UHGV virus genome: UHGV-2156197 | Origin: a virus | Strand: one strand, 5' to 3' | Length of the DNA: 40,124 nucleotides | Shown: piece by piece, positions 1-40,124 of the stretch | Position numbering within the stretch: position 1 is the first letter of the stretch | How the letters are laid out: every line of letters starts with the position of its first letter | The notes under the pieces: model-generated | The model's database searches: none | Seen by the model: the letters and a program-made list of their open reading frames with translations, nothing else | What the model was told of the DNA's origin: nothing | Position numbers and translations under genes: made by a program

Positions 1-141
1 GGCCTGCTTCATTGTCCAGTTCCAGTTAACCTTGCTCAGTTCCTGGACAAACCGTTGCGTGGTGACGGTCTTCCGGCCATTTGGTTCCTGCTGTATCGAA
101 GCATACCAGGCTATTTCAATATCGCTGCGTCGTGGCATCAT
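1..141 (-). CDS. hypothetical protein, 5' part only (gene runs off the window start)
   Basis: ATG-ATG at 141/138 on the minus strand with AGAGGG SD-like motif upstream; 47 codons open to the window edge (MMPRRSDIEIAWYASIQQEPNGRK...); divergent from the dinI-like promoter. Not in the ORF track because truncated. Confidence 0.3.
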   Translation of the reverse strand, partial: MMPRRSDIEIAWYASIQQEPNGRKTVTTQRFVQELSKVNWNWTMKQA

Positions 142-152
142 CACGCCCTCTC

Positions 153-181
153 TTGAATACCGCATAAAAACACAGTATAAA
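153..181 (+). promoter_or_regulatory. sigma70-type promoter of the dinI-like gene
   Basis: -35 TTGAAT (153-158), 17-bp spacer, -10 TATAAA (176-181); AAGAGG SD at 202-207 before ATG 217. Confidence 0.45.
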
Positions 182-201
182 TACTGTATATCCATCCAGT
201 A
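182..201 (+). promoter_or_regulatory. LexA (SOS) box
   Basis: TACTGTATATCCATCCAGTA: CTGT-N8-CCAG 20-mer directly after the -10, same CTGT...CCAG variant as I recall for the E. coli dinI operator. Confidence 0.6.
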
Positions 202-216
202 AAGAGGCAATAAGCA

Positions 217-459
217 ATGTTCGTGGAACTCGTTTATGACAAAAGGAATTTTGATGGTCTGCCCAGTGCAAAAGATATCATTCTGGGCGAATTGACCAGG
301 AGGGTTCACCGGATCTTCCCCGATGCTGATGTCCGGGTTAAACCGATAATGACACTGCCAGCGATCAACACTGACGCCAGCAAGCATGAGAAGGAGCAGA
401 TAAGCCGTACTGTTCAGGAAATGTTTGAAGAGGCTGATATGTGGCTGGTTTCAGATTAA
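217..459 (+). CDS. dinI: DinI-family DNA-damage-inducible protein (prophage moron)
   Basis: 80 aa; alignable to E. coli DinI as recalled (GEL-RR--FPD...ISR-VQE-FEEADMWLVSD); LexA box in promoter. Confidence 0.8.
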   Translation: MFVELVYDKRNFDGLPSAKDIILGELTRRVHRIFPDADVRVKPIMTLPAINTDASKHEKEQISRTVQEMFEEADMWLVSD

Positions 460-587
460 ACGCCTTGAACCGTAATATTGCTTAAGTACAATCCGCCATG
501 ACTGGCAATCATTCAATACTCGCACTATCGAACGTTCGCCAGTCGGCCGCAATCATGCTCTTGCATACGGTGTGGTTGCGGCAACTA

Positions 588-1682
588 TCAATTTTTAACG
601 GCAGATGACTGTTCCAGCAAACTGTCTACTTTTTCATTCAATTCTTTTATTGCCTGAAGACAGAGTGCAACGACGCCAGAATATTCCACCGTATAGCTAC
701 GCTTGCTGTCATCTCGTTTTTTAACAAGATGACGGGTGATTGTCGTCTCGCCGCCCGCATTGATTTCTTCAACAGACTCATACTGATCATGATCTTCAAA
801 GACTGATCCGACAGCCTCCGGCAGGACTTTTATAAGCTCCTGGGCAATCACACCGGAAGATGGCAGGCCGCTGTCCTTCCAGTTGAAGGTTACACCGTTT
901 AGAGCCATCACTTTACCAAGTGCGTCTTCAATGGGTTTTATGTCGTTTTTTTTATCGGCATCTGAAGTCTGGTTCAGCGAGACGCAGGTAATATTTCCTT
1001 GTGTATTGAAATTACCGTTCTGACGCATAGCAAAATATTTTTCTGTCCCGGTATTTGTTGCAACGGTAGTTACAAAAACCAGATCACCAAAATTCTCACA
1101 AAATCCGTAGGCCATCTTTTTTAAAGTGGATGGATAAAGAAATGACCACTCACCATAACTTGAGTCCTGAGTTACTACCCCACTAGCTCCAACGCTATAA
1201 ACTGGGGTGGCAATGGTTCCGCCTGTTTTCCCATTCACAGTACCTAGTTGGGGATCTTTGCTGTCTACTTTATCCGCGAGGTTGTCAGAAAGATATTTCC
1301 ATGACGGCCCGGTGAATGTAGTGCCATCCGGTAACTTCACGGTGATGCTGCCAGCACCACTGTAAACCTGCTGCCAGTTCTGTTTGTCGTAATTCAGGCC
1401 TCGCAGCGCTTCAGCACTTTGCGCCACCAGCGCCGCGGTGACCATATTCAGCGCCACACGAGGAACAGCTGACCAGGCCGCGCCAGATTGTGTTGGCCCG
1501 GTAAAGTTACTGACCAGCGTCAACGCTGTACCACTTTCCACAGATTTAACCGGGAGCGTGTAGGGAATGCCACCGACAGTAACAACAATAAAATCTCCGG
1601 CTGCCACCTCGGTGGTAAACGCGGTCCCGCTGCCAGCGACCGCAGCAGAGTTATTCGTCAGGGTTAAGGTTCCTGCTGACAT
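588..1682 (-). CDS. tail fibre protein with C-terminal intramolecular-chaperone (peptidase S74-like) domain
   Basis: 364 aa; Gly/Thr/Ala-rich N-terminus typical of side tail fibres; C-terminal SDADKKNDIKPI...GVTFNWKD motif block matches the auto-cleaving chaperone domain of endosialidase-type fibres. Confidence 0.7.
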   Translation of the reverse strand: MSAGTLTLTNNSAAVAGSGTAFTTEVAAGDFIVVTVGGIPYTLPVKSVESGTALTLVSNFTGPTQSGAAWSAVPRVALNMVTAALVAQSAEALRGLNYDKQNWQQVYSGAGSITVKLPDGTTFTGPSWKYLSDNLADKVDSKDPQLGTVNGKTGGTIATPVYSVGASGVVTQDSSYGEWSFLYPSTLKKMAYGFCENFGDLVFVTTVATNTGTEKYFAMRQNGNFNTQGNITCVSLNQTSDADKKNDIKPIEDALGKVMALNGVTFNWKDSGLPSSGVIAQELIKVLPEAVGSVFEDHDQYESVEEINAGGETTITRHLVKKRDDSKRSYTVEYSGVVALCLQAIKELNEKVDSLLEQSSAVKN

Positions 1683-1703
1683 GGATATCTCCTGAATTCA
1701 GAT

Positions 1704-1737
1704 AATAAAAAACCCGCCGGAGCGGGTTGTTTTTTGG
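1704..1737 (-). terminator. rho-independent terminator downstream of the lipoprotein gene
   Basis: Hairpin AACCCGC-CGGA-GCGGGTT (1711-1728) flanked by A-run on plus and T-run 1729-1737; read on minus strand gives stem plus TTTTTATTATC. Confidence 0.55.
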
Positions 1738-1744
1738 TAAGGCA

Positions 1745-1981
1745 TTAAGAGCAATTCGAACGGGTGAAGTTATTTTTATTCACCCATCGCCAGTTAAATG
1801 GATAACCGGCTCTGTACTCAGTCTGATTTGCAACTTTTCGTACACCGTAAATCTGCACTGACTGGGGCAGCCCACCAACCACTAACTCAGCCTGACAAAC
1901 AGGTTTCTGTTTCTCCAGAACAGGTCCTGAACATGCTGAAAGCACCAGACAGGCAATAACTGGAATAATTATATTTTTCAT
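1745..1981 (-). CDS. small lipoprotein, possible Cor-like superinfection-exclusion protein
   Basis: 78 aa; signal peptide with lipobox LSAC-S; sits between host-range genes and tail fibre; AT-rich upstream region. Cor assignment is inference from size and position only. Confidence 0.6.
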   Translation of the reverse strand: MKNIIIPVIACLVLSACSGPVLEKQKPVCQAELVVGGLPQSVQIYGVRKVANQTEYRAGYPFNWRWVNKNNFTRSNCS

Positions 1982-2089
1982 TTCGACACCAGAGTTAATT
2001 ATTTAAACAAAAAATAACCAATGGCATTGAATAATAAAAATAGTTTTAATAGATCAATATTCTTAAATTGATCGTTTAAATCGATCGGT

Positions 2090-2764
2090 TTAATCATATG
2101 CGGCTGTGTTTATCGCCGTTATTACAATCCCGCTATTCGTCGTTCCGACTGAAGAACCACTTGCTGTTGTTGATGAAAGTCCTTTTATTCTTGTTCCTAC
2201 ACCTTCATTGAAGCACCCCGTTCCCACATCCACAGGCTGGATTATTGGTTGTCCGCCAGGTGCTGAACCAGCATGCAGAAGAACAGACCCCAGCCCCATC
2301 GGATTTACGGCCCATTTGCCTGCCATGTATGTATCGATGTTAAGCCCACCCGTTGCAGCGCCGGGTGAGCCTATAGTTGTAAGGTCGCTTAATACCCGGG
2401 ACTCATTCGTAAGTACCAGTGTCCCTTCGGCATCCCATATAGCCACACCCCAGGCAGGAAGGGTGAGCGGATATATAGCAAAAAAATACGCCTCCAGCAC
2501 GAAAGCCGAACCTCTGTAATTAGACGCATCAACACTGAACGTGTTGCCACTTTTTGAAGCTGATATCTTCGCCGGGGCGCTGGTTCGTGCAAATGCAATC
2601 CCTCCCTTCTGACCGTCGACAGTCACGGACGCCGAAGCACTGTTAAAATCCCCTCCAAAAGTTGAGTTTACAGTGACTTTCCGGTAAAGCGTCATTGGTG
2701 TGGAATCAGGCGTGATAAAAGGGTTCCCGTTAGGTAATGAAATCAATGCGCCATATTTAGCCAT
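2090..2764 (-). CDS. hypothetical tail-associated protein
   Basis: 224 aa, ATG start, tightly packed directly after the upstream gene in the host-range module downstream of J. Confidence 0.55.
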   Translation of the reverse strand: MAKYGALISLPNGNPFITPDSTPMTLYRKVTVNSTFGGDFNSASASVTVDGQKGGIAFARTSAPAKISASKSGNTFSVDASNYRGSAFVLEAYFFAIYPLTLPAWGVAIWDAEGTLVLTNESRVLSDLTTIGSPGAATGGLNIDTYMAGKWAVNPMGLGSVLLHAGSAPGGQPIIQPVDVGTGCFNEGVGTRIKGLSSTTASGSSVGTTNSGIVITAINTAAYD

Positions 2765-3082
2765 CTACGCAGTCTCCGCAAAAACGATTAACTGCACTTT
2801 GACTGCCGGGTAATCATTAATCCCATCACTACCTGAAGGCTGTATTGTTATGGTGTTTCCAGATGCAATAATGCTTCTTTTGTCTGTATAACTTATTGTC
2901 CCTTTATCCTCCAGAGTACCAACCGCAAAACCAACCTTTAAACCAGGCTCCAGACTGAACTGGTAGCTTCCCGTTTTCTGACCTAAAGCAAGATCGATGA
3001 TACCCACCACGGTTACAGGTTTAATGCCATAGTTATTCGGGACGCCGTTAGTGTCCCATGAGGCAAATCCAAAATCAGACAT
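2765..3082 (-). CDS. hypothetical tail-associated protein
   Basis: 105 aa, ATG start overlapping the J stop by 8 bp (coupled). Confidence 0.5.
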   Translation of the reverse strand: MSDFGFASWDTNGVPNNYGIKPVTVVGIIDLALGQKTGSYQFSLEPGLKVGFAVGTLEDKGTISYTDKRSIIASGNTITIQPSGSDGINDYPAVKVQLIVFAETA

Positions 3083-6000
3083 TGGGAGCCACTCCTGTTA
3101 GTTTACCAATCTGCACAAGCACACGACCTTCCGGCCCCGTAAAGGAAAGATTGTTGTCGGCTTTAGAAAGACACCACCCCCCCTGATTTGCAACTTTGTA
3201 ACCTTCTGACCAGATAGAACCTGAGATTTTCGCATTGTTGATTGCGGCGTTAGCAATTTTGGCGCTTGTTATACTTCCATTCTGAATAAACGCATCGCTG
3301 ATAAACACCTGACCATTAACAACAGCAAAGGGTGAATATTGCGTATCACCGCTGCCACTCATCAGGACGAACTGGTTTGCGTTAAACCCGACACGAGTGA
3401 CCACTGGCTTACCCGCTTCGGCCAGCACCGCGATCGACATCCCGGCGTTATACATCACACCGTTTATTCGAACTCCGGTTTTAAGGGTGTAAATTGCAGA
3501 TGCCCCGGTCGCATCAACCACGGCGGTGAGCTTATCTTCCAGCGCAGCAGTCACATCATTGAACTGCGCCTGCACCTGCGTCGACATTTCAGCCATGGCC
3601 TTATCGACCTGCGCAATGGTCGTTTTAACCACCAGAATATCCGCGCGTACCTCGCCGTACTGCGCCCACTGGTGTTCCACGGTTGCATGGTTGGCCAGCG
3701 CGTTCTGCAATGCGGCTTCAAGATTGGTATCAATGTCGCCGGTCAGGCGGTCACCGTCGGCAGATGTCAGGAAGTCATCAGCAATATCGCCCAGGTAGTC
3801 GTCAGCATTCGCATTAGATTCACCACGAACCCAGTCGGTCCACCCTGATTCATTACCCGTTCTGTCTACCAGCTGCGCGCGGTACCAGAACTCCTGACCA
3901 GCCTTCAAACCCAGTTGGGTGTATTCGGCAGACGGATAAGGCACATCCGACAACAAAAGGGGATTTGAGAAATCACTGTTCGCGGTGTACTGAATTTCCG
4001 TTTTCAGCGTGTCCCCGGTATTAGCCGGGAATCCCCAGTTCAGGCGAATCCCCCAGTTGATCGGCGTTGTCGCAAAGCCGACAGGTTTCGGCGGATTTCC
4101 CACCTTGCCCGTCAGCGTTTTCTCTTCGGAGTAGCCCCAGCCAGAGGAAATTTCAGAGGCATTAATAGCGCGCACACGCACGAGGTAGCGCCCGGCATAA
4201 ATACCCGATACATCAAATGACGTGGTGGAGCTGCGCGGCACGTTAACCCAGTTCCCGTCGTTGCGGCGCCATTGCGCTTCATAGGCGATAGCGTTCTGCG
4301 CCTGGTCCCAGCTCACGCGCATCGTTTCGACGCTAATATTCTGCTGCACCACTGAAAAGGAGCTGATCACGATGTTCGCAGGCGGCGACTGGTTACCCGG
4401 CGGGATCACACTCACCGGCCGCTGGTCAATGATGGCTCCGGTATCAATACGGGCATATTTATCCGGATCGTGCCATGCGCCAGTAATCGAGAAGGTACCA
4501 TCATTGTTATCGGAGACACTGACAACACGATACTGCTGGGCGTAGAGTTCATCTGACTCAACCACCCATACAGCTTCGGCCTGTGGTGTCTCACTGTATG
4601 CCGTGGTGACTGTGACTGATTCCCCGTTAACCGCCTGAATAGTCCTGCTCTGTGACGCACCGGAGGGAAGATTGAGAATAAGGCGATCGCCTGCTGCTGC
4701 ATCAGCTACGCGGTCAAGTTTAATCACGCGACCGTTAACAGCACTGATGCGGCCGCCCATAACTTTGCCGGACAGAAGCTCGTCTGACACGGCGATGATG
4801 TATCCCGGCTGCGGAATGTTTCCGTCCAGGCCAACATCAAACGAAACAACGCGATCCTTGTTGTTGGTGAGAATACCCCAGCGCCCCTTTCGGTTCGCTT
4901 CTGATTGCCTGGTACAGCCGATGGCTGTCATTTCCAGCTGATTAAATCCGTACCGGGCCACCAGAGGCTGCTCAAACACCGGCTCCATCGCATCTGCATA
5001 GGCGTTACCCGGATCAGACCAGGAAACCAGCGCCGTGGTATACCGCGTTTTTGTCGTGCTGCTGGAATAGGTAAAGCGTCCGTCGATAACGTTAGCGCGG
5101 GTGTAAGCGTAATCCACATCTCTCGGCATATCGGCAAGCGCAACAATCTGATCACCGCCCCAGTAGGTCATGCCACGGAAGATAGCAGCAAAATCACGCA
5201 GGACTGTGTAAGCGTCGTTTCGGTCCTGAATGTACACGTTGCAGGTATAACGTGGTTCGGTACCGTTGCCCCCTTTGCCGTCTAGCACCATCTGATCACA
5301 ATACTGGGCAACCTGATAAAGCGTCCATTTATCGATGTTAGCGGCAGTCAAACGGTGACCGAGGCCGAACCGGTCAGAAACAACCAGATCGTAAAAAATC
5401 CACGCAGGGTTATCCGTCCATGCCCACTTAAACGCACCGGTCCATGTACCGCTATAAATACGGGTTTCAGGGTCGTAGGTATCTGGAACGCGGATAACAC
5501 GACCGCGGGGCTCGCAGGAGATCTGCGGGATAGAACCGTTAAACTGGCTGGAATCGAATTCGATGTAGAGTAACGCTGTGTTTGGATAGCGTAACTTGGC
5601 GTCAATCACCTCAGTGAAGCTCTGCAGCGTCATCGTGTCGCCGATCTTCGCGCTGTTGGCGTCAGAGGTTATCTTACGCAGGCGGATTGTCCAGGTGCTT
5701 CCAACCTGCGGTAAATCAATACGGTGGCTGCGCTCGTAACCAGACGTTGTTTTTCCGGTCACGCTGGTATTGAGTACCGTCTGCCATGCGCCGCCGCCCG
5801 TCTGCAGGTCAATCGCATAATTGACCGAGTAACCGACCAGATCACCGTCGTCCTCCTGTTTGAAAAGCGATGGCCATTTCAGACGCAGGCGAACTGCCGA
5901 AAGCTGCGTATTGGTAAACGTTCGCGTCCAGGCTGTGGCGCTTGATACCTCAGTTCCCACGCTGATTTCGTTTTCGGTACCGGGAATACCCTGAATATAC

Positions 6001-6251
6001 TTTTGCGCCTGCGTTCCCGCGCGAAACTCCCACGTCACGCCGCTGAAGTTTTGGGAGCCATCGGCGTTCTCCAGCGCCGTTCCGTCCAGGTAGATATCTT
6101 TGCCGGTTAATTGTCCTGCAAATTCACCTTCGCCAAGCGCAACGAGGATTTTGGCTTTCGCTACAGATTGCAGATCATCAGGCTGTTCGGTAGGGGTTCT
6201 GGAACTGGAGCTGCCGCCCTTGCGGCCCTTTAACACTTTTTCTTTAGCCAT
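3075..6251 (-). CDS. J: host specificity / central tail fibre protein J
   Basis: 1058 aa; long-range similarity to lambda gpJ as recalled (e.g. YPNTAL, NPAW-FYD, YCDQ-V-DG-GG-EPR-TCN blocks). Confidence 0.9.
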   Translation of the reverse strand: MAKEKVLKGRKGGSSSSRTPTEQPDDLQSVAKAKILVALGEGEFAGQLTGKDIYLDGTALENADGSQNFSGVTWEFRAGTQAQKYIQGIPGTENEISVGTEVSSATAWTRTFTNTQLSAVRLRLKWPSLFKQEDDGDLVGYSVNYAIDLQTGGGAWQTVLNTSVTGKTTSGYERSHRIDLPQVGSTWTIRLRKITSDANSAKIGDTMTLQSFTEVIDAKLRYPNTALLYIEFDSSQFNGSIPQISCEPRGRVIRVPDTYDPETRIYSGTWTGAFKWAWTDNPAWIFYDLVVSDRFGLGHRLTAANIDKWTLYQVAQYCDQMVLDGKGGNGTEPRYTCNVYIQDRNDAYTVLRDFAAIFRGMTYWGGDQIVALADMPRDVDYAYTRANVIDGRFTYSSSTTKTRYTTALVSWSDPGNAYADAMEPVFEQPLVARYGFNQLEMTAIGCTRQSEANRKGRWGILTNNKDRVVSFDVGLDGNIPQPGYIIAVSDELLSGKVMGGRISAVNGRVIKLDRVADAAAGDRLILNLPSGASQSRTIQAVNGESVTVTTAYSETPQAEAVWVVESDELYAQQYRVVSVSDNNDGTFSITGAWHDPDKYARIDTGAIIDQRPVSVIPPGNQSPPANIVISSFSVVQQNISVETMRVSWDQAQNAIAYEAQWRRNDGNWVNVPRSSTTSFDVSGIYAGRYLVRVRAINASEISSGWGYSEEKTLTGKVGNPPKPVGFATTPINWGIRLNWGFPANTGDTLKTEIQYTANSDFSNPLLLSDVPYPSAEYTQLGLKAGQEFWYRAQLVDRTGNESGWTDWVRGESNANADDYLGDIADDFLTSADGDRLTGDIDTNLEAALQNALANHATVEHQWAQYGEVRADILVVKTTIAQVDKAMAEMSTQVQAQFNDVTAALEDKLTAVVDATGASAIYTLKTGVRINGVMYNAGMSIAVLAEAGKPVVTRVGFNANQFVLMSGSGDTQYSPFAVVNGQVFISDAFIQNGSITSAKIANAAINNAKISGSIWSEGYKVANQGGWCLSKADNNLSFTGPEGRVLVQIGKLTGVAPNV

Positions 6252-6261
6252 ATTGCGCCCA

Positions 6262-6285
6262 TAAAAAAAGCCACCCGAAGGTGGC
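6262..6285 (-). terminator. terminator-like hairpin in the I-J intergenic region
   Basis: GCCACC-CGAA-GGTGGC with A7 run on plus (T7 on the coding minus strand), 12 nt upstream of the J ATG. Confidence 0.4.
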
Positions 6286-6303
6286 CTGAAAAAGGTGTGT
6301 TAT

Positions 6304-6894
6304 CTACTGCTGATCTTCGACATAAATTCCGGCAGAAATAATCGCTCCGCCGATTCGCCGACGACCATAAAGAAGCGGGACCGGGTAACCCTGAGCTGCG
6401 GTGTTCGTAACTCCACCGAATGCGTAGGATGCACGGTTATCTGCACTTTGTTTGCTGGCTATGCCAGATGGCTGTGGAGAAAGCATCTGTACAACTCCGC
6501 CTAGCATCATTGCAGCACCAAATTTATATAAAAATGGTGAGGCTGCAGCCCATGGGGTGAAGCTAAGCACGGCACCAGCGGCAACCAACACGGCACCTAA
6601 AACTGTTTGCAGCACCCCGGCTTTTTTGCCCCCAATGATTACAGGCACAATTCTGATTACTTCACCTGTAACGGGAAAGCCAAGGTCGTCAACTCCAATA
6701 TTCTTTTTACCTTTGAAGATGGCAAATGTTAGCCCACGGCTTTTACTGCTAATCATATAACTTTCAAAGCCGGGGATAGTTTTAGCGAGGGCCGTTCCAG
6801 CTTCTGATACTTTATTGATAAGGCGATGGTGTATCTTTCCAAAGATCTTACCCGGCTCTCCACCTAGTTCAATTCGCGTCATTACCTCTTGCAT
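6304..6894 (-). CDS. I: tail assembly protein I
   Basis: Similar to lambda gpI C-terminal region (GGVFQ/VLGA, MMLGGVVQML); track start 6912 is TTG, trimmed to ATG 6894 with GAGGG SD. Confidence 0.8.
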   Translation of the reverse strand: MQEVMTRIELGGEPGKIFGKIHHRLINKVSEAGTALAKTIPGFESYMISSKSRGLTFAIFKGKKNIGVDDLGFPVTGEVIRIVPVIIGGKKAGVLQTVLGAVLVAAGAVLSFTPWAAASPFLYKFGAAMMLGGVVQMLSPQPSGIASKQSADNRASYAFGGVTNTAAQGYPVPLLYGRRRIGGAIISAGIYVEDQQ

Positions 6895-6916
6895 CGTACC
6901 CTCGACTTTCAATTGG

Positions 6917-7267
6917 CTATTGTTGTGATTTATTTGCTCTAATCACAATATTACATTCTTTATTATTTAACTCTCCGGACTGACCAATATCCCTTTGCGT
7001 TAAACAATCATTGGCAAGTTTTCTAACTGCTAATCTTGCATATACATCACCATTATTTGAAAGTAATCCAGTGATAAACTCATTATCAGATCTATTATGC
7101 TTCTGTTGTGCTTCCATCATCGCAATCATAAAGGCGTAATGGCTCACATAAGTTTCAGCAACAGAATTTGATTTTATTTCAGAATGACGTTCAAGATAAT
7201 CGTCTACAGTTCCTGCGTATGAATTAAATAATGTCGATAATAACAATAGACTTAATACAAATTTCAT
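6917..7267 (-). CDS. small secreted protein with signal peptide, moron inserted between K and I
   Basis: 116 aa; MKFVLSLLLLSTLFNSYA signal peptide; visibly AT-rich versus flanking tail genes; GGAG SD 8 nt upstream. Confidence 0.6.
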   Translation of the reverse strand: MKFVLSLLLLSTLFNSYAGTVDDYLERHSEIKSNSVAETYVSHYAFMIAMMEAQQKHNRSDNEFITGLLSNNGDVYARLAVRKLANDCLTQRDIGQSGELNNKECNIVIRANKSQQ

Positions 7268-7295
7268 GGTTTCGCTCCTTTGTTTTGAGCAAAGG

Positions 7296-8006
7296 TTAGC
7301 ACAGAGATTTATAACGTAGAATCTTCATCGTTCTTTCTTGCCAGTAACCGCCATACGGCACGCGCTGACTCAGATGACCGTACAGGTGGTGTAGCAACAT
7401 ATTACCCTCCAGCAGGATTCCCGCGTGGTTCCACTTATCAGCCTGGACCTGCATGATCACCATATCCCCTGGTTTCGGTGGCCCGTCGAATTCACGGAAT
7501 CCGCACTCATACCAGCAATCCTGATAGAAGTTGTCCGGATAGTCGTTTTCCCACCAGGGATAATCCACCCGGTAATCATGGAGCTCGATACCATGAGTTT
7601 GCCGGAAATAGCTCATTACCAGCCCCCAGCAGTCGAAGTGACCAAGCACAAACGGACGCTCCAGCAGCGGCAGTTCTCCACGCGGCTGGATGGTACGTAA
7701 ATCCCCCTCCGGCCAGCTCACGATATGCCAGGGTAAAAGCGTCGCATCGCATTGCGCTTTATCCAGTTCGCTCGGTTGCGTCGTGGCATCAGGGTGACTG
7801 TGAGCGATGGCGATCACCGTTCCCCAGTCCTCAGCAGTTGCATAGTCCTCGGGGCAAAGGACAAAATTGTCCTCCGGCGCCGCGGCAAGATTCCGGCACG
7901 GAAAATAACGTTCAACACGGCTTTTCTGCGCCACCACGCCGCAACACTCACGAGGATATTCTGCTGCAGCATGCGCCATAATCGCATCGATGGTTTTCTG
8001 ACGCAT
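7296..8006 (-). CDS. K: tail assembly protein K (MPN/JAB plus NlpC/P60)
   Basis: N-terminus nearly identical in pattern to lambda gpK (MRQ-TI-AI-AHA-AEYPRECCGVVAQK...YFPCRNL), HSHP motif. Confidence 0.85.
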   Translation of the reverse strand: MRQKTIDAIMAHAAAEYPRECCGVVAQKSRVERYFPCRNLAAAPEDNFVLCPEDYATAEDWGTVIAIAHSHPDATTQPSELDKAQCDATLLPWHIVSWPEGDLRTIQPRGELPLLERPFVLGHFDCWGLVMSYFRQTHGIELHDYRVDYPWWENDYPDNFYQDCWYECGFREFDGPPKPGDMVIMQVQADKWNHAGILLEGNMLLHHLYGHLSQRVPYGGYWQERTMKILRYKSLC

Positions 8007-8007
8007 A

Positions 8008-8763
8008 TCAGCTCCTGATCAAAGATGTTCCGGGGAAACCACCATGCGAAAGCTCGTTATTTTCGCCGAATCGGAGTTTGCAGGCCGTCAGCGTGCCGTT
8101 GCATTCATCCAACGACGGATCGCTTACCGGGTTGTTGTTTTTGTCGAAATAGCGGGTGCCGGCATAGTCACAGCCGTCGCCGGTGCGGTATTTATTACGA
8201 ATGCACCAGGTGCATAGCGAATGAAGTTGCCGGGTAGGGATCATTAATCCCTGCAGGTCCATCGGGCTGGAGAGTGTGAACTCAACCACTTCGTTGGTTT
8301 CACCACTCTTTGCATCGATGTAGAAAACCTTCAGCTTTTCCTGAGTCGGATCTGCTGTGGGGTTGCCATCGACAAAGTTATTTGCATCAAGATATTTGCC
8401 CAGCGTGTCATGAATGGTCACCTTCGCCTGCAGCATATCGTCATAAGCCAGACAAAGTGCCGTTATGGAGCTATCAAGGTTAGCTACCGATAATTTTGGC
8501 TGCGCGCCGCTTCCATTGGTAGATGCCTCGATCCCCTCAATCTGGCAGGGCCAGGCTTTATACTCCTCGCCCTGCCACCAGATCGATTTTGCAGGCAGTT
8601 TATTTTCATCACCTCCGGCGGCAGTAATTGCCGCTTCAGTATGTGCCAGGCTGTAGCTGTGAAATCGCAGCACCTCCCCTGTACCAAAGGCCGTTCCGTC
8701 GACCTCGTAAAGCCTGACTTCATCGCCGGGCTCGAGCTTTTGATAATCAGCGTTCAGACTCAT
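8008..8763 (-). CDS. L: minor tail protein L
   Basis: 251 aa, similar to lambda gpL C-terminal Cys cluster region; overlaps K start. Confidence 0.85.
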   Translation of the reverse strand: MSLNADYQKLEPGDEVRLYEVDGTAFGTGEVLRFHSYSLAHTEAAITAAGGDENKLPAKSIWWQGEEYKAWPCQIEGIEASTNGSGAQPKLSVANLDSSITALCLAYDDMLQAKVTIHDTLGKYLDANNFVDGNPTADPTQEKLKVFYIDAKSGETNEVVEFTLSSPMDLQGLMIPTRQLHSLCTWCIRNKYRTGDGCDYAGTRYFDKNNNPVSDPSLDECNGTLTACKLRFGENNELSHGGFPGTSLIRS

Positions 8764-9098
8764 GGTTTAAATGCCTGCTGGAAAGTTGCGGAAAGGGAAT
8801 AGTTCTCACCTCCCATCGGAGTGGGTTTATACTCGGCGCAACGATATAAACCAAGCGGCTCAAGCGGCGGCTTCCACTGGAACGATTTTGTTCCTCCATG
8901 CCTGTCAAGAAAGGTTTTGATCGCCTGAATATATTCTTCCGTACCAACAAAATTCAGATCCCATTGCTGGCTGCGCGGATTGAGTCCGTCGCCAGAAATC
9001 TGCTCGTAACCATCCCCAAACCTGGCGCTTCTCGTTCTGAATGAGACGGTTTGCGTCGGGCTGACTCTGGGGCTCCAGGTAAAAGTTTCGATAGCCAT
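8760..9098 (-). CDS. M: minor tail protein M
   Basis: 112 aa; RFGDGY-Q and HGG-KSF-W-PP blocks as in lambda gpM. Confidence 0.8.
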   Translation of the reverse strand: MAIETFTWSPRVSPTQTVSFRTRSARFGDGYEQISGDGLNPRSQQWDLNFVGTEEYIQAIKTFLDRHGGTKSFQWKPPLEPLGLYRCAEYKPTPMGGENYSLSATFQQAFKP

Positions 9099-9100
9099 GC

Positions 9101-12100
9101 TTATCGGGTTCCTTTCATTGCGTTCCAGATGTCGCCGCCAGGACGGATATCACGCATCACATTCTGCTTGTATCGCTGATCGACGTATCGGCCTACATCA
9201 GAACCGAATTGTTCCAGCCCTGCAGGTGCCTGTGTCGATGTGTTTCCGCTTGAATCGATGGTGATATAAACCTTCGGTGCCGTGTCACCTCCCGCTGCAC
9301 CACTATTTACAGCACGCACACCAAGCGACCCATCCGCGGCTCGGGTTAGCGGCATGATTGCCTCTGGACCAGCCTCCCCCATTACCCCGGCACCTTTTGC
9401 GAAAGCGAAGAATGTAGGGTTATCGACGACCTGACCGCTGTAAGCGCTCAAATCTGATGAGGAATAAACACCGCCTTTAGCGTTGAACTGGAAGTTGCTG
9501 CCATAGTCGGCAATGGCTGTTCCTGAACTGGCTGCCGCGCTGCTACCAACAGCCCCAAATACACTCGAACCTACGCTCATGATGGAGCTCAGAATCGTAT
9601 TGGTTAGCAACGCCTGGGCTGCCATATCGACGAGGTTTTGAATTATCGACTGAGTGAGCGTGGAGAACAGGTTGATCATGCCCTCTTTAAAGGTCTGCGT
9701 TTTAGTCAGCAGCCCCGTCAGGACATTAGTGGTACGCTCACGAGTAGCCTCAACCAGGCCGATAGCCAGATTATTGAAGTCACTCTGTGAGCGATATAAT
9801 TCCAGCGCGGTCTGATACTGTGCATCTGCAGATTCCTTACTGCTTTGCTTCATCAGCATTTCGTACTGGTTCTTACTGATGGCATTACCAGCGTAATACG
9901 CCTGCAACAGCGATTGTCGCTGCGCCAGTTGATTGCGAATCGCAACAAGCGGATCAACATCACCGCCAAGATCAATGCGCGGAGCCGAAAGAGCATCAGC
10001 CTGCGCCTGCAGAATTTGCCGGGAGGTTTCCTGTGACAGTTTCACCCGCGCCGCCATGTATTCCTTCTCAGTGAGCAGGCGGGCATCAAGAAGCGATTTC
10101 AGATCCTGGCTGGCTTCCTTTTCCTGATTGATTGCCGAGCGCGCAGGTGAGTACTGCTCGGCAAGTTCAGCTCGTTGCTTCTGGTAATTCTCAGCATTCA
10201 TTAACAGCGCACGCTGTAGGTCCTGCTGGCTTGCCCCATTTTTACGCGCCGCAGCGATTAGCTTTTCCTGACTGGCTTTCTCCTGGAGATCAATTTTTCC
10301 AAGGCTGGTTGCATGAGCTTCTTCGATTTCCCTGCGCAACTGAAGGTACTGATTAACAGTTTCCTTCTTAGCCTTTTGAGTATCTTCACCGGTCCACGGA
10401 GTAGTAACCCCCTCACCGGCCTTAGCCGTCTCCGCAGTAATAGTTTTGATGTCACTCGCGAGCGATTTGGCTTGATCTGCAATCCCTGTCTGGACCAAGA
10501 AGCGCGCCTTGCTGACGTTCTCAAGATTAGACTGTGTTGTTTCTAACCCCTTATTCACAGATTCGAGATCAGCTTCAGCTCGTTTTTTACTGTCCTCTAC
10601 GCCTTTTTTCTGTCGGAATGGGTCAAAACCTCCGAGGCTATCAAGCCTGCTGTCTGCGTCCTGAATCTCCTTGATAAGCTGGTTACGCTGGGTGACCTGA
10701 TTATCATACTGGTCCTGCAGGTCAATCTGCTTAACGGCCAGCTGTTTATCAGACATCTGCATCAGCGCAGCAGTAGTCTCAATGACAGCATCCTTAAGGT
10801 TAATCGCTGACTGCCGGGCGTCCTTCGCCTGCTGATGAAAATACAGTAGCGCCGAACCTGCCAGCATTGCAGCACCGAACGGCCCACCAACCAGAGCTAA
10901 AGCCCCACGAGCAAGCCCAACTGCAACCGAGGCAGCCCGAGCAGATACTGAGATCTGGCGATTTGCTGCAGCCAGCTGCATTTTCGCTCGGGTTGCCAGA
11001 TTCGTTTGCTCGGTTTCTTCTCGAATTAACCGGTTAAACTCCCCCTGGTAATTAACGTTCAGACCTTGTTGCCTGGCGATCTTCTCCATCTGGCGGTAGT
11101 ACCCAAACTCGGCATCATTTCGCTTAAGTGTGGCGGCAGTTGCTTCAAGCGTTTTGCGTGCACCGTCAGCCTGGGCAGCAGCCGCAGCTTTTACGGCTGC
11201 CTGATTTTGTTGCCAGGCGCTTACGTTTTCGCGAAGACCTGCAGTTAGTTTTGTCGAGAGAACGGGGATCAATGTGTACAAAGCTACGCTTGCAACAGCA
11301 TTGAAATTATCGGTGAGCAGGTTTATTCCATCGGTTACTGACTGAATGCCTGAACGCAGTGGGCCGGTACTGCTTTGACCAATTTTAATGATCATGCCTT
11401 CGAAGGCGCTGGTCAGCCCCATGATGTCGCCATTCAGGTTATTCACGCGAATAGCGGCCTGCTCATGCGCCGTCTGGGTGCCGGTGAGAGCCTGTGTCAG
11501 GGCATCAAGTTTGCTGCGGTTGTCCACCAGCACCGAAGCCGCGTTGATGTTCTCAACGCCGAAGAGCTTCACGGCCTGCGCAGTGGAAAGGTTTTTCTTC
11601 GACAGATTCTCCAGCGCGCCGCTAAGCCCCACAATCGAGGGTTTCAGGGTTTTGTCGGTACCTTTCTCCAGCGCCAGGATCACGTTTCTAAGCGCCGTGC
11701 CTGCTTCGCCGCCTTTGATTTCGCGTTCGGCCAGAACCTGAATTGCTGCATTCAGCGTTTCAAAACCGACTCCTGCCTGTGCAGCGGCCACACCTCCATT
11801 TTTGATAGCTGCGGCGGTATCTGCAATTTCAGAAGCCCCGAACTTGGCACCGGCTGCCAGCACGTTGATGTAGCGATCAGCCTCCTGAGCACCCGCTCCG
11901 AACTGGTTAAGCGAAAGAGCAAGAGTGCGGGTTGCATCAGGTAAAGTTGAGCCTGCGGCCTGAGCAAGCGTAAGCGCGCTCTTTGTCGCCTCAGTAAGCC
12001 CGTCTGCGGTCTGAAGAAGTTCAGGCTTAGCGGATGCCATCAACTTAAGGGCTTCCACCGCCTGACTCGCACTGTATTCAGTGCTTCGCCCCATTTCCTG

Positions 12101-12430
12101 CGCAGCTTCATCAAGCGTCTTTAACTGGGCTCCGGTGGCACCAGTGATAGCCGACAGATCGGACAGGGCCTGTCCATATTCGCGCGTAGTCGTGATGATC
12201 GCGCCGAGCGATAACCCGGCACCGGCAAAGCCCGCCAGACGACCGGCAACTCCCGCGATGGTTTTACCCATTCGGGAATAGGCTTCATCGGTCTTTTTTG
12301 CATCTTCCTGCGCGCTACGATTGAAGCGCCTTGAGGAATTCTCAGCATCACCGTATGCACCCATCAGCTGAGATTTAAAATTGGCTGCGTTGAGATGCAG
12401 CCCGACGGCAAGGGAGGCAACGTCAGCCAT
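9101..12430 (-). CDS. tail tape measure protein
   Basis: About 1110 aa, alpha-helical Ala/Gln-rich, between G/GT and M; track start 12460 is GTG; ATG at 12430 overlaps the T-frame stop (TAATG). Confidence 0.85.
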   Translation of the reverse strand: MADVASLAVGLHLNAANFKSQLMGAYGDAENSSRRFNRSAQEDAKKTDEAYSRMGKTIAGVAGRLAGFAGAGLSLGAIITTTREYGQALSDLSAITGATGAQLKTLDEAAQEMGRSTEYSASQAVEALKLMASAKPELLQTADGLTEATKSALTLAQAAGSTLPDATRTLALSLNQFGAGAQEADRYINVLAAGAKFGASEIADTAAAIKNGGVAAAQAGVGFETLNAAIQVLAEREIKGGEAGTALRNVILALEKGTDKTLKPSIVGLSGALENLSKKNLSTAQAVKLFGVENINAASVLVDNRSKLDALTQALTGTQTAHEQAAIRVNNLNGDIMGLTSAFEGMIIKIGQSSTGPLRSGIQSVTDGINLLTDNFNAVASVALYTLIPVLSTKLTAGLRENVSAWQQNQAAVKAAAAAQADGARKTLEATAATLKRNDAEFGYYRQMEKIARQQGLNVNYQGEFNRLIREETEQTNLATRAKMQLAAANRQISVSARAASVAVGLARGALALVGGPFGAAMLAGSALLYFHQQAKDARQSAINLKDAVIETTAALMQMSDKQLAVKQIDLQDQYDNQVTQRNQLIKEIQDADSRLDSLGGFDPFRQKKGVEDSKKRAEADLESVNKGLETTQSNLENVSKARFLVQTGIADQAKSLASDIKTITAETAKAGEGVTTPWTGEDTQKAKKETVNQYLQLRREIEEAHATSLGKIDLQEKASQEKLIAAARKNGASQQDLQRALLMNAENYQKQRAELAEQYSPARSAINQEKEASQDLKSLLDARLLTEKEYMAARVKLSQETSRQILQAQADALSAPRIDLGGDVDPLVAIRNQLAQRQSLLQAYYAGNAISKNQYEMLMKQSSKESADAQYQTALELYRSQSDFNNLAIGLVEATRERTTNVLTGLLTKTQTFKEGMINLFSTLTQSIIQNLVDMAAQALLTNTILSSIMSVGSSVFGAVGSSAAASSGTAIADYGSNFQFNAKGGVYSSSDLSAYSGQVVDNPTFFAFAKGAGVMGEAGPEAIMPLTRAADGSLGVRAVNSGAAGGDTAPKVYITIDSSGNTSTQAPAGLEQFGSDVGRYVDQRYKQNVMRDIRPGGDIWNAMKGTR

Positions 12431-13031
12431 TACATTAACGCTCTCATTACGGCCGCGCACTGATCGTCAACATTACTGACTGCAGCGGGTGGCGGGTTTT
12501 CAGGAGGTGGCCCACTCTCCTCGCCTGGACGGCTGATGGCACCAGTACGCAGGAAATACGCGCGCCAGTGGTAGAGAGTGTCTACCGGGAGTGAAGCTAT
12601 CTTTGATGGATCGGGCTCGCCCCAGCGGTCAGCCAGCCAGAAAATCAGCTCAAGCCAGGGCGAGTTGGTTAGTTTTTTTCCGCATCCTCAAGTTTACCAA
12701 GGGCATGCTTTTTCACGGTGGCAATAGCTTCAAGCAGCGCCACGTTGTCATGTGCCTGCAGCAACTCCGATGCGGTGGGCTTGTCTTCAACTGAGATTGG
12801 ACTGCCGTCGGGCTGAACCAGACAATCGACAATCAACTGCACGCTTAGTTCTGAGGCTTTACGAGCATCTTCGGCAATCTGGCTGTCACGCAGCGCTTCT
12901 TCATGATCGATGAGTTCACCCGCCGTCATGCGACGAAGATAAACGGTCGTGCCAAAGATTTCGGCAGTAATAATGGCGCTTTTAGGTTTCAGAAGAGCAG
13001 ATTTCAATGCTGAGACATCGATGGCGGACAT
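12430..13031 (-). CDS. tail assembly chaperone G-T fusion made by programmed -1 frameshift
   Basis: After the slip the -1 frame is open for 79 codons (12668 down to stop TAA at 12432-12430) with no in-frame start; hand-translated, no stops. Confidence 0.55.
12669..13031 (-). CDS. tail assembly chaperone G
   Basis: 120 aa acidic protein directly upstream of the tape measure gene; ends GCG GAA AAA AAC TAA. Confidence 0.75.
   Translation of the reverse strand: MSAIDVSALKSALLKPKSAIITAEIFGTTVYLRRMTAGELIDHEEALRDSQIAEDARKASELSVQLIVDCLVQPDGSPISVEDKPTASELLQAHDNVALLEAIATVKKHALGKLEDAEKN
12672..12678 (-). other. slippery heptamer A_AAA_AAC for the G/GT -1 frameshift
   Basis: X_XXY_YYZ heptamer sits on the last sense codons of G immediately before its TAA. 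Confidence 0.55.
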
Positions 13032-13050
13032 AGTTTTTCCTGAGAATTAG

Positions 13051-13076
13051 ATAATAAAAAGCCGCCAGAAGGCGGC
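13051..13076 (-). terminator. rho-independent terminator after the major tail gene
   Basis: GCCGCC-AGAA-GGCGGC preceded on plus by ATAATAAAAA (T-run on the coding strand), 20 nt after the major tail stop. Confidence 0.6.
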
Positions 13077-13095
13077 TAATGAATGGTTTCGGGAA

Positions 13096-13548
13096 TCAGC
13101 TGCCAGCTGCGGTACCCCAGGTGATGTTGTTCTGTTTTCCCTGAACAGTGATTTGAATGACTTCACTTGCCGGGGCAGTAATTTCATTCATCTGCCAGCC
13201 AGACAGGGCCAGAATCATGTTCGCCGTTCGACCATTTGGCAACTCAACGTAAAACTGTACGGTTTCCCGGTTCTCTGCTGCGTTGAGGAAATCAGCAAAG
13301 TCCTGGTTGGCTGGATCGTCAATAAAGCCCAGAGATTTTTCAGGTCCTTCAGGCAGGTCAGAGATAAACTGTTTACTGGTATCGATCAGCGTAGTGCAGT
13401 CCACAAAACTGCCCGTCTGTCCTGTAGCGCCCAGCGCTCTACAGTTAATGAGTGGTTTCATTGTTGCTACGTTGCTGCCCGCAGCCCCCCACATAACGAC
13501 GGTGCCAGCAGGCAGCATCGCGTACTCTGGCGAAGTTTTATCAGCCAT
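13096..13548 (-). CDS. major tail (tube) protein
   Basis: 150 aa; position immediately upstream of G/GT and followed by a terminator, as for lambda V-type genes; call by synteny. Confidence 0.65.
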   Translation of the reverse strand: MADKTSPEYAMLPAGTVVMWGAAGSNVATMKPLINCRALGATGQTGSFVDCTTLIDTSKQFISDLPEGPEKSLGFIDDPANQDFADFLNAAENRETVQFYVELPNGRTANMILALSGWQMNEITAPASEVIQITVQGKQNNITWGTAAGS

Positions 13549-13580
13549 AATTTCTCTCTCTTTGAAGGTGGCAGCGAGCG

Positions 13581-13985
13581 CTACCGGTGGTTTTCAATGC
13601 GATCGCGTATTTCTATCGCAAGGATGCGGAGAACTTTCGCTTTCTGATAATCCAGCGCCGGACGAATGAAGGGACTGGCGACCTGCTTCACGGTGCCCAT
13701 CTCCTGTGCCAGCGCTTTGATGAAGTGTTTTTTGCTCGGGCCAACGCGGAGATAAACAACCGCATTTCCTTTAGCTTTCGAAGAAGAGGAGCGGATTTTT
13801 ATAGAATCGCGCATGTGCTCATCTTTTGCCGATTCGTCATATCCAGCATGCGCTTTCATATCCTCCAGAACAGGCTCAAGAGCCGCTTTCCCGGCATCCC
13901 GCAAAACCTGCGTACCAACCTTTTCACCAAGGGCAAGTAGCTGACGCTCGAGTTCCTGAAGCCCTTTTACTTCCATGCGGATCAT
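13581..13985 (-). CDS. HK97 gp10-family tail component
   Basis: 134 aa starting MIRMEVKGLQELERQL, typical of the HK97 gp10-like family. Confidence 0.65.
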   Translation of the reverse strand: MIRMEVKGLQELERQLLALGEKVGTQVLRDAGKAALEPVLEDMKAHAGYDESAKDEHMRDSIKIRSSSSKAKGNAVVYLRVGPSKKHFIKALAQEMGTVKQVASPFIRPALDYQKAKVLRILAIEIRDRIENHR

Positions 13986-13987
13986 GA

Positions 13988-14371
13988 TTACTCCTCATAA
14001 AAATAAAGTACGTAATCGCGGATTAGCCGATACTGGACCTGGTTACTTGTCAACGTGGTTTTATCCTGCAGGATATTGCCGCGCTGAACATACTGAACCG
14101 GATAGCCCTCAAGTGTGCCGTGGGTAATCTTTTTCCATTCAGCCCAGACGGCTTTATCCAGCTGAACCAGCCCGGTGTAGTCATTCACTTTGTACATCGA
14201 GATTTGGAAGCGGCCAGCGATAAGCCCTGTACGGACCATGCCAGTTTCAATTTCAGGATCAGAGATACGTTGGAACGTCACACCGTTCTGCTCACTATCA
14301 GGAAGCAGCAACGGATAAACCGACATACCAGACAGGCGTTCCAGGGCGGTTTTAATTGCCTGCTCTATCAT
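13988..14371 (-). CDS. hypothetical neck / tail completion protein
   Basis: Track ORF begins further upstream (14518); trimmed to ATG 14371 (MIEQAIKTALERL...), which overlaps the upstream gene's stop by 20 bp. Confidence 0.45.
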   Translation of the reverse strand: MIEQAIKTALERLSGMSVYPLLLPDSEQNGVTFQRISDPEIETGMVRTGLIAGRFQISMYKVNDYTGLVQLDKAVWAEWKKITHGTLEGYPVQYVQRGNILQDKTTLTSNQVQYRLIRDYVLYFYEE

Positions 14372-14696
14372 GGCGGTTATCTCTCTCAGCTGTAATGACA
14401 GTGCGATCGGACTGGCTACAGTCGGCAGCCCGCACGGTATAGACCTCATCACCCCAGACGATTTTCCAGTCGGTTTGAACATCCTTACGGGATCTGATGG
14501 TAAACAGCCAGGTTTCAACTACCTGCTGCTGGTCAAGGGTGCGGATTTTTCGGTTAGATACGTTTTCTGCCTTTGCCCATACAGTCGCAACATCCACCGT
14601 AATTGACGGGAGTGGCTCGCCAAGCGATCCTCGCTGAGTTTCCAGCTTCTCTAATCTGATGCGTTTATTAAGCTCGCCAGCACGTAAAGAACTCAT
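14352..14696 (-). CDS. head-tail adaptor (head-tail joining family)
   Basis: 114 aa, MSSLRAGELNKRIRLEK... pattern of head-tail joining proteins. Confidence 0.7.
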   Translation of the reverse strand: MSSLRAGELNKRIRLEKLETQRGSLGEPLPSITVDVATVWAKAENVSNRKIRTLDQQQVVETWLFTIRSRKDVQTDWKIVWGDEVYTVRAADCSQSDRTVITAERDNRHDRAGN

Positions 14697-15019
14697 AGGC
14701 CATAAATCCTATAAGGCTGAAGAAGGGCTTCGACAGCGAGAGGAACCTGAGCCACAGTTTCACCAATGACGACGGATTCACGATTGGCGTACCAGTGTCC
14801 GATCAGCAGTAACATGGCCGCCTTCACATCGTCATTAAGAAGAATCGAGTCCGGGTCGTCTGCGTAGCCAGGGGAGCTTTGATTTTCATAGAGCGTTCGC
14901 CTTGTCCATGTCTGGACGTACCGGGCTGCCGCACCGGTGTATAAAGTCAGCAGGGCATCGTCTCCGGAAAAATCGGTATCAATGCGGCAGTGCTGTTTCA
15001 CCACATCAAGATCGACCAT
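14693..15019 (-). CDS. gp6-like head-tail connector protein
   Basis: 108 aa; VKQHCRIDTDFSGDDALLTLY... matches the gp6-like connector pattern. Confidence 0.7.
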   Translation of the reverse strand: MVDLDVVKQHCRIDTDFSGDDALLTLYTGAAARYVQTWTRRTLYENQSSPGYADDPDSILLNDDVKAAMLLLIGHWYANRESVVIGETVAQVPLAVEALLQPYRIYGL

Positions 15020-15243
15020 TATTTTTTCGCCTTTTTTTCCGCTTTTACTTCGGGCTGTTCCTGCTGCTGTTCCTGCTGCTGTTCCTGCTGCTGTTCCTGC
15101 TCTGCAGGATTTTCTGATTCATCGAGCATCGCATAGCCTTTTTTGATGAGCTCGCGACCGTGCTGTTCCAGAGTTTCCAGCGGAAGCCCCTCAGTAACGA
15201 CGGTACCGCCGAAATAAATCGGTTTAAGTGCAATCAGTTTCAT
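15019..15243 (-). CDS. small head-module protein with (EQQQ)n repeat
   Basis: 74 aa, ATG start, coupled to neighbours; C-terminal EQEQQQEQQQEQQQEQ plus lysine-rich tail. Confidence 0.5.
   Translation of the reverse strand: MKLIALKPIYFGGTVVTEGLPLETLEQHGRELIKKGYAMLDESENPAEQEQQQEQQQEQQQEQPEVKAEKKAKK
15055..15102. repeat. 12-bp tandem repeat CTGCTGCTGTTC, three full copies with partial flanking copies
   Basis: Perfect copies at 15061-15072, 15073-15084, 15085-15096; in frame, encoding EQQQ units. Confidence 0.8.
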
Positions 15244-15282
15244 TTTCCCACCTGTAATAGCGGCCCGAAGGCCGCTATTTCA

Positions 15283-16494
15283 TCAGCTACCAGCGCCAGT
15301 GCGGAATGCACCGTATACAAATGCTTCAGGGCGTTTGACGGCCAGCGCCAGACGTTCCTCGCAACGGATGGTGATCATGTTTTTCTCGAAGTCGTCGGCG
15401 TTCTCCGTGGAGATAACAACGTTCGCATCTTCGCGGTCGAAGATTTGCGCGCCAGCGTTGAAAGCACCAGTCAGGAATTTACCCTGGAAGGCTGCCGCTT
15501 CCGTGGCAACAACCGGCAAGCCCCACAGCGTCGGACCAGTCAGCGCTGCAGGGTTAGCCAGGATGTAGCGGCCCAGGCTATCTTTCGTCAGCTCGATCCG
15601 TGCCCAGTCAATGAAGTGAAGAACGTGGCCGGATGCCGGGAAGCGCGCCAACTGTGCCTGCAGCATTGCCAGACGCAGATCGTCAATACCGCTCTGCTGT
15701 TCAACAGTAAACGCCGGGTTAAACGCTGACGCCTGAGGAACGATGCCATGCAGATGCACACCGGTGCCGTCACCGAAGAGAATTTCCTGCTCTTCCGCGT
15801 ACTTCAGTCCGTAGCGCATTTCGGCATCAACGGTTGACTGCAGCTGTGCGAAATCATCCAGGATCTGCTTGGAGGCTTTGAACAGGTGAGCGATGGTGCT
15901 GACGCCAGTGATTTTCGGCGTAAACTCAATGTCGCTGTAGGGTTTCTGCGTATTCTCAGGAACCACTTTCGCGTTATTGGTAAAACCCGTCTGCTGCACC
16001 CAGAAAATAGCCGGGGAGGAAGTGCGGCCAGGAGCAATCAGATCGCGAATGAACAGGCGTTGTTTTGGTGCCGTATCGATGCCAGGAATTCGCTGGGGTT
16101 CGACAACACCATCAAGCACATCCGCAGAAGTCAGTGCCGCCTTAACCGGGATACTGATACGTTTTCCACCTTCCACGCCGGAGGCAAAGGTTTTCAGCGC
16201 TTCAGCAGAGATCACCTGCTGGCCGATTGATTCCACAACATGCTTCGCGTTTGCCAGCGGCATCTGGGCAACATGTTGCTCCAGTTCTCCCATAGCTGCC
16301 TTCAACGTTTTTTCTGCCTCACGCAGGGCGTTGAACTCAGAAGCCATTTTATCGACGGCCGCCTTTGTTTCTTCTGAAAGCTTGCCGGACTTCTGCGCCT
16401 CCTTCACTGCTTCTTCTGCTTTCGCGTTGAACTTGCCGGTTGCCTCTTCAATGCTGGCGGTGACTTTTTTCAGAATATCGTTTACTTCAGACAT
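15283..16494 (-). CDS. major capsid protein (HK97 fold, with N-terminal scaffolding delta domain)
   Basis: 403 aa; coiled-coil N-terminus then HK97-type capsid region; follows the prohead protease. Confidence 0.85.
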   Translation of the reverse strand: MSEVNDILKKVTASIEEATGKFNAKAEEAVKEAQKSGKLSEETKAAVDKMASEFNALREAEKTLKAAMGELEQHVAQMPLANAKHVVESIGQQVISAEALKTFASGVEGGKRISIPVKAALTSADVLDGVVEPQRIPGIDTAPKQRLFIRDLIAPGRTSSPAIFWVQQTGFTNNAKVVPENTQKPYSDIEFTPKITGVSTIAHLFKASKQILDDFAQLQSTVDAEMRYGLKYAEEQEILFGDGTGVHLHGIVPQASAFNPAFTVEQQSGIDDLRLAMLQAQLARFPASGHVLHFIDWARIELTKDSLGRYILANPAALTGPTLWGLPVVATEAAAFQGKFLTGAFNAGAQIFDREDANVVISTENADDFEKNMITIRCEERLALAVKRPEAFVYGAFRTGAGS

Positions 16495-16503
16495 AAAGGG
16501 TCC

Positions 16504-17352
16504 TTATTTGACTAACGCCGCCAGGGCGCTTTCAAGTGAATTGATGGTTTCAGGTTTGATATCTTCGGCAGCGCCCGGCGTACCTTCGTGGGTGGTGACA
16601 GCGCCAGGCATGCCACCGGATAAGGCTTTAATAAGTTTTCTGCGCTCAGAGCGCGGGGTGTTGGTCTTGGCCAGCAATGCATCAAGTTTGCGAAGCGCGG
16701 CTGCAGGCGATTCGTCGCCGTCGCTGACCGCATCAGCAGAAAGCAAGCTATCTGCCAGTCCCTTCGCCACAGCATCACTGCCAACGATATAGCTTTCCGC
16801 GTCCATCAGCTTCTGCACGGCGGCCATATCAAGGCCGGAGCGCGCCGCGTAGATGTCAGCCATAGCGGTATCGAAGGGTTCCAGTGACTGTGCCAGTTCT
16901 GCAAAATCATGGCGGTTTCCCATCGCGTATACCCAGCAGTTGTGGATCATCAGGAAGGCACCCCGGCCAATCTGAATATCATCCCCGGCCATCGCAATTA
17001 TCGAGGCGGCGCTGGCGGCAATGCCCAGTACCTTCACCGTTACACTGCCTTCGTATTCGCGGAGCAGGTTATAAATAGCCAGACCTTCGAACATATCGCC
17101 GCCCGGTGAGTTGATATTCACCGTGACGTCGGCGCCGTTCATAGCCCGAAGCGCACCGGCAATACGTTTAGCTGTTACCCCTTCGCCCCAATAGTCCTGT
17201 CCGATCACATCAAAAACAGAAATGCTGTTATCGTCGGTGGCCGCCGCTTTGATCCCGCCGTCCCAGCGGTCCAGTGCAGACGGTAATGTTTCACAGGTAA
17301 CGCGCGCGCAGGGGCGACCCGCCGGTGCTACCGGAAGTTGTTTTTTGCTCAT
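16504..17352 (-). CDS. prohead maturation protease (ClpP-like)
   Basis: 282 aa; INSPGGDMFEGLAIYN and GIAASAASIIAMAGD blocks typical of ClpP/S14-type head proteases. Confidence 0.8.
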   Translation of the reverse strand: MSKKQLPVAPAGRPCARVTCETLPSALDRWDGGIKAAATDDNSISVFDVIGQDYWGEGVTAKRIAGALRAMNGADVTVNINSPGGDMFEGLAIYNLLREYEGSVTVKVLGIAASAASIIAMAGDDIQIGRGAFLMIHNCWVYAMGNRHDFAELAQSLEPFDTAMADIYAARSGLDMAAVQKLMDAESYIVGSDAVAKGLADSLLSADAVSDGDESPAAALRKLDALLAKTNTPRSERRKLIKALSGGMPGAVTTHEGTPGAAEDIKPETINSLESALAALVK

Positions 17353-17365
17353 CAGGAAAGTGCTC

Positions 17366-18670
17366 CTAAGCGGCCTGTTTCAGCGGAGATTGTTCAAAGG
17401 AAATATCGGGGAATACGTGGTTATGCAGCTCTCGCAGGGCCAGGGCCTGAACAGCAGGGTTGCTGCTTTCGAGATTTTTCAGTTGCGTCAGGTTGAGCTG
17501 AACGGTGTAAATATCTCCCCCTTCAATTGGCGGCATGTTCTCAAGACGACGAACGTCATTACGGGACATCCAGCCATTCTGAAGCGCGCTGGTATAGTAT
17601 GCCGCGCGACCGGCACTATCGGCTCGCAGTAGACCTTCAACAGAGAATTCTGCAAACACTTCGTCATCGCTGTCGAGTAAGCACCGGCCAATTTCCTGCT
17701 CAATATTCACCAGCAGCGGTCGAAGAGTATGAGTCAGGAACTGCAGGTTCATACCCTCGAGGCTGGATGCCCAGCTGCTTTGTTTCGTGGTGTGGCCAAC
17801 CATGAAAGGAGGTACACGAAACCAGCGGCAGATTTCCTCAATACTGAAAGAGCGGCTTTCCAGCATCTGGGCGTCTTCCGGATTCATGGTAACGCCCTGA
17901 TACTTCAATCCGCCTTCAAGTACCATGATTTTCCCGGCGTTTTTTGAACCGGTAAATGCAGCCATGTAGCTACGGAGTCTTTCACGTTGTTCGTCACTCA
18001 GCGCATTATCAGCGGAGAGAAAACCTGAACTCTGAAGCCCCTGTTCAAATATCTTCGCAGCAGACTCCTCAACCGCCATTGCTGAACCGATCACATCCCG
18101 TCCGGTTTTCATCGGCATCATGCCGCAAACACCGTCCAGACCGAACCCGCGAATGTGCATGATGTTTTTGACGGAAATGACGCGCTCGCTACCGTTTTCA
18201 GTGTATTTGTATTCCAGCGCCCCGGAAGTGAGACGTTTAACCACCATGTTCTGCGGCAGCAAAGGCACCAGCGAAACCAGGCGATTTGCGATGAATTTCT
18301 TCTCAATGAAGGCGTTCCCGCGCAGGCAGATACTGGCGACCACCATCAACATAAAGCGTGATGGCGTCATTTCTGAATTGGGACGGCGGCACAGTATCGA
18401 ATAGGCAGGGTGATCGGTTGCTGCTTTTCGTGAACCGTCAGGCTGTCGAATGTATATTTTCAGCGGAAGGGTTGAAATAGACTCACTTAACAGCCTTACG
18501 CATGCCCACACAGCCGATAGCTGAATGGCTTTATCGGCCGTTACCACCTTTCCGCTGCTGCTGGTACCAAACCATTCCTCCCAGAACGAGCCGGTAGTGA
18601 GGCTGATAGGCACACCGAGCCAGTTAAGCAGAGCGCTTTTCACCCTGCCAGGCTGTTTGTTTTTTTTCAT
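17366..18670 (-). CDS. portal protein (HK97 family)
   Basis: 434 aa between terminase and protease; HK97 portal family features. Confidence 0.85.
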   Translation of the reverse strand: MKKNKQPGRVKSALLNWLGVPISLTTGSFWEEWFGTSSSGKVVTADKAIQLSAVWACVRLLSESISTLPLKIYIRQPDGSRKAATDHPAYSILCRRPNSEMTPSRFMLMVVASICLRGNAFIEKKFIANRLVSLVPLLPQNMVVKRLTSGALEYKYTENGSERVISVKNIMHIRGFGLDGVCGMMPMKTGRDVIGSAMAVEESAAKIFEQGLQSSGFLSADNALSDEQRERLRSYMAAFTGSKNAGKIMVLEGGLKYQGVTMNPEDAQMLESRSFSIEEICRWFRVPPFMVGHTTKQSSWASSLEGMNLQFLTHTLRPLLVNIEQEIGRCLLDSDDEVFAEFSVEGLLRADSAGRAAYYTSALQNGWMSRNDVRRLENMPPIEGGDIYTVQLNLTQLKNLESSNPAVQALALRELHNHVFPDISFEQSPLKQAA

Positions 18671-20406
18671 CAGAAACCTACCATGATGGGATTATTGAAG
18701 AATCCGGAAAGATCCTGCTGGTCGTTGCCACCGTTAACCAGAACGCGGCTCATTGCTGTGAACAATGCCGCCGGGCCATCAATCTTGGCCTCTGGTGTGG
18801 ACTTGTTCGGGAAAATATTCTCGTTCCTGTCAGGTTTGACGGTTACGTTGGACATCATCCAGTTCATTACCGGGTGATCGCTGTGATGGAAGCGGCCACC
18901 ATATACCAGTGCTTCGACCTCTTTCATCGCCTCAGAGAAATTGCGAACCGTCTGCGGCACCTCCACCAGTGGCAACCCTTCTTCTGCCAGCGCAAGGCTG
19001 AACTGCGTAGCACTCCAGGGATCGAAGCCAATTTCTTTCAGATTCTCGCCAGCAACCCACACCTGCAGCTCTTCCTTAATCTGAGCATGGTCGATTACAT
19101 CCCCGTCGGTAAGGATCAGCTTGTCCAGCTCAGCCCACTTACGATAGAGCTCTGCCATCTGGCGTGAACATTTCTCAAGGCGTCCTTCCGGAAGCCAGAA
19201 TTTAAAATCCGCGTGAACGTGGCCACCTGGCGCGCGCCAGACTTTAGCGGCCGCACAGATATCAATTTTGTTTGAAAGGTCAACGCCCACCCAGGAGGGA
19301 TAGGTTTTAAGTTCGTGCTGCGGGGCGATAAACTCGCATTTCTCCCATTTCATCATGTCCATCCAGGCAGACTCTGCCGTAACCCAGATATTCATGTGCT
19401 TGGTGAAAAAGTTAATCCTGGCCGAAACCTGCTCTTTCGCTTTTTTTGCCAGACGCCGCAAGTCATCCCAGCGCTTACAGATACCCAGCCCCGGATTGGC
19501 CTTCTGCCAGACTTTTTCATCAAATGGATCGTCACCTTCATCTAAGGTGTAGATGATGGCAAAAAACGTATCGTCTTTAACCAGGCCGCGCAGGACCTTG
19601 ATGGCGTAATCACGCAATTCGTAACAGATACCTTCTTTGTTGAAACCAGCGGTGGTGATACCGAAAAGCAGAGATTGCAGGCGCGCGCCGGTGGCCGTCT
19701 CCAGAACGTCCCAGACGTCACGCGTTTTATGAGCATGCAGCTCGTCAACGATGGCGCAGTGGATGTTCAGGCCGTCGAGGTTGTTTGCATCTGATGATAA
19801 TGGCTCGAATTTGGAGGCCGTTTGCTCCTGGTAGATAGCGAGCTTGTTGAATTCGAAGATCCGCCCAAGAGTGGCTTTCGCCTTCTTGACCATATTTTTC
19901 GCGTCTTCAAAAACAATTCTCGCCTGGTCACGGGTTGTAGCAGCGGAATAAACCTCCGCCCCTCCCTCGCCGTCGGCACCAGCCATATACAGCCCTACGC
20001 CGGAGCAAAGCGTTGATTTGGCATTTTTACGGGCCACCTCAACATCTGCTGTACGGAAACGCCGAACCATCACCGGTCGACCGCTGCCGTCGTTACGCAG
20101 GACGTTTTCCCCCGTATCTTCGTTAACCAGCGGGATAACAAAACCAAAAATATTAATCAGGATGAAAACATGCCAGTCCATCAGCTCAATAGGCTGGCCT
20201 GCCAGCGCGCCTTTGACGTGAGGGACAAAATTATAGAAATTCAGAATGTGCTGCGCGCGCGGCTCACTGAAGAAAATACCGCGCTCTTCGCCGTGGGCCA
20301 GATCGTCAAGAAAACGCTGACAGGCAAGGCGCACATACTCACAGGCAATAATTTCCCCCGCCACCACCCTCTCGGCGTAGCGGATGCCTTCTGCAACCTT
20401 AGCCAT
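18670..20406 (-). CDS. terminase large subunit
   Basis: 578 aa; size, position and terminase_1-type pattern; ATG overlaps the small-subunit stop. Confidence 0.9.
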   Translation of the reverse strand: MAKVAEGIRYAERVVAGEIIACEYVRLACQRFLDDLAHGEERGIFFSEPRAQHILNFYNFVPHVKGALAGQPIELMDWHVFILINIFGFVIPLVNEDTGENVLRNDGSGRPVMVRRFRTADVEVARKNAKSTLCSGVGLYMAGADGEGGAEVYSAATTRDQARIVFEDAKNMVKKAKATLGRIFEFNKLAIYQEQTASKFEPLSSDANNLDGLNIHCAIVDELHAHKTRDVWDVLETATGARLQSLLFGITTAGFNKEGICYELRDYAIKVLRGLVKDDTFFAIIYTLDEGDDPFDEKVWQKANPGLGICKRWDDLRRLAKKAKEQVSARINFFTKHMNIWVTAESAWMDMMKWEKCEFIAPQHELKTYPSWVGVDLSNKIDICAAAKVWRAPGGHVHADFKFWLPEGRLEKCSRQMAELYRKWAELDKLILTDGDVIDHAQIKEELQVWVAGENLKEIGFDPWSATQFSLALAEEGLPLVEVPQTVRNFSEAMKEVEALVYGGRFHHSDHPVMNWMMSNVTVKPDRNENIFPNKSTPEAKIDGPAALFTAMSRVLVNGGNDQQDLSGFFNNPIMVGF

Positions 20407-20903
20407 TAATCCCTCGCTTTCATAAACTCGGTCAGCGGGTCAACCGCATCAGGACCTTTTGCATTCACTTTAGAGCGGCTGGCTGGCGTCATACCGAACT
20501 CTCCGAGCATGGCGCGAAGACGTTTCCAGGCATCAGCTTTCATGATGGCCGCCGGGTGAGCCTTGATCATGCGAATCTCTCGCTCTTTGCCTTCGTCTGG
20601 TTCTTCGTCGCTATATACGGCGTAGGTATAGCCTTCTCTCTCCAGAGTATCGCAGTGATGCCGGTACTCGGTGTAAACCTCAACCAAAATCTCAAGCGCT
20701 CTCGCGTCCAGCTGCGACATGACGCCAAGCGCATCGAGCTCTTCAGCCATACGCTTGAACCAGTATTTTCCCTGCTTGTCGAAATGCTTCGGCGTTGGGG
20801 GTACCCCTGCAGCTGGCTTTGGTTCGTTTTCATTAATCGGGCGTTTTGATGGGTTACCCCTCACCAAACGTAGATGGGTCGGGGTTTTCGGTGGTCCAGA
20901 CAT
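20406..20903 (-). CDS. terminase small subunit (P27 family)
   Basis: 165 aa; P27-family-like sequence; TAGGAG SD upstream. Confidence 0.8.
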   Translation of the reverse strand: MSGPPKTPTHLRLVRGNPSKRPINENEPKPAAGVPPTPKHFDKQGKYWFKRMAEELDALGVMSQLDARALEILVEVYTEYRHHCDTLEREGYTYAVYSDEEPDEGKEREIRMIKAHPAAIMKADAWKRLRAMLGEFGMTPASRSKVNAKGPDAVDPLTEFMKARD

Positions 20904-21060
20904 AATCGAAAACTCCTATTAATCATCGAGTGGGGGACCCCATAAAAAAGTTTTCTAACCTGCGGCGATGTGAAAAGAGGTTAGGCGGCGGTCCTTTGGC
21001 GCGTCGTTCCTGAACTTTCAACCCGCCCTCCCCCTCGGTCGATTCAAATGAGAATTGATG
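20904..21060. other. probable cos / packaging-recognition region
   Basis: Intergenic HNH-to-terminase position as in HK97-like phages; palindrome TGGGGGACCCCA at 20931-20942 and G/C-rich GAGGGGGAGGGCGGG block. Confidence 0.3.
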
Positions 21061-21411
21061 TCATTTGAGTCTTTCAACTGCTGTCTTCGCCCTGTGGCAA
21101 GGCTTGCAGAGGCTTTCGAGGTTGGAAAGGTCATCGGTCCCCCCATTTGCTTTGGCGGTGATGTGGTCCACCGTCTCAGCGGGTGTATACCTTCCATTTC
21201 GCAGGCATTCCTGACAAAGGTGTTTATCCCTGTCGAGAACGATTGGCCGCAGCCTGTCCCACTTGCTGCCATAACCTCGCTGATGCCTGCTCTGTCCTCG
21301 CTGATGCTGCTGCCAGCCTTCGTTAAGGTGCTTGGGACAATAGCCTGAGCGTTCAGTGGTTGTGCCAGAGCAGCCACGCTTGCGGCATGCTCTCGGTATT
21401 AACGCAGGCAT
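21061..21411 (-). CDS. HNH endonuclease (packaging-associated)
   Basis: Cys-rich HNH motifs (CPKH..., HITAKANGG, CKPCH); track start 21426 is GTG; ATG 21411 overlaps the upstream stop (TGATG). Confidence 0.8.
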   Translation of the reverse strand: MPALIPRACRKRGCSGTTTERSGYCPKHLNEGWQQHQRGQSRHQRGYGSKWDRLRPIVLDRDKHLCQECLRNGRYTPAETVDHITAKANGGTDDLSNLESLCKPCHRAKTAVERLK

Positions 21412-22001
21412 CAGGCTAACCTCCACGCCCGGCGGCGTTCTGTTCGTGGTGCTGAGTCAGGGTGACGCTCAACCGGTTCGCCGTCTGCGTGGTCCACCAG
21501 CGACCAACAGGGATAGACGACAACGCCACCATAAGCATCGCCCACGGCATAATCGGCAGGCTTACTGCCGTCCCATTGAGACAGCACACGGCTGATGCTT
21601 TGAGGCGGTATGCTGTAGCACACGCCATGTATCAGGCGTTGCAGCATAATGAAGTCAGACCTCACCTTATCCGCATTAATCAGGCGTTCAGCTATCTGCA
21701 TTTGGTATTGCGGTGGCCGCCCGGTGCCCAGATAAAAACTAAGCATGTCGCCAGGGAAACGAGCCAGCCAGCCCGTAAGCTTGTCTCTGAATCCACGTAC
21801 AGGCAGCGCGTCGTCTTCCAGTACCACCACCCGGCAAGGCTGCTCAGCAGCCCATTCGATAGCGCGCCGGTGATTCCAGTTAGCCCCGTGATTCCCTTCA
21901 TCGATAAGAAGGTGCGCGCCAAGTTCACCAGCCAGCAATGCAGCTGAGGCGTAACGGGAATGATGGCCAACCACAACAAACTTCACTTGTGTTTCCACCA
22001 T
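21411..22001 (-). CDS. putative GT-A-type glycosyltransferase (possibly GT25-like)
   Basis: 196 aa; GELGA...VVVLEDDALP block resembles the GE-GC...EDD motif of GT25-type transferases; weak, from memory. Confidence 0.35.
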   Translation of the reverse strand: MVETQVKFVVVGHHSRYASAALLAGELGAHLLIDEGNHGANWNHRRAIEWAAEQPCRVVVLEDDALPVRGFRDKLTGWLARFPGDMLSFYLGTGRPPQYQMQIAERLINADKVRSDFIMLQRLIHGVCYSIPPQSISRVLSQWDGSKPADYAVGDAYGGVVVYPCWSLVDHADGEPVERHPDSAPRTERRRAWRLA

Positions 22002-23440
22002 GCTGCCTCCTTACCGATACCATCAGTTTTGAAAACGGTATGTACCAGAGGGCCGGTGACCAACCTGTCAGCGAATGACTGCGCAACGATACCGAACGCC
22101 AGCATGTCACCCACCGCTGCGCCAGCCTGTTCTTTCTTCCAGAAACGATAACTCTCGATCCGGTAGTAAAGACGGATGATGCCATGAGCGAACGCCATCA
22201 CATCAGCGCGGGTGCCTCCCAGAAGACCAGCATTAAGCATCACATCGCCGCGGTGCGCTTCAATGAATTCCTGATAGATACGCTCAGGATGATTCTGTTT
22301 CGCCCAGGTGTCGGCGTAGATCTTCGGTTCAGAACCGACGTAAACATTCCCGGGCTGCATTTCTTCCCACGGTGCGCGGAGCATTTCGACATCGGTACCA
22401 TCGGTACACCAGACGAACCGGTATTCAGGGTGATCGCGCAGGTGCTGCCAGATATGCAGCCAGCGCCGGAAGTAGACATTCATCTTCACGTCAGGGACGC
22501 GATACAACTCAACGTCTGCCGATGCCGTCTGCAGCTCATCCACCAGCGCAATACGGCCACAATTCCGAAGCGAGGCAGCCCACCTGGTCAGCATGTCTGA
22601 TACGGCCGCCATTTTCGTACCGCGCTGCGGGTCTGGCTGGCTGGTAAGCAACGTTGTGATTACCACGTCGCGCTGAGATCGATATTCGGCATAGCCTGTA
22701 TATCCTGAATCCCGGCGCTGCCCGTAAATTACAGCGTTCTTTTTATAGAGCGCTTCACGTTCAGGCCTCGGTATGCTGCGCGCGCCCTCTTCGTATTCAT
22801 CCATTGAGTGAATCAGCTTTTCAGAGCCAACCACATCAGCAAACGCCCAGGACGTTAAGCCAGCGTTATAAATCCGAAGCGCCAAATCAGGATGCTCATA
22901 CATGCCTCGACCGTATACCGGATCGAATCCGCCAACCTTCTCAATGGCGCTGCGGTGGTAGTACAGCATCACACCGCGCTGCCCGGTGTAAGCGATATGC
23001 TTATCATCCTGGTGCAGGACGGTCATATCGTTTATCTTTCGTGGACCAGCCAGATCGAGAAACTGGTAAGCCAGGTGTGACTCAGGTGATTCGATGTAAG
23101 GCAGGTGCCAGTTATCGGCAACCGGCCATGCGTCATCATCCCACAGGAAGAGATGCTCACATCCGGCGTCCACCAGCGCTTCGAGGCTTCGGTTTTTCGA
23201 GGCCACAATGCCGAGGGATGTTTCATTGCGAAGCAGCTGCACGCCGTCGGGAACGACTGCGGCAGGTTTTGAACCATCATCTATGACAACCACGAGCGCG
23301 CCGGACGGTAAAAATTGATGATGCTGCGCCAGTGTCCGCTTCAATACGTCAGGGCGATTATGCGTTGTGATTGCTATTCCTATGCGTGACACCGAATTGC
23401 AGACAGGCGCGTATGGAACACCATCGATAGTGACCTGCAT
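21983..23440 (-). CDS. two-domain protein with N-terminal GT2-family glycosyltransferase domain
   Basis: 485 aa; IGIAITTHNRP...VVVIDDGS and DDD (FLWDDDAWP) motifs of GT-A/GT2 enzymes; C-terminal about 250 aa of unknown function; overlaps the next gene by 19 bp. Confidence 0.6.
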   Translation of the reverse strand: MQVTIDGVPYAPVCNSVSRIGIAITTHNRPDVLKRTLAQHHQFLPSGALVVVIDDGSKPAAVVPDGVQLLRNETSLGIVASKNRSLEALVDAGCEHLFLWDDDAWPVADNWHLPYIESPESHLAYQFLDLAGPRKINDMTVLHQDDKHIAYTGQRGVMLYYHRSAIEKVGGFDPVYGRGMYEHPDLALRIYNAGLTSWAFADVVGSEKLIHSMDEYEEGARSIPRPEREALYKKNAVIYGQRRDSGYTGYAEYRSQRDVVITTLLTSQPDPQRGTKMAAVSDMLTRWAASLRNCGRIALVDELQTASADVELYRVPDVKMNVYFRRWLHIWQHLRDHPEYRFVWCTDGTDVEMLRAPWEEMQPGNVYVGSEPKIYADTWAKQNHPERIYQEFIEAHRGDVMLNAGLLGGTRADVMAFAHGIIRLYYRIESYRFWKKEQAGAAVGDMLAFGIVAQSFADRLVTGPLVHTVFKTDGIGKEAAWWKHK

Positions 23441-23503
23441 AATTTCTCCAAAATAAAATGGTTCAGGACTCCTATCTGGACATCACTTTTGCTGACACCA
23501 AAA

Positions 23504-23512
23504 TGATATAAT
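23504..23512 (+). promoter_or_regulatory. extended -10 promoter TGATATAAT for the plus-strand moron
   Basis: Perfect TGnTATAAT; AGAGG SD at 23537-23541 before ATG 23549. Confidence 0.5.
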
Positions 23513-23548
23513 CGCAGCTCATTTACACAACCCTTTAGAGGTAATTTC

Positions 23549-23806
23549 ATGACAGATCTGCAGAAACGCATTGATGAACTCGAAAAAACTATTGAAGAGC
23601 TACTTTTAGATCAGCATGCAGCAAGAATTGCTATTACCACGATATCCACAGCTTGGAACTCCCTTGCCAAACAGCCTGGTATGCTTGGCGATAGCTACGA
23701 TAAAGCTTTTAAATCAGCGCCGCCTGTGGAGTTTGAAAACCCAGTAAATGAAGGTTATGCAGAAGAGTTACATAAAAGAGTTGTAGCCCTACTTTCTAAA
23801 TCTTAA
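23549..23806 (+). CDS. hypothetical small protein with coiled-coil N-terminus (opposite-strand moron)
   Basis: 85 aa; only plus-strand gene inside the minus-strand late region; AT-rich; own promoter and SD. Confidence 0.55.
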   Translation: MTDLQKRIDELEKTIEELLLDQHAARIAITTISTAWNSLAKQPGMLGDSYDKAFKSAPPVEFENPVNEGYAEELHKRVVALLSKS

Positions 23807-23842
23807 TCGAATCGTTTGGGCTACCTTTAAGTGGCCCTATTT

Positions 23843-24367
23843 CTAATGTCTCCCTTCCTCAATATCCCTAATCCCTGCCAGTTGGTTGTTACCCTTCTCT
23901 ATCTCTGCAAGTAATGATTGAATCCAGAGAACGGCCTGACAATAGGTTATTGAGCTGGCGGCAGCGGTACTATCATCGGCTGCGTCAGTGTCCCCGGTAT
24001 CGGGGTGCATTGCGCTGGCACGTAAACGGTTCGCGTAGTTGAGCAGCCCACCAGCGACATTAGCAGGAACAGGCAGATCACAGGTTTTTTCACGGCGAAG
24101 AATCTCCCGGTATTCGATAACGGTCTTTTCGGTTCCGGCATCAATCAGCGAGTTCAGGCGACTGGCGTTCTCCGCTACCTGGTTAAACCGGTTGAAGTTG
24201 AACGCCTGGGTAGTTATCACCGTTGCCTGCAGTGCGTTATCGTTGCGCAGTATCCGGTTGTCACTCTCTGACGTGGTCAACGCTGCATTGCTGCGCGCCA
24301 GTAGTACACAGAGCACCGCGATGAAGATGATTGCTGCCATCCCAACAATAACGAGGCTTCTGTTCAC
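23843..24367 (-). CDS. Rz: Rz-type i-spanin
   Basis: N-terminal TMD (SLVIVGMAAIIFIAVLCVLL) then coiled periplasmic domain; GTG 24367 overlaps the endolysin stop (GTGA) with GGGGGA SD; track start 24484 is an upstream GTG. Confidence 0.7.
   Translation of the reverse strand: MNRSLVIVGMAAIIFIAVLCVLLARSNAALTTSESDNRILRNDNALQATVITTQAFNFNRFNQVAENASRLNSLIDAGTEKTVIEYREILRREKTCDLPVPANVAGGLLNYANRLRASAMHPDTGDTDAADDSTAAASSITYCQAVLWIQSLLAEIEKGNNQLAGIRDIEEGRH
23947..24141 (-). CDS. Rz1: Rz1-type o-spanin lipoprotein embedded in Rz in the +1 frame
   Basis: Lipobox LVGC-S, proline-rich mature part; entirely inside Rz; ATG 24141 (track start 24144 is TTG). Confidence 0.65.
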   Translation of the reverse strand: MPEPKRPLSNTGRFFAVKKPVICLFLLMSLVGCSTTRTVYVPAQCTPIPGTLTQPMIVPLPPAQ

Positions 24368-24912
24368 TGGTCTATCCCCCAGCAAGCCAGCGCGCTTTCC
24401 TGGTCTCGCCTTTCTACCTGCCCATAACAACCATTCTTCTGCCCTTTGGTCAGGCGACAATCGCGGCCACCGTCTTTTATCCACCAGCGGATCGCTTCAC
24501 AGGCTCCTTTACGGTCGCCAGCATTAATTCGCTTATAGAACGTAGACGGGAAACATTTTCCGGGGCCGATGTTATATGGGCAGAAAGAAGCGATACCCGC
24601 TTTCTGTGGTTCCGTCAGTGGTACTTTGATATTTCGGTCAACCCACGCCAGCGCTTTATCGCGTTCAATAGCATTTACCTGAGCGCATTTCTCAGCAGGC
24701 AGCTTCATGCCCTGAACTACTGGCTTACCATCAACCATCGTTGCGCCACGACAAATGGTCCATATACCAGAGCCGTCCTTGTACGCTGTTGTGCTGTTAC
24801 CCTCTTTCTCATCCAGAAACTGATCGAGAATTACGGGTGCGGAAGCCCCGGCAAGAATTAACCCAACGACAGCTGCGCTCAGTTTATTCTTCAGCTTTTG
24901 TGGCATAGCCAT
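24364..24912 (-). CDS. SAR endolysin (GH24 lysozyme, P21 R-like)
   Basis: 182 aa; N-terminal Gly/Ala-rich SAR helix (LSAAVVGLILAGASAPVIL) then lysozyme domain; C-terminus CLWGQQ-like (ACWGIDQ) as recalled for P21 R. Confidence 0.85.
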   Translation of the reverse strand: MAMPQKLKNKLSAAVVGLILAGASAPVILDQFLDEKEGNSTTAYKDGSGIWTICRGATMVDGKPVVQGMKLPAEKCAQVNAIERDKALAWVDRNIKVPLTEPQKAGIASFCPYNIGPGKCFPSTFYKRINAGDRKGACEAIRWWIKDGGRDCRLTKGQKNGCYGQVERRDQESALACWGIDQ

Positions 24913-25162
24913 TGCGACGATCCTCCCGTTCTTTCCAGCGGAAATACCAGTTCACTGCACAGGTAATAACGGTGCATGCGATACCGACAATAATTGCCCA
25001 GTCGCTCAGGCTTAACCCTGCAATTCTGTCGGCCAACATCCAGGACACCTCTTTTGCTGTTTTAGCTGTTTCGGCGTATGCCTTCGCTGATACACCGCAG
25101 CCGGTCAGCGTGGTTCCTGTTCCATATGAAAGTCTGCTGTAAATGGTGCTCATTCTGGTCAT
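24884..25162 (-). CDS. pinholin (class II holin, S21-like) with dual-start motif
   Basis: 92 aa; MTRM dual ATG (25162 and 25153); weak TMD1, strong TMD2, C-terminal YFRWKEREDRRN like S21 YFKIREDRRK. Confidence 0.7.
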   Translation of the reverse strand: MTRMSTIYSRLSYGTGTTLTGCGVSAKAYAETAKTAKEVSWMLADRIAGLSLSDWAIIVGIACTVITCAVNWYFRWKEREDRRNGYATKAEE

Positions 25163-25327
25163 AGCCTCACCTCCGATAGTTCGGATGGCGCTGTGTGATG
25201 AAAGGAGGATCAGGCTTCTGGGCTCTTATGCAAAGGTGAAAGTAAGGGTGATTCCCAGAGCCTGAAATAGAAAAGGCCGCCAAATGGCAGCCTATAGATT
25301 ATGTCCCGCGTTTTACTAGAGAGTGAA

Positions 25328-25567
25328 TTAAGCCTCTAGTTCATTTAAATAGCGATCACCCTTTGACGTGATTTCAATCGCTATCCACCCACCTTCATCA
25401 GACTTACTTTGAACAGCATTTACCAATCCCAAATCAGCAAGATCTGAAATGGCAAAATCTACCGTTTTCGCTGGAATGTGAGGAAGATCAGAAGATTGAA
25501 TTGTTTCACGTGGACCAAGTGCATCTGCTCGACGCAGAATTTCGAAATGTACAGATGTGATTTTCAT
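25328..25567 (-). CDS. hypothetical small protein (moron between late terminator and holin)
   Basis: 79 aa; AT-rich; GGAGG SD 7 nt upstream. Confidence 0.5.
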   Translation of the reverse strand: MKITSVHFEILRRADALGPRETIQSSDLPHIPAKTVDFAISDLADLGLVNAVQSKSDEGGWIAIEITSKGDRYLNELEA

Positions 25568-25602
25568 AGCACTGCCTCCGGTGGCTTGTTTTGACCAGCG
25601 GA

Positions 25603-25611
25603 ATTATAACA
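25603..25611 (-). promoter_or_regulatory. extended -10 promoter TGTTATAAT for the 25328-25567 moron
   Basis: Minus-strand TGnTATAAT (plus ATTATAACA) about 36 nt upstream of the ATG. Confidence 0.4.
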
Positions 25612-25645
25612 TATTGATTTTGACGTAGATTGAGTGCCAAAAGAG

Positions 25646-25676
25646 GTTAAAGAAAAACCCGCTCACAGGCGGGTTT
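25646..25676 (-). terminator. rho-independent terminator, tR'-like (downstream of Q-like gene)
   Basis: AAACCCGC-TCACAG-GCGGGTTT with T-rich run on the minus strand, about 95 nt after the Q-like stop. Confidence 0.55.
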
Positions 25677-25768
25677 ATAGAACTTTGGCAACATATCAAA
25701 TATGCTTCAAATATGGCTTATTTTGTTGCATTTTGCAAGCGCGTTTGAAGGAGATAGTGAAATTTACT

Positions 25769-26458
25769 TCACATTTCTGCCACTTTGAGGGCGTCTTCTT
25801 CCTCATAGTATTCAAGAGCCATGGCCAGCGCAGATTCATCAAGCTGGGTAAAAGCGGCCTTTAACCCAGCCCAGTGCCCTGAATAGACACGCAACCATGT
25901 CGAACGGTCAACGCTAACCATGCGGGCCAACGCTGCACCAGCATAGTCTTTATAGGTTTCATTATTTCTGGTTGCGGCAATTTCCTGCCCTGCCAGCCAT
26001 ACCAGGCCAATCAGTTTCTTTACTACGCGCTCCTGAAGGGAATTATCACCCAGGCATTTCTGATAAGTTTTCCAGACGTATTCACACATCATCACCTGGT
26101 GCTTATAGCTAAGGTCAAAACCGTAACAGTACCGCAACCAGGCCTGCTGGTATCCACTAAGCGCGGACACTGCCCTACGCCACGGCGCTGACTCAAATTC
26201 CGCATCTTTTATCGGCGGCATTGGCCTACGGCGGCTGCGTGTTTCCAGCACATACAGTGGCGCGGAAAGCGAGTTAACAAAGCGTGGCCCCTTATCTCCT
26301 TCGAGTTCGACGAGATGAATTCCACGGCGCGGGGTGGCATTTTTATCTGCTGGTGGGTGTTCACTGAAAGCCTCAAGCTGCCCTTTTGTTCCCCCAGAGA
26401 GGTCAGGTAGCGCGCGGCGCAATTCTATTCTGACAAAATTCAGGTCTTGTTGATTCAT
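25769..26458 (-). CDS. putative late antiterminator Q
   Basis: Position immediately upstream of tR'-like terminator and lysis genes; family assignment from memory only; ATG 26458 chosen, alternative GTG at 26479. Confidence 0.4.
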   Translation of the reverse strand: MNQQDLNFVRIELRRALPDLSGGTKGQLEAFSEHPPADKNATPRRGIHLVELEGDKGPRFVNSLSAPLYVLETRSRRRPMPPIKDAEFESAPWRRAVSALSGYQQAWLRYCYGFDLSYKHQVMMCEYVWKTYQKCLGDNSLQERVVKKLIGLVWLAGQEIAATRNNETYKDYAGAALARMVSVDRSTWLRVYSGHWAGLKAAFTQLDESALAMALEYYEEEDALKVAEM

Positions 26459-26479
26459 GCTTCTTTGCGCTCCATACAC

Positions 26480-27475
26480 TTAAGCTTTCGCAATTACGCC
26501 GATCGCCAGCGCCCGATCCATAAAACGCAGTAGCAGCTCAAGCTGCGTACCATGCTTCTGCTCGAATGCCGGTACATCGGCGTGTAACTCGTCGTGGCAC
26601 TCTCTGCACAGAGGGATCACGAAGAGGTCATGGGCTTTTGTTGCTGTACCACCCATACCATGCCCTACGATATGGTGCGGATCATCTGCTGGCCGTCGGC
26701 AACACTCACAGGGTTGTGTTTTAACCCAGCGGGTGTACGTCTCATTTATCCAGCGGCGTCGCTTTGGCCTGAGCATGAAAGATTCTGGAGATTCCGGATC
26801 AACAGAGAGCGTGAGGATCTTCTTCGCCTTCTCCTGCACGAGGCTGGTTGCAGAAGCGGAAGGCACAATGTCGCTTTCCCTCATGACCGAGCGGATCTTC
26901 TCATCCGGAAGGCGTAGCCCCTTGTGCGCAACGCTTTCCGGCATAACATCAGCCAGGTCGTTTCTGACCATCCACCAGCACAGTTCCGGAAGCGTCAGGA
27001 TATGCGACTCGGGAAAACCAGAATCACGCAGAATGACTTCCAGAATCCAGGATACCAGGTTTCCTGCCGCTATACCTGCAAGCTGTTCGGTATGCTGCCC
27101 CGACAAAGTGTGATCGCAATGCCAGCACAGGCGAATACTTCCTGGTGGGTGCCGCATTGTTGTGAAGTTCTTGTCGTGCCACGTTGAATGTGGCCACTGG
27201 CATTCAAATCGATTACTCAACCATTGCTCAAGGGAAGGAAGCCCGCCGGCACGCTGAATAACCCGCTCATTCCCGAAGACCTGCCGCATTACCGGATCAT
27301 CAGCCAGCGGCTGAATGGCGGCGGGAACAGCTCCTGTACTGAATGACGCCATTTCTTCTGGTTCAGGCTCGAGCAGAACGCGACCGCGCATAAAGAGGTG
27401 CATCAGTTCCGCGCCGGGACGAAACAACACAATCCCCATGCGATGGGCGACTTCAGGAGTTAACAAAGCCCTCAC
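26480..27475 (-). CDS. DUF968-like nin-region protein with C-terminal HNH/zinc-finger-like motif
   Basis: 331 aa; C-terminal CECC...HHIVGHG...CRECHDELH; GTG start overlapping the upstream stop (GTGA) with AGGGGG SD. Confidence 0.55.
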   Translation of the reverse strand: MRALLTPEVAHRMGIVLFRPGAELMHLFMRGRVLLEPEPEEMASFSTGAVPAAIQPLADDPVMRQVFGNERVIQRAGGLPSLEQWLSNRFECQWPHSTWHDKNFTTMRHPPGSIRLCWHCDHTLSGQHTEQLAGIAAGNLVSWILEVILRDSGFPESHILTLPELCWWMVRNDLADVMPESVAHKGLRLPDEKIRSVMRESDIVPSASATSLVQEKAKKILTLSVDPESPESFMLRPKRRRWINETYTRWVKTQPCECCRRPADDPHHIVGHGMGGTATKAHDLFVIPLCRECHDELHADVPAFEQKHGTQLELLLRFMDRALAIGVIAKA

Positions 27476-28158
27476 GCCGCCTGCCCCCCTGCAATATGTT
27501 CAGCCCACAAACCACCAATCCAGCGTACTCCCCTGGCAGTGAAACGCGTCTGGCTGAATGCGTGATTGGATGTGCTCGATGTTCCCGTCTTAACTTCAAA
27601 TCTTCCCGCGGAAATGTGCTGCGCCATGGGGGTAAGTGTGCCGCCGAGGCGATACAGGATATTGCGTTCAATAAGGAACAGACGAAACTCAGTTTCTTTT
27701 GCGTTGAGCAATTTGGCTACCTGCCGGAATGACATGGAGCCTTTTGCAGAGCAATAACGATCAACAAACTCCACTTTTGGCGCCGCGGCTGCCAGCTGGA
27801 TGGTCAGTTGCTCTTTCTGCTCGGCTAAATCAGCAGCCAGGCGAAGCGCTTCCGGCAATGAGCGGGGAACACTGACACTCTGCCCTTCTTCCAGTTCCTG
27901 CCAGCGATCGACGACCGCGGCGGTAAATTCAGGAGACAGTCTGGCAACAATCACCAGAGAGTCGCGTTTGTTAAAACGATACTCCTGGTACACATTACCG
28001 TTATGCTCAAAATCGAACTGCGCCAACGGCGCGGTTAAAATTCCCGCAGCAACAAGACGCTCAGCCGAGCGTTTCACGTCACTGTGTTTACTTTGAACCA
28101 GATCCGCAATATCACGGCTGGACATTGTTACTACACCATTCACGATTAACTGGCTCAT
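27472..28158 (-). CDS. Rha-family regulatory protein / antirepressor with KilA-C domain
   Basis: N-terminal Rha-like MSQLIVNGVVTMSSRDIADL...; C-terminal KilA-C-like RQVAKLL...ERNILYR; start trimmed to ATG 28158 with GGAG SD. Confidence 0.65.
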   Translation of the reverse strand: MSQLIVNGVVTMSSRDIADLVQSKHSDVKRSAERLVAAGILTAPLAQFDFEHNGNVYQEYRFNKRDSLVIVARLSPEFTAAVVDRWQELEEGQSVSVPRSLPEALRLAADLAEQKEQLTIQLAAAAPKVEFVDRYCSAKGSMSFRQVAKLLNAKETEFRLFLIERNILYRLGGTLTPMAQHISAGRFEVKTGTSSTSNHAFSQTRFTARGVRWIGGLWAEHIAGGQAA

Positions 28159-28171
28159 ACTTTTCTCCATA

Positions 28172-28558
28172 TCAGGCGGCTGCACCCGCCGGTTCATATC
28201 TGCTGATCGTTATCTCTACCCGACCTTTCGGCACAACGGGTCCCCATTCCACCAGCATGCGCTTAATCTGGCTGTCGTCTTCCCAGACACCCGCATGCGT
28301 CAGCGCGTCAAACAGGGCTTTGTTGTAATTATCGATATCCCGACGGCGCGCATCCGGCGGGTACAGAGTGATTTCTACCGCTGCCAGTTCAGTCGATGGC
28401 TTCGGGAGACGTCGTAATTGCTCAATGATCGCCACGCAGGCAGCGCTCTGGTATTTACGACCATCAGCGCTAATGAGGTGACGACCGGCCAGCGGCCCCT
28501 TGTTAGGGGCGCGCCAGTAAGTGTTCACGCTCGGAGGGAACGGGAGCACAAGTTTCAT
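28172..28558 (-). CDS. rusA: crossover junction endodeoxyribonuclease RusA
   Basis: MKLVLPFPPSVNTYWR...RRDIDNYNKALFDALTHAGVWEDDSQI matches the RusA family; AGGAGGTG SD before ATG 28558. Confidence 0.85.
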   Translation of the reverse strand: MKLVLPFPPSVNTYWRAPNKGPLAGRHLISADGRKYQSAACVAIIEQLRRLPKPSTELAAVEITLYPPDARRRDIDNYNKALFDALTHAGVWEDDSQIKRMLVEWGPVVPKGRVEITISRYEPAGAAA

Positions 28559-30489
28559 GCCACCTCCTGCTGTTGCACTGCACACAGTTCCGGAAGATTT
28601 GCCTCAACCAGCGCCCGGGCGAATGGTGGTGGTACCGCATTACCGCAGCGGGCTACCTGCTTATCTTTTGCATAGCGATTTCCACGGTAGTCCTGATCAA
28701 TAACGTAACCATCCGGGAAGCCCTGCGCTTTGTAGAGTTCATGCGGCTGCAACATGCGCATTCCGATATCAACGATCTGGTATTTAACCCCATCGATCGT
28801 TACCAGCCATTCATCGTCACTTTCCCCGCAATACGTCTCGAGAAATGTGCGTACCTCACCCACGTGTTGGCCACCAGCAGTGATTGTTGGCATTGGCACA
28901 TCAAGGCGTTGCCCGTCGCGGCATGTTCCACGCAGTTTCACCAGATGAGAGGCAACTACCGCATGATGGTCGACAGTGGTCACTGAATGCGCGGGTTCAT
29001 CCATACTGACACCCGGCCCCGTATAGTTACCGCCGTAGTGTTTCGCCAGGAATGCGCTCACCGTCGCAAATTTATTTCCGCCTGCAGTAACGGTCCCCAG
29101 CGGGTTATCCAGTCGCAGCACACGCGGTTCTTGTCCAGGTCGTTCGCCATAACCCATCTGAATCAGCGTAGGCGTTACCAGTTGAGATTTACCGCCACCA
29201 CCAGCGGTGATGGTTGCGCTCGGTTCGTCTGCACGGTGGCCGACGCTGGCCCCAAACTGGCGGGCTATCACTGGCGCAACAAGACAGGCTCGGGATTGCT
29301 TCAGAATGGTATGAGCAGGTTTATTCAGCGGGCGCGGTTTAGCCTGGTATTCACTACCACCATTACCCGCCAGGAATGGTGTCAATGCAGCCTCAACAAT
29401 CCCGAGAGCATGCCCGTTCCCGCCCGGGCGTTTTGACGTGCCAGCGGTTACCGTCGGAACAGGTTCGGTAACGGGCTGCCCGGTTGCGCCAGTGCGGAAT
29501 TTTGTAAGGTGTGGAACGGCTAACGCGTAGCCGAGTTTTTTAGTAATGGTCTGTAATGGCTCATTCAGTGACTGTCCGCGAAAAGCGTCATACGCATTTT
29601 TTGAGCTCGTGTGGTTGCACTTCACGATAAACGGCGACGCACTTTCGATAACAAAGCGCTGTATGCCGCGTGCGATCCGCTTCAGAGTGTTCTCTGCCAG
29701 CGGTTTTTTGCGGTCGAAGATGGACAGAGCCGGAACATTCCAGTCGATACATTCCGCAGCGGTACGCCATGGCATCAGCCTGCCGCTCTGCACCTCCAGT
29801 GACTTGGGATCCCCATGGGTTACAACAGGCCACTGAATAGGGCAACCATCGCAGCGCATAACCATGAAGAAGCGTTTGCGGATCGTCGGCGCGCCGTAAT
29901 CACACGCGCGCAGTTCGCGATAATCAACATCATATCCAAGCCCTTCCACCAGCTGTTTGGCCTGCGTGCTGCCAGGATCAATAGCAAGAAATTCGCAGAC
30001 CTCCGCCAGTGCCGGGTGATCGGCAGGAATGCCAGTGGAAAGCATGCCGACAAAAGCATTGAATGTTTCGCCAGTGCGGGCAGGGTCTGGACGCATTTCA
30101 TCGGCCAGCAGCGGTCCCCACGTTTTAAACTCTTCCACGTTCTCCAGCATCATCACGCGCGGTCGCTTCGCCAGTGCCCAACGCAGAACGATCCAGGCCA
30201 GACCGCGTATCTCTTTTTTCACAGGCTTTGCGCCTTTGGCCTTTGAGAAGTGTCGGCAGTCCGGGCTAAACCATGCCAGGCCAACAGGATTGCCGCCGGT
30301 GGCGGCTACCGGATCCACGTCAAATACGGATTCACAGTAATGCAGTGTGTCAGGGTGGTTCGTCTTGTGCATCGCAATGGCGTTTTCGTCGTGGTTGATC
30401 GCAATATCCACGCTGCGTCCGATCGCCAGTTCAATACCCGTTGATGCACCACCGCCACCAGCAAAGTTATCAACGATAATCTCACGCAT
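28555..30489 (-). CDS. DNA (cytosine-5)-methyltransferase, unusually long, with repeated target-recognition-like segments
   Basis: 644 aa; motif I FAGGGG, motif IV SPDCRHFS, motif VI ENV, motif X GNAV; four TxTAGG repeats in the variable region. Confidence 0.85.
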   Translation of the reverse strand: MREIIVDNFAGGGGASTGIELAIGRSVDIAINHDENAIAMHKTNHPDTLHYCESVFDVDPVAATGGNPVGLAWFSPDCRHFSKAKGAKPVKKEIRGLAWIVLRWALAKRPRVMMLENVEEFKTWGPLLADEMRPDPARTGETFNAFVGMLSTGIPADHPALAEVCEFLAIDPGSTQAKQLVEGLGYDVDYRELRACDYGAPTIRKRFFMVMRCDGCPIQWPVVTHGDPKSLEVQSGRLMPWRTAAECIDWNVPALSIFDRKKPLAENTLKRIARGIQRFVIESASPFIVKCNHTSSKNAYDAFRGQSLNEPLQTITKKLGYALAVPHLTKFRTGATGQPVTEPVPTVTAGTSKRPGGNGHALGIVEAALTPFLAGNGGSEYQAKPRPLNKPAHTILKQSRACLVAPVIARQFGASVGHRADEPSATITAGGGGKSQLVTPTLIQMGYGERPGQEPRVLRLDNPLGTVTAGGNKFATVSAFLAKHYGGNYTGPGVSMDEPAHSVTTVDHHAVVASHLVKLRGTCRDGQRLDVPMPTITAGGQHVGEVRTFLETYCGESDDEWLVTIDGVKYQIVDIGMRMLQPHELYKAQGFPDGYVIDQDYRGNRYAKDKQVARCGNAVPPPFARALVEANLPELCAVQQQEVA

Positions 30490-31363
30490 GGGTTACCCCC
30501 TGCATGCTGCCAACAAGACCACGCGCAATTGTGATAATTTCGCTGGTGGCCGTTCGTTCCAGCCAGAGTTGATTGATGTTGGCTTTCAGTTTGTTCTGCT
30601 GGGCCTCGCTCAATACATCAACGCCTTCCACCTGGTTAAACACCAGACCAACCTCGAGAGGCCAAATTCGTGACTCAGTTTCCGGTGTTGCTGCTGGTTC
30701 CTTAGCTGCCTGCATTGCAATTGTTTGCTCTTTACCAACGGCGAATTGAGCCAAAGCCATAAACGCCCGCCCTTTTTCTTCCAGTTCGGTACGGCTGATG
30801 TAGCTGAAACGCTCTCCGCGCCATGACTTATCAAAGATTGCAATAGCACCAGCAAAGAAAGCACCAGTGGGCTTCTGCTTATCATCAGCAGGAACAAACC
30901 ACACAGGGAGATCGAAGCCAATACGACCGCGGATAAACATGATGTGATCGGCATCTTCCGGCCACCATGTTTCACTTGTCGCCGCTTTAATGAGGAACAC
31001 GTAACGCCCACTCTTTTCACGCATTTCCATTGTGCGATCCATGATGTGGGTCATGCCGGTTATCGCCTGTTTCTCGTGGTACTGCGAACGGCTATATGGT
31101 GGATTACCGAATGCGGCCCCGCCGATTGATTCCAGCATTTCCGCCCAATCTTGTACCAGCGCGTTATCTTCGGCGGTGTACCACACAGGGCACTTAGCGT
31201 TATCGTCATCAGCAAAGAGATCCAGCGTCAGCGGGCCGAACATCGCATTAATGCCCCAAAAAAGCAGGTCCGGTGTCCGCCACTGATCGCCAACTTCTTT
31301 CAATTCGTGGGCTGGTTGGCTACGTAGTGCCACCAGCGCCTGGCAATATTTGTTTAACGTCAT
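30482..31363 (-). CDS. phage-type DNA N6-adenine methyltransferase (Dam family)
   Basis: 293 aa; WRTPDLLF and GNPPY motifs; about 100-aa C-terminal extension. Confidence 0.75.
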   Translation of the reverse strand: MTLNKYCQALVALRSQPAHELKEVGDQWRTPDLLFWGINAMFGPLTLDLFADDDNAKCPVWYTAEDNALVQDWAEMLESIGGAAFGNPPYSRSQYHEKQAITGMTHIMDRTMEMREKSGRYVFLIKAATSETWWPEDADHIMFIRGRIGFDLPVWFVPADDKQKPTGAFFAGAIAIFDKSWRGERFSYISRTELEEKGRAFMALAQFAVGKEQTIAMQAAKEPAATPETESRIWPLEVGLVFNQVEGVDVLSEAQQNKLKANINQLWLERTATSEIITIARGLVGSMQGVTHA

Positions 31364-32217
31364 CCTCTGAACCCCTCTGGAATCGTTGTTTCAACCGGAC
31401 CAAAAGCCATCACATCGCGCTTTTTCGCTCCCCAGTCAGCACGTTTAGGCCGTCCCTTCTGCTCCCAGCGGGTAGCGCTTTGCAGATAGCTCTCGAATTT
31501 CTTCGGGCCAAACAGCGTTTCCGGTCGCATGTACTGGTACTGCTCGTCGTTCTCGTGCCAGTGCTCATGCTTCAGGTCGATAACAAGTTGCAGGTCTGCA
31601 ACGCTGTATCCCTCACGCAGTCGGGCACGGATGTTCTCCAGGGATGTTTTTGATTTCTGATACCGGGATCCGCTGATTTGGTTCAAATGGGTCAGAACCA
31701 AAATTGCCTGATCAGTAATCACGACTTCAGGGTCTGGTTGCGCCGCAACCGGACAAGAGGGTTTTGAAGTTACTTGTGGATCTTGTTTTGATTTTACTGA
31801 CGGATCCCCGCCAGATTCTGACGGGTCAAAACCGCCGTTTTTGCCAGATTTCGACGGGTCAGTTTTTGAGGCGTCAAAATTTGATGCGTCAGATTTTGAC
31901 GTGTCAGAATCTGACAGTTGAGAAAATGCGGCAGCCTGAAGTTTCGCCACATTCAGGCGGTACACGTTCGACGCATTACGGTTACCATTACGGCGCTGTG
32001 TACGCGTGAGCCAGCCATCTTTTTCAAGCTTTGCGATTGCCGTTCTGATCGTGCTCGGCCCTGCGCCAAGCTGGCGAGCAATAGTTTCAATGGACGGCCA
32101 GCACACTCCCTCATCGCTGCTGAAATCAGCGAGGCGAGCCATGATCGCGACACTAGACAACTTCATGCCCGACGCCGCGCAACCATCCCATACGTAGCCG
32201 GTTAATTTAGTGCTCAT
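31360..32217 (-). CDS. replication initiator / replisome organizer (O-like)
   Basis: 285 aa; N-terminal HTH, low-complexity SD/SK linker, C-terminal conserved phage replication domain (LVLTHLNQISGSRYQ...); iterons inside the gene. Confidence 0.7.
   Translation of the reverse strand: MSTKLTGYVWDGCAASGMKLSSVAIMARLADFSSDEGVCWPSIETIARQLGAGPSTIRTAIAKLEKDGWLTRTQRRNGNRNASNVYRLNVAKLQAAAFSQLSDSDTSKSDASNFDASKTDPSKSGKNGGFDPSESGGDPSVKSKQDPQVTSKPSCPVAAQPDPEVVITDQAILVLTHLNQISGSRYQKSKTSLENIRARLREGYSVADLQLVIDLKHEHWHENDEQYQYMRPETLFGPKKFESYLQSATRWEQKGRPKRADWGAKKRDVMAFGPVETTIPEGFRG
31798..31921. repeat. origin-like iteron array inside the replication initiator gene
   Basis: Seven copies of TGAYGNGTCA-like 10-mer (31798, 31819, 31852, 31867, 31882, 31897, 31912); last five at exact 15-bp phasing; AT-rich tract just downstream. 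Confidence 0.6.
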
Positions 32218-32226
32218 GATCGTCCG

Positions 32227-32553
32227 TTATCTCCCTGAACTTTTGCCTGAAATGCTCAAGTGGGCTGAAGCATTCGTGCGGGTAGCCATCACGCAGGTAG
32301 ATAACGCGTTGTGTTTCTGGTTCCCAGCGGATAACACGGACAGACACTCCGCGGTGGTCTTTGAACCTTCGGTTAAGTTCGCGCACAGGCGTTTTGCCCT
32401 CCGGTTATAGACCCCCACAATTGAAACCGCCCTACTGTGGTTACACGGAACCCAGCGGTTTGATAATCTGCGTTCATACCGAAACAACGGAGTACCCGAA
32501 ACCGGGATCATCCTGAGTTGCGGTAGACGGTTAAAAGCCGTTAAACTGCTCAT
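32227..32553 (-). CDS. hypothetical protein (weak call)
   Basis: 108 codons from ATG 32553 with GGAG 11 nt upstream, co-oriented in the pR operon; composition not very protein-like. Confidence 0.25.
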   Translation of the reverse strand: MSSLTAFNRLPQLRMIPVSGTPLFRYERRLSNRWVPCNHSRAVSIVGVYNRRAKRLCANLTEGSKTTAECLSVLSAGNQKHNALSTCVMATRTNASAHLSISGKSSGR

Positions 32554-32558
32554 GCGGA

Positions 32559-33110
32559 TTATTTCTCCATACTCGAAGAGTTGTTCGCCAAGGCGCCCGG
32601 AGCTGCACACTCGCGGGCGTCACTCTTTTCAGCGACACAAAAAACTCGATAAAGAAGCGTTACGTGCTCCTGGAACTTCGCGATAACCTGATAGCTGTTT
32701 TCCTCAATCTGAGCACGCTCATCTGCGTCAATTACCCCATCAGCCGTGGCTTTACGTACAAAATTAGAATGACGACCTATCCATTCAATGGACTCCATCA
32801 GGCGCTGGTTTATATCGGCGTTATCCAGATCATCAACGTCTGCCAGCGGTACAAATACGCCCTGAGAATGGCGCGCAACGGCATCAGCAATATGAGTTGA
32901 ACCACCAGCACGTTGTAAAACCATTGCCCAGCCCAGCGGGAAGATTTGGTCGCCGTCAACACGAAGGCGGTTGAACAATGCGTTCTCTGTCACGCCCAAC
33001 CATTCCGCCGCCTCGGCATAACCACCAGGAAGATCGGTGATCGTTTTTTTTATCGCCGCCACCAGCCAGGCTGGCTGACGTTCGACTTTCCAAATAGGTT
33101 CGTTACCCAC
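32559..33110 (-). CDS. CII-like regulatory protein
   Basis: 183 aa, HTH-like segment; first gene after cro-like; GTG start with GGGGGGAG SD; family assignment uncertain. Confidence 0.45.
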   Translation of the reverse strand: MGNEPIWKVERQPAWLVAAIKKTITDLPGGYAEAAEWLGVTENALFNRLRVDGDQIFPLGWAMVLQRAGGSTHIADAVARHSQGVFVPLADVDDLDNADINQRLMESIEWIGRHSNFVRKATADGVIDADERAQIEENSYQVIAKFQEHVTLLYRVFCVAEKSDARECAAPGALANNSSSMEK

Positions 33111-33120
33111 AGCTCCCCCC

Positions 33121-33348
33121 TTATTCCTGTGGTTTGAGTTTTACTGAAGCATCGCTACGCTTTTCGTAAAGGTCGGGATGAAAAACCAATTTCCCCCCGG
33201 TTCGATATGCTGCTTCAGCTGCACGCCCTTTTGGGATAAGGCGACCAGTTCTATTACGCCACTGGTAAACAGCCTCGCTTGTGATTCCAAAAAATTCGGC
33301 AACCTTCTCAGTACTGCCGAAGTAGTTTTCAATATCATCGGTTGTCAT
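33121..33348 (-). CDS. Cro-like HTH repressor (YdaS-like)
   Basis: 75 aa; HTH FGSTEKVAEFFGITSEAVYQW; divergent from cI-like gene; AAGGAGG SD. Confidence 0.7.
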   Translation of the reverse strand: MTTDDIENYFGSTEKVAEFFGITSEAVYQWRNRTGRLIPKGRAAEAAYRTGGKLVFHPDLYEKRSDASVKLKPQE

Positions 33349-33356
33349 AACGCCTC

Positions 33357-33424
33357 CTTAGCTAAGTTTGATTAGATATTAATAACCAATCTAACTTTGG
33401 TCAATAAAAACTAAGATTGCTTAG
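33357..33424. promoter_or_regulatory. right operator region with three CTAAG-type operator sites
   Basis: CTAAG-TTTG-ATTAG (33362-33375), CTAAC-TTTG-GTCAA (33391-33404), perfect CTAAG-ATTG-CTTAG (33411-33424); plus palindrome CTTAGCTAAG 33357-33366. Confidence 0.5.
33376..33404 (-). promoter_or_regulatory. pR-like promoter for the cro-like operon
   Basis: Minus-strand -35 TTGACC (33404-33399), 17-bp spacer, -10 TAATAT (33381-33376); overlapped by operator sites. Confidence 0.5.
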
Positions 33425-33444
33425 CCTTTTAATTTATTTATGGT
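33416..33444 (+). promoter_or_regulatory. pRM-like promoter giving a leaderless cI-like mRNA
   Basis: -10 TATGGT (33439-33444) ends 6 nt before ATG 33451 and no SD is present; weak -35 ATTGCT inside the perfect operator. Confidence 0.4.
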
Positions 33445-33450
33445 GTTCAA

Positions 33451-34077
33451 ATGGAAACTGTCGGTCAGCGCATCAAAGCTCTCAGGCGCATAACCAAAAC
33501 CTCGCAGAAAGAACTGGGTAAGTTCTGCGGTGTTAGTGATGTGGCGGTTGGGTATTGGGAAAAAGACGTTAATGTGCCTGGAGGCGAGTCACTTGCGAAA
33601 CTTGCAAAGTATTTCAACACATCAATTGATTACATACTTTATGGCACTGAATTTGAAGGCAATCTGATAACCAAGATGCGAAGGATTCCGGTGATATCCT
33701 GGGTTCAGGCTGGACAGTTTACAGAATGTAAAGCAGCAGAAGTTTTCAGCGAAGTAGATAAGTGGATAGAGACATCACTCCGCATAGGGGATAGCTCCTT
33801 TGCATTGGAGGTTAAAGGTGATTCGATGACAAACCCTAATGGCCTCCCGACAATCCCTGAAGGGGCAACAGTCATAGTAGATCCAGATGCAGAGCCACTT
33901 CATGGAAAGATAGTCGTAGCCAGGCTTGATGGGACAAACGAGGCTACTGTAAAAAAACTTGTCATCGATGGGCCTCAAAAGTTCTTAGTTCCCTTAAATC
34001 CACGCTATCCAAACATTTCAATTAACGGTAATTGCCTGATCATCGGCGTTGTCAAAGGCGTTCAGTACGAGCTTTAA
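33451..34077 (+). CDS. CI-like repressor (XRE HTH plus S24 LexA-like autopeptidase domain)
   Basis: 208 aa; N-terminal HTH; C-terminal GDSM...KK catalytic Ser/Lys dyad of S24 peptidases. Confidence 0.85.
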   Translation: METVGQRIKALRRITKTSQKELGKFCGVSDVAVGYWEKDVNVPGGESLAKLAKYFNTSIDYILYGTEFEGNLITKMRRIPVISWVQAGQFTECKAAEVFSEVDKWIETSLRIGDSSFALEVKGDSMTNPNGLPTIPEGATVIVDPDAEPLHGKIVVARLDGTNEATVKKLVIDGPQKFLVPLNPRYPNISINGNCLIIGVVKGVQYEL

Positions 34078-34107
34078 CCCACCTCTAACCTTCCTCTTAA
34101 CATCAAG

Positions 34108-34160
34108 CTAAGAATAGTTTGGTGTTTTTTCTTGATCTAAAAGCTAAGTTAAGTTAGATT
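34108..34160 (+). promoter_or_regulatory. OL/pL-like operator-promoter
   Basis: CTAAG operator-like sites at 34108-34112 and 34144-34157 (CTAAGTTAAGTTAG, 13/16 identical to the 33362 operator); -35 TTGATC (34132-34137), 17-bp spacer, -10 TAGATT (34155-34160). Confidence 0.45.
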
Positions 34161-34165
34161 TTATT

Positions 34166-35349
34166 CATCAACAGCGAACAGGCAGGACGCCCACGAAGTA
34201 GCCGCCGGTGGCATATGAATAACCGGATGATTCGCTGACAGGTGTCTTCGGGAGGGGTAACAGAGGCGCGGCCTGATTAACCGCAACTCGTAGTCAAATT
34301 CCTATAGCTGGTGGCGATACCCAAGCCAGGAATACCAAAACCAGCAGGAGTGTTAAGGGCAAGGGCTAATCACCCCCTTAGCACCCCGCCCGAAGATACC
34401 TACCACCGCGCCTGATGTGGTTAAAAGCAGGCCAAAGCAATAACAAGTAACTCCCTGTTCTGGCGGCCCGGTGTTTTCCCGTTTGTCCGGTAACCGCCAG
34501 CCTTTTTCAGGGAAGATCAGCCGGTCATGGTAAGCATCTCGCAGGATGCTTACCGGGACTGGAAGAGTTACCACTTGGAGACGGTCCTTATAAATGTCCT
34601 GGAGAGTGGCGCTGACGACGGAGCGATAACCGAAGGTTGTATGCCCAACTGGAGGCATTGACTACCTAGAAAGATGGGGAGCATGAAAGGCTAAAGGGGC
34701 GGCTCTTTCATGGTGATCCCGCCCAGTTGGTGAAAAGTCGTGATGCGTCTTCATTCCAACCATGCTGGCTGTAAGGTCAGCACACAACGATGAGAGCATT
34801 GACGAGCAAGGCATAACGGCAGGTTCAATCCCTGCCACCGCTATACAGATAGCGGTGATGGGCAACGAAAAGGTCCGTTCAATTCGGATACCGGCAGTGC
34901 TCTCTTCGTTGTGGTGAATGGCGGGGCTGACCGTCAAACGGTTGAGAAAAGATAAGCAGGCGAAACGTTCTAAGCGAGCATACGGACTGATCGAACGCGG
35001 ATGGAACGGGCGGTTACGATATTGAAACACCGCGCCACTGAGCTGGAGTTCAGCACCAGCAACCACAACCAAATCACGCTGAGGACTGTGATAACCGTAG
35101 TTCCATGTGTGTAGTCTTGGCGGTACCTGGGCCTTCAACCTTATGCAAGGGGGACGAAGATAATGTTCTACCTCGGTACCGCCCTTTTTACGCAACAGAA
35201 AAGAGCATCACCGGGCGACGGGCTCATAACCCAATCCACCCGGGCAAAAAGAAAGCGGTCCCTGCAAGCCGCCGACCAATGCAGGTGCTCTTCTCTGTTG
35301 TGTATGGAGAAAGTTCGGCGGTTGCAGCCGCCTTAACGAGGGTAAAACC
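34166..35349 (+). other. ORF-free, hairpin-rich leader of the early-left operon (candidate structured RNA / antitermination region)
   Basis: No plus-strand ORF of 60 aa or more in the track; stops frequent in all frames; perfect 10-bp hairpin 34529-34554, interleaved stems 34682-34724, twin hairpins 34818-34857, terminator-like stem plus T-run 35120-35189. Confidence 0.3.
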
Positions 35350-35721
35350 ATGAGTAATGACCGCATGACCGTAGTGCCAGATTTTCTTGGCGAACTGGAT
35401 GCCGGCGTGTTCATGAACAAAATCGCGGCAGCACTTAATACCACCGCGCTTGGCGTTCTGAACAACGGCAACAAAGGCAAAGTAGTCCTCACATTTGATT
35501 TTGAGCGCATGGGTAATTCCGTTGAAGAGAAGCGCGTCAAGATCAAGCACAAGCTGAACTACAGCACCCCAACACCGCGTGGTAAAGCCTCCGAAGAGGA
35601 CACAACCGAAACCCCGATGTGGGTCAACAAAGGCGGGAAGCTCACCATCCTGCAGGAAGATCAGGGTCAGTTGTTCGGGATCACTGGCGCGGTGGATGGA
35701 AAGCTTAAAGCGGCTCAGTGA
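35350..35721 (+). CDS. hypothetical early protein
   Basis: 123 aa; ATG with GAGGG SD; first clear gene of the leftward early operon. Confidence 0.55.
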   Translation: MSNDRMTVVPDFLGELDAGVFMNKIAAALNTTALGVLNNGNKGKVVLTFDFERMGNSVEEKRVKIKHKLNYSTPTPRGKASEEDTTETPMWVNKGGKLTILQEDQGQLFGITGAVDGKLKAAQ

Positions 35722-35777
35722 TCCGCAACAACAAACTCACTGATACCACTTCGATCATCAGTTAATAAGGAATTTCT

Positions 35778-36548
35778 ATGTCTCAGTTAGACAGCGGTAC
35801 ATTTCAGCAGGTAAAAGACCTGGTCCTTTCTGGCTACCACCTGAATGATATTCATGGCCTGGCTTGCCCGACCGCATTGCTGCCAGATGGTACTAGCGTT
35901 GAAAGCCTTGAGCGCTTTTCTCTGGAGCGTTTCCGCTTCCGTGGTGCAATGACAACAACCAGTATTGACGATTTCGCACGTTATTCTAAAGGTTACGCCA
36001 GCGACAGTGAGCCAGCACGTTGCTTCATTGACGCTGACAACATGACCGCCCGTTCAGTGTTCAACATCGGCAACCTGGATAATCCCGGTCACGCCGATAA
36101 CGTTGCTTCGATCACCCTGAAGAAAACCGCGCCCTTCCGCGCGTTACTGCAGATCGATGGTCAACGTCTGAAGCAAAAGCAAATCGCCGAATGGCTGGAA
36201 GACTGGAGCGATTACCTGCTGGCGTTTGATGCTGATGGCAATACGATGCAGATTTCCCAGGCAGCTCAGGCTGTGCGTCGTATCACTATTCAGCAAGCAA
36301 CCCAGCAGGACCATGAAACTGGTGATTTCGCTGGTAAAAAATCGCTGATGCAAAGCGTTGAAGCAAGCAGCAAAGACGTAATGCCTGTGGCGTTTGAATT
36401 CAAATGTGTGCCGTATGAAGGTCTGGGCGAACGACGTTTTAGCTTGCGTAACAGCCTGCTGACCAGCGATGAACCCGCTTTGTTCTGCGCATCGTCCAAC
36501 TTGAAGCCCAGGAAGAAGAGATCGCCAATGAATTCCGCGATCTGCTGA
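35778..36548 (+). CDS. DUF2303 / YfdQ-like protein, C-terminus apparently frame-disrupted
   Basis: 256 aa in the track frame; a more protein-like C-terminus ([33 protein letters not shown]) continues in another frame to a stop at 36602-36604. Confidence 0.7.
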
Positions 36549-36616
36549 TCAGCAAGTTCGACGGTGAATCAGTGGAAACTTTCATCGGTAACTTTAAAGC
36601 CTAATTGCTCTGCATT

Positions 36617-36643
36617 AAATCCCCGGCACCGCGGGGATTTATT
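36617..36643 (+). terminator. rho-independent terminator after the YfdQ-like gene
   Basis: 9-bp stem AAATCCCCG / CGGGGATTT with 6-nt loop, then ATT; 13 nt after the alternative-frame stop. Confidence 0.5.
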
Positions 36644-36732
36644 GAAGCGTAATTCCATTAATTATCGCCACCCGGCGAGGGATTCGTGCAACCAAAATCT
36701 GCGCGGTGCAGCGCGCCAATATGGAGAAAACG

Positions 36733-37272
36733 ATGAGCTACATTCAAACATTATCCGGTAAAAAATTTAACTACCTGACCGCCACAATCGACGATATCGA
36801 TGTTGAAGATATCGCGACAGCTCTTTCCAACATCTGTCGATTCGCCGGGCATCTACCAGAGTTTTACAGTGTGGCTCAGCACTCTGTGCTTGTTAGCCAG
36901 ATTGTTCCGCCAGAGTTCGCCTTTGAAGCGTTGATGCACGACGCTGCGGAGGCATATTGCCAGGACATTCCGGCACCACTCAAAGCATTGCTGCCTGACT
37001 ACCAGCGCATGGAAACTTATGTTGATGGTCTTATCCGCTTTAAATTCGGTATCTCTCTTGAACAAGCTGCTGTCGTGAAATATGCCGATCTCACCATGTT
37101 AGCTACCGAGCGCCGTGATCTGGAAATCGATGACGGTTCGAAGTGGGAAATTCTCGAAGGTATTCCCTGCTCTGATCTCGTTCAGGTTATCCCTCTCCGT
37201 CCTGGTCAAGCCTATGGCCTGTTCATGAATCGCTTTAACGAACTGATGGAGCTGCGCCAATGCGCCACATGA
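36733..37272 (+). CDS. yfdR: HD-domain 5'-deoxynucleotidase, YfdR-like
   Basis: Close match to recalled E. coli YfdR (ICRFAGHL..FYSVAQH..FEALMHDA.EAYCQDIPAPLK); start trimmed to ATG 36733 with GGAG SD (track start GTG 36706). Confidence 0.8.
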   Translation: MSYIQTLSGKKFNYLTATIDDIDVEDIATALSNICRFAGHLPEFYSVAQHSVLVSQIVPPEFAFEALMHDAAEAYCQDIPAPLKALLPDYQRMETYVDGLIRFKFGISLEQAAVVKYADLTMLATERRDLEIDDGSKWEILEGIPCSDLVQVIPLRPGQAYGLFMNRFNELMELRQCAT

Positions 37273-37436
37273 AGGTAAAAGAGCTCGTAGCGGAGGCTTT
37301 TGCCTCCATTGCTGAATTACCACCAAAGCATGCACCGCTTATGCGCGAAGTCGCCACCAGACTGGACGCTGCGTTCGCAGCATTAAAAGAGTCTCTGGTG
37401 CAACTGGAACAGGAACGTAAAGGTAAAACGCCATGA
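37269..37436 (+). CDS. hypothetical small protein (55 aa), translationally coupled
   Basis: ATG overlaps the YfdR-like stop (ATGA) and its stop overlaps the next ATG (ATGA); below the ORF-track length cut-off. Confidence 0.4.
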   Translation: MKVKELVAEAFASIAELPPKHAPLMREVATRLDAAFAALKESLVQLEQERKGKTP

Positions 37437-37687
37437 CCGTATTTGAATATCTCCAGGCTCATCCGAATACCACCAGCGGTGAAATCGCCAAAGGTATGAA
37501 CAAAAAGACACCCGCGGTCGCTGGCGCATTATCGCAACTCTATGGCACCGGCCGGATCGTGAAGTCTGGTGTTCGCAAGGGCATTCCAACATACCGTGTT
37601 AACGATATGCCGTTTGGGTGTAGTAACAGCCTAACCATGATGTTTAACCAGCTGTTGAATAGAGCAAGACAGGGAACTGCACAATGA
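37433..37687 (+). CDS. hypothetical winged-helix-like DNA-binding protein
   Basis: 84 aa; HTH-like TSGEIAKGMNKKTPAVAGALSQL; ATGA coupling on both sides. Confidence 0.5.
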   Translation: MTVFEYLQAHPNTTSGEIAKGMNKKTPAVAGALSQLYGTGRIVKSGVRKGIPTYRVNDMPFGCSNSLTMMFNQLLNRARQGTAQ

Positions 37688-38223
37688 GCAAATCACTTGA
37701 AGTGCTGATTGCCAAAATCAAAAAGCAGATTGAAAGCTATGACTCCGTAATTTTGAAGGAAAGTGAAGCCATGGCACTTATCGCAGAACTGGAGGCAAAA
37801 TCCGCGCCAGAATCGTTCAGTGTCATCGGCAAAAACATTTTATCGCAGGATAACCGTATTACATCCGACCCGATGTTTTGCGTTTACCAAAAGCGCGAAA
37901 TCGTTGTTGATGCTCATTACGACTATGACCGCATCGTTTGGATTGATGAAGATGGTAACGAAGCTAATGAGCGCCAACGAATGCGCCTTGAATTGCTCCA
38001 TGAAAACTTCCGTGAACCACCTGAAAAATGGCGCAGAGTTGCCCTGAAAGAAATTGATGATTTCGTTACCTGCTGTTTCACCGAACAGGGATGCAAAGAC
38101 TACCTAGCATGTAATGGCCACAACCTACGACTGCCATTCATCTACGTCAAAAGCGGATTTAGGAATGCTGAGTTTATCAGCGTTCGTAACTGGCTCGCTG
38201 GCATTGGCGTGAAGGGAGAGTGA
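37684..38223 (+). CDS. hypothetical protein
   Basis: 179 aa, ATG start overlapping the previous stop. Confidence 0.6.
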   Translation: MSKSLEVLIAKIKKQIESYDSVILKESEAMALIAELEAKSAPESFSVIGKNILSQDNRITSDPMFCVYQKREIVVDAHYDYDRIVWIDEDGNEANERQRMRLELLHENFREPPEKWRRVALKEIDDFVTCCFTEQGCKDYLACNGHNLRLPFIYVKSGFRNAEFISVRNWLAGIGVKGE

Positions 38224-38226
38224 GAT

Positions 38227-38520
38227 ATGTGGCGAGGAACGAATCGCGGCGGTAGCCAGATGATACTCACTGCCTACGAATACGACCCAGAAACCAAAAA
38301 ATCAAAGTCGGTTTACCTGCTACGGCATCACAGCAAAGTTAAGCAGACCACGCTTGAGCAAAAACTTATTGTTGAGAACGATGCGTTTGGTCGGTTTAAA
38401 CCGATGGTCGAGCTTACCGACTTTCCAGAAAGATTAAGCGAACGAGAAGCGATGCTGAAGCTGGCCGACTGGCTACACCGACTTGGCGTGGCGATTGAAG
38501 ATAACTGGAGCACACCATGA
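38227..38520 (+). CDS. hypothetical protein
   Basis: 97 aa, ATG with GGGAGAG SD. Confidence 0.55.
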   Translation: MWRGTNRGGSQMILTAYEYDPETKKSKSVYLLRHHSKVKQTTLEQKLIVENDAFGRFKPMVELTDFPERLSEREAMLKLADWLHRLGVAIEDNWSTP

Positions 38521-38720
38521 CAACTAACAACCACCCGGCGAACGGTCCTGTATCACTCGATCGCCTGCACCAGATACGCGAAATACTCAGCAAAGCAGCA
38601 GCACAAAGTGACGGCGGTAATCTCGGATACGCAATGGCTGATGCTGTGAAAGTGATTGATGGGGCTATTGCTGCGCTGACTGCCGCTGTCACCCAGGTTA
38701 TCGAAGGAGAAGGACGATGA
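38517..38720 (+). CDS. hypothetical protein
   Basis: 67 aa, ATGA overlap with the upstream stop, GGAG SD. Confidence 0.5.
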   Translation: MTTNNHPANGPVSLDRLHQIREILSKAAAQSDGGNLGYAMADAVKVIDGAIAALTAAVTQVIEGEGR

Positions 38721-39655
38721 GCGAAATCAGCCAAACAGAACGAGTGTCAGACGAAGAACTCGACCAGATGATATGGAAGTTAGAACGTGATGGTATGACG
38801 CCAAAGCAGCTTTCGCTGATGAGAGAGCTGCGGGAGCGAAGGAAGGCTGTGGGTGAGCCGGTGGCGCAGATTGAAATAATTAGCGGTGTTCTGGTTAACG
38901 AGAGATGGATGCATAGTTCACTGCCAAATGGATGGCATGATTTATATGCATCACGGCTATCAGGTAATTCCGAACAACTCGAACCTGTAAGTAATCGTGA
39001 TGAGTTGAAAAAGGGATTGGCAGCCATTCGTAACTCGGGCATAGCAATCGACGGCGATATCTCCGCTTCTGACGCTGATAAGCTTGCGTCGATTATTCGT
39101 AAGTGGGCCGACGCACCAGTGCCTGCTTCCACAGATGAGCGGGAAGCATTTAACGCTTGGAATAATGATATTGACTGCCCTCTGGCTGGGCTTACTACCA
39201 AGCAAGCAGCATGGCTGGCATGGCTTAAACGTTCAGGCACCATCAAAACTTTCGACGCTATAAGTCCGCCTTTCAAGGTGCATGACGAGTTTGAGGTATG
39301 GGCCAAAGCTGAGGGATTAATACATGATTCATATGGCCTGAGAACCATTAATTCTAGTGCTGATGTTGCGAGAAAAGCATGGAACGCTTGCCGCGCCGCC
39401 ATGCTTCAGGCCGATGGTACCCTTACCAATGAGGGCACCATACATACTGGCAACTCTCCGGCAACTCCGGATTGTTGGTGCCGTACTTGCCGTCCCGTAA
39501 CGATGAGTGACATGCGATTTGTCGTTTGCCCTGACTGTGGAAACAAGCGCTGCCCTCATGCCAATGACCACAGGAATGTTTGCGCTGGAAGTAACGAGCC
39601 AGGACAGATTGGTAGCGCATATCCAGCAGCACCGCAGCAGGAGGTGAAGCCGTGA
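38717..39655 (+). CDS. hypothetical protein with C-terminal Cys-rich (zinc-ribbon-like) region
   Basis: 312 aa; C-terminal CWCRTCRP...CPDCGNKRCPH; ATGA coupling. Confidence 0.6.
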   Translation: MSEISQTERVSDEELDQMIWKLERDGMTPKQLSLMRELRERRKAVGEPVAQIEIISGVLVNERWMHSSLPNGWHDLYASRLSGNSEQLEPVSNRDELKKGLAAIRNSGIAIDGDISASDADKLASIIRKWADAPVPASTDEREAFNAWNNDIDCPLAGLTTKQAAWLAWLKRSGTIKTFDAISPPFKVHDEFEVWAKAEGLIHDSYGLRTINSSADVARKAWNACRAAMLQADGTLTNEGTIHTGNSPATPDCWCRTCRPVTMSDMRFVVCPDCGNKRCPHANDHRNVCAGSNEPGQIGSAYPAAPQQEVKP

Positions 39656-39822
39656 CCTTCAACCGCTACGTAATCACCGTAATGCTGCCGAACCTGATTT
39701 TCTGCAAATTAGTCGGCAAGCCAGCCATGGCGATTGAGAAGGTGGCTCGCCGGGTGCGCCTGGCGTGTGGCCGCCGCATGGAGCGCGTCATGATGGATGC
39801 ACCACCCAAGGAGGTTAAGTGA
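39652..39822 (+). CDS. hypothetical small protein (56 aa), weak call
   Basis: GTG overlapping the previous stop (GTGA); stop overlaps the next ATG (TGATG); hydrophobic N-terminus. Confidence 0.3.
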   Translation: MTFNRYVITVMLPNLIFCKLVGKPAMAIEKVARRVRLACGRRMERVMMDAPPKEVK

Positions 39823-40124
39823 TGGCTAACCTGCAGCTTGCAGTTAACGGTGAATACTTCGACCAGATGAAGCGCGGCGAGAAGGTTGAAGAGTATCGCC
39901 TGGTAAACCCTTACTGGTGCCGCAGACTGTCCCATGGCCATAACCAACAATTACCACGTCGCTTTGACCGACTGATTATCACTCGTGGTTATCCAAAGCG
40001 TGATGACCAGAGCAAGCGTATTGACCTCCCGTATAACGGTTACGAAGTGAAGGTGATAACACATCCGCACTTCGGGCCTGACCCGGTAAAGGTCTTCGTT
40101 ATCAAGGTGAATATCGATGCCTAA
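39822..40124 (+). CDS. hypothetical protein
   Basis: 100 aa from ATG 39822 with AAGGAGG SD 7 nt upstream (track start GTG 39819); stop at 40122-40124. Confidence 0.55.
   Translation: MANLQLAVNGEYFDQMKRGEKVEEYRLVNPYWCRRLSHGHNQQLPRRFDRLIITRGYPKRDDQSKRIDLPYNGYEVKVITHPHFGPDPVKVFVIKVNIDA

Follow-up and report, generated by a model that had tools for sequence, protein, structure and literature searches.

The window analysed here is the whole 40,124-nt stretch of the UHGV virus genome UHGV-2156197, whose source is a lambdoid prophage of Citrobacter freundii sited where yecE would lie, beside yecD. At the att-proximal end of the prophage, close to one end of the window, lies a dinI-like coding sequence (217-459, plus strand), which runs from an ATG start to a TAA stop and encodes 80 amino acids. 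Its Shine-Dalgarno sequence, AAGAGG (202-207, plus strand), is located 9 nt 5' of the ATG and is conserved in relatives as aaagagg or aaaggag. The whole structural operon is encoded on the minus strand, and its tail-fibre gene (588-1682, minus strand) converges with the dinI-like gene across a gap of 128 bp, in agreement with the original prediction, which had placed a gene of this family (within 153-459) at the tail-fibre end of the prophage and opposite to the tail genes. On the other side, the 75 bp between 142 and 216 form a predicted bidirectional control region that separates the dinI-like gene from orf80. The first 47 codons of orf80 occupy positions 141 to 1 on the minus strand, with the remainder beyond the window; the gene has its own Shine-Dalgarno sequence, GAGAGGG (152 to 146, minus strand), and encodes a conserved winged-helix-like protein of 80 amino acids (phrog_3893). 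It is followed, just beyond the window edge, by humD, which encodes a UmuD'-like protein.

The assignment of the gene product to the DinI family is supported by profile and structure-derived comparisons. The protein matches the Pfam DinI family (PF06183) with 71.7 bits against a cut-off of 24.2, residues 17-77 covering profile positions 3-63 of 63, and it also matches phrog_189, annotated as "RecA filament binding protein DinI". A phmmer search returned the E. coli DinI structures 1GHH/7YWA (E = 2e-7, residues 15-80). At the level of sequence, the protein is a single DinI domain that aligns with the solved DinI including the acidic C-terminal helix, the net charge of the last 25 residues being -4 compared with -5 in E. 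coli DinI. It shares with the chromosomal protein of E. coli the family, the length, this helix and, probably, LexA regulation, but only 41% identity, and it carries the phage-clade substitutions L21I, W71F, F78L/M and D76M. The score of 40.1 bits against the chromosomal DinI equivalog model (NCBIfam NF007893) falls below the 111-bit cut-off, and we assign the protein from its sequence as a paralogous phage-type DinI-like protein rather than the product of a host dinI. The exact protein has an existing database entry, "DinI family protein [Citrobacter freundii]", and belongs to a 90%-identity cluster of 811 members. DinI-like genes as such are very common among temperate phages.

In E. coli DinI, the residues that contact RecA have been defined by cryo-EM as L13, L21, W71, W77, F78, E24, E69 and D76 (PMC9926225). 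The corresponding residues here are L15, I22, F70, W76, L77, E25, E68 and M75, so that seven of the eight positions are identical or conservatively replaced, the exception being Met75 in place of D76. Six RecA-contact positions are invariant among 78 distinct relatives with identities down to 65%. The equivalent of D76 is Met or another hydrophobic residue throughout the phage clade, and, as an acidic contact is thus lost, the affinity for RecA or the effect on RecA could differ from that of the chromosomal protein.

Within the control region, a rightward promoter could be read directly from the sequence, with a -35 element TTGAAT (153-158, plus strand), a 17-nt spacer and a -10 element TATAAA (176-181, plus strand). 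The -35 element aligns with TTGACA of phage phiKO2 gene 22 and is shared by most type-A relatives, and the -10 hexamer is found in the same place in phiKO2. This promoter is absent from the output of our consensus promoter scan because the rule demands T as the final base of the -10 element, which is A here; we accepted it because of the direct reading together with the position-for-position homology with the phiKO2 gene 22 promoter. The proposal that the gene has a promoter of its own is retained, in the form of a predicted sigma-70 promoter. The scan itself returned a leftward promoter (174-203, minus strand), composed of a -35 element TTTACT (203 to 198), an 18-nt spacer and a -10 element TATACT (179 to 174).

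Two predicted LexA operators overlap these promoters. The proximal operator O1 (TACTGTATATCCATCCAGTA, 182-201) contains CTGT-N8-CCAG at 184-199 and abuts the rightward -10 element, exactly as the 20-bp LexA box had been described. The E. coli dinI box has the same CCAG right half-site. O1 covers the predicted rightward transcription start as well as the spacer and -35 element of the leftward promoter, itself predicted. The distal operator O2 (TACCGCATAAAAACACAGTA, 158-177) is degenerate, with a heterology index of 9.97, and lies over the rightward -35 element and spacer and over the leftward -10 element and start site. Three aspects of the locus were absent from the original prediction: this second box, the bidirectional design and the published precedents.

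Scoring with a LexA matrix, a check that the original prediction had named, gave clear support for O1. Its heterology index of 2.66 is better than that of most of 30 E. coli operators (range 0.85-10.6 with the same matrix), bearing in mind that the matrix was built from these literature operators and that its absolute indices differ from published ones. This value was reached in 0 of 1000 first-order Markov nulls of 40 kb (best null 6.43) and in 0 of 20000 shuffled versions of the 75-bp region between the two genes. No position in the window other than O1 agrees with the 20-bp LexA consensus at three or fewer mismatches, and none of 100 shuffles yielded such a site. O1 and O2 are the only positions in the window with an index of 10 or below, and the matrix scan found no further LexA box elsewhere in the 40 kb. 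The bare core CTGT-N8-MCAG is not significant in the window (four found, two expected), and the significance of O1 thus comes from the full 20-mer rather than from the core motif. Core-motif hits at 22127 and 38073 were dismissed as LexA sites, their matrix scores being above 13. An Rfam scan of positions 1-1200, at E values up to 1, gave no match.

The box is conserved well beyond the present prophage. Among 91 close relatives, 90 have a box with an index below 5 no more than 40 nt from the start codon, and all 79 species-diverse relatives have a LexA-like box 12-55 nt 5' of the start codon, with an index below 10 in every case and below 8 in 74. An equally good box occurs in just 5 of 1836 control windows of 120 nt from the same species-diverse loci. 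The position of the proximal box, 13-17 nt from the start codon, is conserved in relatives; its central bases vary, and CTGT and CAG are fixed. At the position homologous to O2, relatives carry either TACTGGATAAAAA(A/C)ACAGTA, with indices of 3.1-3.5, or TACCGGAT..., with an index of 7.6. A second class of relatives has a strong distal box (index 0.4) and a weak proximal one. No exact 72-nt match to the control region was found in species-representative genomes.

The leftward partner of the dinI-like gene is the orf80-humD operon. The product of humD, a gene also known from phage P1, matches the NCBIfam model NF051876 ("HumD family translesion DNA polymerase") over its full length with 223.5 bits against a cut-off of 120. 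Its N-terminus, MGFPSPA, aligns with G25-A30 of UmuD, and its start is equivalent to UmuD Gly25, which implies a pre-processed protein that needs no cleavage. The C-terminus of orf80, in turn, is homologous to the N-terminal arm of UmuD, including the TFxLF motif. Here humD is preceded by a gene that carries the missing UmuD arm, and orf80-humD looks like a UmuD/LexA-like protein that has been split genetically exactly at its self-cleavage site. We found no description of such a split-UmuD arrangement in the literature. Of the eight places with an identical DinI-like protein, five have both orf80 and humD directly on the left, two short contigs have orf80 alone and one has neither gene called. 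A divergent humD homologue is present in about a third of the species-diverse relatives. In one E. coli genome, the equivalent of 43-120 is annotated by NCBI on the plus strand as a pseudogene ("DinI family protein, partial"), which would amount to a tandem dinI remnant. We rejected this call as an annotation artefact, because its translation (LDKPLCGDSLPAIRF...) is little like DinI and the opposite strand encodes the well-conserved orf80.

The gene had also been called a moron, a description that stands in part. The predicted promoter of its own, the orientation and the host operator agree with it; as a stand-alone unit it does not qualify, since it appears to be one half of a bidirectional SOS cassette shared with orf80-humD. 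A distinct base composition, a common though not compulsory mark of morons, is lacking as well: the GC content over positions 1-720 is 0.45-0.47, similar to the flanks, and shows no contrast in this interval that would mark foreign cargo. Nor is a terminator of its own clear. The gap between the dinI-like and tail-fibre genes contains a 14-bp hairpin (546-582), a possible but non-canonical bidirectional terminator, with a U run 10 nt past the stem on the plus strand, none on the minus strand and a fold z-score of -1.85.

Elsewhere in the window lies the gene for the prophage repressor (33451-34077, plus strand), a CI-type protein of 208 amino acids with HTH_3 and Peptidase_S24 domains. It has the motifs of a self-cleaving repressor, namely the Ala-Gly cleavage site VQ-AG-QF, GDSM and VKKL. 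Because of these motifs, and because there is no other LexA box in the 40 kb, induction of the prophage probably depends on RecA.

The closest known system is phage phiKO2 (AY374448), whose DinI-like gene 22 product is 71% identical to the present protein. A LexA site is annotated there between gene 22 and the divergent UmuD-like gene 23, and the order of elements is the same (TTGACA, spacer, TATAAA, 20-bp LexA box, Shine-Dalgarno sequence), with a spacer of 16 nt compared with 17 nt here. Gene 22 also lies beside, and converges with, a J-like tail-fibre gene, and the phiKO2 annotation includes a "putative bidirectional terminator" at the site corresponding to the hairpin described above. In contrast to the present case, the phiKO2 prophage is a linear plasmid, the UmuD-like gene begins at the control region without an intervening orf80, and only a single box was found with the present matrix. 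LexA-dependent induction by damage is stated to have been shown for phiKO2 (PMC7556043).

In coliphage phi80, the DinI-family gene dinL (65% identity) is flanked by attP and the tail-fibre gene, runs against the tail genes and likewise has a LexA site by prediction. A fragment of yecE (DUF72) lies beside dinL, and the present prophage is at the yecD/yecE locus. In phi80, however, a box is present only in the distal position, 38 nt from the ATG, and no humD partner is annotated. The published description of Serratia phage vB_SspS_OS31 (PMC7556043) places the DinI-like gene p60 downstream of the tail genes and on the other strand, preceded at 14 bp by a LexA site close to the consensus. This gene differs in being translationally coupled to a downstream gene, p59, which has no assigned function and no counterpart here.

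The dinI homologues of the Salmonella prophages Gifsy-1, -2 and -3 have a LexA box 19 nt from the ATG (index 3.9-5.3). Their expression rises 4.6- to 23-fold with nalidixic acid (PMC8072944), replacement of the box region of Gifsy-2 abolished induction by mitomycin C, and removal of dinI from Gifsy-1 and from Gifsy-3 by non-polar deletion had no significant effect on induction (PMC3121763). Their setting is different: the Gifsy genes belong to a dinI-gfoA/gftA-irsA operon near the replication genes, which is required for induction through antirepressors, whereas the present gene is monocistronic, lies at the tail end and is accompanied by a self-cleaving CI-type repressor. The near-universal box in relatives and these experiments on homologues (PMC8072944, PMC3121763) support LexA control of the present gene, as had been proposed.

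Taken together, the region 142-216 is very probably a bidirectional control region that is repressed by the host LexA and drives both the dinI-like gene and orf80-humD. We infer that LexA binds at O1 and O2 and that the DinI-like protein binds RecA. In an undamaged lysogen, LexA would silence the rightward and the leftward unit alike. Upon DNA damage, RecA filaments would trigger the self-cleavage of LexA and both units would be expressed, the rightward output being the dinI-like gene alone and the leftward output orf80 followed by humD. The strong operator O1 would act immediately after the rightward -10 element and within the spacer and -35 element of the leftward promoter, and the weak O2 would do the mirror-image job. 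The DinI-like protein may then stabilise RecA filaments while occupying the site on which the self-cleavage of UmuD, LexA and CI-type repressors depends. Its net role is most likely that of SOS-tuning cargo that acts, together with HumD, on the RecA-dependent reactions of the lysogen; delayed or dampened cleavage of the phage's own CI-type repressor may be a secondary, unproven effect.

The original prediction had suggested that the gene could feed back on the prophage's own induction, an idea made plausible by the self-cleaving CI type of the repressor. Taken as the main job of the gene, this would mean that early DinI-like protein in the RecA groove delays, dampens or else promotes cleavage of the CI-type repressor, and thereby sets the threshold or the timing of induction. 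We consider this possible but rather unlikely. The repressor, with its HTH and S24 domains and its Ala-Gly, Ser and Lys motifs, is one with which a DinI-like protein could compete for the RecA filament, the window contains neither a LexA-controlled antirepressor nor another LexA box, CI and DinI make use of the same features of the RecA groove (PMC9926225), and the wide occurrence of DinI-like genes in temperate phages would also fit. Yet deletion of dinI in the Gifsy phages left the levels and rates of induction unchanged (PMC3121763), a result that is not fully transferable because these phages use antirepressors instead of repressor cleavage. Many relatives, moreover, belong to remnants of defective prophages or to surroundings that are not lambdoid, such as e14/P2-like tail modules with pinE, which argues for a role that is independent of a resident repressor. 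Sequence, finally, does not predict in which direction an effect would go.

It is tempting to speculate that the cassette does not time induction but rewires SOS mutagenesis on behalf of the phage, although we regard this as improbable. The product of orf80 would provide a winged-helix domain together with the N-terminal arm of UmuD, and HumD an already "cleaved" S24 domain. The DinI-like protein would block the RecA-dependent processing of host UmuD, and perhaps slow the cleavage of CI, while the phage supplies a form that requires no processing. If so, the prophage and not the host would decide when translesion synthesis is switched on in a lysogen with DNA damage.

The gene and its box might also be leftovers of a mosaic module with no current function. 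Such modules do move among very different prophages, some copies, such as that at the right end of Gifsy-2, are truncated and the distal box is degenerate in the present copy. We nevertheless find this very improbable given the intact ORF of family-typical length, the six invariant RecA-contact positions in 78 distinct relatives, the near-consensus proximal operator and the 811-member cluster.

Scarcely credible, finally, is a switch of the Gifsy or 186 type, in which the LexA box would control an antirepressor that is fused to the dinI homologue or shares its transcript, making the locus the trigger of induction. Precedents are the LexA-controlled Gifsy operon of dinI homologue, antirepressor and irsA and the 186 antirepressor Tum with its DinI-like half (PMC3121763), and the small LexA-controlled orf80 across the operator has no assigned function; but the 80-aa dinI-like protein has nothing outside its DinI domain, the repressor has the motifs of the self-cleaving type, and orf80 is linked to humD rather than to immunity regions and ends in a homologue of the UmuD N-terminal arm. 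A downstream antirepressor in the Gifsy style was rejected, there being no credible ORF in 460-587: the sole ORF of the 128-bp gap, of 36 aa (498-608), extends into the tail-fibre gene and matches nothing in Pfam or PHROG.

The dinI-like gene with its LexA box is thus confirmed as real, but it is an ordinary feature of a kind known from many related phages. The arrangement is annotated in GenBank for phiKO2 and phi80 and is in print (PMC7556043, PMC3121763), and homologues have been measured in Salmonella (PMC8072944). With its DinI-like gene paired with a self-cleaving CI-type repressor, the present prophage would be a cleaner system than the Gifsy phages for an effect on induction. The orf80-humD pair could bear on the influence of prophages over mutagenesis under DNA-damaging antibiotics. 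As a minor observation, the truncated DinI-like ORF at the right end of Gifsy-2 is accompanied by a box, and this locus is unannotated.

The DinI-family gene that had been predicted at the tail-fibre end of the prophage, opposite to the tail genes, is confirmed. The ORF at 217-459 (+) starts with ATG and encodes an 80-aa product, MFVELVYDKRNFDGLPSAKDIILGELTRRVHRIFPDADVRVKPIMTLPAINTDASKHEKEQISRTVQEMFEEADMWLVSD, which scores 71.7 bits on Pfam DinI (PF06183; cut-off 24.2), matches PHROG 189 ('RecA filament binding protein DinI') and aligns over residues 15-80 with the E. coli DinI structures 1GHH/7YWA (E = 2e-7). The surrounding structural genes are all on the minus strand. The product is 41% identical to E. 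coli DinI and reaches only 40 bits against the NCBIfam model for chromosomal DinI orthologues, whose cut-off is 111, indicating that it is a phage-type paralogue. A database entry, 'DinI family protein [Citrobacter freundii]', is identical to it. The original prediction had identified the feature at 153-459 correctly; it is real, and the locus is a textbook-like case of something already annotated and published.

The promoter and the LexA box claimed to follow its -10 directly are both present. On the plus strand, TTGAAT (-35, 153-158) and TATAAA (-10, 176-181) are separated by 17 nt, the proximal LexA box TACTGTATATCCATCCAGTA occupies 182-201, directly downstream, and a Shine-Dalgarno AAGAGG (202-207) lies ahead of the dinI-like ATG. 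This predicted rightward promoter was not called by a consensus promoter scan because its -10 ends in A; its exact counterpart lies upstream of phiKO2 gene 22 (TTGACA-16-TATAAA-LexA box). Searching for the 20-bp LexA consensus with up to three mismatches returned 182-201 as the sole match in 40 kb, and none of 100 shuffled sequences gave a match. We also scored the box with a matrix, as had been proposed, using a heterology index (lower is closer to LexA operators) derived from 30 literature operators of E. coli; its absolute values are approximate. The proximal box has an index of 2.66, the training operators ranging from 0.85 to 10.6 on the same matrix, and lies below every null: across 1000 Markov-simulated 40-kb sequences no site did better than 6.43, and when the AT-rich 75-bp intergenic region was shuffled, 0/20000 versions came down to 2.66. 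A perfect 16-bp palindrome with CTGT-N8-ACAG spacing, CTGTTTCACCGAACAG, lies at 38073-38088 inside ORF 37684-38223; it is absent from the window's best-scoring sites (listed indices up to 15.1) and so is not a credible LexA site.

Comparison with relatives argues strongly for LexA control. Sufficient upstream sequence was available for 91 close relatives, drawn from IMG/VR contigs, E. coli genomes, phiKO2, phi80 and Gifsy-2, and 90 of them have a box of index <5 no more than 40 nt from the start codon. Scanning one genome per species gave 80 loci, 79 of them scorable, at 65-95% protein identity, from genera including Citrobacter, Kluyvera, Enterobacter, Klebsiella, Raoultella, Scandinavium, Kosakonia, Salmonella, Erwinia and Tatumella. 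Boxes scored <10 in 79/79, <8 in 74/79 and <6 in 63/79 of these loci, with start-codon distances clustering at 12-17 nt or 32-40 nt, compared with 5 of 1836 control 120-nt windows from the same loci scoring <10. CTGT and CAG are constant among the relatives' boxes and the middle drifts. In published work, nalidixic acid raised expression of the dinI homologues of Gifsy-1, -2 and -3, which have boxes 19 nt from the ATG, by 23-, 14- and 4.6-fold, respectively (PMC8072944), and mitomycin C no longer induced the downstream functions once an arabinose-inducible promoter had been put in place of the Gifsy-2 box region (PMC3121763). The phiKO2 gene is stated to be LexA-regulated, and a Serratia phage has the same layout, with a DinI-like gene opposite the tail genes and a LexA site 14 bp upstream (PMC7556043).

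The original prediction included neither a second box nor a bidirectional layout. The distal box, TACCGCATAAAAACACAGTA (158-177), lies 4 bp upstream of the proximal box and is degenerate (index 9.97); apart from these two boxes, nothing in the window has an index ≤10. Relatives carry TACTGGATAAAAA(A/C)ACAGTA (index 3.1-3.5) or TACCGGAT... (7.6) at this position; a second class combines a near-perfect distal box (0.4) with a weak proximal one (about 10), and in a few relatives both are strong. The control region is therefore built on two operators, of which the distal one has decayed in this copy. A predicted leftward promoter (minus strand; -35 TTTACT 203..198, 18-nt spacer, -10 TATACT 179..174) overlaps both boxes and faces orf80, an 80-aa minus-strand ORF (phrog_3893) beginning at 141 and extending past the window edge. 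In contigs encoding an identical DinI-like protein, from which the layout beyond the window was taken, orf80 is followed after a 2-nt gap by the UmuD'-like gene humD, with its own GGAGG (129 aa; NF051876, 223.5 bits, cut-off 120). This promoter and gene order make the dinI-like gene one of two arms in an SOS cassette between tail fibre and attachment site. The genes 22/23 cassette of phiKO2 is likewise placed, and phi80 is much alike, with dinL adjoining a yecE fragment and attP. Left of humD and convergent with it lies a SRAP/YedK-like gene (locus L006, 6622-7290; 222 aa; NF007413, 466 bits), beyond which the chromosomal yecD-aspS-nudB-yebC-ruvCAB stretch is 83% identical to E. coli, the prophage occupying the place of yecE. 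The SRAP/YedK-like, DinI-like and HumD genes are three DNA-damage-related cargo genes at one prophage end; in one E. coli relative the SRAP/YedK-like gene is interrupted by IS421.

orf80 represents a real, conserved family of 79-80 aa found in many Enterobacteriaceae with identity down to about 50%, and many members are labelled 'DNA polymerase V' by NCBI. In a BLASTP comparison with E. coli UmuD, the invariant orf80 C-terminus, ...E-x-RTFQLFNPNGGL, and the HumD N-terminus, (M)GFPSPASDYVE, align across the junction with UmuD 11-EIVTFPLFSDLVQC/GFPSPAADYVE-35, placing the orf80/humD boundary exactly at the UmuD Cys24/Gly25 self-cleavage site. A Klebsiella locus without a dinI neighbour is split in the same way, with a stop, 1 nt and then a GTG start and GFPSPA, and has its own consensus LexA box. 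The pair thus looks like a two-piece version of a LexA/UmuD-type protein, with DNA-binding domain, arm and S24 domain. We found no published description of such an arrangement, and the split, of which only 47 orf80 codons lie inside the window, is the most novel element of the neighbourhood. In three 148-aa 'S24 family peptidase' records (P0137, P0143, P0144), MDIQYLYCVFIRYSREG(I/V)N precedes MGFPSPA; these 19 extra residues are the LexA operator and promoter translated, the humD starts being over-extended. Antisense to orf80, NCBI annotates a partial 'DinI family protein' pseudogene in one E. coli genome (locus L002, 4043-4120; window 43-120, +). Its translation is little like DinI and the opposite strand is a conserved gene; the call is probably an annotation artefact.

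DinI residues E24, E69 and D76 lie opposite a basic patch of the RecA filament groove, and LexA, UmuD and lambda CI share those filament-groove features (PMC9926225). The RecA-contact equivalents in the dinI-like product are L15, I22, F70, W76, L77, E25, E68 and M75. Across 78 distinct relatives, L15, I22, F70, W76 and both Glu residues do not vary, Leu or Met occupies position 77, and every residue at position 75 is hydrophobic, suggesting that the RecA interface is under selection, with a clade-specific change at one acidic contact. RecA-filament binding would be the most likely activity.

Feedback of this activity on the prophage's own induction had also been proposed. The immunity region (32559-34077) contains a CI-type repressor gene (33451-34077, +; HTH_3 and Peptidase_S24, with VQAGQF, GDSM and VKKL motifs), a divergent Cro-like gene (33121-33348, -) and a CII-like gene (32559-33110, -). 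With an S24 repressor, and with no LexA box outside the 158-201 region in a matrix scan of the window, induction should proceed as in lambda, with RecA stimulating the repressor to cleave itself. The dinI-like product could compete with this self-cleaving repressor for the same RecA groove, and feedback is therefore possible, but we consider it unlikely to be the main function of the gene: non-polar deletions of the dinI homologues in Gifsy-1/-3 did not change induction significantly (PMC3121763), the module is also found next to unrelated tail modules and within prophage remnants, and the direction of any effect is not predictable. Gifsy phages use antirepressors, so the deletion result is only partly relevant here. 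A LexA-controlled antirepressor operon of the Gifsy/186 type was rejected, as the repressor is of the cleavable type and no co-transcribed ORF follows the dinI-like gene; a 36-aa ORF downstream (498-608) has no family matches. Just past cI lie two minus-strand ORFs without assigned function (34353-34658 and 34662-35195).

The dinI-like gene is separated by 128 bp from the convergent tail-fibre gene (588-1682, -; Peptidase_S74 chaperone domain). A hairpin at 546-582, with a 14-bp stem and no adjacent U run, may act as a transcription terminator; no Rfam family matched around the locus, and its base composition is not unusual. The tail-fibre gene is followed on the map by a gene at 1745-1981 (-), then by two membrane-associated 'moron' ORFs (2090-2764 and 2765-3082) and the J-like tip protein gene (3075-6251, -). 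The product of 1745-1981 is a lipoprotein of 78 aa that has a signal peptide and a lipobox (…LSAC); it matches phrog_1119, the Cor superinfection-exclusion family (E = 3.7e-24), and phi80 cor is placed much alike.

In the phiKO2 record (AY374448; locus L003, 1465-1512), the -35, -10 and lexA site annotated for gene 22 are placed 18-19 nt too far upstream relative to the real motifs (TTGACA, TATAAA and TACTGTATATGCATACAGTA), a constant offset in the record or its conversion. The right end of Gifsy-2 (locus L005, 238-504; NC_010393, about 45.3-45.6 kb) contains an unannotated, C-terminally truncated DinI-like ORF, MFVELVYDKRNVEGL..., which adjoins a 228-aa ORF and is preceded, at 15 nt, by a strong LexA box, TACTGTATATACAAACAGTT. 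This ORF is not part of the published dinI-gftA operon.

Follow-up and report, generated by a model that had tools for sequence, protein, structure and literature searches.

A conserved OxyR-like site with three GATC sequences upstream of the prophage exclusion gene cor: a probable Dam-sensitive switch

The window analysed here, the whole stretch of 40,124 nucleotides of the virus genome UHGV-2156197, carries a short unit on its minus strand that comprises the gene cor, the AT-rich region in front of it and a terminator:

1701–1728, minus strand: intrinsic terminator after cor (stem 1711–1728 with seven pairs, five of them GC, then a T run)
1745–1981, minus strand: cor, encoding a 78-aa Cor-family phage-exclusion lipoprotein
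1982–2089: intergenic region of 108 bp between the stop codon of the upstream gene and the cor ATG, 24.1% GC compared with 51.6% for the window
1987–1990, minus strand: weak Shine-Dalgarno-like GGTG, 5 nt ahead of the ATG, by direct sequence reading
2090–2764, minus strand: upstream tail-module gene, phrog_425 'membrane associated protein', N15 gp23-like (PHROG 425, E 5e-54)

Along its entire length (residues 1–78), the product of cor aligns with PHROG 1119, the Cor superinfection exclusion protein (E 1.3e-25), and it is 95% identical to Citrobacter proteins under the NCBI name 'phage exclusion lipoprotein Cor', a name that is also borne by many of its 101 homologues; among Pfam models, none matches this lipoprotein or the products of the two genes upstream. 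The signal peptide MKNIIIPVIACLVLSAC, judged by eye, has the lipobox LSAC at residues 14–17 (nt 1931–1942) with a Ser at +2. The lipobox Cys is among the 21 invariant columns of the Cor alignment (A1), and Cys29 and Cys77 are conserved. The gene order J, phrog_557, phrog_425, cor, terminator and tail fibre is identical in HK225, mEp390, N15 and phi80, in all of which the gene corresponding to 2090–2764 is the neighbour of cor; the J-like tail-tip protein differs from that of HK225 in its last ~45 residues. The PHROG 1119 match and the conserved gene order bear out a previous sequence-only reading of this DNA, which had placed a 78-aa lipoprotein in a Cor-like host-range slot, and by homology the gene product is a Cor-family exclusion lipoprotein. 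The Cor proteins of phi80, N15, HK022 and mEp167 are homologous to it at 55–58% identity (54.5% to phi80 Cor by tblastn, 54.5–55.8% to phi80 and N15 Cor) and have the lipoprotein features, the genomic slot and the terminator in common with it; unlike these proteins, the present Cor is a Citrobacter-type variant, and the closest relatives are Citrobacter prophages. Neither the phage collection nor the E. coli genomes yielded near-identical DNA in a megablast search with 1600–2200, and sensitive blastn with the same region returned HK225 and mEp390 only, at ~65% identity. Cor of mEp167, phi80 and N15 inactivates FhuA and excludes FhuA-dependent phages (PMC3594210; PMC11436027), and Cor lowers ferrichrome uptake and protects against colicin M (PMC3594210).

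That cor has a terminator of its own, as had been claimed, is confirmed by the stem and T run, which fold at -13.2 kcal/mol (z -2.47); the element also reads as a terminator on the plus strand and is annotated at the same place in HK225, mEp390, phi80 and N15. With 38% GC for 1701–2089, compared with 48–54% for the flanking genes, the unit appears to combine a terminator, a predicted promoter and a composition unlike that of its neighbours, the traits of a phage moron; morons are typically AT-rich and have their own promoter and terminator (PMC3594210). The same traits would be those of an ordinary constitutive moron promoter, with cor expressed uniformly and the GATCs conserved through an UP element, DNA curvature or hitch-hiking of the cassette. 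In support of such an ordinary promoter, two further GATC triplets occur in the window (785/791/805 and 36520/36539/36547) that seem to be meaningless; considered as additional candidate sites, both were rejected, as their spacing differs and they have no OxyR-like match. The conservation described below makes this explanation very improbable.

All three GATCs claimed for the 108-bp AT-rich region are present, starting at 2052 (GATC3), 2070 (GATC2) and 2083 (GATC1), and the stop codon of the upstream gene is located 3 nt ahead of GATC1. Of the short direct repeat that had also been described, two 13-bp units are indeed found on the plus strand (TTAAATTGATC and TTAAATCGATC), and one relative (L108) has an additional unit, but the arrangement is better seen as a dyad, GATCG-N7-CGATC. 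GATC triplets within 31 bp number three in the window compared with 0.6 expected, a count reached in 2% of simulations, and when the AT-rich intergenic region was shuffled 200,000 times with its composition preserved, 267 of the shuffles had at least three GATCs (probability ~0.001). By itself the cluster is thus mildly unusual and not decisive; it goes beyond chance because it is conserved across relatives.

On the minus strand, all three GATCs fall within a putative site for OxyR:

2040–2086, minus strand: putative OxyR-like site of 47 bp, GATCGATTTAAACGATCAATTTAAGAATATTGATCTATTAAAACTAT
2071–2085, minus strand: distal half-site A, ATCGATTTAAACGAT, 8/10 to the OxyR half-site consensus, predicted centre at about -74
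2040–2054, minus strand: proximal half-site C, ATCTATTAAAACTAT, 8/10 to the consensus, predicted centre at about -43

Considering both strands, 2040–2086 is the best match in the window to two copies of ATAGnTnnnAnCTAT (16/20 at a 31-bp offset), with the next unrelated place reaching 14. Half-site A is flanked by GATC1 (2083–2086) and GATC2 (2070–2073), and GATC3 (2052–2055) overlaps the start of half-site C. The G of GATC1 and that of GATC3 fall outside the 15-mers, whereas the G of GATC2 is position 13 of half-site A and already mismatches the consensus. A pair of half-sites near the canonical distance, with GATCs in or overlapping them, is what characterises Dam/OxyR switches and is found here as a sequence match only. 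To our knowledge, few loci are experimentally established as such switches, namely agn43, the gtr operons, opvAB and Mu mom. The cor site is identical to the OxyR site of agn43 at 37 of 47 positions, with one 1-nt gap, and to that of Mu mom at 27 of 47, compared with a mean of 13.6 and a maximum of 26 in shuffles. According to the gtr and opvAB papers, a half-site spacing of 32 bp is canonical for reduced OxyR; the offset is 31 bp at cor and at Mu mom and 32 bp at agn43, gtr and opvAB, a difference that speaks against our best reading. The 22-bp register of oxidised OxyR reaches 15/20 in the window, but its left arm is not conserved, and it is retained as no more than a minor possibility. OxyR is the probable partner protein of the site; it had been overlooked by the sequence-only reading, as had the conserved -10 at a fixed distance and the probable irrelevance of the phage methyltransferase in the lysogen, both described below.

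The arrangement GATC-N9-GATC-N14-GATC is present, with invariant position and spacing, in 126 of 142 distinct cor upstream sequences (~89%), and in 90 of the first 101 loci the three GATCs are located ~105, 92 and 74 nt ahead of the cor ATG. The corresponding hosts belong to Citrobacter, Enterobacter, Phytobacter, Siccibacter, Kluyvera, Pseudocitrobacter, Rahnella and Buttiauxella, and the E. coli phages phi80, HK225 and mEp390 have the arrangement as well. When 31 clusters (<80% identity) were compared pairwise, the site was 76% identical and the downstream non-promoter columns 38%. Within half-site A, the columns specified by the consensus carry 1.98 bits compared with 0.95 for the n columns, within half-site C 1.79 compared with 0.92, and the flanks of the site 0.26–0.51 bits per column. 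Both the contrast in identity and the richer consensus columns strongly argue that the site is kept by selection and not by shared descent. The claim that the GATC cluster is regulatory accordingly gains support from the conserved spacing and from the match to proven Dam-sensitive OxyR sites, while Dam-dependent switching at cor is a prediction. For an ordinary moron promoter, in contrast, it would be difficult to explain that the GATCs are invariant while the flanks have diverged to such an extent, that the information profile tracks the OxyR consensus column by column, and that the best OxyR match of the window coincides with a GATC cluster so rarely seen in shuffles.

The site and its -10 are also found as a cassette ahead of unrelated small prophage genes, suggesting that it behaves as a portable promoter unit which relies on a host factor. 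Where natural variants have lost a GATC, their match at the OxyR-consensus positions is kept or improved, and all have intact cor ORFs: in one (L246) GATC is changed to GATA, yielding ATAG, two others (L100 and L108) have ATAT in place of ATCT, L026/27 have ATAG, and the HK75/HK633/mEp234 clade has GATT and TATC. HK75, HK633 and mEp234, like N15, are one-GATC forms. ES18, T1, Stx2-86 and N15 are functional cor phages that lack the cassette wholly or in part; thus, the switch is not needed for Cor function.

The GATC dyads might have another reader, such as a different LysR-type regulator recognising T-N11-A (as HdfR does at std), SeqA or a factor carried by the phage, which would leave the element regulatory and possibly sensitive to Dam, but independent of OxyR. 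ATC-N9-GAT is a generic LysR-type T-N11-A dyad, and HdfR binding at std is hindered by GATC methylation according to the accessible part of the source (PMC6735912). [quoted passage not shown] However, the conserved columns outside the GATCs are exactly those of OxyR (G4, T6, A10 and C12, and T13/A14/T15 of the proximal half-site), which SeqA does not explain, and the similarity to three proven OxyR sites is high. Since the cassette is found in numerous phages of unrelated background, and ahead of genes that are unrelated as well, its reader is more likely to be a conserved factor of the host than one specific to a phage. We therefore consider a reader other than OxyR improbable.

Directly downstream of the OxyR-like site, a promoter is predicted:

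2034–2039, minus strand: predicted -35 region TTTTAT, weak
2011–2016, minus strand: predicted -10 TATTTT, with a conserved G at -14 (2018), the element spanning 2011–2018

TAnnnT occurs exactly 70 nt past GATC1 in 31 of the 31 clusters and G at +68 in 29 of them, with adjacent columns at ~0.3 bits. The cor promoter is predicted to start transcription near 2004, 7 nt past TATTTT, and since the -10 is fixed relative to GATC1, the centres of the half-sites would be located near -74 and -43. Given the G at -14, the promoter may be of the extended -10 type and need no activator. Several other candidates were rejected. A consensus promoter scan returned three matches compared with 1.4 expected; ATGCCA-18-AATAAT on the minus strand and a match on the plus strand inside cor are weak and, unlike the invariant TAnnnT, not conserved in relatives. 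With TTGATC at GATC3 as the -35, the spacing to downstream TAnnnT hexamers varies from 12 to 18 nt, and such hexamers are missing in the HK225 type. TATGAT at the end of the upstream gene, taken as an agn43-like -10, encodes a conserved C-terminal Tyr-Asp, and synonymous TATGAC variants destroy its critical last T.

Among the established switches, agn43 (flu; CP4-44 prophage of E. coli) resembles cor in its single OxyR site, composed of two half-sites, and in its three GATCs, of which two flank one half-site and the third sits at the edge of the other; the GATC spacing is 19/13 compared with 18/13 at cor. The agn43 site differs in being located downstream of the -10, and OxyR acts there purely as a repressor, whereas the cor site has the opposite orientation relative to the gene and is predicted to lie upstream of the -10, at about -82 to -36; the agn43 product is an autotransporter adhesin, that of cor an exclusion lipoprotein. 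Mu mom is, like cor, a phage gene with three GATCs at exactly the 18/13 spacing and with half-sites upstream of the promoter, but the orientation of the site relative to the gene is reversed, and mom is a late lytic function while cor is a lysogenic-conversion gene. At mom, the site is further upstream and the activator C is also needed. P22 gtrABC is, like cor, a lysogenic-conversion locus of a prophage and alters the cell surface and phage susceptibility, and its half-sites A and C (TTGATCGnTnnnAnCGATCAA, with a GATC pair) are nearly the same as half-site A of cor. Unlike cor, it has three half-sites and four GATCs in two pairs, which provide two alternative OxyR positions, AB activating and BC repressing; with two half-sites and three GATCs, cor would have only one. 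OxyR binding is blocked by methylation at gtr and agn43, and OxyR represses at agn43 and Mu mom and can activate at gtr (PMC2909390). Salmonella opvAB has half-sites at about -75 (OBSC) and -43 (OBSD), the proximal one abutting the -35, as is predicted for cor; unlike cor, it has four half-sites and four GATCs, OxyR alternates between non-adjacent pairs, and the products act on O-antigen length. [quoted passage not shown]

Based on this anatomy, a Dam-sensitive OxyR switch probably drives cor from its own promoter, and the receptor block is probably phase-variable in the lysogen. The 108-bp region would then be a compact epigenetic switch-promoter cassette in which OxyR, a LysR-type regulator of the host, has a single site, made up of two 15-bp half-sites at a 31-bp distance and containing three Dam targets. 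The promoter directly downstream would combine a conserved -10 and the G at -14 with a poor -35. By analogy with agn43, mom, gtr and opvAB, OxyR would be unable to bind once Dam has methylated the GATCs, and bound OxyR would stop methylation; since the two exclude each other, each state would reproduce after replication, and a lysogen population would split into heritable cor-ON and cor-OFF lineages. In the prophage, the cor promoter would be the sole source of cor mRNA, and the terminator would halt transcription ahead of the tail-fibre gene; in lytic growth, transcription of the late operon would additionally cover cor. The outer-membrane lipoprotein Cor would inactivate a FhuA-type receptor and so block superinfecting phages and colicin M; because the receptor block also lowers ferrichrome uptake, variable expression would represent a bet-hedge.

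With respect to direction, activation by OxyR on the unmethylated site, with methylation turning the promoter off, is slightly favoured over repression, because the predicted -74/-43 geometry equals that of OBSC and OBSD at opvAB, and because the -35 is weak and the GATC-loss variants with intact cor keep or improve the OxyR positions. Were the promoter displaced by a few bp, the proximal half-site would coincide with the -35, and the opposite direction would be predicted. According to the logic of agn43 and mom, OxyR might instead repress a constitutive extended -10 promoter at the same Dam/OxyR site, with methylation relieving repression. In that case, cor would be ON in incoming phage DNA, which is methylated, and in most dam+ lysogens, and rare lineages that are unmethylated and have OxyR bound would be OFF and recover the function of the receptor. 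This opposite direction would be consistent with the fact that the most similar site is that of agn43 and that the GATC spacing is common to mom, where OxyR represses from an upstream site, so that OxyR is a repressor at both. The conserved G at -14 and the A/T-rich sequence upstream likewise suggest a promoter that fires without an activator, and the Dam-family enzyme of the phage would reinforce the ON state upon induction. In addition, T1 resistance is described for classical phi80 lysogens (PMC2885432), an observation in line with ON as the default that would be unexpected if the OFF state were common. However, the site ends at about -36 and leaves the -10 and +1 uncovered, unlike at agn43, and the geometry fits the activating arrangement of opvAB and not the repressing half-site of gtr, centred at about -38 (PMC2909390). 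Moreover, GATC-less variants with a good OxyR match, which include cultured cor+ coliphages, would be locked OFF, and yet their cor ORFs are intact. On balance, we regard repression at cor as rather unlikely.

The sequence-only reading had connected the GATC cluster to a methyltransferase of the phage, and the enzyme is indeed encoded:

30482–31363, minus strand: Dam-family N6-adenine methyltransferase (PF05869, E 5e-44)

Its link to a switch in the lysogen is improbable. The gene is located in the early/replication region, between a replication gene and Q, and because of this location it is expected to be repressed in the prophage; the enzyme is thus probably not the relevant methylase in the lysogen and was rejected as the driver, as host Dam would suffice. 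Dam and OxyR are general in Enterobacterales.

A full-text search of literature that covered few subscription-journal papers found nothing linking cor to Dam, OxyR or phase variation, and no binding, methylation or expression data for the region upstream of cor. If cor is controlled by a Dam/OxyR switch, a widespread prophage defence, the block of FhuA-type receptors, would be expressed heterogeneously, which would explain how lysogens reconcile resistance to phages and colicin M with the cost in ferrichrome uptake. This would also bear on exclusion phenotypes, on escape in phage therapy and on receptor availability in Citrobacter, Enterobacter, Escherichia and related genera.

In a wider reading, which we put forward tentatively and hold to be possible rather than probable, a portable Dam/OxyR cassette of ~80 bp, with one three-GATC OxyR site fixed 23 bp upstream of the -10, has spread among temperate phages of Enterobacterales. 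It would make Cor exclusion phase-variable, including that of phi80, and would have been reused for other envelope-directed prophage genes, with OxyR as an activator bound at one methylation-sensitive site only; no such arrangement has been described for agn43, mom, gtr or opvAB. Examples of such reuse are a secreted protein with a TonB C-terminal domain and several small membrane proteins, which points to a larger set of prophage genes under epigenetic switching that has gone unrecognised. Prophages would, on this wider reading, impose epigenetic bet-hedging on TonB-dependent receptors, setting phage and colicin resistance against siderophore uptake. The cassette upstream of phi80 cor is identical to that ahead of the present cor, and the prediction is therefore directly testable in this classical system. 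The phi80-type cassette together with cor is found in 49 of 5,426 complete E. coli genomes.

The gene studied here lies in the tail module, on the minus strand, of a lambdoid N15/HK022-like prophage, where the following features are found:

3075-6251, minus strand: J-like tail-tip gene
2765-3082, minus strand: small gene of phrog_557 (PHROG)
2090-2764, minus strand: small gene of phrog_425 (PHROG)
1982-2089: 108-bp gap between the phrog_425 gene and cor, 24% GC vs 51.6% in the window
2034-2039, minus strand: TTTTAT at the -35 position, poor
2018, minus strand: predicted extended -10 G at -14, conserved in 29 of 31 clusters
2011-2016, minus strand: predicted -10 TATTTT, from TAnnnT conservation at +70
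1745-1981, minus strand: cor ORF, 78 aa, PHROG Cor match
1711-1728: stem of the hairpin terminator after cor, fold of -13.2 kcal/mol
588-1682, minus strand: tail-fibre gene with S74 chaperone domain, downstream of the terminator
opposite strand, beyond the tail-fibre gene: DinI gene

The sequence-only reading had described a lipoprotein gene in a Cor-like position, preceded by an AT-rich region with three GATC sites (starts 2052, 2070 and 2083) and followed by its own terminator, in a phage encoding an N6-adenine methyltransferase, and all of these elements are borne out. The ORF carries a signal peptide with lipobox LSAC, matches the PHROG Cor superinfection-exclusion family over its full length (E 1.3e-25) and is 95% identical to NCBI proteins named 'phage exclusion lipoprotein Cor', while HK225, mEp390, N15 and phi80 are annotated with the identical gene order, gap and terminator included. 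The methyltransferase belongs to the Dam family (PF05869, 30482-31363); directly downstream of it lies a gene for a 644-aa protein whose N-terminal domain is that of a C5-cytosine methylase (PF00145), both within 28555-31363 on the minus strand, in the early region between a replication gene and an antirepressor-like gene. The terminator hairpin (1701-1728) has T runs on both strands, and the scan calls a terminator in both directions. Searches of the phage collection and of E. coli genomes found no DNA closely matching the region, and the closest proteins are from Citrobacter. Compared with HK225 gp21, the J-like protein shows 84% identity over about 690 aligned residues but diverges in the last 45 or so (window 3075-3200); thus, the tip that binds the receptor may differ from that of the E. 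coli phages, and possibly the receptor as well.

GATC triplets within 31 bp occur three times in the window vs 0.6 expected, and shuffling of the AT-rich gap yielded at least three GATCs in 267 of 200,000 cases, statistics that are suggestive but by themselves insufficient. The other two triplets, at 785/791/805 (785-808, within the tail-fibre gene) and 36520/36539/36547 (36520-36550, at the 3' end of a DUF2303 gene), are spaced unlike the cor site, and neither is among the top OxyR-consensus scores of the window.

Cor loci were gathered by protein similarity, ignoring upstream DNA, from one genome per species (28 loci), IMG/VR (160 loci) and cultured phages. Of the first 101 loci, 90 have GATC-N9-GATC-N14-GATC at about -105/-92/-74 from the ATG; in the full set, 126 of the 142 distinct upstream sequences contain it. 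The hosts comprise Citrobacter, Enterobacter, Phytobacter, Siccibacter, Kluyvera, Pseudocitrobacter, Rahnella and Buttiauxella, and the prototype phi80 shares this pattern. When redundancy was cut to 31 clusters below 80% identity, pairwise identity was 76% within the 47-bp site (2040-2086) vs 38% in the surrounding non-promoter columns, a pattern indicating that the element is under purifying selection. TAnnnT lies exactly 70 nt past the G of the first GATC in 31/31 clusters, with a G two bases ahead of it in 29, and the 20 nt on each side are nearly unconserved. Read as the -10, the hexamer predicts that transcription starts near 2004 with a leader of 23 nt, placing the GATCs at about -82, -69 and -51 and the half-site centres at about -74 and -43. 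The terminator would end this transcript before the tail-fibre gene. In the lysogen, cor would form an autonomous unit, a moron, and would additionally be read within the late operon during lytic growth.

Some cor genes lack the cassette, i.e. the three-GATC site with its -10: in ES18 (L003), where cor has the opposite orientation to the tail genes, upstream GATCs are absent, and the virulent T1 (L238) and the Stx2-converting phage 86 (L239) are further cases. In these few examples, the putative switch goes with the phi80/HK225 gene arrangement. An enterobacterial-type cor with the cassette also lies on a contig of 1.2 kb (L019) that was assigned to a Mucilaginibacter MAG, probably through a binning artefact. 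A laboratory-strain assembly, E. coli 'XL10-gold-ultracompetent' (H101, NZ_CP081008.1, 1859297-1859667), has cor and the phi80 cassette at 100% identity, which recalls the report of phi80/Lula spreading among laboratory strains.

In the direction of cor, the site reads GATCGATTTAAACGATC-AATTTAAGAATATT-GATCTATTAAAACTAT and contains two 15-mers, ATCGATTTAAACGAT and ATCTATTAAAACTAT, 31 bp apart, each matching the OxyR half-site consensus ATAGnTnnnAnCTAT at 8/10 positions; a half-site spacing of 32 bp is described as canonical for reduced OxyR in papers on gtr and opvAB (PMC2909390, PMC4856963). When all window positions were scored on both strands at offsets of 22, 31 and 32 bp, the cor site took the top two ranks, with 16/20 and 15/20, and no unrelated place exceeded 14. 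Across the 31 clusters, consensus-specified columns hold 1.98 bits in the distal and 1.79 bits in the proximal half-site, vs 0.95 and 0.92 bits in the 'n' columns and 0.26-0.51 bits in spacer and flanks; even outside the GATCs, conservation thus tracks the columns of the OxyR consensus one by one. Three classical Dam-sensitive OxyR sites served for comparison. The E. coli K-12 agn43 site, ATAGAATAAAACGATCAATATCTATTTTATCGATCGTTTATATCGATC, aligns with the cor site in reverse complement, with 37/47 identical positions and one 1-nt gap. The Mu mom site has three GATCs in exactly the same 18/13 spacing, a 31-bp half-site offset and 27/47 identical positions (shuffles of the cor site: mean 13.6, maximum 26), and half-sites A and C of P22 gtr, ATTGATCGGTAACAACGATCAAT and ATTGATCGCTTGTATCGATCAAA, have the same form as the distal cor half-site (2071-2085). 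At gtr and agn43, OxyR no longer binds once Dam has methylated the site, and while bound it keeps the site from being methylated (PMC2909390); the same mutual exclusion operates at opvAB (PMC4856963). Taken together, these strong comparative data support the earlier view that a Dam-linked GATC cluster controls cor, and sharpen it to a predicted OxyR site of the agn43/mom type joined to a conserved promoter; that the cor upstream region is a Dam-sensitive, OxyR-controlled promoter appears quite probable.

As to the direction of control, we lean slightly towards activation by OxyR, since the -74/-43 geometry equals that of OBSC/OBSD at opvAB, where expression requires OxyR and the -43 site lies right next to the -35 (PMC4856963), since the -35 is weak, and since GATC-losing variants, all with intact cor ORFs, keep or improve OxyR-consensus positions. 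GATC1 has become GATA in L246, creating ATAG, which is also present in L026/L027; ATCT has become ATAT in L100 and L108; and in a clade of cultured coliphages (HK75, HK633, mEp234 type), single changes that fall on positions unscored by the consensus have removed both GATC1 and GATC3. Repression of the cor promoter, to which we give somewhat less than an even chance, is suggested by agn43 and mom, the two most similar sites and both repressing, by the G at -14, with which the promoter possibly needs no help, and by the classical T1 resistance of phi80 lysogens (PMC2885432). At gtr, however, the centre of the repressing half-site C lies some 5 bp nearer the start than that of the proximal half-site of cor, and GATC3 and GATC4 are at -46 and -33 (PMC2909390). 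Regarding GATC losses more widely, GATC2 alone is kept in L296-L304 (HK75, HK633, HK542, HK544, mEp234, mEpX1 type) and GATC1 alone in N15 (L236), whose promoter region is shortened and degenerate; single losses, a 31-bp deletion lying between GATC1 and GATC3, or a 13-bp duplication occur among L244, L246, L070, L100, L107, L108 and L026/L027. Such cassettes might represent natural 'locked' variants.

Cor of phi80, N15 and HK022 inactivates FhuA, shielding lysogens from FhuA-dependent phages and colicin M while ferrichrome uptake falls (PMC3594210; PMC11436027). If the switch is heritably ON/OFF, a lysogen population would hedge resistance against iron acquisition, as gtr and opvAB do against O-antigen-dependent phages, and cor would be a new class of output gene for a known kind of Dam/OxyR switch. 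No statement on Dam/OxyR control or phase variation of cor was found in the full texts searched, including reviews on superinfection exclusion, morons, Salmonella prophages and Dam epigenetics; most subscription journals lie outside this set, and an older mention there is possible.

A scan of IMG/VR for the site alone returned at least 120 places, and most among the matches listed precede cor. Within these, the site with TAnnnT at +70 also stands ahead of unrelated small prophage genes, encoding a secreted 115-aa protein with a TonB C-terminal domain (PF03544, E 2e-15), three related single-pass membrane proteins of about 95 aa and a 65-aa two-pass membrane protein, the membrane proteins having no Pfam match. 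A Ner-like HTH gene (HTH_35, PF13693) is likewise preceded by the site, here with TAnnnT shifted by one base to +71, and two acidic proteins of about 49 aa follow it with no TAnnnT at +69 to +71 (non-cor loci: L180, reverse complement, motif at 6181; L119; L120; L163; L135/L170/L184/L196; L118/L123; L173/L141). The occurrence of the cassette before unrelated genes argues for dependence on a conserved host factor rather than a phage-specific protein. The PF03544 protein is possibly a TonB decoy, which would disable TonB-dependent receptors too. In a second IMG/VR group (L129, L131, L136, L160, L166, L169, L174, L177, L179, L181, L187, L207 and others), the same three-GATC OxyR-like site directly follows a terminator, with no -10 at +70 and about 500 ORF-free nt downstream before small genes (MSDSKEQTDWYDIVRRSDG..., MAQLQLIKQSSGILIPATPE...); this site could drive a small RNA or work in the opposite orientation.

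Follow-up and report, generated by a model that had tools for sequence, protein, structure and literature searches.

In phage lambda the tail assembly genes K and I are adjacent, and the question raised by the locus studied here is what a small, AT-rich gene for a probably exported protein is doing between the counterparts of these two genes. The window, that is, the whole stretch of 40,124 nucleotides that was analysed (UHGV virus genome UHGV-2156197), looks like a largely complete HK97-like prophage. Among its other features are a protein of 644 aa that carries a C-5 cytosine DNA methylase domain at its N-terminus (28555-30489, minus strand) and a CI/LexA-like repressor with HTH_3 and Peptidase_S24 domains (33451-34077, plus strand), whose start is overlapped by a mild low-GC island at 33279-33670.

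The gene between K and I

The gene in question, hereafter the cargo gene, is located on the minus strand at 6917-7267 (stop codon included), begins with ATG and encodes a precursor of 116 aa. On its 5' side lies gene K (7296-8006, minus strand), whose 236-aa product, a tail tip assembly protein, was recognized by Pfam matches to Prok-JAB and NlpC/P60 and by its match to phrog_30. On the 3' side lies the tail assembly gene I (6304-6894, minus strand; phrog_32, E 1e-70), whose limit towards the cargo gene was set from its conserved start and the break in homology described below. L, M, the tape measure gene and J flank these three genes in the lambda order. As the start of I we took the conserved ATG at 6894, which is accompanied by the Shine-Dalgarno (SD) sequence GAGGG, rather than the TTG at 6912 given by the ORF finder, because the TTG is lost in homologous loci and the annotated genes there begin at the ATG. 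With this start, the spacer from the cargo stop codon to I measures 22 nt and carries the SD of I.

The SD of the cargo gene, AAGGAG, was read from the sequence at 7275-7280 (minus strand), 7 nt upstream of the ATG, and it is kept in nearly all homologous K-I loci. The preliminary description of this DNA had reported an AT-rich ORF of 116 aa with its own SD between K and I, and the ORF call, the GC minimum, the AAGGAG motif and the domains of the flanking genes bear it out. The visibly lower GC, for which a GC plot had been suggested as a check, was equally confirmed: the cargo ORF has a GC content of 0.316 compared with a window mean of 0.516 (sd 0.043; z -4.6), and of all the 351-nt stretches in the window it is precisely 6917-7267 that has the lowest value (fraction as low or lower, 0.0001). 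Along the GC profile, values of 0.32-0.35 across the cargo ORF contrast with 0.50-0.58 in K, L and J; in homologous K-I loci the cargo has 0.30-0.36 and its flanks 0.49-0.55. Among 14 distinct alleles drawn from genomes, metagenomes and viral contigs, pairwise dN/dS was 0.06-0.15, with dS reaching saturation. Because of these ratios, the cargo ORF is a real gene under strong purifying selection, and no chance reading frame in AT-rich DNA.

A second GC island deserves mention. The stretch 1690-2080 is the second-lowest of the window and the only other comparably low one in the tail region, and it holds a gene for a 78-aa lipoprotein (MKNIIIPVIACLVLSAC..., 1745-1981, minus strand) with an equivalog-level match to NF047972 (E 3e-40), which identifies it as Cor. 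This island is found between a gene for a 224-aa protein at 2090-2764 and a Peptidase_S74 tail fibre gene. Thus, a different tail slot of the window is occupied by a cargo already known for exclusion.

The K-I slot and its expression signals

The lambda-like adjacency invoked in the preliminary description does exist elsewhere: in the E. coli prophage L039, whose tail module is related, no gene intervenes, and the overlap of K with I measures 13 nt. When the region 6000-8300 was compared by blastn with related phages, homology reached 6889-6894, the start of I, in most of them, and picked up again at 7277-7318, that is, at the K stop codon or about 20 nt past it. These breaks support the view that the cargo gene is extra DNA relative to relatives with another cargo or none. 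Since there are relatives without it, the gene is dispensable for the tail.

The same position is occupied by other genes in related phages. One lipoprotein is encoded there in mEp390, a different one in mEpX2 and two in LMessi, while E. coli VREC0864 has a lipoprotein together with a KilA-N protein. HK106 and several E. coli prophages carry a 74-aa protein (HK106_018) that is annotated as similar to HK022 gp20, is named YebO family at NCBI and matches the Pfam family YebO (PF13974, E 1.8e-12). In total, five different lipoproteins, a YebO-family membrane protein and KilA-N were found in the slot of relatives, and the GC content of these other cargos (0.37-0.49) is in all cases below that of the tail genes. 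Among the matches listed, 16 of the 18 E. coli records matching both K and I had an annotated gene between them. The K-I junction is therefore a cargo slot of a kind well recognised in HK97-like phages, and most of what it receives are envelope proteins. Cargo of this sort is textbook knowledge for such phages, and this slot was already known to hold it.

In 5,426 complete E. coli genomes, the only contiguous match across the cargo gene was found in strain 21AR0133 (NZ_CM132251.1, positions 2281-3754). It belongs to a prophage remnant near the ycgX/ymgL/iraM region in which gene I is truncated by IS1 and the cargo ORF is intact.

We compared the tail module of the window with that of the homologous locus L004, in which the cargo ORF (98.3% identical) and K (97.9%) form the best-conserved pair. 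Along the module, identity was 92% for the tape measure protein, 73% for M, 81% for L, 98% for K, 98% for the cargo ORF and 89% for I. K and the cargo gene appear to travel jointly as one recombination block. The J proteins of both loci (1058 aa in the window and 1276 aa in L004) share 84% identity over the first ~920 residues and only 27% in the C-terminal part, so the cargo gene is not tied to one receptor-binding domain of J. The divergence of the J C-termini is compatible with a block acting after adsorption and, to the same degree, with a role that has nothing to do with phages. A Cor-like mask matched to the receptor was also considered and is disfavoured by the missing lipobox and by near-identical cargo alleles beside divergent J C-termini.

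At the left junction of the slot, right after the K stop codon, there is a small hairpin (CCTTTG-7 nt-CAAAGG plus outer pairs; 7277-7301, minus strand) that overlaps the SD of the cargo gene. It is common to mEp390, mEpX2 and LMessi, whose cargo is unrelated. As the shared hairpin and SD precede unrelated cargos, these ORFs seem to have been swapped right at the start codon. The minimum free energy of the hairpin is -8.3 kcal/mol with a z of only -1.3, and any function of it is doubtful; as a regulatory element or terminator it was rejected on account of this z value and the lack of a T-run.

Regarding transcription, no hairpin with a T-run was found between the cargo gene and I, either in the window or in the K-I loci of close homologues. 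A GC-rich hairpin with a T-run is present just before I after the cargos of mEp390, mEpX2, LMessi, HK106 and VREC0864, and that of HK106 is also annotated as a terminator in this phage. Upstream of the cargo ORF, on the minus strand, no sigma-70 consensus site was detected. Because of synonymous substitutions, most relatives lack the TATAAA sequence that the window has at the very end of K, and in a relaxed promoter scan the sole shared site was weak (8-9 of 12 positions, 19-nt spacer), located at about -222 inside K in six of the eight loci scanned. With neither a terminator nor a convincing promoter to itself, the cargo gene would most probably be co-transcribed with the late tail operon.

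In the definition of Juhala and Hendrix, as restated in PMC3594210, a moron is added DNA of deviant GC content with its own promoter and terminator. By this definition, the cargo gene has the extra DNA and the deviant base composition and does not have the terminator, and the sites upstream of it are weak and non-diagnostic. The preliminary description had called it a moron, which stands as regards its foreign composition and its insertion between tail genes; nevertheless, lacking its own terminator and a convincing promoter, the gene is not a strict moron. The missing transcription signals are the main point against the classical picture of a moron expressed from the prophage.

A further structure was noticed on the other side of I. 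The 52-nt spacer between I and J contains a terminator-like hairpin (AGGCCACCTTCGGGTGGCTT, 6268-6287, minus strand) followed by a T-run, nearly identical to the terminator found after the K-I cargo of LMessi, and E. coli VREC0864 has additional genes between I and J. The I-J spacer of the window may be a second cargo slot, empty here.

The protein and its family

The precursor carries a predicted Sec signal peptide in codons 1-18 (MKFVLSLLLLSTLFNSYA; 7214-7267, minus strand). It has a single lysine (Lys2), a hydrophobic core (maximum Kyte-Doolittle value 2.47) and small residues at -3/-1, and cleavage is predicted after Ala18 (SYA|GT), which leaves GTVDD as the mature N-terminus. The prediction was rule-based only, from the n-, h- and c-region features, and residues 1-20 are also of low pLDDT in the structural model. 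The architecture of the leader is preserved in the family members scored, while its sequence diverges; the signal peptide seen in the preliminary description is consistent with all of these features. The leader contains no lipobox cysteine; for this reason, the product would not be a lipoprotein.

The predicted mature domain (98 aa; 6920-7213, minus strand) is a helical bundle, according to AlphaFold2 and the alignment, with two invariant cysteines, C88 and C105 in precursor numbering. Across family members at 23-98% identity, the invariant residues are G73, C88, L100 and C105, and the start of the mature part is conserved as G-T/S-(V/L/I)-x-D-(Y/F). Two invariant cysteines in an exported protein suggest that C88 and C105 are likely to form a periplasmic disulfide. 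An earlier AlphaFold2 model of the full-length precursor had low pLDDT in residues 1-20 against more than 90 elsewhere, but four of its five models were poor; this model, and the Foldseek comparison with PDB made with it, are therefore unreliable. When the mature domain was modelled from 16 sequences, pLDDT was 92.4 and pTM 0.84, with all five models reaching at least 88.6. In the model, a short helical segment at the N-terminus is followed by two long helices and one C-terminal helix; the cysteines are found where the third long element is about to end and where the last helix begins. Structure prediction, one of the checks initially suggested, thus gave a confident mature domain but no structural relative of known function, including no known exclusion protein.

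The cargo protein is a full-length member of phrog_13007 (E 1.8e-32, residues 3-113 on profile positions 6-115 of 116), and this family was also matched by 16 of 16 aligned relatives. As phrog_13007 has no annotation, membership is silent on function. Profile searches of Pfam, NCBIfam, PADLOC and PDB sequences gave no match for the cargo protein, nor did NCBIfam give a relevant match for any member of the family. In collections of 5.8 billion clustered proteins and 1.8 billion representatives, the number of homologue clusters rose from 5 to 17 and then to about 29. All clusters with a named source came from Enterobacterales (Enterobacter, Kluyvera, Escherichia, Shigella, Salmonella, Klebsiella, Raoultella, Pluralibacter, Pantoea and Serratia). 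The homology search proposed at the outset did reveal a family, but every homologue is named "hypothetical" and has no known function. In 50,697 phage records, tblastn with the window protein and with the family member P0014 found no match, and with the member P0013 it found three Klebsiella phages only.

Close homologues (60-98% identity) lie between K and I at every locus with genes listed, namely Enterobacter and other assemblies, the IS1-cut E. coli remnant prophage, as well as contigs from JGI and Logan; at another 19 loci, taken from viral contigs and genomes, the end of K and the start of I show the same conserved junction sequences. Distant homologues (23-31% identity) occur in contractile-tail (myovirus) prophages of the phiTE/E217/Pam3 type, in accessory islands of the baseplate clusters. 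There, the family member is located between a hub-like gene (E217_gp41) and a spike gene (PF18352), and in one case between Dit-like and Pam3_gp18-like genes; its GC content is lower than that of the flanking baseplate genes. Among the five myovirus loci read, three have an intrinsic terminator after the family member and three have the family member directly after another small secreted protein. In one Klebsiella phage, the member is found in an accessory island beside Arc/Ant-type genes, again inside the baseplate region. No K-like (JAB/NlpC-P60) gene was called in the myovirus loci. In all contexts examined, the family was found solely inside tail or baseplate clusters. Since the distant homologues occupy accessory islands of unrelated myovirus prophages, phrog_13007 is a mobile cargo that has landed repeatedly among tail-tip and baseplate genes, and not the component of one tail type.

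The small secreted neighbours of the myovirus loci lie immediately 5' of the family member, at 4660-5004 in L013, 4672-5004 in L016 and 4587-4997 in L017. Two of them are related to each other (110-114 aa) and the other is unrelated (136 aa); none has a Pfam match. In L013 and L016 the end of the upstream gene overlaps the start of the family member. Secreted neighbour and family member may form a two-gene secreted cassette in myovirus prophages, and no counterpart of these companions was found in the window.

Possible roles and comparison with known systems

Our preferred explanation is that the cargo gene was acquired horizontally as an accessory, moron-type gene in the K-I slot of the tail operon of an HK97/lambda-like prophage. 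It would be translated from its own strong SD, most probably on late tail transcripts; expression in the lysogen would require a cryptic promoter inside K. After export through Sec, cleavage of the precursor behind Ala18 by signal peptidase I would release into the periplasm a soluble helical bundle of ~11 kDa stapled by the C88-C105 disulfide. There, the mature protein would most likely bind an envelope component and block the entry of phage genomes after adsorption, a block that could protect the lysogen or infected cell or else spare progeny. Export, disulfide, mode of transcription and above all the exclusion function are the inferred parts of this account. The entry-blocking role is suggested by analogy, from the company kept in the slot, the presence of Cor in the window and the precedent of soluble periplasmic exclusion proteins. 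Such proteins exist: T4 Spackle (gp61.3) and P1 Sim, both small and exported to the periplasm, have their effect on an incoming phage once it has adsorbed, so the proposed mode is not without example. Against an exclusion role stands the fact that there is no homologue of known function, no match to an annotated family and no known exclusion fold. Furthermore, the gene has neither a terminator nor a consensus promoter of its own to point to expression from the repressed prophage, from which an exclusion or conversion gene usually draws its selective value. Taken as a whole, we regard this explanation as about evenly poised between right and wrong.

The hallmarks of an accessory gene would fit just as well a lysogenic-conversion or fitness factor unrelated to exclusion, that is, a periplasmic protein altering the physiology of the envelope, for instance in stress tolerance, colonisation, or resistance to bacteriocins or host defences. 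There are documented morons of this sort (PMC3594210), exclusion is already provided for in the prophage by Cor, and a role directed at the host suits a family that moves between unrelated tail types and is untied to the receptor-binding type of J. However, no similarity to known virulence or stress proteins was found in Pfam, NCBIfam, PADLOC, PDB sequences or the fold comparison, there is no evident promoter for expression in the lysogen, and the family has never appeared at other prophage or chromosomal sites in the contexts examined; we judge a conversion factor to be rather unlikely. Another rival is a helper of the lytic cycle made only late, with the tail genes, which might, for example, keep released virions off the debris of the lysed cell or modulate envelope breakdown. 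The tight packing in the late operon, with translation signals only, no terminator before I and no consensus promoter, is the picture that a purely late gene presents. Yet relatives whose tail module is otherwise similar can do without the gene, its myovirus homologues are followed by terminators like independent units, and no link to the lysis cassette was seen, all of which make a late helper quite improbable.

The explanation that we consider least probable, to the point of being very hard to sustain, is a tail assembly or virion protein of this tail type, such as a partner or inhibitor of the NlpC/P60 peptidase of K. It could account for the fact that close homologues always adjoin K and that both genes are the best-conserved pair in the comparison with L004. 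Nevertheless, tails assemble in the cytoplasm, and the signal-peptide features would take the protein out of it into the periplasm; functional relatives have K next to I, and unrelated cargos occupy the same slot. Therefore, the cargo protein is probably not a structural or assembly component of the tail, as the preliminary description had supposed when it saw no obvious virion role. The idea that it serves the NlpC/P60 peptidase of K specifically, as a partner or immunity protein, was rejected because its distant homologues occur at myovirus loci without a called K-like gene. In general, the first interpretation is partly supported: it was right in kind, as a foreign, exported and non-structural cargo in the tail operon, and over-specific in the term moron.

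Returning to the entry-blocking explanation, it can tentatively be extended to the whole family. Possibly, though we would not lean on it, phrog_13007 is a new family of soluble, disulfide-stapled periplasmic exclusion proteins with a fold unlike the solved ones, which would travel between the tail-tip and baseplate clusters of unrelated siphovirus and myovirus prophages of Enterobacterales and block a shared post-adsorption step of genome delivery in the periplasm, and not a particular receptor. Cargo genes of tail operons are a main source of phage resistance and envelope remodelling conferred by prophages, and most of them are unannotated. In this context, phrog_13007 is a small, conserved and strongly selected family with a confident but unmatched fold, present in two unrelated tail architectures. 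If the periplasmic entry block is true, it would be a rare soluble type beside exclusion proteins that are mostly lipoproteins or membrane proteins, and a possible probe for the poorly understood periplasmic step of DNA delivery by siphoviruses and myoviruses; if there is no such role, it would be one more hypothetical moron-like gene. As it recurs in tail modules that are unrelated and its fold is unmatched, it would be reasonable to include it in exclusion screens, though it comes as no surprise.

Several known systems resemble the cargo gene in part. Lambda Bor and Lom are envelope-affecting conversion factors from the late region, and T5 Llp is a further exclusion lipoprotein of tail or structural clusters. 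Cor of HK022, N15 and phi80, and Lpp of the mEpimmI phages, are, like the cargo gene, low-GC envelope cargo among tail genes, and the lipoproteins of mEp390, mEpX2 and LMessi share with it the K-I slot and the same left junction. For mEp phages, experiments have shown that lipoproteins encoded in the structural clusters exclude superinfecting phages (PMC11893012). In contrast to Cor-type lipoproteins, the cargo protein has no lipobox, no N-terminal cysteine and no NF047972 match, and its gene is not linked to a single receptor-binding type of J.

The nearest counterpart in position is HK022 gp20/HK106_018, which has the same K-I location in the same phage group and is likewise small, of lower GC and targeted to the envelope. 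It matches PF13974, whereas the cargo protein has no YebO match in Pfam and no sequence relationship to it; it is followed by a terminator, which the cargo gene does not have. In a proven case of exclusion, the prophage expresses HK97 gp15, of the YebO family, which prevents the injection of genomes while leaving the receptor unmasked (PMC3594210). This is the kind of action that we propose for the cargo protein, although its predicted product is a cleaved soluble protein, unlike the YebO/HK97 gp15 family. With respect to the soluble exclusion proteins, neither homology to T4 Spackle or P1 Sim nor a Spackle-like fold or sequence came to light in the searches and fold comparisons; in function, these two proteins offer the closest analogy for a soluble periplasmic cargo protein such as the one predicted here.

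Follow-up and report, generated by a model that had tools for sequence, protein, structure and literature searches.

A probable G/GT-type programmed -1 frameshift and a candidate stimulatory stem-loop in the tail module of virus genome UHGV-2156197

Gene arrangement at the tail chaperone locus

The locus described here raises the question of whether an open frame with no start codon of its own, lying between a tail assembly chaperone gene and the tape measure gene, is expressed as the T part of a G-T fusion by programmed -1 frameshifting, and which signals would bring this about. The primary studies of G and G-T in phage lambda are reportedly those of Levin, Hendrix & Casjens (1993) and Xu, Hendrix & Duda (2004, 2013, 2014). 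In lambda, G and the frameshift product GT, made at a ratio of about 30:1, both bind the tape measure protein, T recruits the tube protein and neither product is found in the virion; the arrangement is conserved among long-tailed phages (Atkins et al. 2016, PMC5009743). We analyzed a window of 40,124 nt from virus genome UHGV-2156197, by which we mean the whole stretch of DNA studied here. A first-pass annotation of this window had proposed a G/GT arrangement at positions 12430-12683 without stating the strand. The elements that it described are present, and all of them are located on the minus strand (Table 1). Its assignment to the conserved G/GT arrangement is supported by synteny, by an invariant heptamer, by selection in the -1 frame, by the match to PHROG 25875 and by a homologue in phage phiKO2, and we conclude from this sequence evidence that the site is very probably the G/GT programmed -1 frameshift of a lambdoid siphophage or prophage tail module.

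Table 1. Positions of the features of the G/GT locus in the window.
Feature	Position	Strand	Description
Major tail tube protein gene	13096..13548	-	Pfam PF16463 Phage_TTP_13, E 5.6e-72; PHROG 158; directly upstream of G
Gene G, tail assembly chaperone	12669..13031	-	120 aa; Pfam PF16462 Phage_TAC_14; zero-frame end ...LEDAEKN, then stop
A7 run including the As of the heptamer	12679..12673	-	
Slippery heptamer A_AAA_AAC	12678..12672	-	X_XXY_YYZ register with G; zero-frame stop directly after
G stop TAA	12671..12669	-	
T extension, -1 frame	12672..12430	-	80 codons, LTNSPWLELIFWLADRWGEPDPSKIASLP...QCAAVMRALM, plus stop TAA 12432..12430
Predicted GT fusion	13031..12672 joined to 12672..12430	-	200 aa; C at 12672 read twice
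Candidate stimulatory stem-loop	12664..12616	-	putative role
Tape measure protein gene	9101..12430	-	1109 aa; Pfam PF10145; ATG 12430..12428

A Pfam scan gave the gene order tail tube (PF16463), G (PF16462), startless -1 ORF, tape measure (PF10145) and gpM-like protein (PF05939). Two overlapping ORFs are thus found between the tube and tape measure genes, and the upstream one is a tail assembly chaperone by family and by fold. For G alone the predicted structure model was moderate. The start codon of the tape measure gene is the same one that is annotated in relatives. No NCBIfam family was found for the fusion or for the tube protein, and a search of the PDB chain sequences with the fusion returned no meaningful match.

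The slip site and the T reading frame

The last codons of G are GCG GAA AAA AAC TAA, the first A of the heptamer being the third base of GAA. The placement of A_AAA_AAC on the last codons of G before its TAA was therefore correct, and the in-register heptamer is contained within the overlap of the two frames, which is only 19 nt long (12687..12669). On re-inspection the -1 frame contains no stop and is open for 85 codons in all (12687..12433). As proposed it stays open after the heptamer, for 80 codons, however, and not the 79 given in the first-pass annotation. The absence of a start codon was also confirmed, since ATG, GTG or TTG occurs only at codons 76 and 80 of the extension. As had been noted, the TAA that ends this frame overlaps the ATG of the tape measure gene, with one shared base (TAATG), and TAATG or TGATG is found at this junction in 95 of 131 distinct loci.

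Taken alone, an open -1 frame of this length could have arisen by chance in a spacer that separates G from the tape measure gene and is not translated. In the minus-strand genes of the window, -1 runs of at least 80 codons are found at 1.7% of in-register positions (median 9), and the bare heptamer is common, with 20 copies of AAAAAAC in the window versus 8.3 expected. Five copies are in register inside a long open frame, of which only the one at the end of G leads into a long -1 frame (80 versus 5-13 codons). The other in-register copies, in the portal gene and elsewhere, were rejected as recoding sites because of these short -1 frames. It is the comparative evidence that is decisive for the site at the end of G being more than chance. 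The pN/pS ratio is 0.13-0.40 in the -1 frame versus 0.8-10 in the other two frames, and the differences concentrate on the third codon positions of the -1 frame; by this measure the -1 ORF is under purifying selection as a protein. Its length is 67-87 codons in 129 of 131 distinct homologues and varies by whole codons, and conservation of the T peptide extends to relatives whose G is 27-45% identical. The chance reading, which is also opposed by the full-length profile match described below, is already contradicted by the peptide conservation and the frame-specific pN/pS, and we consider it to be vanishingly improbable.

The 200-aa fusion matched the PHROG 25875 profile, 'tail assembly chaperone', from residue 7 to residue 200 (profile positions 2-195 of 195, E 1.4e-80). 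The match spans 194 of the 195 profile positions and runs across the junction, with G alone corresponding to positions 2-114 and T alone to positions 116-195. A search with the -1 frame peptide against T-domain sequences had been suggested in the first-pass annotation; against families, the peptide matched these positions of PHROG 25875 and also PHROG 14748 (73 aa, unknown function). A Pfam scan of the fusion at E up to 0.01 detected only PF16462 on residues 9-120, and no family on residues 121-200. By these searches T belongs to a sequence family (PHROG 14748/25875) different from Pfam Phage_tail_T, which we take to be the domain family of lambda gpT. It may still work like lambda T.

Attempts to model or align the two halves together were of limited use. 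The AF2 model of a fused homologue (P0001), made with a T-rich alignment, was poor (pLDDT 50), and when G-only and T-only proteins were aligned jointly in MAFFT the two halves were stacked on each other, and these alignments were discarded. Natural in-frame G-T fusions were found in P0001, L111 and L112, which have A5 at the site, and in Kpn74 (L006), which has A6 and other indels. We treated them as probable homopolymer errors and did not use them as evidence because the L111 and Kpn74 assemblies have the tape measure gene or many other genes broken; the L112 assembly shows no such gene breakage.

Another way of expressing T would be as a separate small protein, by internal initiation at a non-canonical codon and with no frameshift. 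This is how T appears in some databases: certain entries start it at a CTG (MIFWLADRW...), 65-84-aa 'hypothetical proteins' equivalent to T alone are found in public collections, and PHROG 14748 matches T alone, over residues 9-79. Most gene callers, however, predict no gene at T, and protein-level conservation includes the SPWLE residues upstream of the CTG. The first canonical start, which in the T of the window comes only at codon 76 of 80, is not conserved in place across the 131 distinct T ORFs: it is found at or before codon 10 in 30 of them, at codons 11-40 in 50, beyond codon 40 in 49 and not at all in 2. The -1 ORF is in this sense startless and yet conserved as a protein. A separate T would moreover leave the invariant heptamer and its register unexplained, and we regard this possibility as very unlikely.

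The heptamer and the adjacent stop are invariant in 102 distinct sequences from 190 loci, a collection made in part with the peptide LE[DE]AEKN and in which relatives without that C-terminus, perhaps also without the heptamer, are under-sampled. All 102 sequences read GAA or GCA, then AAA AAC and a stop, in a search whose pattern permitted the synonyms GAG, AAG and AAT. Neighbouring synonymous sites vary, with an entropy of 0.8-1.9 bits at neighbouring third positions versus 0 at those inside the heptamer. In relatives L071-L074 the Glu is replaced by an Ala encoded as GCA, and the heptamer is retained. Among the first 110 loci, 107 of the 109 that were usable combine an in-register heptamer, 7 nt ahead of the stop of G, with a -1 ORF of 67-87 codons. 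To judge from this pattern, the heptamer is under selection at the nucleotide level. We also considered the sequence GAGGA (12689..12685), 6 nt before the heptamer, as an SD-like stimulator. It was rejected because its synonymous site is not conserved, the middle G being A in 18 of 59 sequences (GAG/GAA).

A conserved run of A could also act at the level of transcription. If RNA polymerase added one A in the A7 run, a minority of A8 mRNAs would be read from G into T and give the same fusion. The site is a homopolymer of seven A and, directly from the sequence, the insertion of one A yields exactly the T frame. Indels that transcriptional slippage leaves in mRNA are a possible cause of the under-representation of A7/U7 in E. 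coli genes (Sharma et al., PMC4066793). Against this reading, in 102 of 102 distinct sequences the run has exactly seven A with a C after it and is never longer, although slippage at a low level may still occur on such a run. Productive bacterial slippage sites are usually runs of 9 or more. In addition, a T in place of the C of the heptamer would leave the amino acid unchanged in both frames (AAU Asn; UUA/UUG Leu) and never occurs. The fixed run length, register and flanking base suggest a constraint on the exact heptamer rather than on the length of the homopolymer, although this does not settle the matter, since one tRNA-Asn reads either C or U. Known slippage-stimulating hairpins are located upstream, in the nascent RNA, whereas the locus has a covarying stem-loop 7 nt downstream, which is a hallmark of ribosomal -1 signals, and IS1 has this heptamer as a proven ribosomal site. 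Transcriptional slippage, the chief alternative for how the fusion would be made, is for these reasons improbable in our judgement. The A8 transcripts would give the junction ...AEKK-LTNSPW and not ...AEKN-LTNSPW. The ...AEKK-LTNSPW junction is also expected from a ribosomal slip that takes place before Asn.

A covarying stem-loop downstream of the heptamer

The candidate stem-loop is formed by pairing of CUCGCCCUGGC (12664..12654), its 5' arm, with GCUGGGGCGAG (12626..12616), its 3' arm, and the stem is separated from the heptamer by a 7-nt spacer, UAACCAA (12671..12665). The core helix consists of 6-7 G-C-rich pairs and the loop is long, about 27-35 nt. RNAalifold recovers the core helix unaided. 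Ten of 10 representatives fold into a hairpin a few nt after the heptamer, 9 of them on the same helix; the most distant relative, L030, folds differently, and the core contains a G.G mismatch in 8 Pantoea-type sequences.

Pair counts and controls were run on 59 sequences and then on 99 sequences. Core cells are paired in 93.7% of cases, versus 85.0 +/- 0.8% in shuffled controls and 23-51% when the partners are slid. Pair 30/72 is GC in 67 sequences, AU in 15, GU in 11 and CG in 1, and pair 33/69 is CG in 49, GC in 35, UG in 2 and AU in 1. When placed on an NJ tree of the upstream G sequence, these states require at least 11 changes at 30/72 and at least 7 at 33/69. The covariation is located at synonymous third positions, with Ser TCG/TCA/TCC varying together with Gly GGC/GGT/GGG and Pro CCC/CCG with the third base of a Trp/Leu/Phe/His codon, and it arose several times. 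Part of the conservation of the arms is due to the protein, because they sit in strongly conserved codons (SP..WGE). By these comparative measures the base pairing in the stem is nevertheless under selection, and an RNA structure kept by selection is found in the range of 5-9 nt 3' of the heptamer, as in a tripartite signal, from where it may act on the slip. We found no match in Rfam 15 for the whole window at the gathering score, nor for 12420..12720 at E up to 10, and no description of the hairpin in Rfam or in the literature searched. A by-eye look for a pseudoknot between the loop and downstream sequence revealed nothing convincing.

Selection on the pairing does not by itself say what the stem-loop is for. 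The frameshift could be real and the stem-loop at 12664..12616 kept for another reason, such as protection of the mRNA or control of ribosome access to the tape measure start, in about 240 nt that most ribosomes would leave untranslated, or it could be a by-product of the conserved SP..WGE codons. Since most ribosomes would stop just before it, the stem would be expected to persist on most mRNAs. The lambda G/T site is described without a stimulatory structure (PMC5009743), no stimulator has been established for the same heptamer in IS1 (PMC4066793), and the single-sequence z-score in the window is modest (-1.6 to -2.4; MFE fold z -2.35). On the other hand, protein constraint alone is no explanation for repeated covariation at synonymous third positions. 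The spacer of 7 nt is moreover the canonical distance for -1 stimulators. A stimulator is also plausible because A_AAA_AAC is weak in E. coli, where it has a low efficiency and yet is the proven frameshift motif of IS1 (Sharma et al. 2014, PMC4066793). Taken together, we regard the other roles as possible but rather doubtful, and we somewhat favour a stem-loop that stimulates frameshifting at the weak heptamer. We would also lean, slightly, towards the stem-loop and the invariant adjacent stop being a dedicated stimulator that sets the GT:G ratio and is common to the whole family, which comprises the enterobacterial phage G/GT genes of phiKO2, PY54 and CharmingMan and those of prophages of Xenorhabdus, Serratia and Pantoea.

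Comparison with known systems and proposed mechanism

The genes gp13/gp14 of Klebsiella phage phiKO2 (NC_005857, 8490..8858 and join 8490..9097) and the ORF14 region of PY54 are true homologues of the locus, with G 53% and 48% identical, respectively. In both phages T shares SPWLELIFWLADRWGEPDPSKIA...AAVMRALM with the window, the T stop overlaps the tape measure ATG as TAATG and the neighbour genes are the same. The window and both phages also have the same slip site, an identical GCGGAAAAAAACTAA with the heptamer placed 7 nt ahead of the stop of G. In addition, phiKO2 carries the same GAAAAAAACTAA as the window, and its gp14 is annotated as 'putative programmed frameshift from Gp13'. The two phages differ from the window in being N15-like linear-plasmid prophages, whereas the window is a lambdoid mosaic, and in a frame overlap of 40-46 nt versus 19 nt. 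In the nearest phages, CharmingMan and Fostie (about 90% at the nucleotide level), only G is annotated. We found no experimental test of the frameshift in any phiKO2-type member. The phage mEp235 and other lambdoid head-gene relatives were rejected as comparators because they have a different tail-shaft module and are uninformative on the slip site.

With lambda the locus shares its position between the tube and tape measure genes, the -1 direction, a slip towards the 3' end of G and a T frame that has no start, and the logic is presumed to be that of lambda, with G and GT on the tape measure protein and T recruiting the tube protein. The lambda slip site is G_GGA_AAG and differs from that of the window, A_AAA_AAC with a stop directly after it. 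The G of the window belongs to Pfam Phage_TAC_14 and not to the family of lambda G, and its T has no Pfam family. No 3' structure is described for the lambda site (PMC5009743), whereas the family of the window has the covarying stem-loop 7 nt downstream.

The same heptamer is the slip site of insA-insB' in IS1, a proven low-level ribosomal -1 site in E. coli, and IS1 uses it where only little fusion protein is wanted. The IS1 product is however a transposase and not a phage chaperone, its site has no established stimulator and there is no sequence relationship to the window. As in the window, an A_AAA_AAN-type heptamer with an RNA structure a few nt downstream is found in E. coli dnaX and in IS911/IS3-type elements. 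Signals of the dnaX/IS911 type combine a heptamer with a 3' stem-loop or pseudoknot, to which a 5' SD-like element may be added. They use the efficient A_AAA_AAG whereas the window has A_AAA_AAC, and the window further differs from dnaX/IS911 in that its upstream SD-like element is not conserved and its loop is long.

We infer that the fusion is produced by ribosomal slippage. Most ribosomes would translate G and terminate at the UAA right after A_AAA_AAC, and a small fraction would shift into the -1 frame at the heptamer. The standard model would have the tRNA-Lys at AAA and the tRNA-Asn at AAC re-pair to AAA AAA; by an equivalent route, peptidyl-tRNA-Asn would slip with the stop codon in the A site. 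By either route the next codon would be CUA, and the 80 codons of the -1 frame would be read to the UAA that overlaps the tape measure AUG. The predicted product is a 200-aa G-T protein, ...LEDAEKN-LTNSPWLEL..., and a ribosomal slip after Asn decoding would give the junction peptide ...LEDAEKN-LTNSPWLELIFWLADR. On the lambda model, G and the G portion of GT would coat the tape measure protein, while the T part would recruit the tail tube protein, the presumed partner of the T domain. The frequency of the slip would set a fixed low GT:G ratio, and the conserved stem-loop and the invariant adjacent stop probably raise and tune this frequency.

The G/GT frameshift is already known in kind and in family, since the phiKO2 pair gp13/gp14, with the same heptamer, carries the annotation of a putative programmed frameshift. 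New knowledge could come only from the stem-loop and the invariant stop beside a weak heptamer. As regards annotation, the closest records (CharmingMan, Fostie and the PGAP-annotated prophage of E. coli 21AR0133) leave the 238-nt T stretch blank and miss an essential tail-assembly product, and in other records a spurious CTG-started 'hypothetical protein' is called at T. As regards the biology, the locus is one more case of the conserved G/GT frameshift. If the role proposed for them is true, the stem-loop and the stop would constitute a compact and easily testable bacterial -1 signal, and would offer a handle on how these phages tune the GT:G ratio.

Reading frames and slippery heptamer at the end of G

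The genes of the G region lie on the minus strand. The first-pass annotation, which placed a programmed -1 frameshift between the tail assembly chaperone gene G and its -1 frame extension T, was right in its description but needed correction of the strand. As it had claimed, A_AAA_AAC lies on the last codons of G before the TAA. The first A of the heptamer is the third base of GAA, so that the G frame reads A_AAA_AAC and the site stands in the X_XXY_YYZ register, which is the requirement for tandem -1 slippage. Because a stop just upstream closes the -1 frame, which is open from 12687, the two frames overlap by only 19 nt, and the heptamer sits within this overlap. Past the heptamer the -1 frame is indeed open, for 80 codons (LTNSPWLELIFWLADRWGEPDPSKIASLPVDTLYHWRAYFLRTGAISRPGEESGPPPENPPPAAVSNVDDQCAAVMRALM) instead of 79, and it lacks a start of its own as had been stated, the only ATG, GTG or TTG being codons 76 and 80. 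The reported overlap of the T stop with the tape measure ATG is of a single base. The longest tape measure ORF begins at GTG 12460, which would add 10 codons, all within the T coding stretch (window 12430-12460, minus strand); the conserved, annotated start is the ATG at 12430.

Features of the G-T region and neighboring tail genes in the window
Feature	Position	Strand	Details
Tail tube protein gene	13548..13096	-	Pfam PF16463
G	13031..12669	-	120 aa; final codons GCG GAA AAA AAC TAA; residues 9-120 match Pfam PF16462 Phage_TAC_14, E 5e-31
Heptamer AAAAAAC	12678..12672	-	within seven-A run 12679..12673
Stem, 5' arm	12664..12654	-	CUCGCCCUGGC, pairs with 3' arm
Stem, 3' arm	12626..12616	-	GCUGGGGCGAG
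Unannotated T stretch	12433-12668	-	in related loci: L001 2433-2670, L002 2433-2670, L003 1893-2130
T stop TAA	12432..12430	-	one A common to tape measure ATG (TAATG)
Tape measure gene	ATG 12430..12428	-	1109 aa; Pfam PF10145
Lambda gpM-like protein			Pfam PF05939

The window represents a lambdoid phage or prophage of mosaic composition. Among phages, it is closest to Escherichia phages CharmingMan and Fostie (~90% nucleotide identity), and a Citrobacter freundii record holds a G protein differing at 1 of 120 residues. In the 64 nt that separate G from the tail tube gene there is a terminator-like hairpin, AGCCGCC-TTCT-GGCGGCT followed by TTTTATTATC (13060-13077, minus strand), and a "putative terminator" is annotated at the equivalent place in phage phiKO2; the hairpin may reduce transcription of G and downstream genes relative to the abundant tube protein. 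Elsewhere, a perfect 12-nt x 4 tandem repeat (15054-15101, GCTGTTCCTGCT on the plus strand) lies inside ORF 15243..15019 (minus strand), between the major capsid gene and the head-tail connector genes, and encodes (EQQQ)n in a 74-aa protein ending in a lysine-rich tail. In the prophage early or replication region, 15- and 30-nt repeats with the palindrome GTCAGATTTTGACGCGTCAAAATCTGA (31845-31915) could be binding sites, e.g. iterons or operators.

The heptamer by itself is not special, with 20 copies of AAAAAAC in the window versus 8.3 expected. Of the five that lie within a long open frame and in its register, the G site alone leads into a long -1 frame (80 codons versus 5-13 at the others); in the minus-strand genes, 1.7% of in-register positions have a -1 run of at least 80 codons. 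The real weight for a frameshift comes from the comparison with relatives.

Conservation of the -1 frame as a probable extension of G

The homologues gp13/gp14 of Klebsiella phage phiKO2 (G 53% identical) are annotated in GenBank with gp14 as a joined CDS, "putative programmed frameshift from Gp13". GCGGAAAAAAACTAA is identical in the window, phiKO2 and Yersinia phage PY54, and in both phages, as in the window, 78-80 codons of open -1 frame follow the slip and the tape measure gene begins at TAATG. The conceptual G-T protein of 200 aa aligns with PHROG 25875 ("tail assembly chaperone") over positions 2-195 of 195 (E 1.4e-80); joined products of this family are therefore already catalogued. G alone covers positions 2-114, and the -1 frame peptide, whose search against T-domain sequences had been proposed as a check, covers 116-195.

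Among 110 loci from genomes and viral contigs (109 usable), 107 combine an in-register heptamer, 7 nt ahead of the G stop, with a -1 ORF of 67-87 codons, and the T peptide SPWLELIFWLADRWGEPDP...AAVMRALM is recognizable even at 27-45% G identity. Baits included the peptide LE[DE]AEKN, which constrains amino acids and not codons and under-samples relatives with a different C-terminus. A second scan covered 190 loci with 102 distinct sequences; its pattern permitted all synonymous spellings of E/A-K-N, and all 102 sequences read GAA (GCA once) AAA AAC and then TAA or TGA. The Glu to Ala replacement is spelled GCA, so the heptamer is kept. The three heptamer codons have a third-position entropy of 0, versus 0.8-1.9 bits at neighboring third positions. 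The T ORF has 67-87 codons in 129 of 131 distinct sequences, with whole-codon differences mostly in a proline-rich linker. Differences among relatives cluster on third codon positions of the -1 frame, and pN/pS of the T stretch (Nei-Gojobori, eight relatives) is 0.13-0.40 in this frame versus 0.8-10 or undefined in the other two. That the frame is open by chance is contradicted by these values and by the retention of the T peptide and heptamer arrangement. Independent initiation of T is also contradicted: the first canonical start codon has no conserved position in the 131 ORFs, and protein-level conservation extends upstream of a CTG that some records take as start.

In Xenorhabdus/Photorhabdus loci (L009, L013-L026) T ends ...VMKLLG and its stop does not overlap the tape measure start (TAAGT, TAATT etc. 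versus TAATG); heptamer, adjacent stop and stem are kept, the stem with CCG/CGG in place of CCC/GGG. A subgroup of close relatives (L045-L059, L076) has a second in-register heptamer in G, A_AAA_AAA (VKK codons), ~43 nt before the G stop; the window sequence at this place is AAA AAG, which contains the tetramer A_AAG in register. Slipping by -1 at this point would lead to a stop within a few codons and therefore would only truncate G.

Apparent in-frame G-T fusions occur in two Logan assemblies (L111, at 2350-2365, and L112), both with A5 in place of A7, and in phage Kpn74 of Klebsiella (L006 1535-1560), with A6 and a missing T nearby. In L111 and Kpn74 the tape measure gene or many others are likewise broken, whereas L112 shows no such break; all three are probably homopolymer sequencing errors and not natural fused variants.

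A candidate stimulatory stem-loop

The RNA can form a stem 7 nt 3' of the heptamer, a feature absent from the first-pass annotation, with a spacer (UAACCAA) that includes the stop. Its place and spacing match those of a -1 stimulator, so we propose this as its probable role. The stem is present in the minimum free energy (MFE) fold of the window (z -2.35 for a 64-nt segment), and the same base helix in those of 9 of 10 diverse relatives; in the Plesiomonas relative another hairpin forms instead, 5 nt past the heptamer. RNAalifold finds a 6-bp core by itself (alignment columns 28-33 with 69-74). Across 59 distinct sequences 86.6% of cells are paired, versus 81.6 +/- 0.7% when shuffled and 32-49% with slid partners, and 6 of 11 stem pairs show double changes. 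For a 7-bp core in 99 distinct sequences the value is 93.7%, versus 85.0 +/- 0.8% (maximum 88.0%) in 2000 shuffles and 23-51% with slid partners.

The informative pairs link synonymous third positions. A Ser codon (TCG/TCA/TCC) facing a Gly codon (GGC/GGT/GGG) gives GC 67, AU 15, GU 11 and CG 1, and a Pro codon (CCC/CCG/CCT/CCA) facing the third base of a Trp/Leu/Phe/His codon gives CG 49, GC 35, UG 2 and AU 1; mapping onto a neighbor-joining tree of the upstream G sequence requires at least 11 changes of state for the first pair and at least 7 for the second. Pairing is full in haplotypes such as CUCACCG/CGGUGAG, UUCGCCG/CGGCGAA and CUCCCCC/GGGGGAG; exceptions are a G.G mismatch in eight Pantoea-type sequences and, often, C.A at the closing pair. 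The stem-loop matches no Rfam family, and a literature search found no description of it. A site of this kind is already known from the lambda paradigm, and within this family from phiKO2 gp13/gp14 and PHROG 25875; the covarying stem-loop is possibly its only new element.

Transcriptional slippage on the A7 run, which would yield A8 transcripts and ...AEKK-LTNSPW, is disfavored: the run is fixed in length and register, and the structure lies downstream of it.

Annotation and proposed mechanism of G-T synthesis

The closest annotated records (CharmingMan, Fostie and the PGAP-annotated E. coli 21AR0133 prophage) have no feature over the 238-nt T stretch and name G only "tail assembly chaperone" or "phage tail protein", and they lack the GT product. 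Public databases also hold T-only "hypothetical proteins" of 65-84 aa (P0044, P0046, P0047, P0053, P0059 and others), most starting MIFWLADRW with a CTG (Leu) taken as start codon; these look like gene-caller artefacts of an unrecognized frameshift.

The match to PHROG 25875, the pN/pS values and the invariant heptamer in relatives bear out the G-T chaperone interpretation, and on this comparative evidence the fusion is very likely made by -1 ribosomal frameshifting at the heptamer. Tandem slippage would give ...AEKN-LTNSPW, and the identical product would arise if tRNA-Asn slipped in the P site while the stop occupied the A site. In lambda, the G moiety, whether in gpG or in gpGT, binds the tape measure protein, and the T moiety of gpGT binds the tube protein; gpG and gpGT both leave the finished tail, and a ratio of ~30:1 is critical (PMC5009743). 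Sharma et al. 2014 (PMC4066793) place A_AAA_AAC among the heptamers of low efficiency in E. coli, although IS elements use it and the site is proven in IS1. Here it may be helped by the downstream stem and the adjacent, slowly decoded stop codon, a combination that would fit GT as a product required in small amounts.

Follow-up and report, generated by a model that had tools for sequence, protein, structure and literature searches.

Two adjacent genes of an enterobacterial HK97-like prophage, encoding proteins of 485 aa (GT485) and 196 aa (GT196), probably form a cassette for O-glycosylation of the virion, in which GT196 would initiate and GT485 extend a glycan on the terminal Gly-Ser of both the phage's major capsid protein (MCP) and its major tail (tube) protein (MTP); we put the probability of this reading at roughly three in four. 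The prophage was examined as a stretch of 40,124 nt (UHGV virus genome UHGV-2156197), and "the window" refers to this stretch at its full length. To our knowledge, glycosylation of phage particles has been demonstrated only for mycobacteriophages, work on which is said to have noted little evidence for it elsewhere, and we know of no glycan observed on any enterobacterial phage. As reported for mycobacteriophages Che8 and Corndog (Freeman et al. 2023, Cell Host Microbe 31:1216), O-glycosylation of the C-termini of capsid and tail-tube proteins requires enzymes that include gp110 and gp38, respectively, and the account of that study in PMC12619734 likewise places glycans at the C-terminal ends of these subunits. 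Of the 23 papers citing Freeman et al. 2023 in the literature searched, none describes virion glycosylation for phages of Gram-negative bacteria.

Organisation and transcription of the cassette

GT485 (21983..23440, minus strand) and GT196 (21411..22001, minus strand) lie directly downstream of the lysis cassette on the same late transcript, with the holin (24884..25162), lysozyme (24364..24912) and Rz-like spanin (23843..24484) genes on one side and, on the other, a packaging-associated HNH endonuclease gene (21061..21411), followed by TerS (20406..20903) and TerL (18670..20406), which continue the late operon; all are on the minus strand. By profile annotation, every gene neighbouring the pair belongs to lysis or packaging. 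An earlier note on this DNA had described two overlapping genes in this position, with a 19-bp overlap and a TGATG coupling of the smaller gene to HNH, and each of these points was confirmed: the GT485 stop codon (TGA, 21985-21983) lies within GT196, whose ATG at 22001 is preceded by a good ribosome-binding site (junction ...AAGGAGGcagcATGGTGGAAACACAAGTGA), giving an overlap of 19 nt, while the GT196 stop and HNH start codons are fused as GCCTGATGCC (TGATG, 21413-21409). Since phage HK542 and dozens of other viral and prophage loci keep both the pair with its 19-nt overlap and the position it occupies, GT485 and GT196 are real genes under selection, not chance open reading frames.

The note's statement that the pair is co-transcribed with packaging genes was supported. 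Downstream of a Q-like antiterminator gene (25769..26479), consensus matches on the minus strand mark a promoter-like site (25327-25298) and, after it, a hairpin resembling a terminator (25293-25274), and this segment (25274..25327) is likely the pR'/tR' start of the late operon. The GT pair belongs to this Q-dependent late transcription unit, and scanning for a promoter of its own gave no match above chance. Neither protein contains a hydrophobic segment, the maximum KD19 values being 1.37 for GT485 and 1.00 for GT196; the controls reached 1.99 (holin) and 3.27 (spanin).

Sequence and structural analysis of GT196

GT196 can be aligned with Che8 gp110 from one end to the other (35% identity, 192 of 196 aa, E=3e-28) and shares 31% identity over 206 aa with Corndog gp38; a phrog_854-type annotation is common to GT196 and the gp110/gp38 family, and tblastn found homologues in 662 mycobacteriophage records. 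Joint alignments of the enterobacterial and actinophage proteins contained 20-21 invariant columns, with N43, H44, Y90, L91, G92, H171, D173 and R190 among the invariant residues. The GT-A-like EDD block to which the earlier note had drawn attention (E62 D63 D64) showed little or no variation among 61-62 homologues, the mycobacteriophage proteins included. Structure prediction, from an alignment in which the Che8 and Corndog sequences were left out, confidently modelled GT196 as a small, soluble GT-A fold with an acidic metal/nucleotide-sugar motif.

GT196 itself matched no Pfam family, and so fell short of the PF01755 gathering score, and no NCBIfam family; of its 61 aligned relatives, however, 27 matched PF01755 with E<=0.01 (best 1e-7), and many relatives from actinophages are assigned to PF01755 in precomputed annotations. 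PF01755 (GT25) includes the LOS/LPS beta-1,4-galactosyltransferases and the collagen galactosyltransferase ColGalT1. On these sequence matches GT196 is best described as a distant relative of GT25, and we do not call it a member; it is also shorter (196 aa), and its predicted acceptor is a protein C-terminal serine, not LOS or hydroxylysine. The role proposed for it is to recognise the C-terminal Gly-Ser tag and add the first sugar.

Domain architecture of GT485

GT485 matched the PHROG 'glycosyltransferase' family phrog_1579 over its full length (2e-246). The "clear GT2 signature" reported by the earlier note overstated the strength of the evidence, as PF00535 scored 20.3 bits over residues 22-107, below the cut-off of 23.3, although 68 of 90 members of the GT485 family did match PF00535. 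NCBIfam returned only N-terminal GT2-type matches far below threshold, and a sequence search of GT485 and GT196 against PDB sequences gave nothing useful. The 250-aa C-terminal region called unknown indeed belongs to no Pfam family, yet it models as a second GT-A-like domain, so that the soluble protein is confidently predicted to consist of two GT-A domains with an acidic DxD-type motif in each: a GT2/Glyco_transf_7C-like N-domain (~18-250; D54 D55, D101-D103, E182 H183) and a C-domain (~255-485; D270 Q272 R273, D347 T349 D350, N403 G405 G408 G409) in which D347 and D350 are conserved.

This architecture resembles that of bifunctional synthases with two GT-A domains, namely E. coli K4 chondroitin polymerase (K4CP), Pasteurella heparosan synthase (PmHS2) and LARGE1, but GT485 is only 9-19% identical to these, is about half their size and has a C-domain outside any Pfam family. 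A glycan-extending role is proposed for GT485, which may also polymerise as these enzymes do.

C-terminal Gly-Ser on capsid and tail-tube proteins

The two predicted acceptors are the MCP (403 aa, phrog_10; 15283..16494, minus strand), which ends ..VYGAFRTGAGS with the Gly-Ser codons GGT AGC at 15291-15286, and the MTP (150 aa, phrog_158; 13096..13548, minus strand), which ends ..ITWGTAAGS with GGC AGC at 13104-13099. They are the only real genes in the window, among ~57 gene-like ORFs, whose products end in GS. The corresponding ends are ..NKTGS (MCP) and ..YSDGS (MTP) in Che8, and ..PLVGS (MCP) and ..IKGDS (MTP) in Corndog.

In a set of 80 prophages, each a species representative carrying a related capsid gene, the MCP ended in GS in 11 of 11 that carry the GT genes (GT+) but in 3 of 57 that do not (GT-; p=2.4e-10), and the MTP did so in 11/11 GT+ versus 2/40 GT- (p=1.6e-9). 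With IMG/VR loci pooled in, the counts were 54/56 GT+ versus 5/70 GT- for the MCP and 52/54 versus 4/47 for the MTP. On a tree of the MCP core, the GT state required 12 changes and the GS tail 9, and at least six separate capsid clades had GT+/GS tips beside GT-/non-GS sisters; the association did not therefore arise from a single inheritance event. It was seen in four capsid families.

Loci selected by their GT genes gave the same picture, as all 52 recognised MCPs and 54 of 61 MTPs ended in GS. Two further capsid types also ended in GS, a protease-capsid fusion of 644-658 aa (..GAGAGS; ..GSNQGS in one variant) and a 408-aa capsid (..GAGSGS); BLAST matched neither to the MCP of the window or of HK97 at E <= 0.01. 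The tail-tube proteins formed two BLAST families and are not fully independent, since all belong to one PHROG superfamily, phrog_158. In some tails (..IPKEQPGS, ..PQKIDPGS and ..VPLVGS of Corndog) the terminal serine is the sole hydroxyl residue in the last 6-8 positions. In an instance of co-variation, at the locus with the most divergent GT485 of its set (L077; 67% for GT485, 75% for GT196) the MCP ends ..GATS and the MTP ..AATS. Exceptions were found in both directions: HK97 and five loci (L006, L008, L089, L102 and L134) have a GS-ending capsid and no GT genes, in two GT+ loci (L078 and L022) one of the two partners lacks the GS ending, and 7 of the 61 GT-selected loci have a non-GS tail tube. 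The HK97 capsid tail (..SSGS) is identical to that of its GT+ relatives HK542 and mEp390, whereas its tail tube is of the Ig-domain type and ends ..LTIS. No other gene class consistently ended in GS.

Comparison with known viral glycosylation systems

In Che8, gp110 is reportedly the initiating enzyme, and an exact attachment residue is likewise reported. The Che8 glycosyltransferase genes (gp108-109-110) are followed by gp111, gp112 (HNH), cos, TerS and TerL, and the order of glycosyltransferases, HNH, cos and terminase at the right end of Che8, where the late region ends, is also that of the window. The window contains three elements of the Che8 type, a full-length homologue of gp110 and gp38, an adjacent further glycosyltransferase and candidate C-terminal acceptors on both MCP and MTP, where the capsid and tail-tube C-termini are GS or DS in Che8 and Corndog and GS in both proteins of the window. 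The systems nevertheless differ from Che8 gp108-110 and Corndog gp35-38 in their hosts, which here are Gram-negative Enterobacterales, and in the partner of the gp110-family enzyme: GT485 is a single two-domain protein that showed, by BLAST and profile comparison, only generic GT-A similarity to Che8 gp108 and gp109 and Corndog gp36/37. The window cassette also has no methyltransferase-like module, and on account of these differences the glycan of the window would be expected to differ from that of Che8 or Corndog. Virion glycosylation has been shown experimentally in those phages, whereas for the window it is predicted from sequence. Capsid glycosylation by virus-encoded cytoplasmic glycosyltransferases, such as A64R and the multidomain A111/114R, is also found in the chlorovirus PBCV-1, but this virus infects eukaryotes and attaches its atypical N-linked glycans internally; it has no C-terminal tag, and its enzymes show no specific homology to the window cassette.

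Proposed pathway and alternative explanations

We propose that the cassette is expressed late, from the Q-antiterminated transcript that it shares with the genes for lysis, packaging, head and tail, and that both products act in the cytoplasm. GT196, as a metal-dependent GT-A enzyme, would recognise ...Gly-Ser-COOH at the extreme C-terminus of the MCP and MTP and transfer a first sugar from a nucleotide sugar onto the terminal serine, after which GT485, with its two catalytic GT-A domains, would add more sugars, possibly building a repeating chain in the manner of two-domain glycan synthases. The finished particle would then carry a glycan on every capsid and tail-tube subunit. The benefit may lie, for instance, in protection against antibodies or against other recognition of the particle surface; alternatively, the glycan may have a function similar to that of the Ig-like decoration domains whose place the tag occupies.

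The earlier note had named virion glycosylation, envelope modification and DNA modification without choosing among them; our data favour the first and lend poor support to the others. Lysogenic conversion, in which the enzymes would act from the cytoplasmic side on a glycan of the host envelope (LPS core, O-antigen precursor, ECA or capsule) so as to change a receptor and exclude superinfecting phages, deserves a hearing because the Rz-cos slot is a classic site of lysogenic-conversion morons and because the typical targets of GT25 enzymes are LPS and LOS, both of which count against virion glycosylation. We consider it unlikely. The pair lacks a promoter match above chance from which it could be expressed in the lysogen, it is also present in a virulent-type jumbo Klebsiella myophage, and conversion would leave unexplained both the correlation between the cassette and a Gly-Ser ending of capsid and tail tube and the homology and gene order shared with the Che8 virion-glycosylation genes. 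The gtrABC modules are likewise glycosyltransferases encoded by temperate enteric phages, but they comprise a GtrA flippase, a GtrB-type bactoprenol glucosyltransferase and a polytopic GtrC beside int/att. No such gene adjoins the window pair, whose late-operon position, away from the integrase, and lack of transmembrane segments, a flippase or another membrane partner agree with the note's remark that its layout is unlike gtrABC.

Glycosylation of 5-hydroxymethylcytosine or another modified base before packaging, which would evade restriction, was likewise considered, as such pathways are known in phages (bioRxiv 10.1101/2023.12.21.572611), the GT genes adjoin packaging genes, and the window encodes Dam and a C5-cytosine methyltransferase of 644 aa (28555..30489). 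The TET/JBP-associated glycosyltransferases (TAGT, PF20691) are phage GT-A enzymes too, and 17 of 90 GT485-family members matched PF20691 weakly. These matches, however, were all below the cut-off in the members examined individually (<=23.9 versus 27.5 bits) and overlapped a stronger GT2 match, and GT485 of the window had none. The ORFs scanned included no TET/JBP dioxygenase or other hydroxylase of the kind that a 5hmC cluster would be expected to contain; the methyltransferase lies 5 kb from the cassette and is not co-distributed with it, there being no GT+ phage among the best 30 of 284 records with a methyltransferase homologue; and the Gly-Ser association would be left unaccounted for. 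This lead was rejected, and we regard DNA glycosylation as very improbable. Protein glycosylation could also proceed with the roles reversed, the ppGalNAc-T-like N-domain of GT485 initiating on serine and GT196 extending, or be directed at other phage or host proteins, for instance to dampen defence systems that recognise capsid or tail proteins. Neither variant seems probable, given that GT196 is the sole enzyme that the window has in common with Che8 and Corndog, which share the acceptor tag, that phage HK633 retains only the GT196 homologue, and that the Gly-Ser ending is consistent in no gene class beyond capsid and tail tube.

Distribution and significance

The cassette occurs in prophages of Enterobacter, Citrobacter, Klebsiella, Cronobacter, Salmonella and E. 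coli, and one protein cluster at 90% identity alone holds 4655 sequences. HK97 is the archetype of capsid assembly, and the carriers include close relatives of it that grow on E. coli K-12 (HK542 and mEp390). Should the cassette work as proposed, glycan-coated virions would be widespread. That would have consequences for the immune recognition and clearance of therapeutic phages, for phage behaviour in mucus, for how unexplained cryo-EM density and mass shifts are read, and for engineering, as a two-residue tag and two genes could suffice for virion glycosylation.

A broader and more speculative reading, which we judge less likely than not, makes Gly-Ser-COOH a portable glycosylation tag that gp110-family enzymes would read in phages of Actinobacteria and of Proteobacteria alike. 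Unrelated families of capsid and tail-tube proteins would have acquired it repeatedly, in some cases as a substitute for an Ig-like decoration domain, and GT485 would be a polymerising synthase that cloaks the particle in polysaccharide. Glycan-coated virions would then be a common feature of gut Enterobacterales prophages and of Klebsiella jumbo phages, and two appended residues would make any virion protein glycosylatable. For the Klebsiella jumbo phage phiKp24, the three regions inspected (~58 of 307 kb) contained no annotated capsid gene. The RefSeq locus tags of this phage differ from its published gp numbering.

Gene organisation and late transcription unit

The genes for the two glycosyltransferases (GT), GT485 (485 aa; 21983..23440, minus strand) and GT196 (196 aa; 21411..22001, minus strand), meet in the sequence AAGGAGGcagcATGGTGGAAACACAAGTGA, read directly from the window. 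GT196, preceded by a good ribosome-binding site, has its start at 22001 and GT485 its end at 21983, so that the two overlap by 19 nt, and TGATG at 21413-21409 combines the GT196 TGA with the ATG of the HNH gene. On the 5' side of the pair lie holin, lysozyme and Rz-like spanin genes and on the 3' side those for HNH, P27-type small terminase, large terminase, portal, protease, major capsid protein (MCP, 15283..16494), connectors and major tail tube protein (MTP, 13096..13548). ORF coordinates, junction and neighbours bear out the earlier note, which had described overlapping, HNH-coupled genes between the lysis cassette and HNH/terminase within the late operon. Between the Q-like antiterminator gene (25769..26479) and holin, just before the latter, a promoter-like site precedes a terminator-like hairpin, and the stretch from lysis to tail genes therefore reads as a single unit of late transcription; near the GT genes, promoter-like matches were not in excess over shuffled sequence.

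The sole interruption of this unit is an 85-aa ORF on the plus strand (23549..23806), between the spanin gene and GT485, with a match to phrog_16546 (unknown function) and a good ribosome-binding site. With two promoter-like sites and a hairpin of terminator type (23818-23837) to itself, it resembles a reverse-oriented moron. In phages HK542 and HK97 this slot holds a KilA-N gene instead. The gene directly 5' of the antiterminator gene encodes a DUF968 protein of 331 aa (26480-27475, minus strand), weakly matching HNHc_6 nuclease.

The two enzymes and their mycobacteriophage relatives

The GT2 signature noted earlier in GT485 corresponds to a PF00535 match at residues 22-107, which is present but sub-threshold (20.3 against 23.3 bits); phrog_1579 ('glycosyltransferase') covers the full protein (2e-246). 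Among 1.84 billion cluster representatives, searched exhaustively, were 1528 relatives, most of full two-domain length, and 90 diverse members were aligned. PF00535 was matched in 68/90 and PF02709 in 62/90 of these in the N-domain, where D54 D55, D101-D103 and E182 H183 are conserved. The 250-aa C-terminal domain, described as unknown in the earlier note, indeed has no Pfam family across the 90 members, and models as a Rossmann-like alpha/beta domain; its conserved columns are D270 Q272 R273, D347 T349 D350, N403 G405 G408 G409 and D445. The AlphaFold2 model of GT485 (pLDDT 95.5) comprises two such domains. GT196, which had no match in Pfam or NCBIfam, matches phrog_854 (9e-72) and models as a compact GT-A domain (pLDDT 90.7). 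No membrane segment was found in either protein.

With GT196 as query, a translated search matched 719 of 50,697 phage records, 662 of them mycobacteriophages. Che8 gp110 aligns end to end with GT196 (35% identity over 192 residues, E=3e-28), as does Corndog gp38 (31%), and the joint alignment has 20 invariant columns, including N43 H44, E62, D64, Y90 L91 G92, H171, D173 and R190. The gp110 family connects to GT25 (PF01755). Enzymes of the gp110/gp38 type are reported, in PMC12363180, to be essential for mycobacteriophage capsid glycosylation, and PMC12619734 and PMC11600133, both summarising Freeman et al. 2023, place the glycans at the C-termini of capsid and tail-tube subunits. The right genome end of Che8 runs gp108 GT, gp109 GT, gp110 GT, gp111, gp112 HNH, cohesive end, TerS, TerL, the same order of GTs, HNH and terminase as in the window.

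Judged from sequence, the GT pair is the enterobacterial counterpart of Che8/Corndog virion glycosylation, by predicted function and by ancestry, and it shares every defining feature of that system that can be tested in this way. The systems differ in host group (enterobacterial against mycobacterial) and in the partner enzyme, which in the window is a single bifunctional protein with two GT-A domains and no relation to Che8 gp108/gp109; moreover, the window system has no methyltransferase-like module, unlike that of Che8/Corndog.

Gly-Ser C-termini and their association with the GT pair

The window MCP and MTP end in ..VYGAFRTGAGS and ..ITWGTAAGS, those of Che8 in ..FNKTGS and ..QYSDGS, and those of Corndog in ..VPLVGS and ..DIKGDS. 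Among ~57 gene-like ORFs checked in the window, MCP and MTP are the only real genes ending in Gly-Ser (GS); two further ORFs with this ending are short, antisense or out-of-frame. In several tails (..IPKEQPGS, ..PQKIDPGS, Corndog ..VPLVGS) the last residue is the sole hydroxyl residue, which points to the terminal Ser as the predicted glycan site.

In a sample of 80 IMG/VR contigs selected by capsid (MCP 87-100% identical to that of the window), loci with the GT pair (GT+) had exactly two coding-strand GS-ending genes, one for the MCP and one, in tail-tube position, for a protein of 147-237 aa. No GS-ending gene occurred in a group of IMG/VR loci lacking the pair (GT-; L064, L067-071, L073, L075-076, L079, L081), whose MCPs, 88% identical, end in ..TVPAPAGA. 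In a less redundant sample of 80 GTDB prophage loci, one genome per species (Enterobacterales, Pseudomonas, Halomonas), the MCP ended in GS in 11/11 GT+ against 3/57 GT- loci (p=2.4e-10) and the MTP in 11/11 against 2/40 (p=1.6e-9); with both samples pooled, the counts were 54/56 against 5/70 and 52/54 against 4/47, respectively.

Since linked genes are inherited together, ancestry was controlled with a tree of MCP cores from which the last 12 residues had been removed. Parsimony gave 12 changes of GT state and 9 of the GS tail, with GT+/GS tips (L103, L128, L093/L094, L090/L091, L135/L155 and the large window clade) beside GT-/non-GS sisters (L099, L104, L147 and others). The GT+ MCP tails vary (..STGAGS, ..TGGAGS, ..TVAESGS, ..TAPGSGS, ..TGASGS, ..LSGSGS), and those of GT- relatives are ..APAAGGGA, ..APAPAGA, ..APTTP and similar. 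Homologous tail tubes end in ..WIPKEQPGS or ..VPKAQAGS (GT+) against ..VWVPKAST, ..WIRKTA or ..WIPKV (GT-), and in ..KRIYASGS (GT+) against ..VPIVPAPAAA (GT-).

When loci were picked by GT196 rather than by capsid, 52/52 recognised MCPs, of both window and HK97 type, and 54/61 MTPs ended in GS, three further MTPs ending in ..PTS. Only 16 of the ~1870 remaining genes had a GS end, and seven of these are other capsid proteins, namely a 644-658-aa protease-capsid fusion (..NYGAGAGS; variant ..GSNQGS in L204) and a 408-aa protein (..LVGAGSGS). The fusion (IMG/VR L232 8557-10491, L248 13474-, L253 13230-, L204 5464-) has a prohead-protease-like N-terminus and a capsid-like C-terminus, and its gene sits between that for the large terminase, which it directly follows, and the presumed portal gene; in L247 the region is divided between ORFs of 189 aa and 455 aa. 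In locus L077 the residue preceding the terminal Ser has changed in concert, ..AGS being replaced by ..ATS at the ends of both MCP (9143-10402) and MTP (12148-12606); the GT485 of this locus is the most divergent of its set (67%) and its GT196 is 75% identical.

Exceptions and tail-tube decoration

The capsid of HK97 (gp5, L166 4028-5185) ends in ..SSGS although this phage lacks GT genes, and five further loci (L006, L008, L089, L102, L134) have GS tails without GT genes; the tag alone is therefore no proof of modification. Conversely, L022 and L078 are GT+ with one partner untagged. L026 (IMG/VR 3455-5108) has a truncated GT485 (458 aa, altered end), a GT196 of only 107 aa and a tail tube ending in ..VPKAAA, and its cassette appears to be decaying. 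Exceptions of this kind are to be expected if lambdoid phages exchange modules and a tag without use does no harm. The HK97 gp6 head-tail adaptor (L166 5219-5545) ends in ..SEEGS though GT genes are absent, and gp6-type adaptors end in ..EGS also in GT+ loci with HK97-type heads (L203, L212, L213, L216, L235); this adaptor could be a third target or merely carry a lineage trait.

All tail-tube proteins belong to one PHROG (phrog_158) and to two BLAST families, and are divergent, not independent inventions. HK542 and mEp390 share the HK97 capsid but carry the cassette as well, and their tail tube of 156 aa ends in ..ASGS, whereas that of HK97 runs on into an Ig-like domain and ends in ..LTIS. 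Comparison of HK97 (L166 6733-7437), HK542 (L167 6678-7148) and the window (13096-13548) showed a shared core (..LRLKGKP..), followed in GT- phages, HK97 for example, by an Ig-like domain of ~85 aa and in GT+ phages by a short Gly-Ser-terminated tail. The site of the predicted glycan is thus also that of the Ig-like decoration, and the two may be alternative ways of decorating the surface. In phage HK633, GT485 is absent and a GT196 homologue alone (L170 3297-3863; 67% identity) lies 5' of the HNH gene. HK633 has a capsid ending in ..SSGS and a tail tube of the Ig-domain type, and may represent a minimal system with a single sugar on the capsid alone.

Alternative roles of the GT pair

Envelope conversion would suit a slot rich in morons and the GT25 link of the GT196 family, but it is disfavoured, as the enzymes are soluble and without a flippase, the genes show no convincing promoter, the same pair occurs in a virulent-type Klebsiella jumbo myophage and, weightiest of the four, the pair tracks virion protein tails. 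DNA glycosylation is likewise disfavoured. The window does encode a 644-aa C5-cytosine methyltransferase and Dam, and 17/90 GT485 relatives match a TET-associated glycosyltransferase family; however, in those relatives that were inspected individually these matches are all sub-threshold and overlap a stronger GT2 match, the window GT485 gives none, no dioxygenase was found among the window ORFs scanned, and no GT+ phage was among the best 30 of 284 records with a methyltransferase homologue. The C5-cytosine enzyme (28555-30489, minus strand; early region; extra regions phrog_23072, phrog_116, phrog_13621) overlaps the Dam-type N6-adenine methyltransferase gene (30482-31363, minus strand), and phages Flotzy, Eeyore and phiNP have close homologues.

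Within the virion-glycosylation reading, the roles of the enzymes could possibly be reversed, because the GT485 N-domain resembles polypeptide GalNAc-transferases. Against this, GT196 is the sole component common to the window, Che8 and Corndog, and HK633 keeps GT196 alone; GT196 is favoured as the predicted reader of the tag.

Novelty and distribution

Both genes are already annotated 'glycosyltransferase' and 'glucosyltransferase', so their GT identity is not new. The proposed virion-glycosylation role, which is highly testable, the two-residue tag and the breadth of the cassette's distribution are apparently undescribed in the literature searched. It occurs in prophages of Enterobacter, Citrobacter, Klebsiella, Cronobacter, Salmonella, E. 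coli, Pantoea and Kosakonia, and a genome bearing the label Pseudomonas lundensis has it at one locus; isolated HK97-like phages and jumbo phages of the phiKp24 type carry it too. PhiKp24 (Klebsiella phage vB_KpM_FBKp24, L171) is a 307-kb jumbo myophage with cryo-EM structures of capsid and tail; its cassette (record 139828-141897; 486 aa and 196 aa, the latter 46% identical to GT196) lies far from the packaging genes. No capsid, sheath or tube gene was located in the ~58 kb examined of its 307 kb; within this part, between 'virion structural protein' genes, a 180-aa ORF (L173 24865-25407) ends in ..QDGFSAGS.

Follow-up and report, generated by a model that had tools for sequence, protein, structure and literature searches.

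The locus and its neighbours

The stretch of DNA analysed here, which we call the window, comprises 40,124 nucleotides of the virus genome UHGV-2156197 and is a lambdoid prophage in minus orientation. Its genes lie in the order tail-fibre gene, tail, head, terminase, HNH endonuclease, two glycosyltransferase genes, lysis cassette, Q antiterminator, replication genes and cII. Between the larger glycosyltransferase gene and the lysis cassette is an insert that carries, on the plus strand, a small open reading frame related to the pid gene of Salmonella phage P22, referred to below as the Pid-like gene. The features needed for the discussion are the following.

21983..23440 (-): glycosyltransferase gene, 485 aa, divergent from the cassette; the next gene of the late operon
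23441-23842: intergenic insert of 402 bp holding the Pid-like ORF, between the glycosyltransferase start codon (23440, -) and the stop codon of the Rz-like spanin gene (23843, -)
23441..23548 (+): non-coding DNA upstream of the ORF, also the divergent spacer (108 bp) before the glycosyltransferase start codon at 23440 (-)
23504-23512 (+): predicted extended -10 element TGATATAAT, perfect, 36 nt before the ATG
23537-23541 (+): Shine-Dalgarno AGAGG, 7 nt before the ATG
23549-23806 (+): Pid-like ORF, 85 aa; between the preceding in-frame stop and its ATG there is no other start codon
23818..23837 (+): 3' hairpin GGGCUAC-N6-GUGGCCC, then UAUUUCU, after the stop codon; -12.1 kcal/mol, z = -2.6
23843..24340 (-): Rz-like spanin gene, with which the lysis cassette ends; convergent with the insert
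33451-34077 (+): cI repressor gene

Both neighbours of the Pid-like ORF are those named in the original prediction, which had placed an 85-aa plus-strand gene between a GT2 gene and Rz. The 485-aa glycosyltransferase matches PHROG 1579, "glycosyltransferase", at 5.8e-246 and has a weak Pfam match to GT2. The Rz-like spanin gene is called as a 165-aa gene in identical loci, the matching region is labelled "Rz-like spanin" in mEp237 and HK225, and an ORF embedded in it (23947-24144) has a lipobox-like LVGC. The gene region had also been described as AT-rich, and indeed the GC content is 0.40-0.42 over 23375-23874 compared with 0.52-0.58 on both sides. The further claim that this is the sole plus-strand gene between 460 and 33450 agrees with a scan, by length and position, of plus-strand ORFs of at least 30 aa lying mostly within the gaps between minus-strand genes, which turned up no other credible ORF in those gaps. 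The extent first proposed for the element, 23441-23830, has the correct start, but its end falls inside the hairpin, which runs to 23837, and the last 7 nt are lost.

The two glycosyltransferase genes of the window (21411-23440, -), encoding proteins of 485 aa (PHROG 1579) and 196 aa (PHROG 854), are situated inside the late operon, between the lysis genes and the HNH/terminase genes. The same pair is common to HK542, ECP1, mEp390, ENT39118 and other phages, at 80-88% DNA identity.

Promoter, leader and 3' hairpin

A perfect extended -10 promoter and a good Shine-Dalgarno had been claimed for the gene, and both are in place, as TGATATAAT at 23504-23512 and as AGAGG 7 nt before the ATG. No usable -35 hexamer was found at a spacing of 16-18 nt from TGATATAAT; extended -10 promoters normally do without one. 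Transcription is predicted to start near 23519-23521, which would leave a leader of some 30 nt. Over the 40-kb window the pattern TGNTATAAT is found at two sites, where 0.92 would be expected, and 23 of 100 shuffled sequences reach two, so the count by itself is not significant. What matters is the placement: both perfect sites are in intergenic DNA, each facing a gene. The second perfect TGnTATAAT, TGTTATAAT at 25611-25603 (-), is situated a short way downstream of the Q antiterminator gene, and since a late promoter is expected there, this site is probably the late promoter. The 79-aa ORF between it and the holin gene (25328-25567, -) matches PHROG 32916 at 8.7e-26.

Sequence comparison extends beyond the window. 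Four diverged loci, namely the window and the loci designated L011, L007 and L012, whose proteins are 71-88% identical, keep the pattern TGnTATAnT 36-39 nt upstream of the ATG. The box reads TGATATAAT, TGATATAGT, TGATATATT or TGTTATAAT, and in L007 and L012 it is kept though the DNA further upstream is unrelated. The Shine-Dalgarno is kept as AGAGG or ATAGG in the aligned loci. When the Pid-like promoter was compared with the cI/cro operator and immunity region for cI-operator-like sequence, no shared 8-mer was found, and thus there is no sign of repressor control.

The hairpin at 23818-23837 is likely to be both an intrinsic terminator and a stabiliser of the plus-strand transcript. The U-tract that follows it is poor (UAUUUCU), and on the minus strand no U-run follows it. 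The hairpin is kept in L011 and L012, and comparison of the stems (GGGCUAC/GUGGCCC with GAGCCAC/GUGGCUC) shows a compensatory change from G-C to A-U at the second stem pair.

The protein and its family

A search with the cassette DNA against phage genomes and complete E. coli genomes gave no near-identical match. At the protein level, tblastn of the 85-aa sequence against phage genomes found P22, BTP1 and related Salmonella phages, at 40% identity and 98% coverage (E = 6e-8), the BTP1 homologue being annotated "Pid regulatory protein". Aligned by blastp to P22 Pid, the window protein is 40% identical over its full length with no gap (E = 5e-23), and PHROG 16546 is matched both by the window protein (9.6e-19) and by P22 Pid (9.2e-51). 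A profile of the window-clade relatives, run against 1.84 billion representative proteins, retrieved 28 proteins, about 25 of them 80-90 aa in length; the cluster representative of P22 Pid, P0012, which is 61% identical to Pid, was recovered at E = 2.4e-17. By these sequence matches the window protein is a member of the P22/BTP1 Pid family (PHROG 16546), and like the family in size it is predicted as a stand-alone protein of 85 aa with a confident predicted fold.

The relatives form about 25 sequence clusters, from prophages of Citrobacter, Enterobacter, Pseudescherichia, Serratia, Pantoea and Salmonella, and the named members (from Citrobacter, Pseudescherichia, Enterobacter, Serratia and Pantoea) are all labelled "hypothetical protein." The exact window protein is recorded on 192 contigs of the Citrobacter freundii complex, and genomes that carry the prophage include GCA_032192495.1, CP119048.1 and CP098330.1. 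The original prediction had named lack of conservation outside UHGV-2156197 as one of the findings that would count against it; with relatives in the prophages of several genera, that objection falls away. In species-representative genomes, a pattern search based on an alignment of relatives gave 85 pattern matches, none of which was confirmed, while a 19-mer from the gene gave chance matches only, in unrelated metagenome-assembled genomes. This prophage gene is evidently absent from those genomes.

The ratio dN/dS is 0.07-0.11 between the window gene and three diverged relatives, and the protein is under strong purifying selection. A spurious ORF or a small RNA as the functional content of the insert is ruled out by this ratio. 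Across the family alignment, no more than about 11 positions show little or no variation; most of them belong to the helix core, and H23 and Y70 are the others.

The coiled-coil N-terminus that had been proposed is plausible: hydrophobic residues at positions 4, 8, 11, 15 and 18 form a heptad pattern, and there is a weak match to the HSBP1 coiled coil. An AlphaFold2 model built with 24 family sequences (pLDDT 92, pTM 0.71) has three helices, a long one at 2-40 with a continuous heptad pattern and short ones at 45-56 and 70-82. A fold search against PDB and BFVD returned nothing below E = 1, the top matches being generic long helices such as fibrinogen, and the structure thus gives no independent functional support.

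Searches of Pfam, NCBIfam and PADLOC yielded no usable family for the protein. The PADLOC search did give a marginal match to PbeC (E = 0.002, 14.5 bits, over a 41-residue helical stretch), and as many lysogen-expressed morons of lambdoid late regions are defence genes, we considered whether the prophage might express the gene for superinfection exclusion or anti-phage defence. This seems highly improbable to us. The PbeC match is a short, coiled-coil-like piece of a model of 648 positions and finds no support elsewhere, the 85-aa protein has no membrane segment and no nuclease or ATPase motif, and no defence phenotype was found for P22 Pid in the published work on Pid.

A fixed slot in the late region

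Nearly all relatives keep the gene in one slot, with the lysis cassette on one side and the small terminase gene on the other, and in antisense orientation to the late operon. Slot and orientation are shared by the Citrobacter prophages of the window type and by seven further groups (Pseudescherichia, two of Enterobacter, two of Serratia, Pantoea, and P22/BTP1), though their terminases are unrelated, being of the HK97-like, lambda Nu1/GpA and P22 Terminase_2 types. The only exception among the loci examined is L012, where the Pid-family gene (5001-5261, +), 74% identical to the window protein, adjoins xis/int. It retains TGTTATAAT and a perfect 8-bp hairpin, as expected of a mobile cassette.

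The fixed position might suggest that the element acts mainly in cis, the convergent unit, right behind the lysis genes, acting in lysogens or carrier cells to dampen the read-through of leaky late transcription towards the packaging genes and being silenced in turn by late transcription, with the protein of secondary importance. Conservation of position and orientation across phages with unrelated terminases would fit such a role, as would the fact that the cassette always has its own promoter-proximal signals and hairpin. We nevertheless regard it as quite improbable, since a dN/dS of about 0.1 indicates that the protein sequence is what is selected, and L012 adjoins xis/int, yet keeps promoter and hairpin. 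In P22, moreover, a frameshift in pid abolishes the phenotype, and pid can be deleted without noticeable change in lytic or lysogenic growth (PMC3573128).

The contents of the slot vary among related phages. HK97-like phages with the glycosyltransferase gene match the window up to the start codon of that gene, at about 23442, and lysis modules match it again from about 23886-23921 onward; in Cronobacter phage ENT39118 and in Escherichia phage Fostie the slot is taken by other ORFs, on the minus strand. The features that define a moron, a term reportedly defined by Juhala et al. in 2000, are found here: a predicted promoter and a hairpin around one gene, presence that varies among related phages, and low GC content. 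The sequence evidence supports our reading of the 402-bp insert as a self-contained moron cassette encoding a helical protein of the Pid family. The original prediction of an autonomous opposite-strand moron thus stands as far as anatomy is concerned (AT-richness, a predicted promoter and terminator of its own, a variable slot), although it overlooked the kinship to P22 Pid.

Two other arrangements were seen in the late regions of related prophages. L005 (3510-3800, +) and L026 and L027 (1555-1845, +) have one more gene of opposite strand, encoding 96 aa, which lies towards the terminase from the 196-aa glucosyltransferase gene; it adjoins the small terminase gene in L005 and the gene at the HNH position in L026 and L027. 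These genes suggest that this late region offers antisense morons a further slot, and at the corresponding position the window has a shadow ORF only. In L028 and L029, Serratia prophages with a Pid-like gene, a gene pair encoding NA37 (PF04245) and RelA_SpoT (PF04607) domains is positioned at about 5956-8023 (+), between the Q gene and the holin gene, and could be an alarmone-synthetase toxin or defence module.

What is known of Pid in P22 and BTP1

The P22 Pid protein, still termed an ORFan in 2022, has 86 aa, and its translation, not RNA from the locus, is required for derepression of the host operon dgoRKAT (PMC3573128). Large amounts of the protein are seen after temperate infection and a faint signal in obligate lytic infection; in P22 lysogens it is not detectable, and its expression marks carrier-state cells (PMC3573128). 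In the P22 pid promoter the -10 box is eroded to AATCCT; the promoter lies 174 nt ahead of the ATG and is active without phage factors; single changes towards consensus raise its activity four- to six-fold, and a P22 prophage with the -10 up-mutation C-183A shows constitutive dgo derepression in lysogens (PMC8835761). The 3' hairpin of P22 pid is needed for mRNA stability (PMC8835761). Expression in the carrier state was suggested by the authors to be a gene-dosage effect (PMC8835761, Wolput et al. 2022). In lysogen cultures of BTP1, the pid locus, which is identical to that of P22, is among the five most transcribed prophage genes (PMC7067206).

The homologue in P22 and BTP1 thus gives mixed signals on expression in lysogens, with no detectable Pid protein in the one and high pid transcription in the other. 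For the window gene, which the original prediction took to be typical lysogen-expressed cargo, expression in lysogens is plausible, a reasonable expectation from its consensus extended -10 element and from the result with the P22 -10 up-mutant. The promoter sequence argues for a stronger regime than the expression confined to carrier-state cells that is seen with P22.

The unusually long P22 pid leader also preserves part of another gene. About 90 nt of it (L002, approximately 880-981) are about 90% identical to the start of terS in a Pantoea prophage (L032, approximately 3880-3976), in which an intact terS of the Terminase_2 type directly abuts the Pid-like gene, and a 62-aa remnant ORF of P22 is 69% identical to the N-terminus of the L032 TerS (E = 2e-17). 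The leader thus contains the fossil 5' end of a Terminase_2-type small terminase gene, which may explain the origin of its length of 174 nt.

A possible mechanism and its host target

In the reading that we prefer, to which we give a probability of roughly one half, the insert is a moron cassette whose Pid-like protein relieves repression by DgoR, expressed from a promoter that is active in lysogens and carrier cells. Sigma-70 RNA polymerase would start about 30 nt before the ATG, with no need of a phage factor or a -35 hexamer, and the transcript would end at the hairpin at 23818-23837. The protein would then act like P22 Pid, relieving repression by the host repressor DgoR, which is of the GntR/FadR type. 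The simplest route would be binding of DgoR by the Pid-like protein, because extra DgoR cancels the effect of Pid in Salmonella (PMC3573128); in published work on P22 Pid, direct binding of Pid to DgoR was not found. Relief of DgoR repression would turn on the uptake and catabolism of D-galactonate.

Expression of the Pid-like gene would probably be constitutive whenever late transcription is off, as in lysogens and carrier-state cells, because the -10 box is consensus and not eroded as in P22. During lytic growth, the Q-antiterminated late transcript would cross the gene in antisense and should suppress it. The promoter activity, start and termination assigned to the window copy are predictions from sequence.

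We infer DgoR as the target of the window protein from the P22 system, and at 40% identity over 85 residues a binding partner can change. It is therefore possible, if somewhat doubtful, that the window protein is a Pid-family protein directed at a different host target, either another sugar-acid repressor of the GntR/FadR type or an unrelated protein, with a phenotype other than D-galactonate use. The distance from P22 Pid is in line with this, as are hosts as far apart as Serratia and Pantoea and the small number of positions, about 11 and mostly in the helix core, that are invariant or nearly so, which leaves the surface residues free to vary. On the other hand, DgoR is unusually conserved, being 84-96% identical across Escherichia, Salmonella, Enterobacter, Pantoea, Serratia and Klebsiella, so that a conserved target is available to all members of the family, and no other target is known for any of them. 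The DgoR search returned many genera, with no Citrobacter entry among the matches listed; dgoR and dgoD transcripts have been reported in Citrobacter rodentium (bioRxiv 10.64898/2026.06.14.730666).

For enteric bacteria, a link has been drawn between the use of D-galactonate and both virulence and colonisation of the gut (PMC3573128; PMC12288454), and a constitutively expressed copy could thus alter host fitness. A broader proposal is that Pid is the founder of a widespread family of anti-repressors in Enterobacterales prophages that reprogram the sugar-acid metabolism of the host, that their antisense slot lets late transcription silence them, and that the Citrobacter copy is a lysogenic-conversion factor. 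Taken as a whole, we think this proposal unlikely to hold. Were it true, a carrier-state signal would, by way of the consensus promoter, have given place to constitutive D-galactonate catabolism and an advantage in gut colonisation for lysogens.

Few phage proteins other than P22 Pid are known to activate one specific host metabolic operon. What was an ORFan is now a family found in at least six genera, in one slot and one orientation, with promoters that range from eroded (P22) to consensus (the window). Two questions have become testable: whether dgo derepression is the common function of the family, and whether promoter strength decides between expression in the carrier state only and expression throughout lysogens. 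The advance is an incremental one that brings no new principle, as this kind of element has already been described; what is new is a family with a fixed genomic niche and a natural variant with a strong promoter.

Comparison with known systems

The closest known system is P22 Pid. The two proteins, of 85 aa in the window and 86 aa in P22, align end to end without a gap at 40% identity and belong to PHROG 16546, and both genes run against the late operon, with lysis genes on one side and packaging genes on the other. They differ in their control signals. P22 has the -10 box AATCCT and a 174-nt leader, whereas the window has TGATATAAT and a predicted leader of about 30 nt; with TGATATAAT 36 nt before the ATG and an entire spacer of 108 bp, the weak promoter and long leader of the P22 type are not found there. 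At the other end of the gene, P22 has a terminator with a strong U-run and the window a hairpin with a weak one. The neighbours are rha/orf25 and orf80 in P22 but Rz and the glycosyltransferase gene in the window, and the host is Salmonella for P22, while the window copy belongs to the Citrobacter freundii complex.

As a promoter, the element upstream of the Pid-like gene resembles galP1, an extended -10 (TGn) promoter of the sigma-70 class, in having TG one base upstream of a consensus TATAAT and no recognisable -35. The window copy is assigned to this class by its sequence and conservation.

As a genetic element, the insert resembles the morons of lambdoid phages, of which bor and lom of lambda and gp15 of HK97 are examples. 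Like them, it is a single gene with a promoter and a terminator of its own, set between two operon genes, has a lower GC content than its surroundings, and is present in some and absent from others among related phages. It differs in its orientation and its constancy of place, as most of the classic morons run with the late operon or at its ends, whereas the Pid-like family is antisense to the operon and keeps to one slot.

Follow-up and report, generated by a model that had tools for sequence, protein, structure and literature searches.

Morons, as defined by Juhala et al. (2000) and Cumby et al. (2012; PMC3594210), are recognised by extra DNA lying between genes that are adjacent in relatives, a deviant composition, a promoter and a terminator of their own, and expression from the repressed prophage (PMC3594210). 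The classical morons of lambdoid phages, such as HK97 gene 15 and the lambda genes bor and lom, encode membrane or surface factors. One account of Stx phages places the stx genes in a slot directly downstream of pR′/tR′ and upstream of the holin gene (PMC8065619). The nearest systems with which the product of the gene described here can be compared are stand-alone MarR-like winged helices, namely PDB 2obp, the PhiH1 repressor-like 3b73, AF1382 2qvo, B. subtilis YjcQ 2hgc and TubR. A precedent of another kind is the fold-back inhibition of transposase translation in IS10 and IS50, in which a sequence immediately upstream of the element's own start is complementary to the ribosome-binding site and occludes it only in external transcripts.

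The window, by which we mean the whole 40,124-nt stretch of DNA that was analysed, is a lambdoid Citrobacter freundii prophage with its late operon on the minus strand. Along it follow early and replication genes (~28–34 kb), DUF968, Q, the lysis genes, terminase, and the head and tail genes. A sequence-only reading had described a 79-aa AT-rich gene between a tR′-like terminator and the holin gene, with an extended −10 promoter and a GGAGG Shine-Dalgarno sequence (SD), and all of these parts are present (Table 1); the strand and a terminator belonging to the ORF are additions to that observation. The GC content is 0.40 in the ORF and 0.42 in the whole cassette, compared with 0.51–0.52 in Q, the lysis genes and the window, and the leader that carries the GGAGG is ~29 nt long. 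Upstream, the gene of the Q antiterminator is called as 229 aa in homologous loci. The sequence that we take, by inference, to be pR′ scores 8/12, which is under the threshold of the promoter scan, and is conserved together with Q in the prophage of E. coli Nissle and in six aligned loci.

Table 1. Positions in the window of the cassette, its neighbours and the other features discussed in the text.
Feature	Coordinates	Strand	Remarks
Q antiterminator, Q82-type (PF06323)	25769..26458	-	Pfam E 2.4e-36; PHROG 304; upstream neighbour, outside the cassette
Putative pR′ late promoter, TTGCAA-17 nt-CATATT	25710..25738	-	Read from the sequence; predicted start ~25703
tR′-like intrinsic terminator, AAACCCGCC-TGTG-AGCGGGTTT + U-run	25645..25676	-	Terminator scan; end of the Q module
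Conserved 22-nt block, TCAATCTACGTCAAAATCAATA	25612..25633	-	Adjoins the −10 element on its upstream side
Putative IHF core match, AATCAATATGTTA	25607-25619	-	Overlaps the extended −10 element
Extended −10 element, TGTTATAAT	25603..25611	-	Perfect TGnTATAAT
Discriminator/start-site segment, TCCGCTGGT	25594..25602	-	Predicted +1 is the G at 25596
Shine-Dalgarno sequence, GGAGG	25575..25579	-	7 nt ahead of the ATG; invariant among same-leader loci
79-aa ORF, predicted stand-alone MarR-like winged helix	25328..25567	-	PHROG 32916
Cassette intrinsic terminator, AGGCTGCC-ATTT-GGCGGCCT, then TTTTCTATTT	25264..25293 (hairpin 25293..25274)	-	Terminator scan
Spacer between cassette terminator and holin gene			~100 nt
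Long stem-loop, TCAGGCTCTGGG ... CCCAGAAGCCTGA	25210-25265	-	Between cassette terminator and holin gene
Holin start motif, MTRM	25160-25190	-	
Holin (PF16080)	25162..24884	-	Followed by lysozyme and Rz
Rz	23843-24484		
65-aa ORF with lipoprotein signal (LLMSLVGC)	23947-24144	-	Different frame inside Rz
Other small moron, extended −10 element TGATATAAT	23504-23512	+	
Other small moron, ORF	23549-23806	+	85 aa, coiled-coil-like; PHROG 16546; GC 0.41
Other small moron, terminator	23818-23837	+	
ORFs of 485 aa and 196 aa	21411-23440	-	Between lysis cassette and small terminase

How does this locus compare with the described morons? The cassette is like the classical lambdoid ones in its extra DNA, GC deviation, promoter, terminator and single small gene, and as far as sequence can tell every hallmark of a moron that is open to such a comparison (extra DNA, composition, promoter and terminator) is found in it. 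It differs from them in that its product is predicted to be a cytoplasmic winged-helix protein and in that it is bound to one genomic slot. This Q-to-holin slot is the one occupied by stx, by gene 067 of HK225 and by genes of the Nissle prophage. What sets the cassette apart from these accessory genes is an extended −10 promoter of consensus sequence together with a terminator of its own, a combination that suggests expression while the prophage is repressed.

We gathered 64 loci from NCBI, ENA, Logan, IMG/VR, E. coli RefSeq and INPHARED, and the gene is present in all but the Nissle prophage (L018) and phage HK225 (L064). First, in the Nissle prophage, Q, pR′ and tR′ are ~95% identical to those of the window, and the homology stops just past the U-run of tR′, after which unrelated genes follow. 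Second, HK225 has the holin gene, the spacer and the second hairpin in common with the window and carries a different, antisense gene between Q and the hairpin. Third, the cassette lies behind two unrelated Q families, PF06323 in the window and PF03589 in L019, L029 and L042 (three divergent alleles), and ahead of at least four types of lysis cassette, with holins of PF16080, PF05106 and PF16931 (with or without PF05449) and varied endolysins; in some loci, further accessory genes stand between the 79-aa gene and the lysis genes. These comparisons show that promoter, ORF and hairpin are a mobile unit of ~360 bp that moves whole between phages. Among the sequenced phages of INPHARED the cassette was found in none, and scans of genome contigs by protein pattern and by promoter block gave no matches. 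A search of the locus against Rfam gave only sub-threshold matches to the Trp and Leu leaders, at the tR′ hairpin, which we read as chance.

The limits of the cassette can be drawn most clearly in the lambda-type loci (PF03589), where TTGCAA-17-TATATT and then TGACATTAACGATGGG (AACGATGGG) lie 5′ of the first hairpin. This arrangement closely resembles lambda pR′ with its AACGAT pause element, which confirms the first hairpin as tR′ and places the start of the cassette after it. The idea that TGTTATAAT is itself the true pR′, with the ORF placed in a '6S-like' leader, was ruled out, because the Q/pR′/tR′ module of Nissle is complete without TGTTATAAT and the lambda-type modules have a canonical promoter. 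A partner specific to Q was also ruled out, since near-identical proteins are found behind unrelated Q families, as was one specific to the holin, since such near-identical proteins are likewise found ahead of different holin types.

The position of the cassette is single throughout: it lies between tR′ and the lysis genes, and does so across unrelated Q modules. This restriction is most simply explained if the Q-to-lysis junction is a recombination-permissive hotspot for accessory genes. The same slot holds the antisense gene in HK225, a ClpP-like protease gene in Nissle and a gene of the candidate defence family PDC-S15 in L042, and the Q-to-holin junction appears to be a hotspot for both accessory and defence genes. 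The gene in L042 (4328-5206, minus strand) encodes an FRG-domain protein that matches PADLOC candidate defence family PDC-S15 (E 2e-109) and is convergent with a distant winged helix-turn-helix (wHTH) homologue in the Q–holin interval.

The putative promoter has the sequence make-up of the extended −10 class: a TG dinucleotide, at −15/−14, stands one base upstream of a good hexamer (TG-T-TATAAT), and the −35 is poor or absent. No usable −35 was found, the best candidates at spacings of 16–18 nt matching TTGACA at 0–1 of 6 positions, so the TG extension would be needed for a promoter at this site; a scan for two-hexamer promoters gave no call there. The motif TGNTATAAT occurs twice in the 40 kb of the window, counting both strands, and this count alone is within chance, since at least two matches were found in 23 of 100 shuffled sequences. 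Both copies are correctly oriented and lie 35–36 nt 5′ of the start codons of two small ORFs of low GC. Every variant of the cassette (TGTTATAAT, TGTTACAAT and TGTTAAAAT) retains the TG and the key −10 positions.

Conservation extends upstream of this element. When copies were recovered from the 64 fetched loci and the window with up to 6 mismatches allowed, the 31 nt made up of the 22-nt block and the −10 element (TCAATCTACGTCAAAATCAATATGTTATAAT) proved to be identical at 28–31 of 31 positions, that is, with 0–3 differences. Between the window and the E. coli variant, 29 of the 31 positions are identical in a comparison in which synonymous sites are saturated (dS = 1.36), and the probability of such conservation under neutrality is P = 7e-11. 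At least four unrelated sequence types are seen among the leaders 3′ of the −10 element, so the conservation of the block is specific to the promoter. The pattern indicates that the predicted promoter is under purifying selection. In the most distant homologue, L042 (37% identity), the upstream block is different and TGTTAAAAT is still present. The block also travels with the gene: it was found in 21 contigs of IMG/VR, all 21 of which carry the gene, and once per genome in 41 E. coli genomes, the same number as carry the cassette.

The 22-nt block has no match to a −35 element and is not palindromic. It lacks −35 character and must presumably bind something, and we consider it a candidate operator or factor-binding site. 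No second copy that could serve as a further operator was found in the window, nor any near-exact copy elsewhere in the E. coli genomes. On the minus strand, AATCAATATGTTA fits the IHF core consensus WATCAANNNNTTR and is kept in most variants of the cassette; since the window holds 2 matches to the IHF core where 1.3 are expected, this site is only a lead.

Downstream of the ORF, the cassette terminator is an 8-bp GC-rich hairpin followed by a U-run (dG -14.9 kcal/mol, z -4.2). In diverged loci the hairpin is maintained through changes from G-C to G-U and from U-G to U-A. Phage HK225 has the same hairpin ahead of its holin gene and lacks the 79-aa gene, so the terminator may belong to the shared junction and not to the cassette alone. 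In the E. coli variant, the hairpin 3′ of the gene has no U-run. One such locus, L029 (4001-5274, plus strand), has the 89-aa E. coli variant, the hairpin without a U-run and then a 231-aa gene (PHROG 30208) before the holin gene; the 89-aa and 231-aa genes might form an operon.

What does the gene encode? An identical protein is annotated as 'hypothetical' in Citrobacter freundii. The ratio dN/dS is 0.13–0.2 between deep branches of the family and 0.3–0.8 between close relatives, which also show intragenic mosaicism, and AlphaFold2 (AF2) predicts the structure of the 79-aa protein with a pLDDT of 92; by these measures the ORF is a real gene under purifying selection. Clustered at 90% identity, the family amounts to 14 clusters; when 1.84 billion representatives were searched exhaustively with HMMER, only 6 clusters came up. 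Its hosts are Citrobacter, Kosakonia and E. coli, the last with the 89-aa variant in 41 of 5426 complete genomes (~0.8%), APEC O78 (NC_020163.1) included. No Pfam, NCBIfam or PADLOC model matched above threshold, and PHROG 32916, of unknown function, is the only family match; in PADLOC, which was searched for defence and anti-defence families, the best match was to the wHTH domains of CARF/Csa3 proteins (E 0.018).

The best Pfam match is DUF2513 (PF10711). The two have in common the pattern LPH...GL(V/L)NA, which is seen with the 119-aa relative P0020, and two distant cluster representatives carry a precomputed PF10711 match. They differ in that the DUF2513 model spans 100 positions as against 79 aa here, and the score of 17.7 bits is under the cut-off of 29.6; an alignment by hhalign of the 79-aa family with a true DUF2513 protein gave a probability of 2.4%. 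A full-text search of the literature on DUF2513 found no paper. A true member of DUF2513 (135 aa, E 3.3e-12) is encoded after the lysis cassette of L006 (7372-7779, plus strand), a sister prophage that has the 79-aa gene as well; a relation between this DUF2513 protein and the 79-aa family is not detectable by hhalign.

In the predicted model, the protein has the winged helix-turn-helix fold of the MarR family. No match to a MarR or PadR sequence model was reported, and the best PDB profile match has E = 0.069. MarR proteins (~140 aa) build their dimer interface from N- and C-terminal helices that are lacking here, the 79 residues being taken up by the wHTH core and one C-terminal helix. The basic wing of MarR (D-x-R-R) is likewise lacking, with S-D-E-G-G at the wing tip opposite the 'KDRR' of 3f3x, and the wing is the most variable segment across the family. 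Conservation is highest in V(D/N)FAISDLA(D/E/K), the helix matched by alignment to the recognition helix of MarR. The protein is acidic (pI 4.8, net charge ~-5), and within the family pI ranges from 4.5 to 6.9, with no basic member. Set against the stand-alone MarR-like proteins named above, it has no detectable sequence relation to them, is acidic and is without basic wing residues, and its binding to DNA is putative. With few exceptions, Rio2 and the N-terminal domain of MotA among them, its structural neighbours with a known role are DNA-binding regulators.

We consider that the locus is best explained as an autonomous moron unit set between the Q/pR′/tR′ module and the lysis cassette, expressed in the lysogen and encoding a regulator, and we assign this reading a probability of roughly 0.6. 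The extra DNA, the deviant composition, the promoter and terminator, and a block conserved beyond neutral expectation together argue that the sequence-only reading was right to call the gene a moron with its own extended −10 promoter. In the lysogen, σ70 polymerase would start at ~25596, independently of Q, at a promoter predicted not to need a −35, and the transcripts would end at 25293-25264, short of the holin gene. Since the terminator would end lysogen transcripts before the holin gene, the repressed prophage would supply the protein. After induction, in lytic growth, Q-modified polymerase from pR′ would read on past tR′ and the terminator of the cassette and enter the lysis genes. The product would be a MarR-like winged helix pared down to the core plus a single C-terminal helix and most likely acts as a small dimeric regulator. 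Our preferred mechanism is autoregulation at the block in its own promoter together with a target in trans; we prefer it because the recognition helix is the most conserved segment of the protein and the promoter block the most conserved DNA. Binding to a protein partner is nearly as likely as binding to DNA, since the protein is acidic and the basic arginines of the wing are absent.

One alternative, which we regard as tentative and, on balance, unlikely, is as follows: the gene would be a moron whose protein does not bind DNA and acts as an acidic winged-helix adaptor or decoy for a host or phage protein, for example in superinfection exclusion or counter-defence. The net charge of ~-5, the pI of 4.8, the lack of any basic family member, and a highly variable wing from which the conserved MarR arginines are missing would all suit such a role. 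The dN/dS of 0.3–0.8 among close relatives, with intragenic mosaicism, fits an interface under changing selection, and other accessory or candidate defence genes, such as that of PDC-S15 in L042, lie at the same junction. However, nearly all structural neighbours with a known role (Rio2 and the N-terminal domain of MotA being among the few exceptions) are DNA-binding regulators, the counterpart of the recognition helix is the most conserved segment, the adjoining conserved DNA block needs a factor to bind it, and no PADLOC or anti-defence family was matched.

We also considered an addition to the moron reading that concerns translation. The 6–9 nt from the −10 hexamer to about +3 might act as an anti-SD sequence present solely in RNA that reaches the cassette by read-through from pR′; translation would then be efficient on the lysogen transcripts started at the gene's own promoter and poor on the late transcript. 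We hold such fold-back insulation to be rather doubtful. The candidate anti-SD sequence is TCCTCTGG; the majority variant of the discriminator is TCCTCTGGT, and the window copy is TCCGCTGGT. In short-RNA folds, the segment that follows the −10 element pairs with the SD or the AUG in five leader types of unrelated sequence. The paired positions, about −6 to +3, would for this reason be mostly untranscribed from the cassette's own promoter. The complementarity is above that of 91–99.9% of 9-mers from the same locus (p = 0.0009–0.09 per type; Fisher P 2e-6 for four leader types). The energy needed to open the ribosome-binding site (−13..+3) is 0.7–4.6 kcal/mol in RNA from the cassette's own promoter versus 3.9–14.2 kcal/mol in read-through RNA, and in 5 of 7 variants the rise in opening energy is larger than in any of the window's 32 control genes.

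Against this, the hypothesis was framed after the pattern had been seen, and the copy in the window is unremarkable, its duplex having p = 0.09 and its ddG of 4.2 kcal/mol lying within the top 22% of controls; a T-to-G change in this copy weakens the anti-SD pairing. Partition-function folds of 150 nt show a small difference in SD accessibility, most permutation controls fail to reach significance, no consensus that could be aligned among the leaders emerged from RNAalifold, and the start site is a prediction. Compared with IS10 and IS50, where the gene controlled is that of the transposase, the gene here is an accessory gene of a prophage that sits in a strongly transcribed late operon, and the evidence is computational and weak in the window copy. 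A combined version, in which the anti-SD, present only in late read-through RNA, silences translation there as a built-in insulator and the 22-nt block is the protein's own operator, strikes us as slightly more doubtful still.

Finally, it is very improbable that the gene is nothing more than the leading gene of the Q-dependent late operon, with TGTTATAAT fortuitous or a non-promoter element such as a σ70-dependent pause signal and with the protein made only during lytic growth: its sense orientation directly after tR′ does mean that Q-modified polymerase must transcribe it, its position is always the same and the number of TGNTATAAT matches in the window is within chance, but the promoter block follows the ORF and not the type of Q and is conserved far past synonymous sites, a terminator right behind the ORF would be purposeless in a pure late-operon gene, and the cassette is dispensable, being absent from related prophages.

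The sequence-only reading had also likened the cassette to a second small moron at 23549 and had suggested a common mode of acquisition or regulation. The likeness in promoter architecture holds, in that TGATATAAT, a leader (~36 nt), a small ORF and a terminator are all present at 23549. The suggestion drawn from it finds support only in the −35-independent promoter type common to both: the two genes are on opposite strands, have no sequence in common outside TGnTATAAT and do not co-occur elsewhere. The gene at 23549 runs antisense to the late operon, none of the 63 other loci examined contains it, its promoter lacks the 22-nt block, and no anti-SD effect was found for it (ddG 1.0 kcal/mol). 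On this comparison the two cassettes are independent acquisitions of the same kind and not a co-regulated pair.

Taken as a whole, the comparative data indicate that the 79-aa gene is a genuine and fairly ordinary moron, encoding a member of an uncharacterised protein family of unknown function. It adds a well-delimited and comparatively validated moron at the Q-to-lysis junction, the slot of the Shiga toxin genes in other lambdoid phages, and defines a small winged-helix family with an unusually well conserved promoter module. If the product is a regulator or exclusion factor expressed in the lysogen, or if the anti-SD insulation is real, the locus would show how accessory genes in a heavily transcribed late operon can keep their expression separate. 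Fold-back insulation, if true, would be a transposon-style device in a prophage accessory gene, tying translation to the gene's own promoter.

Several neighbouring features are of interest in their own right. Between the cassette terminator and the holin gene, the long stem-loop is kept in HK225 and L024 with matched changes in its arms (CTGGG to CACGGG and CCCAG to CCCGTG), and it may serve in the processing or regulation of the late transcript. The holin begins with MTRM, a dual-start motif like the M-K-M of lambda S. The GGAGG of the holin gene lies inside a conserved hairpin, CGCCATCCGA-ACTA-TCGGAGGTG. Opening this ribosome-binding site costs 12.8–14.5 kcal/mol, the second-highest value in own RNA and the highest in read-through RNA among 32 genes tested. 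The same hairpin is found ahead of a different holin (PF05106) in L012 and L020, which suggests a common element for the translational control of holin and antiholin. The 65-aa ORF with a lipoprotein signal that is read in a different frame inside Rz is probably the Rz1 o-spanin. Between the lysis cassette and the small terminase gene, the 485-aa ORF, which is accompanied by one of 196 aa, has a sub-threshold match to glycosyltransferase family 2 (E 5.8e-4, 20.3 bits versus a cut-off of 23.3) and may be a surface-modification accessory gene.
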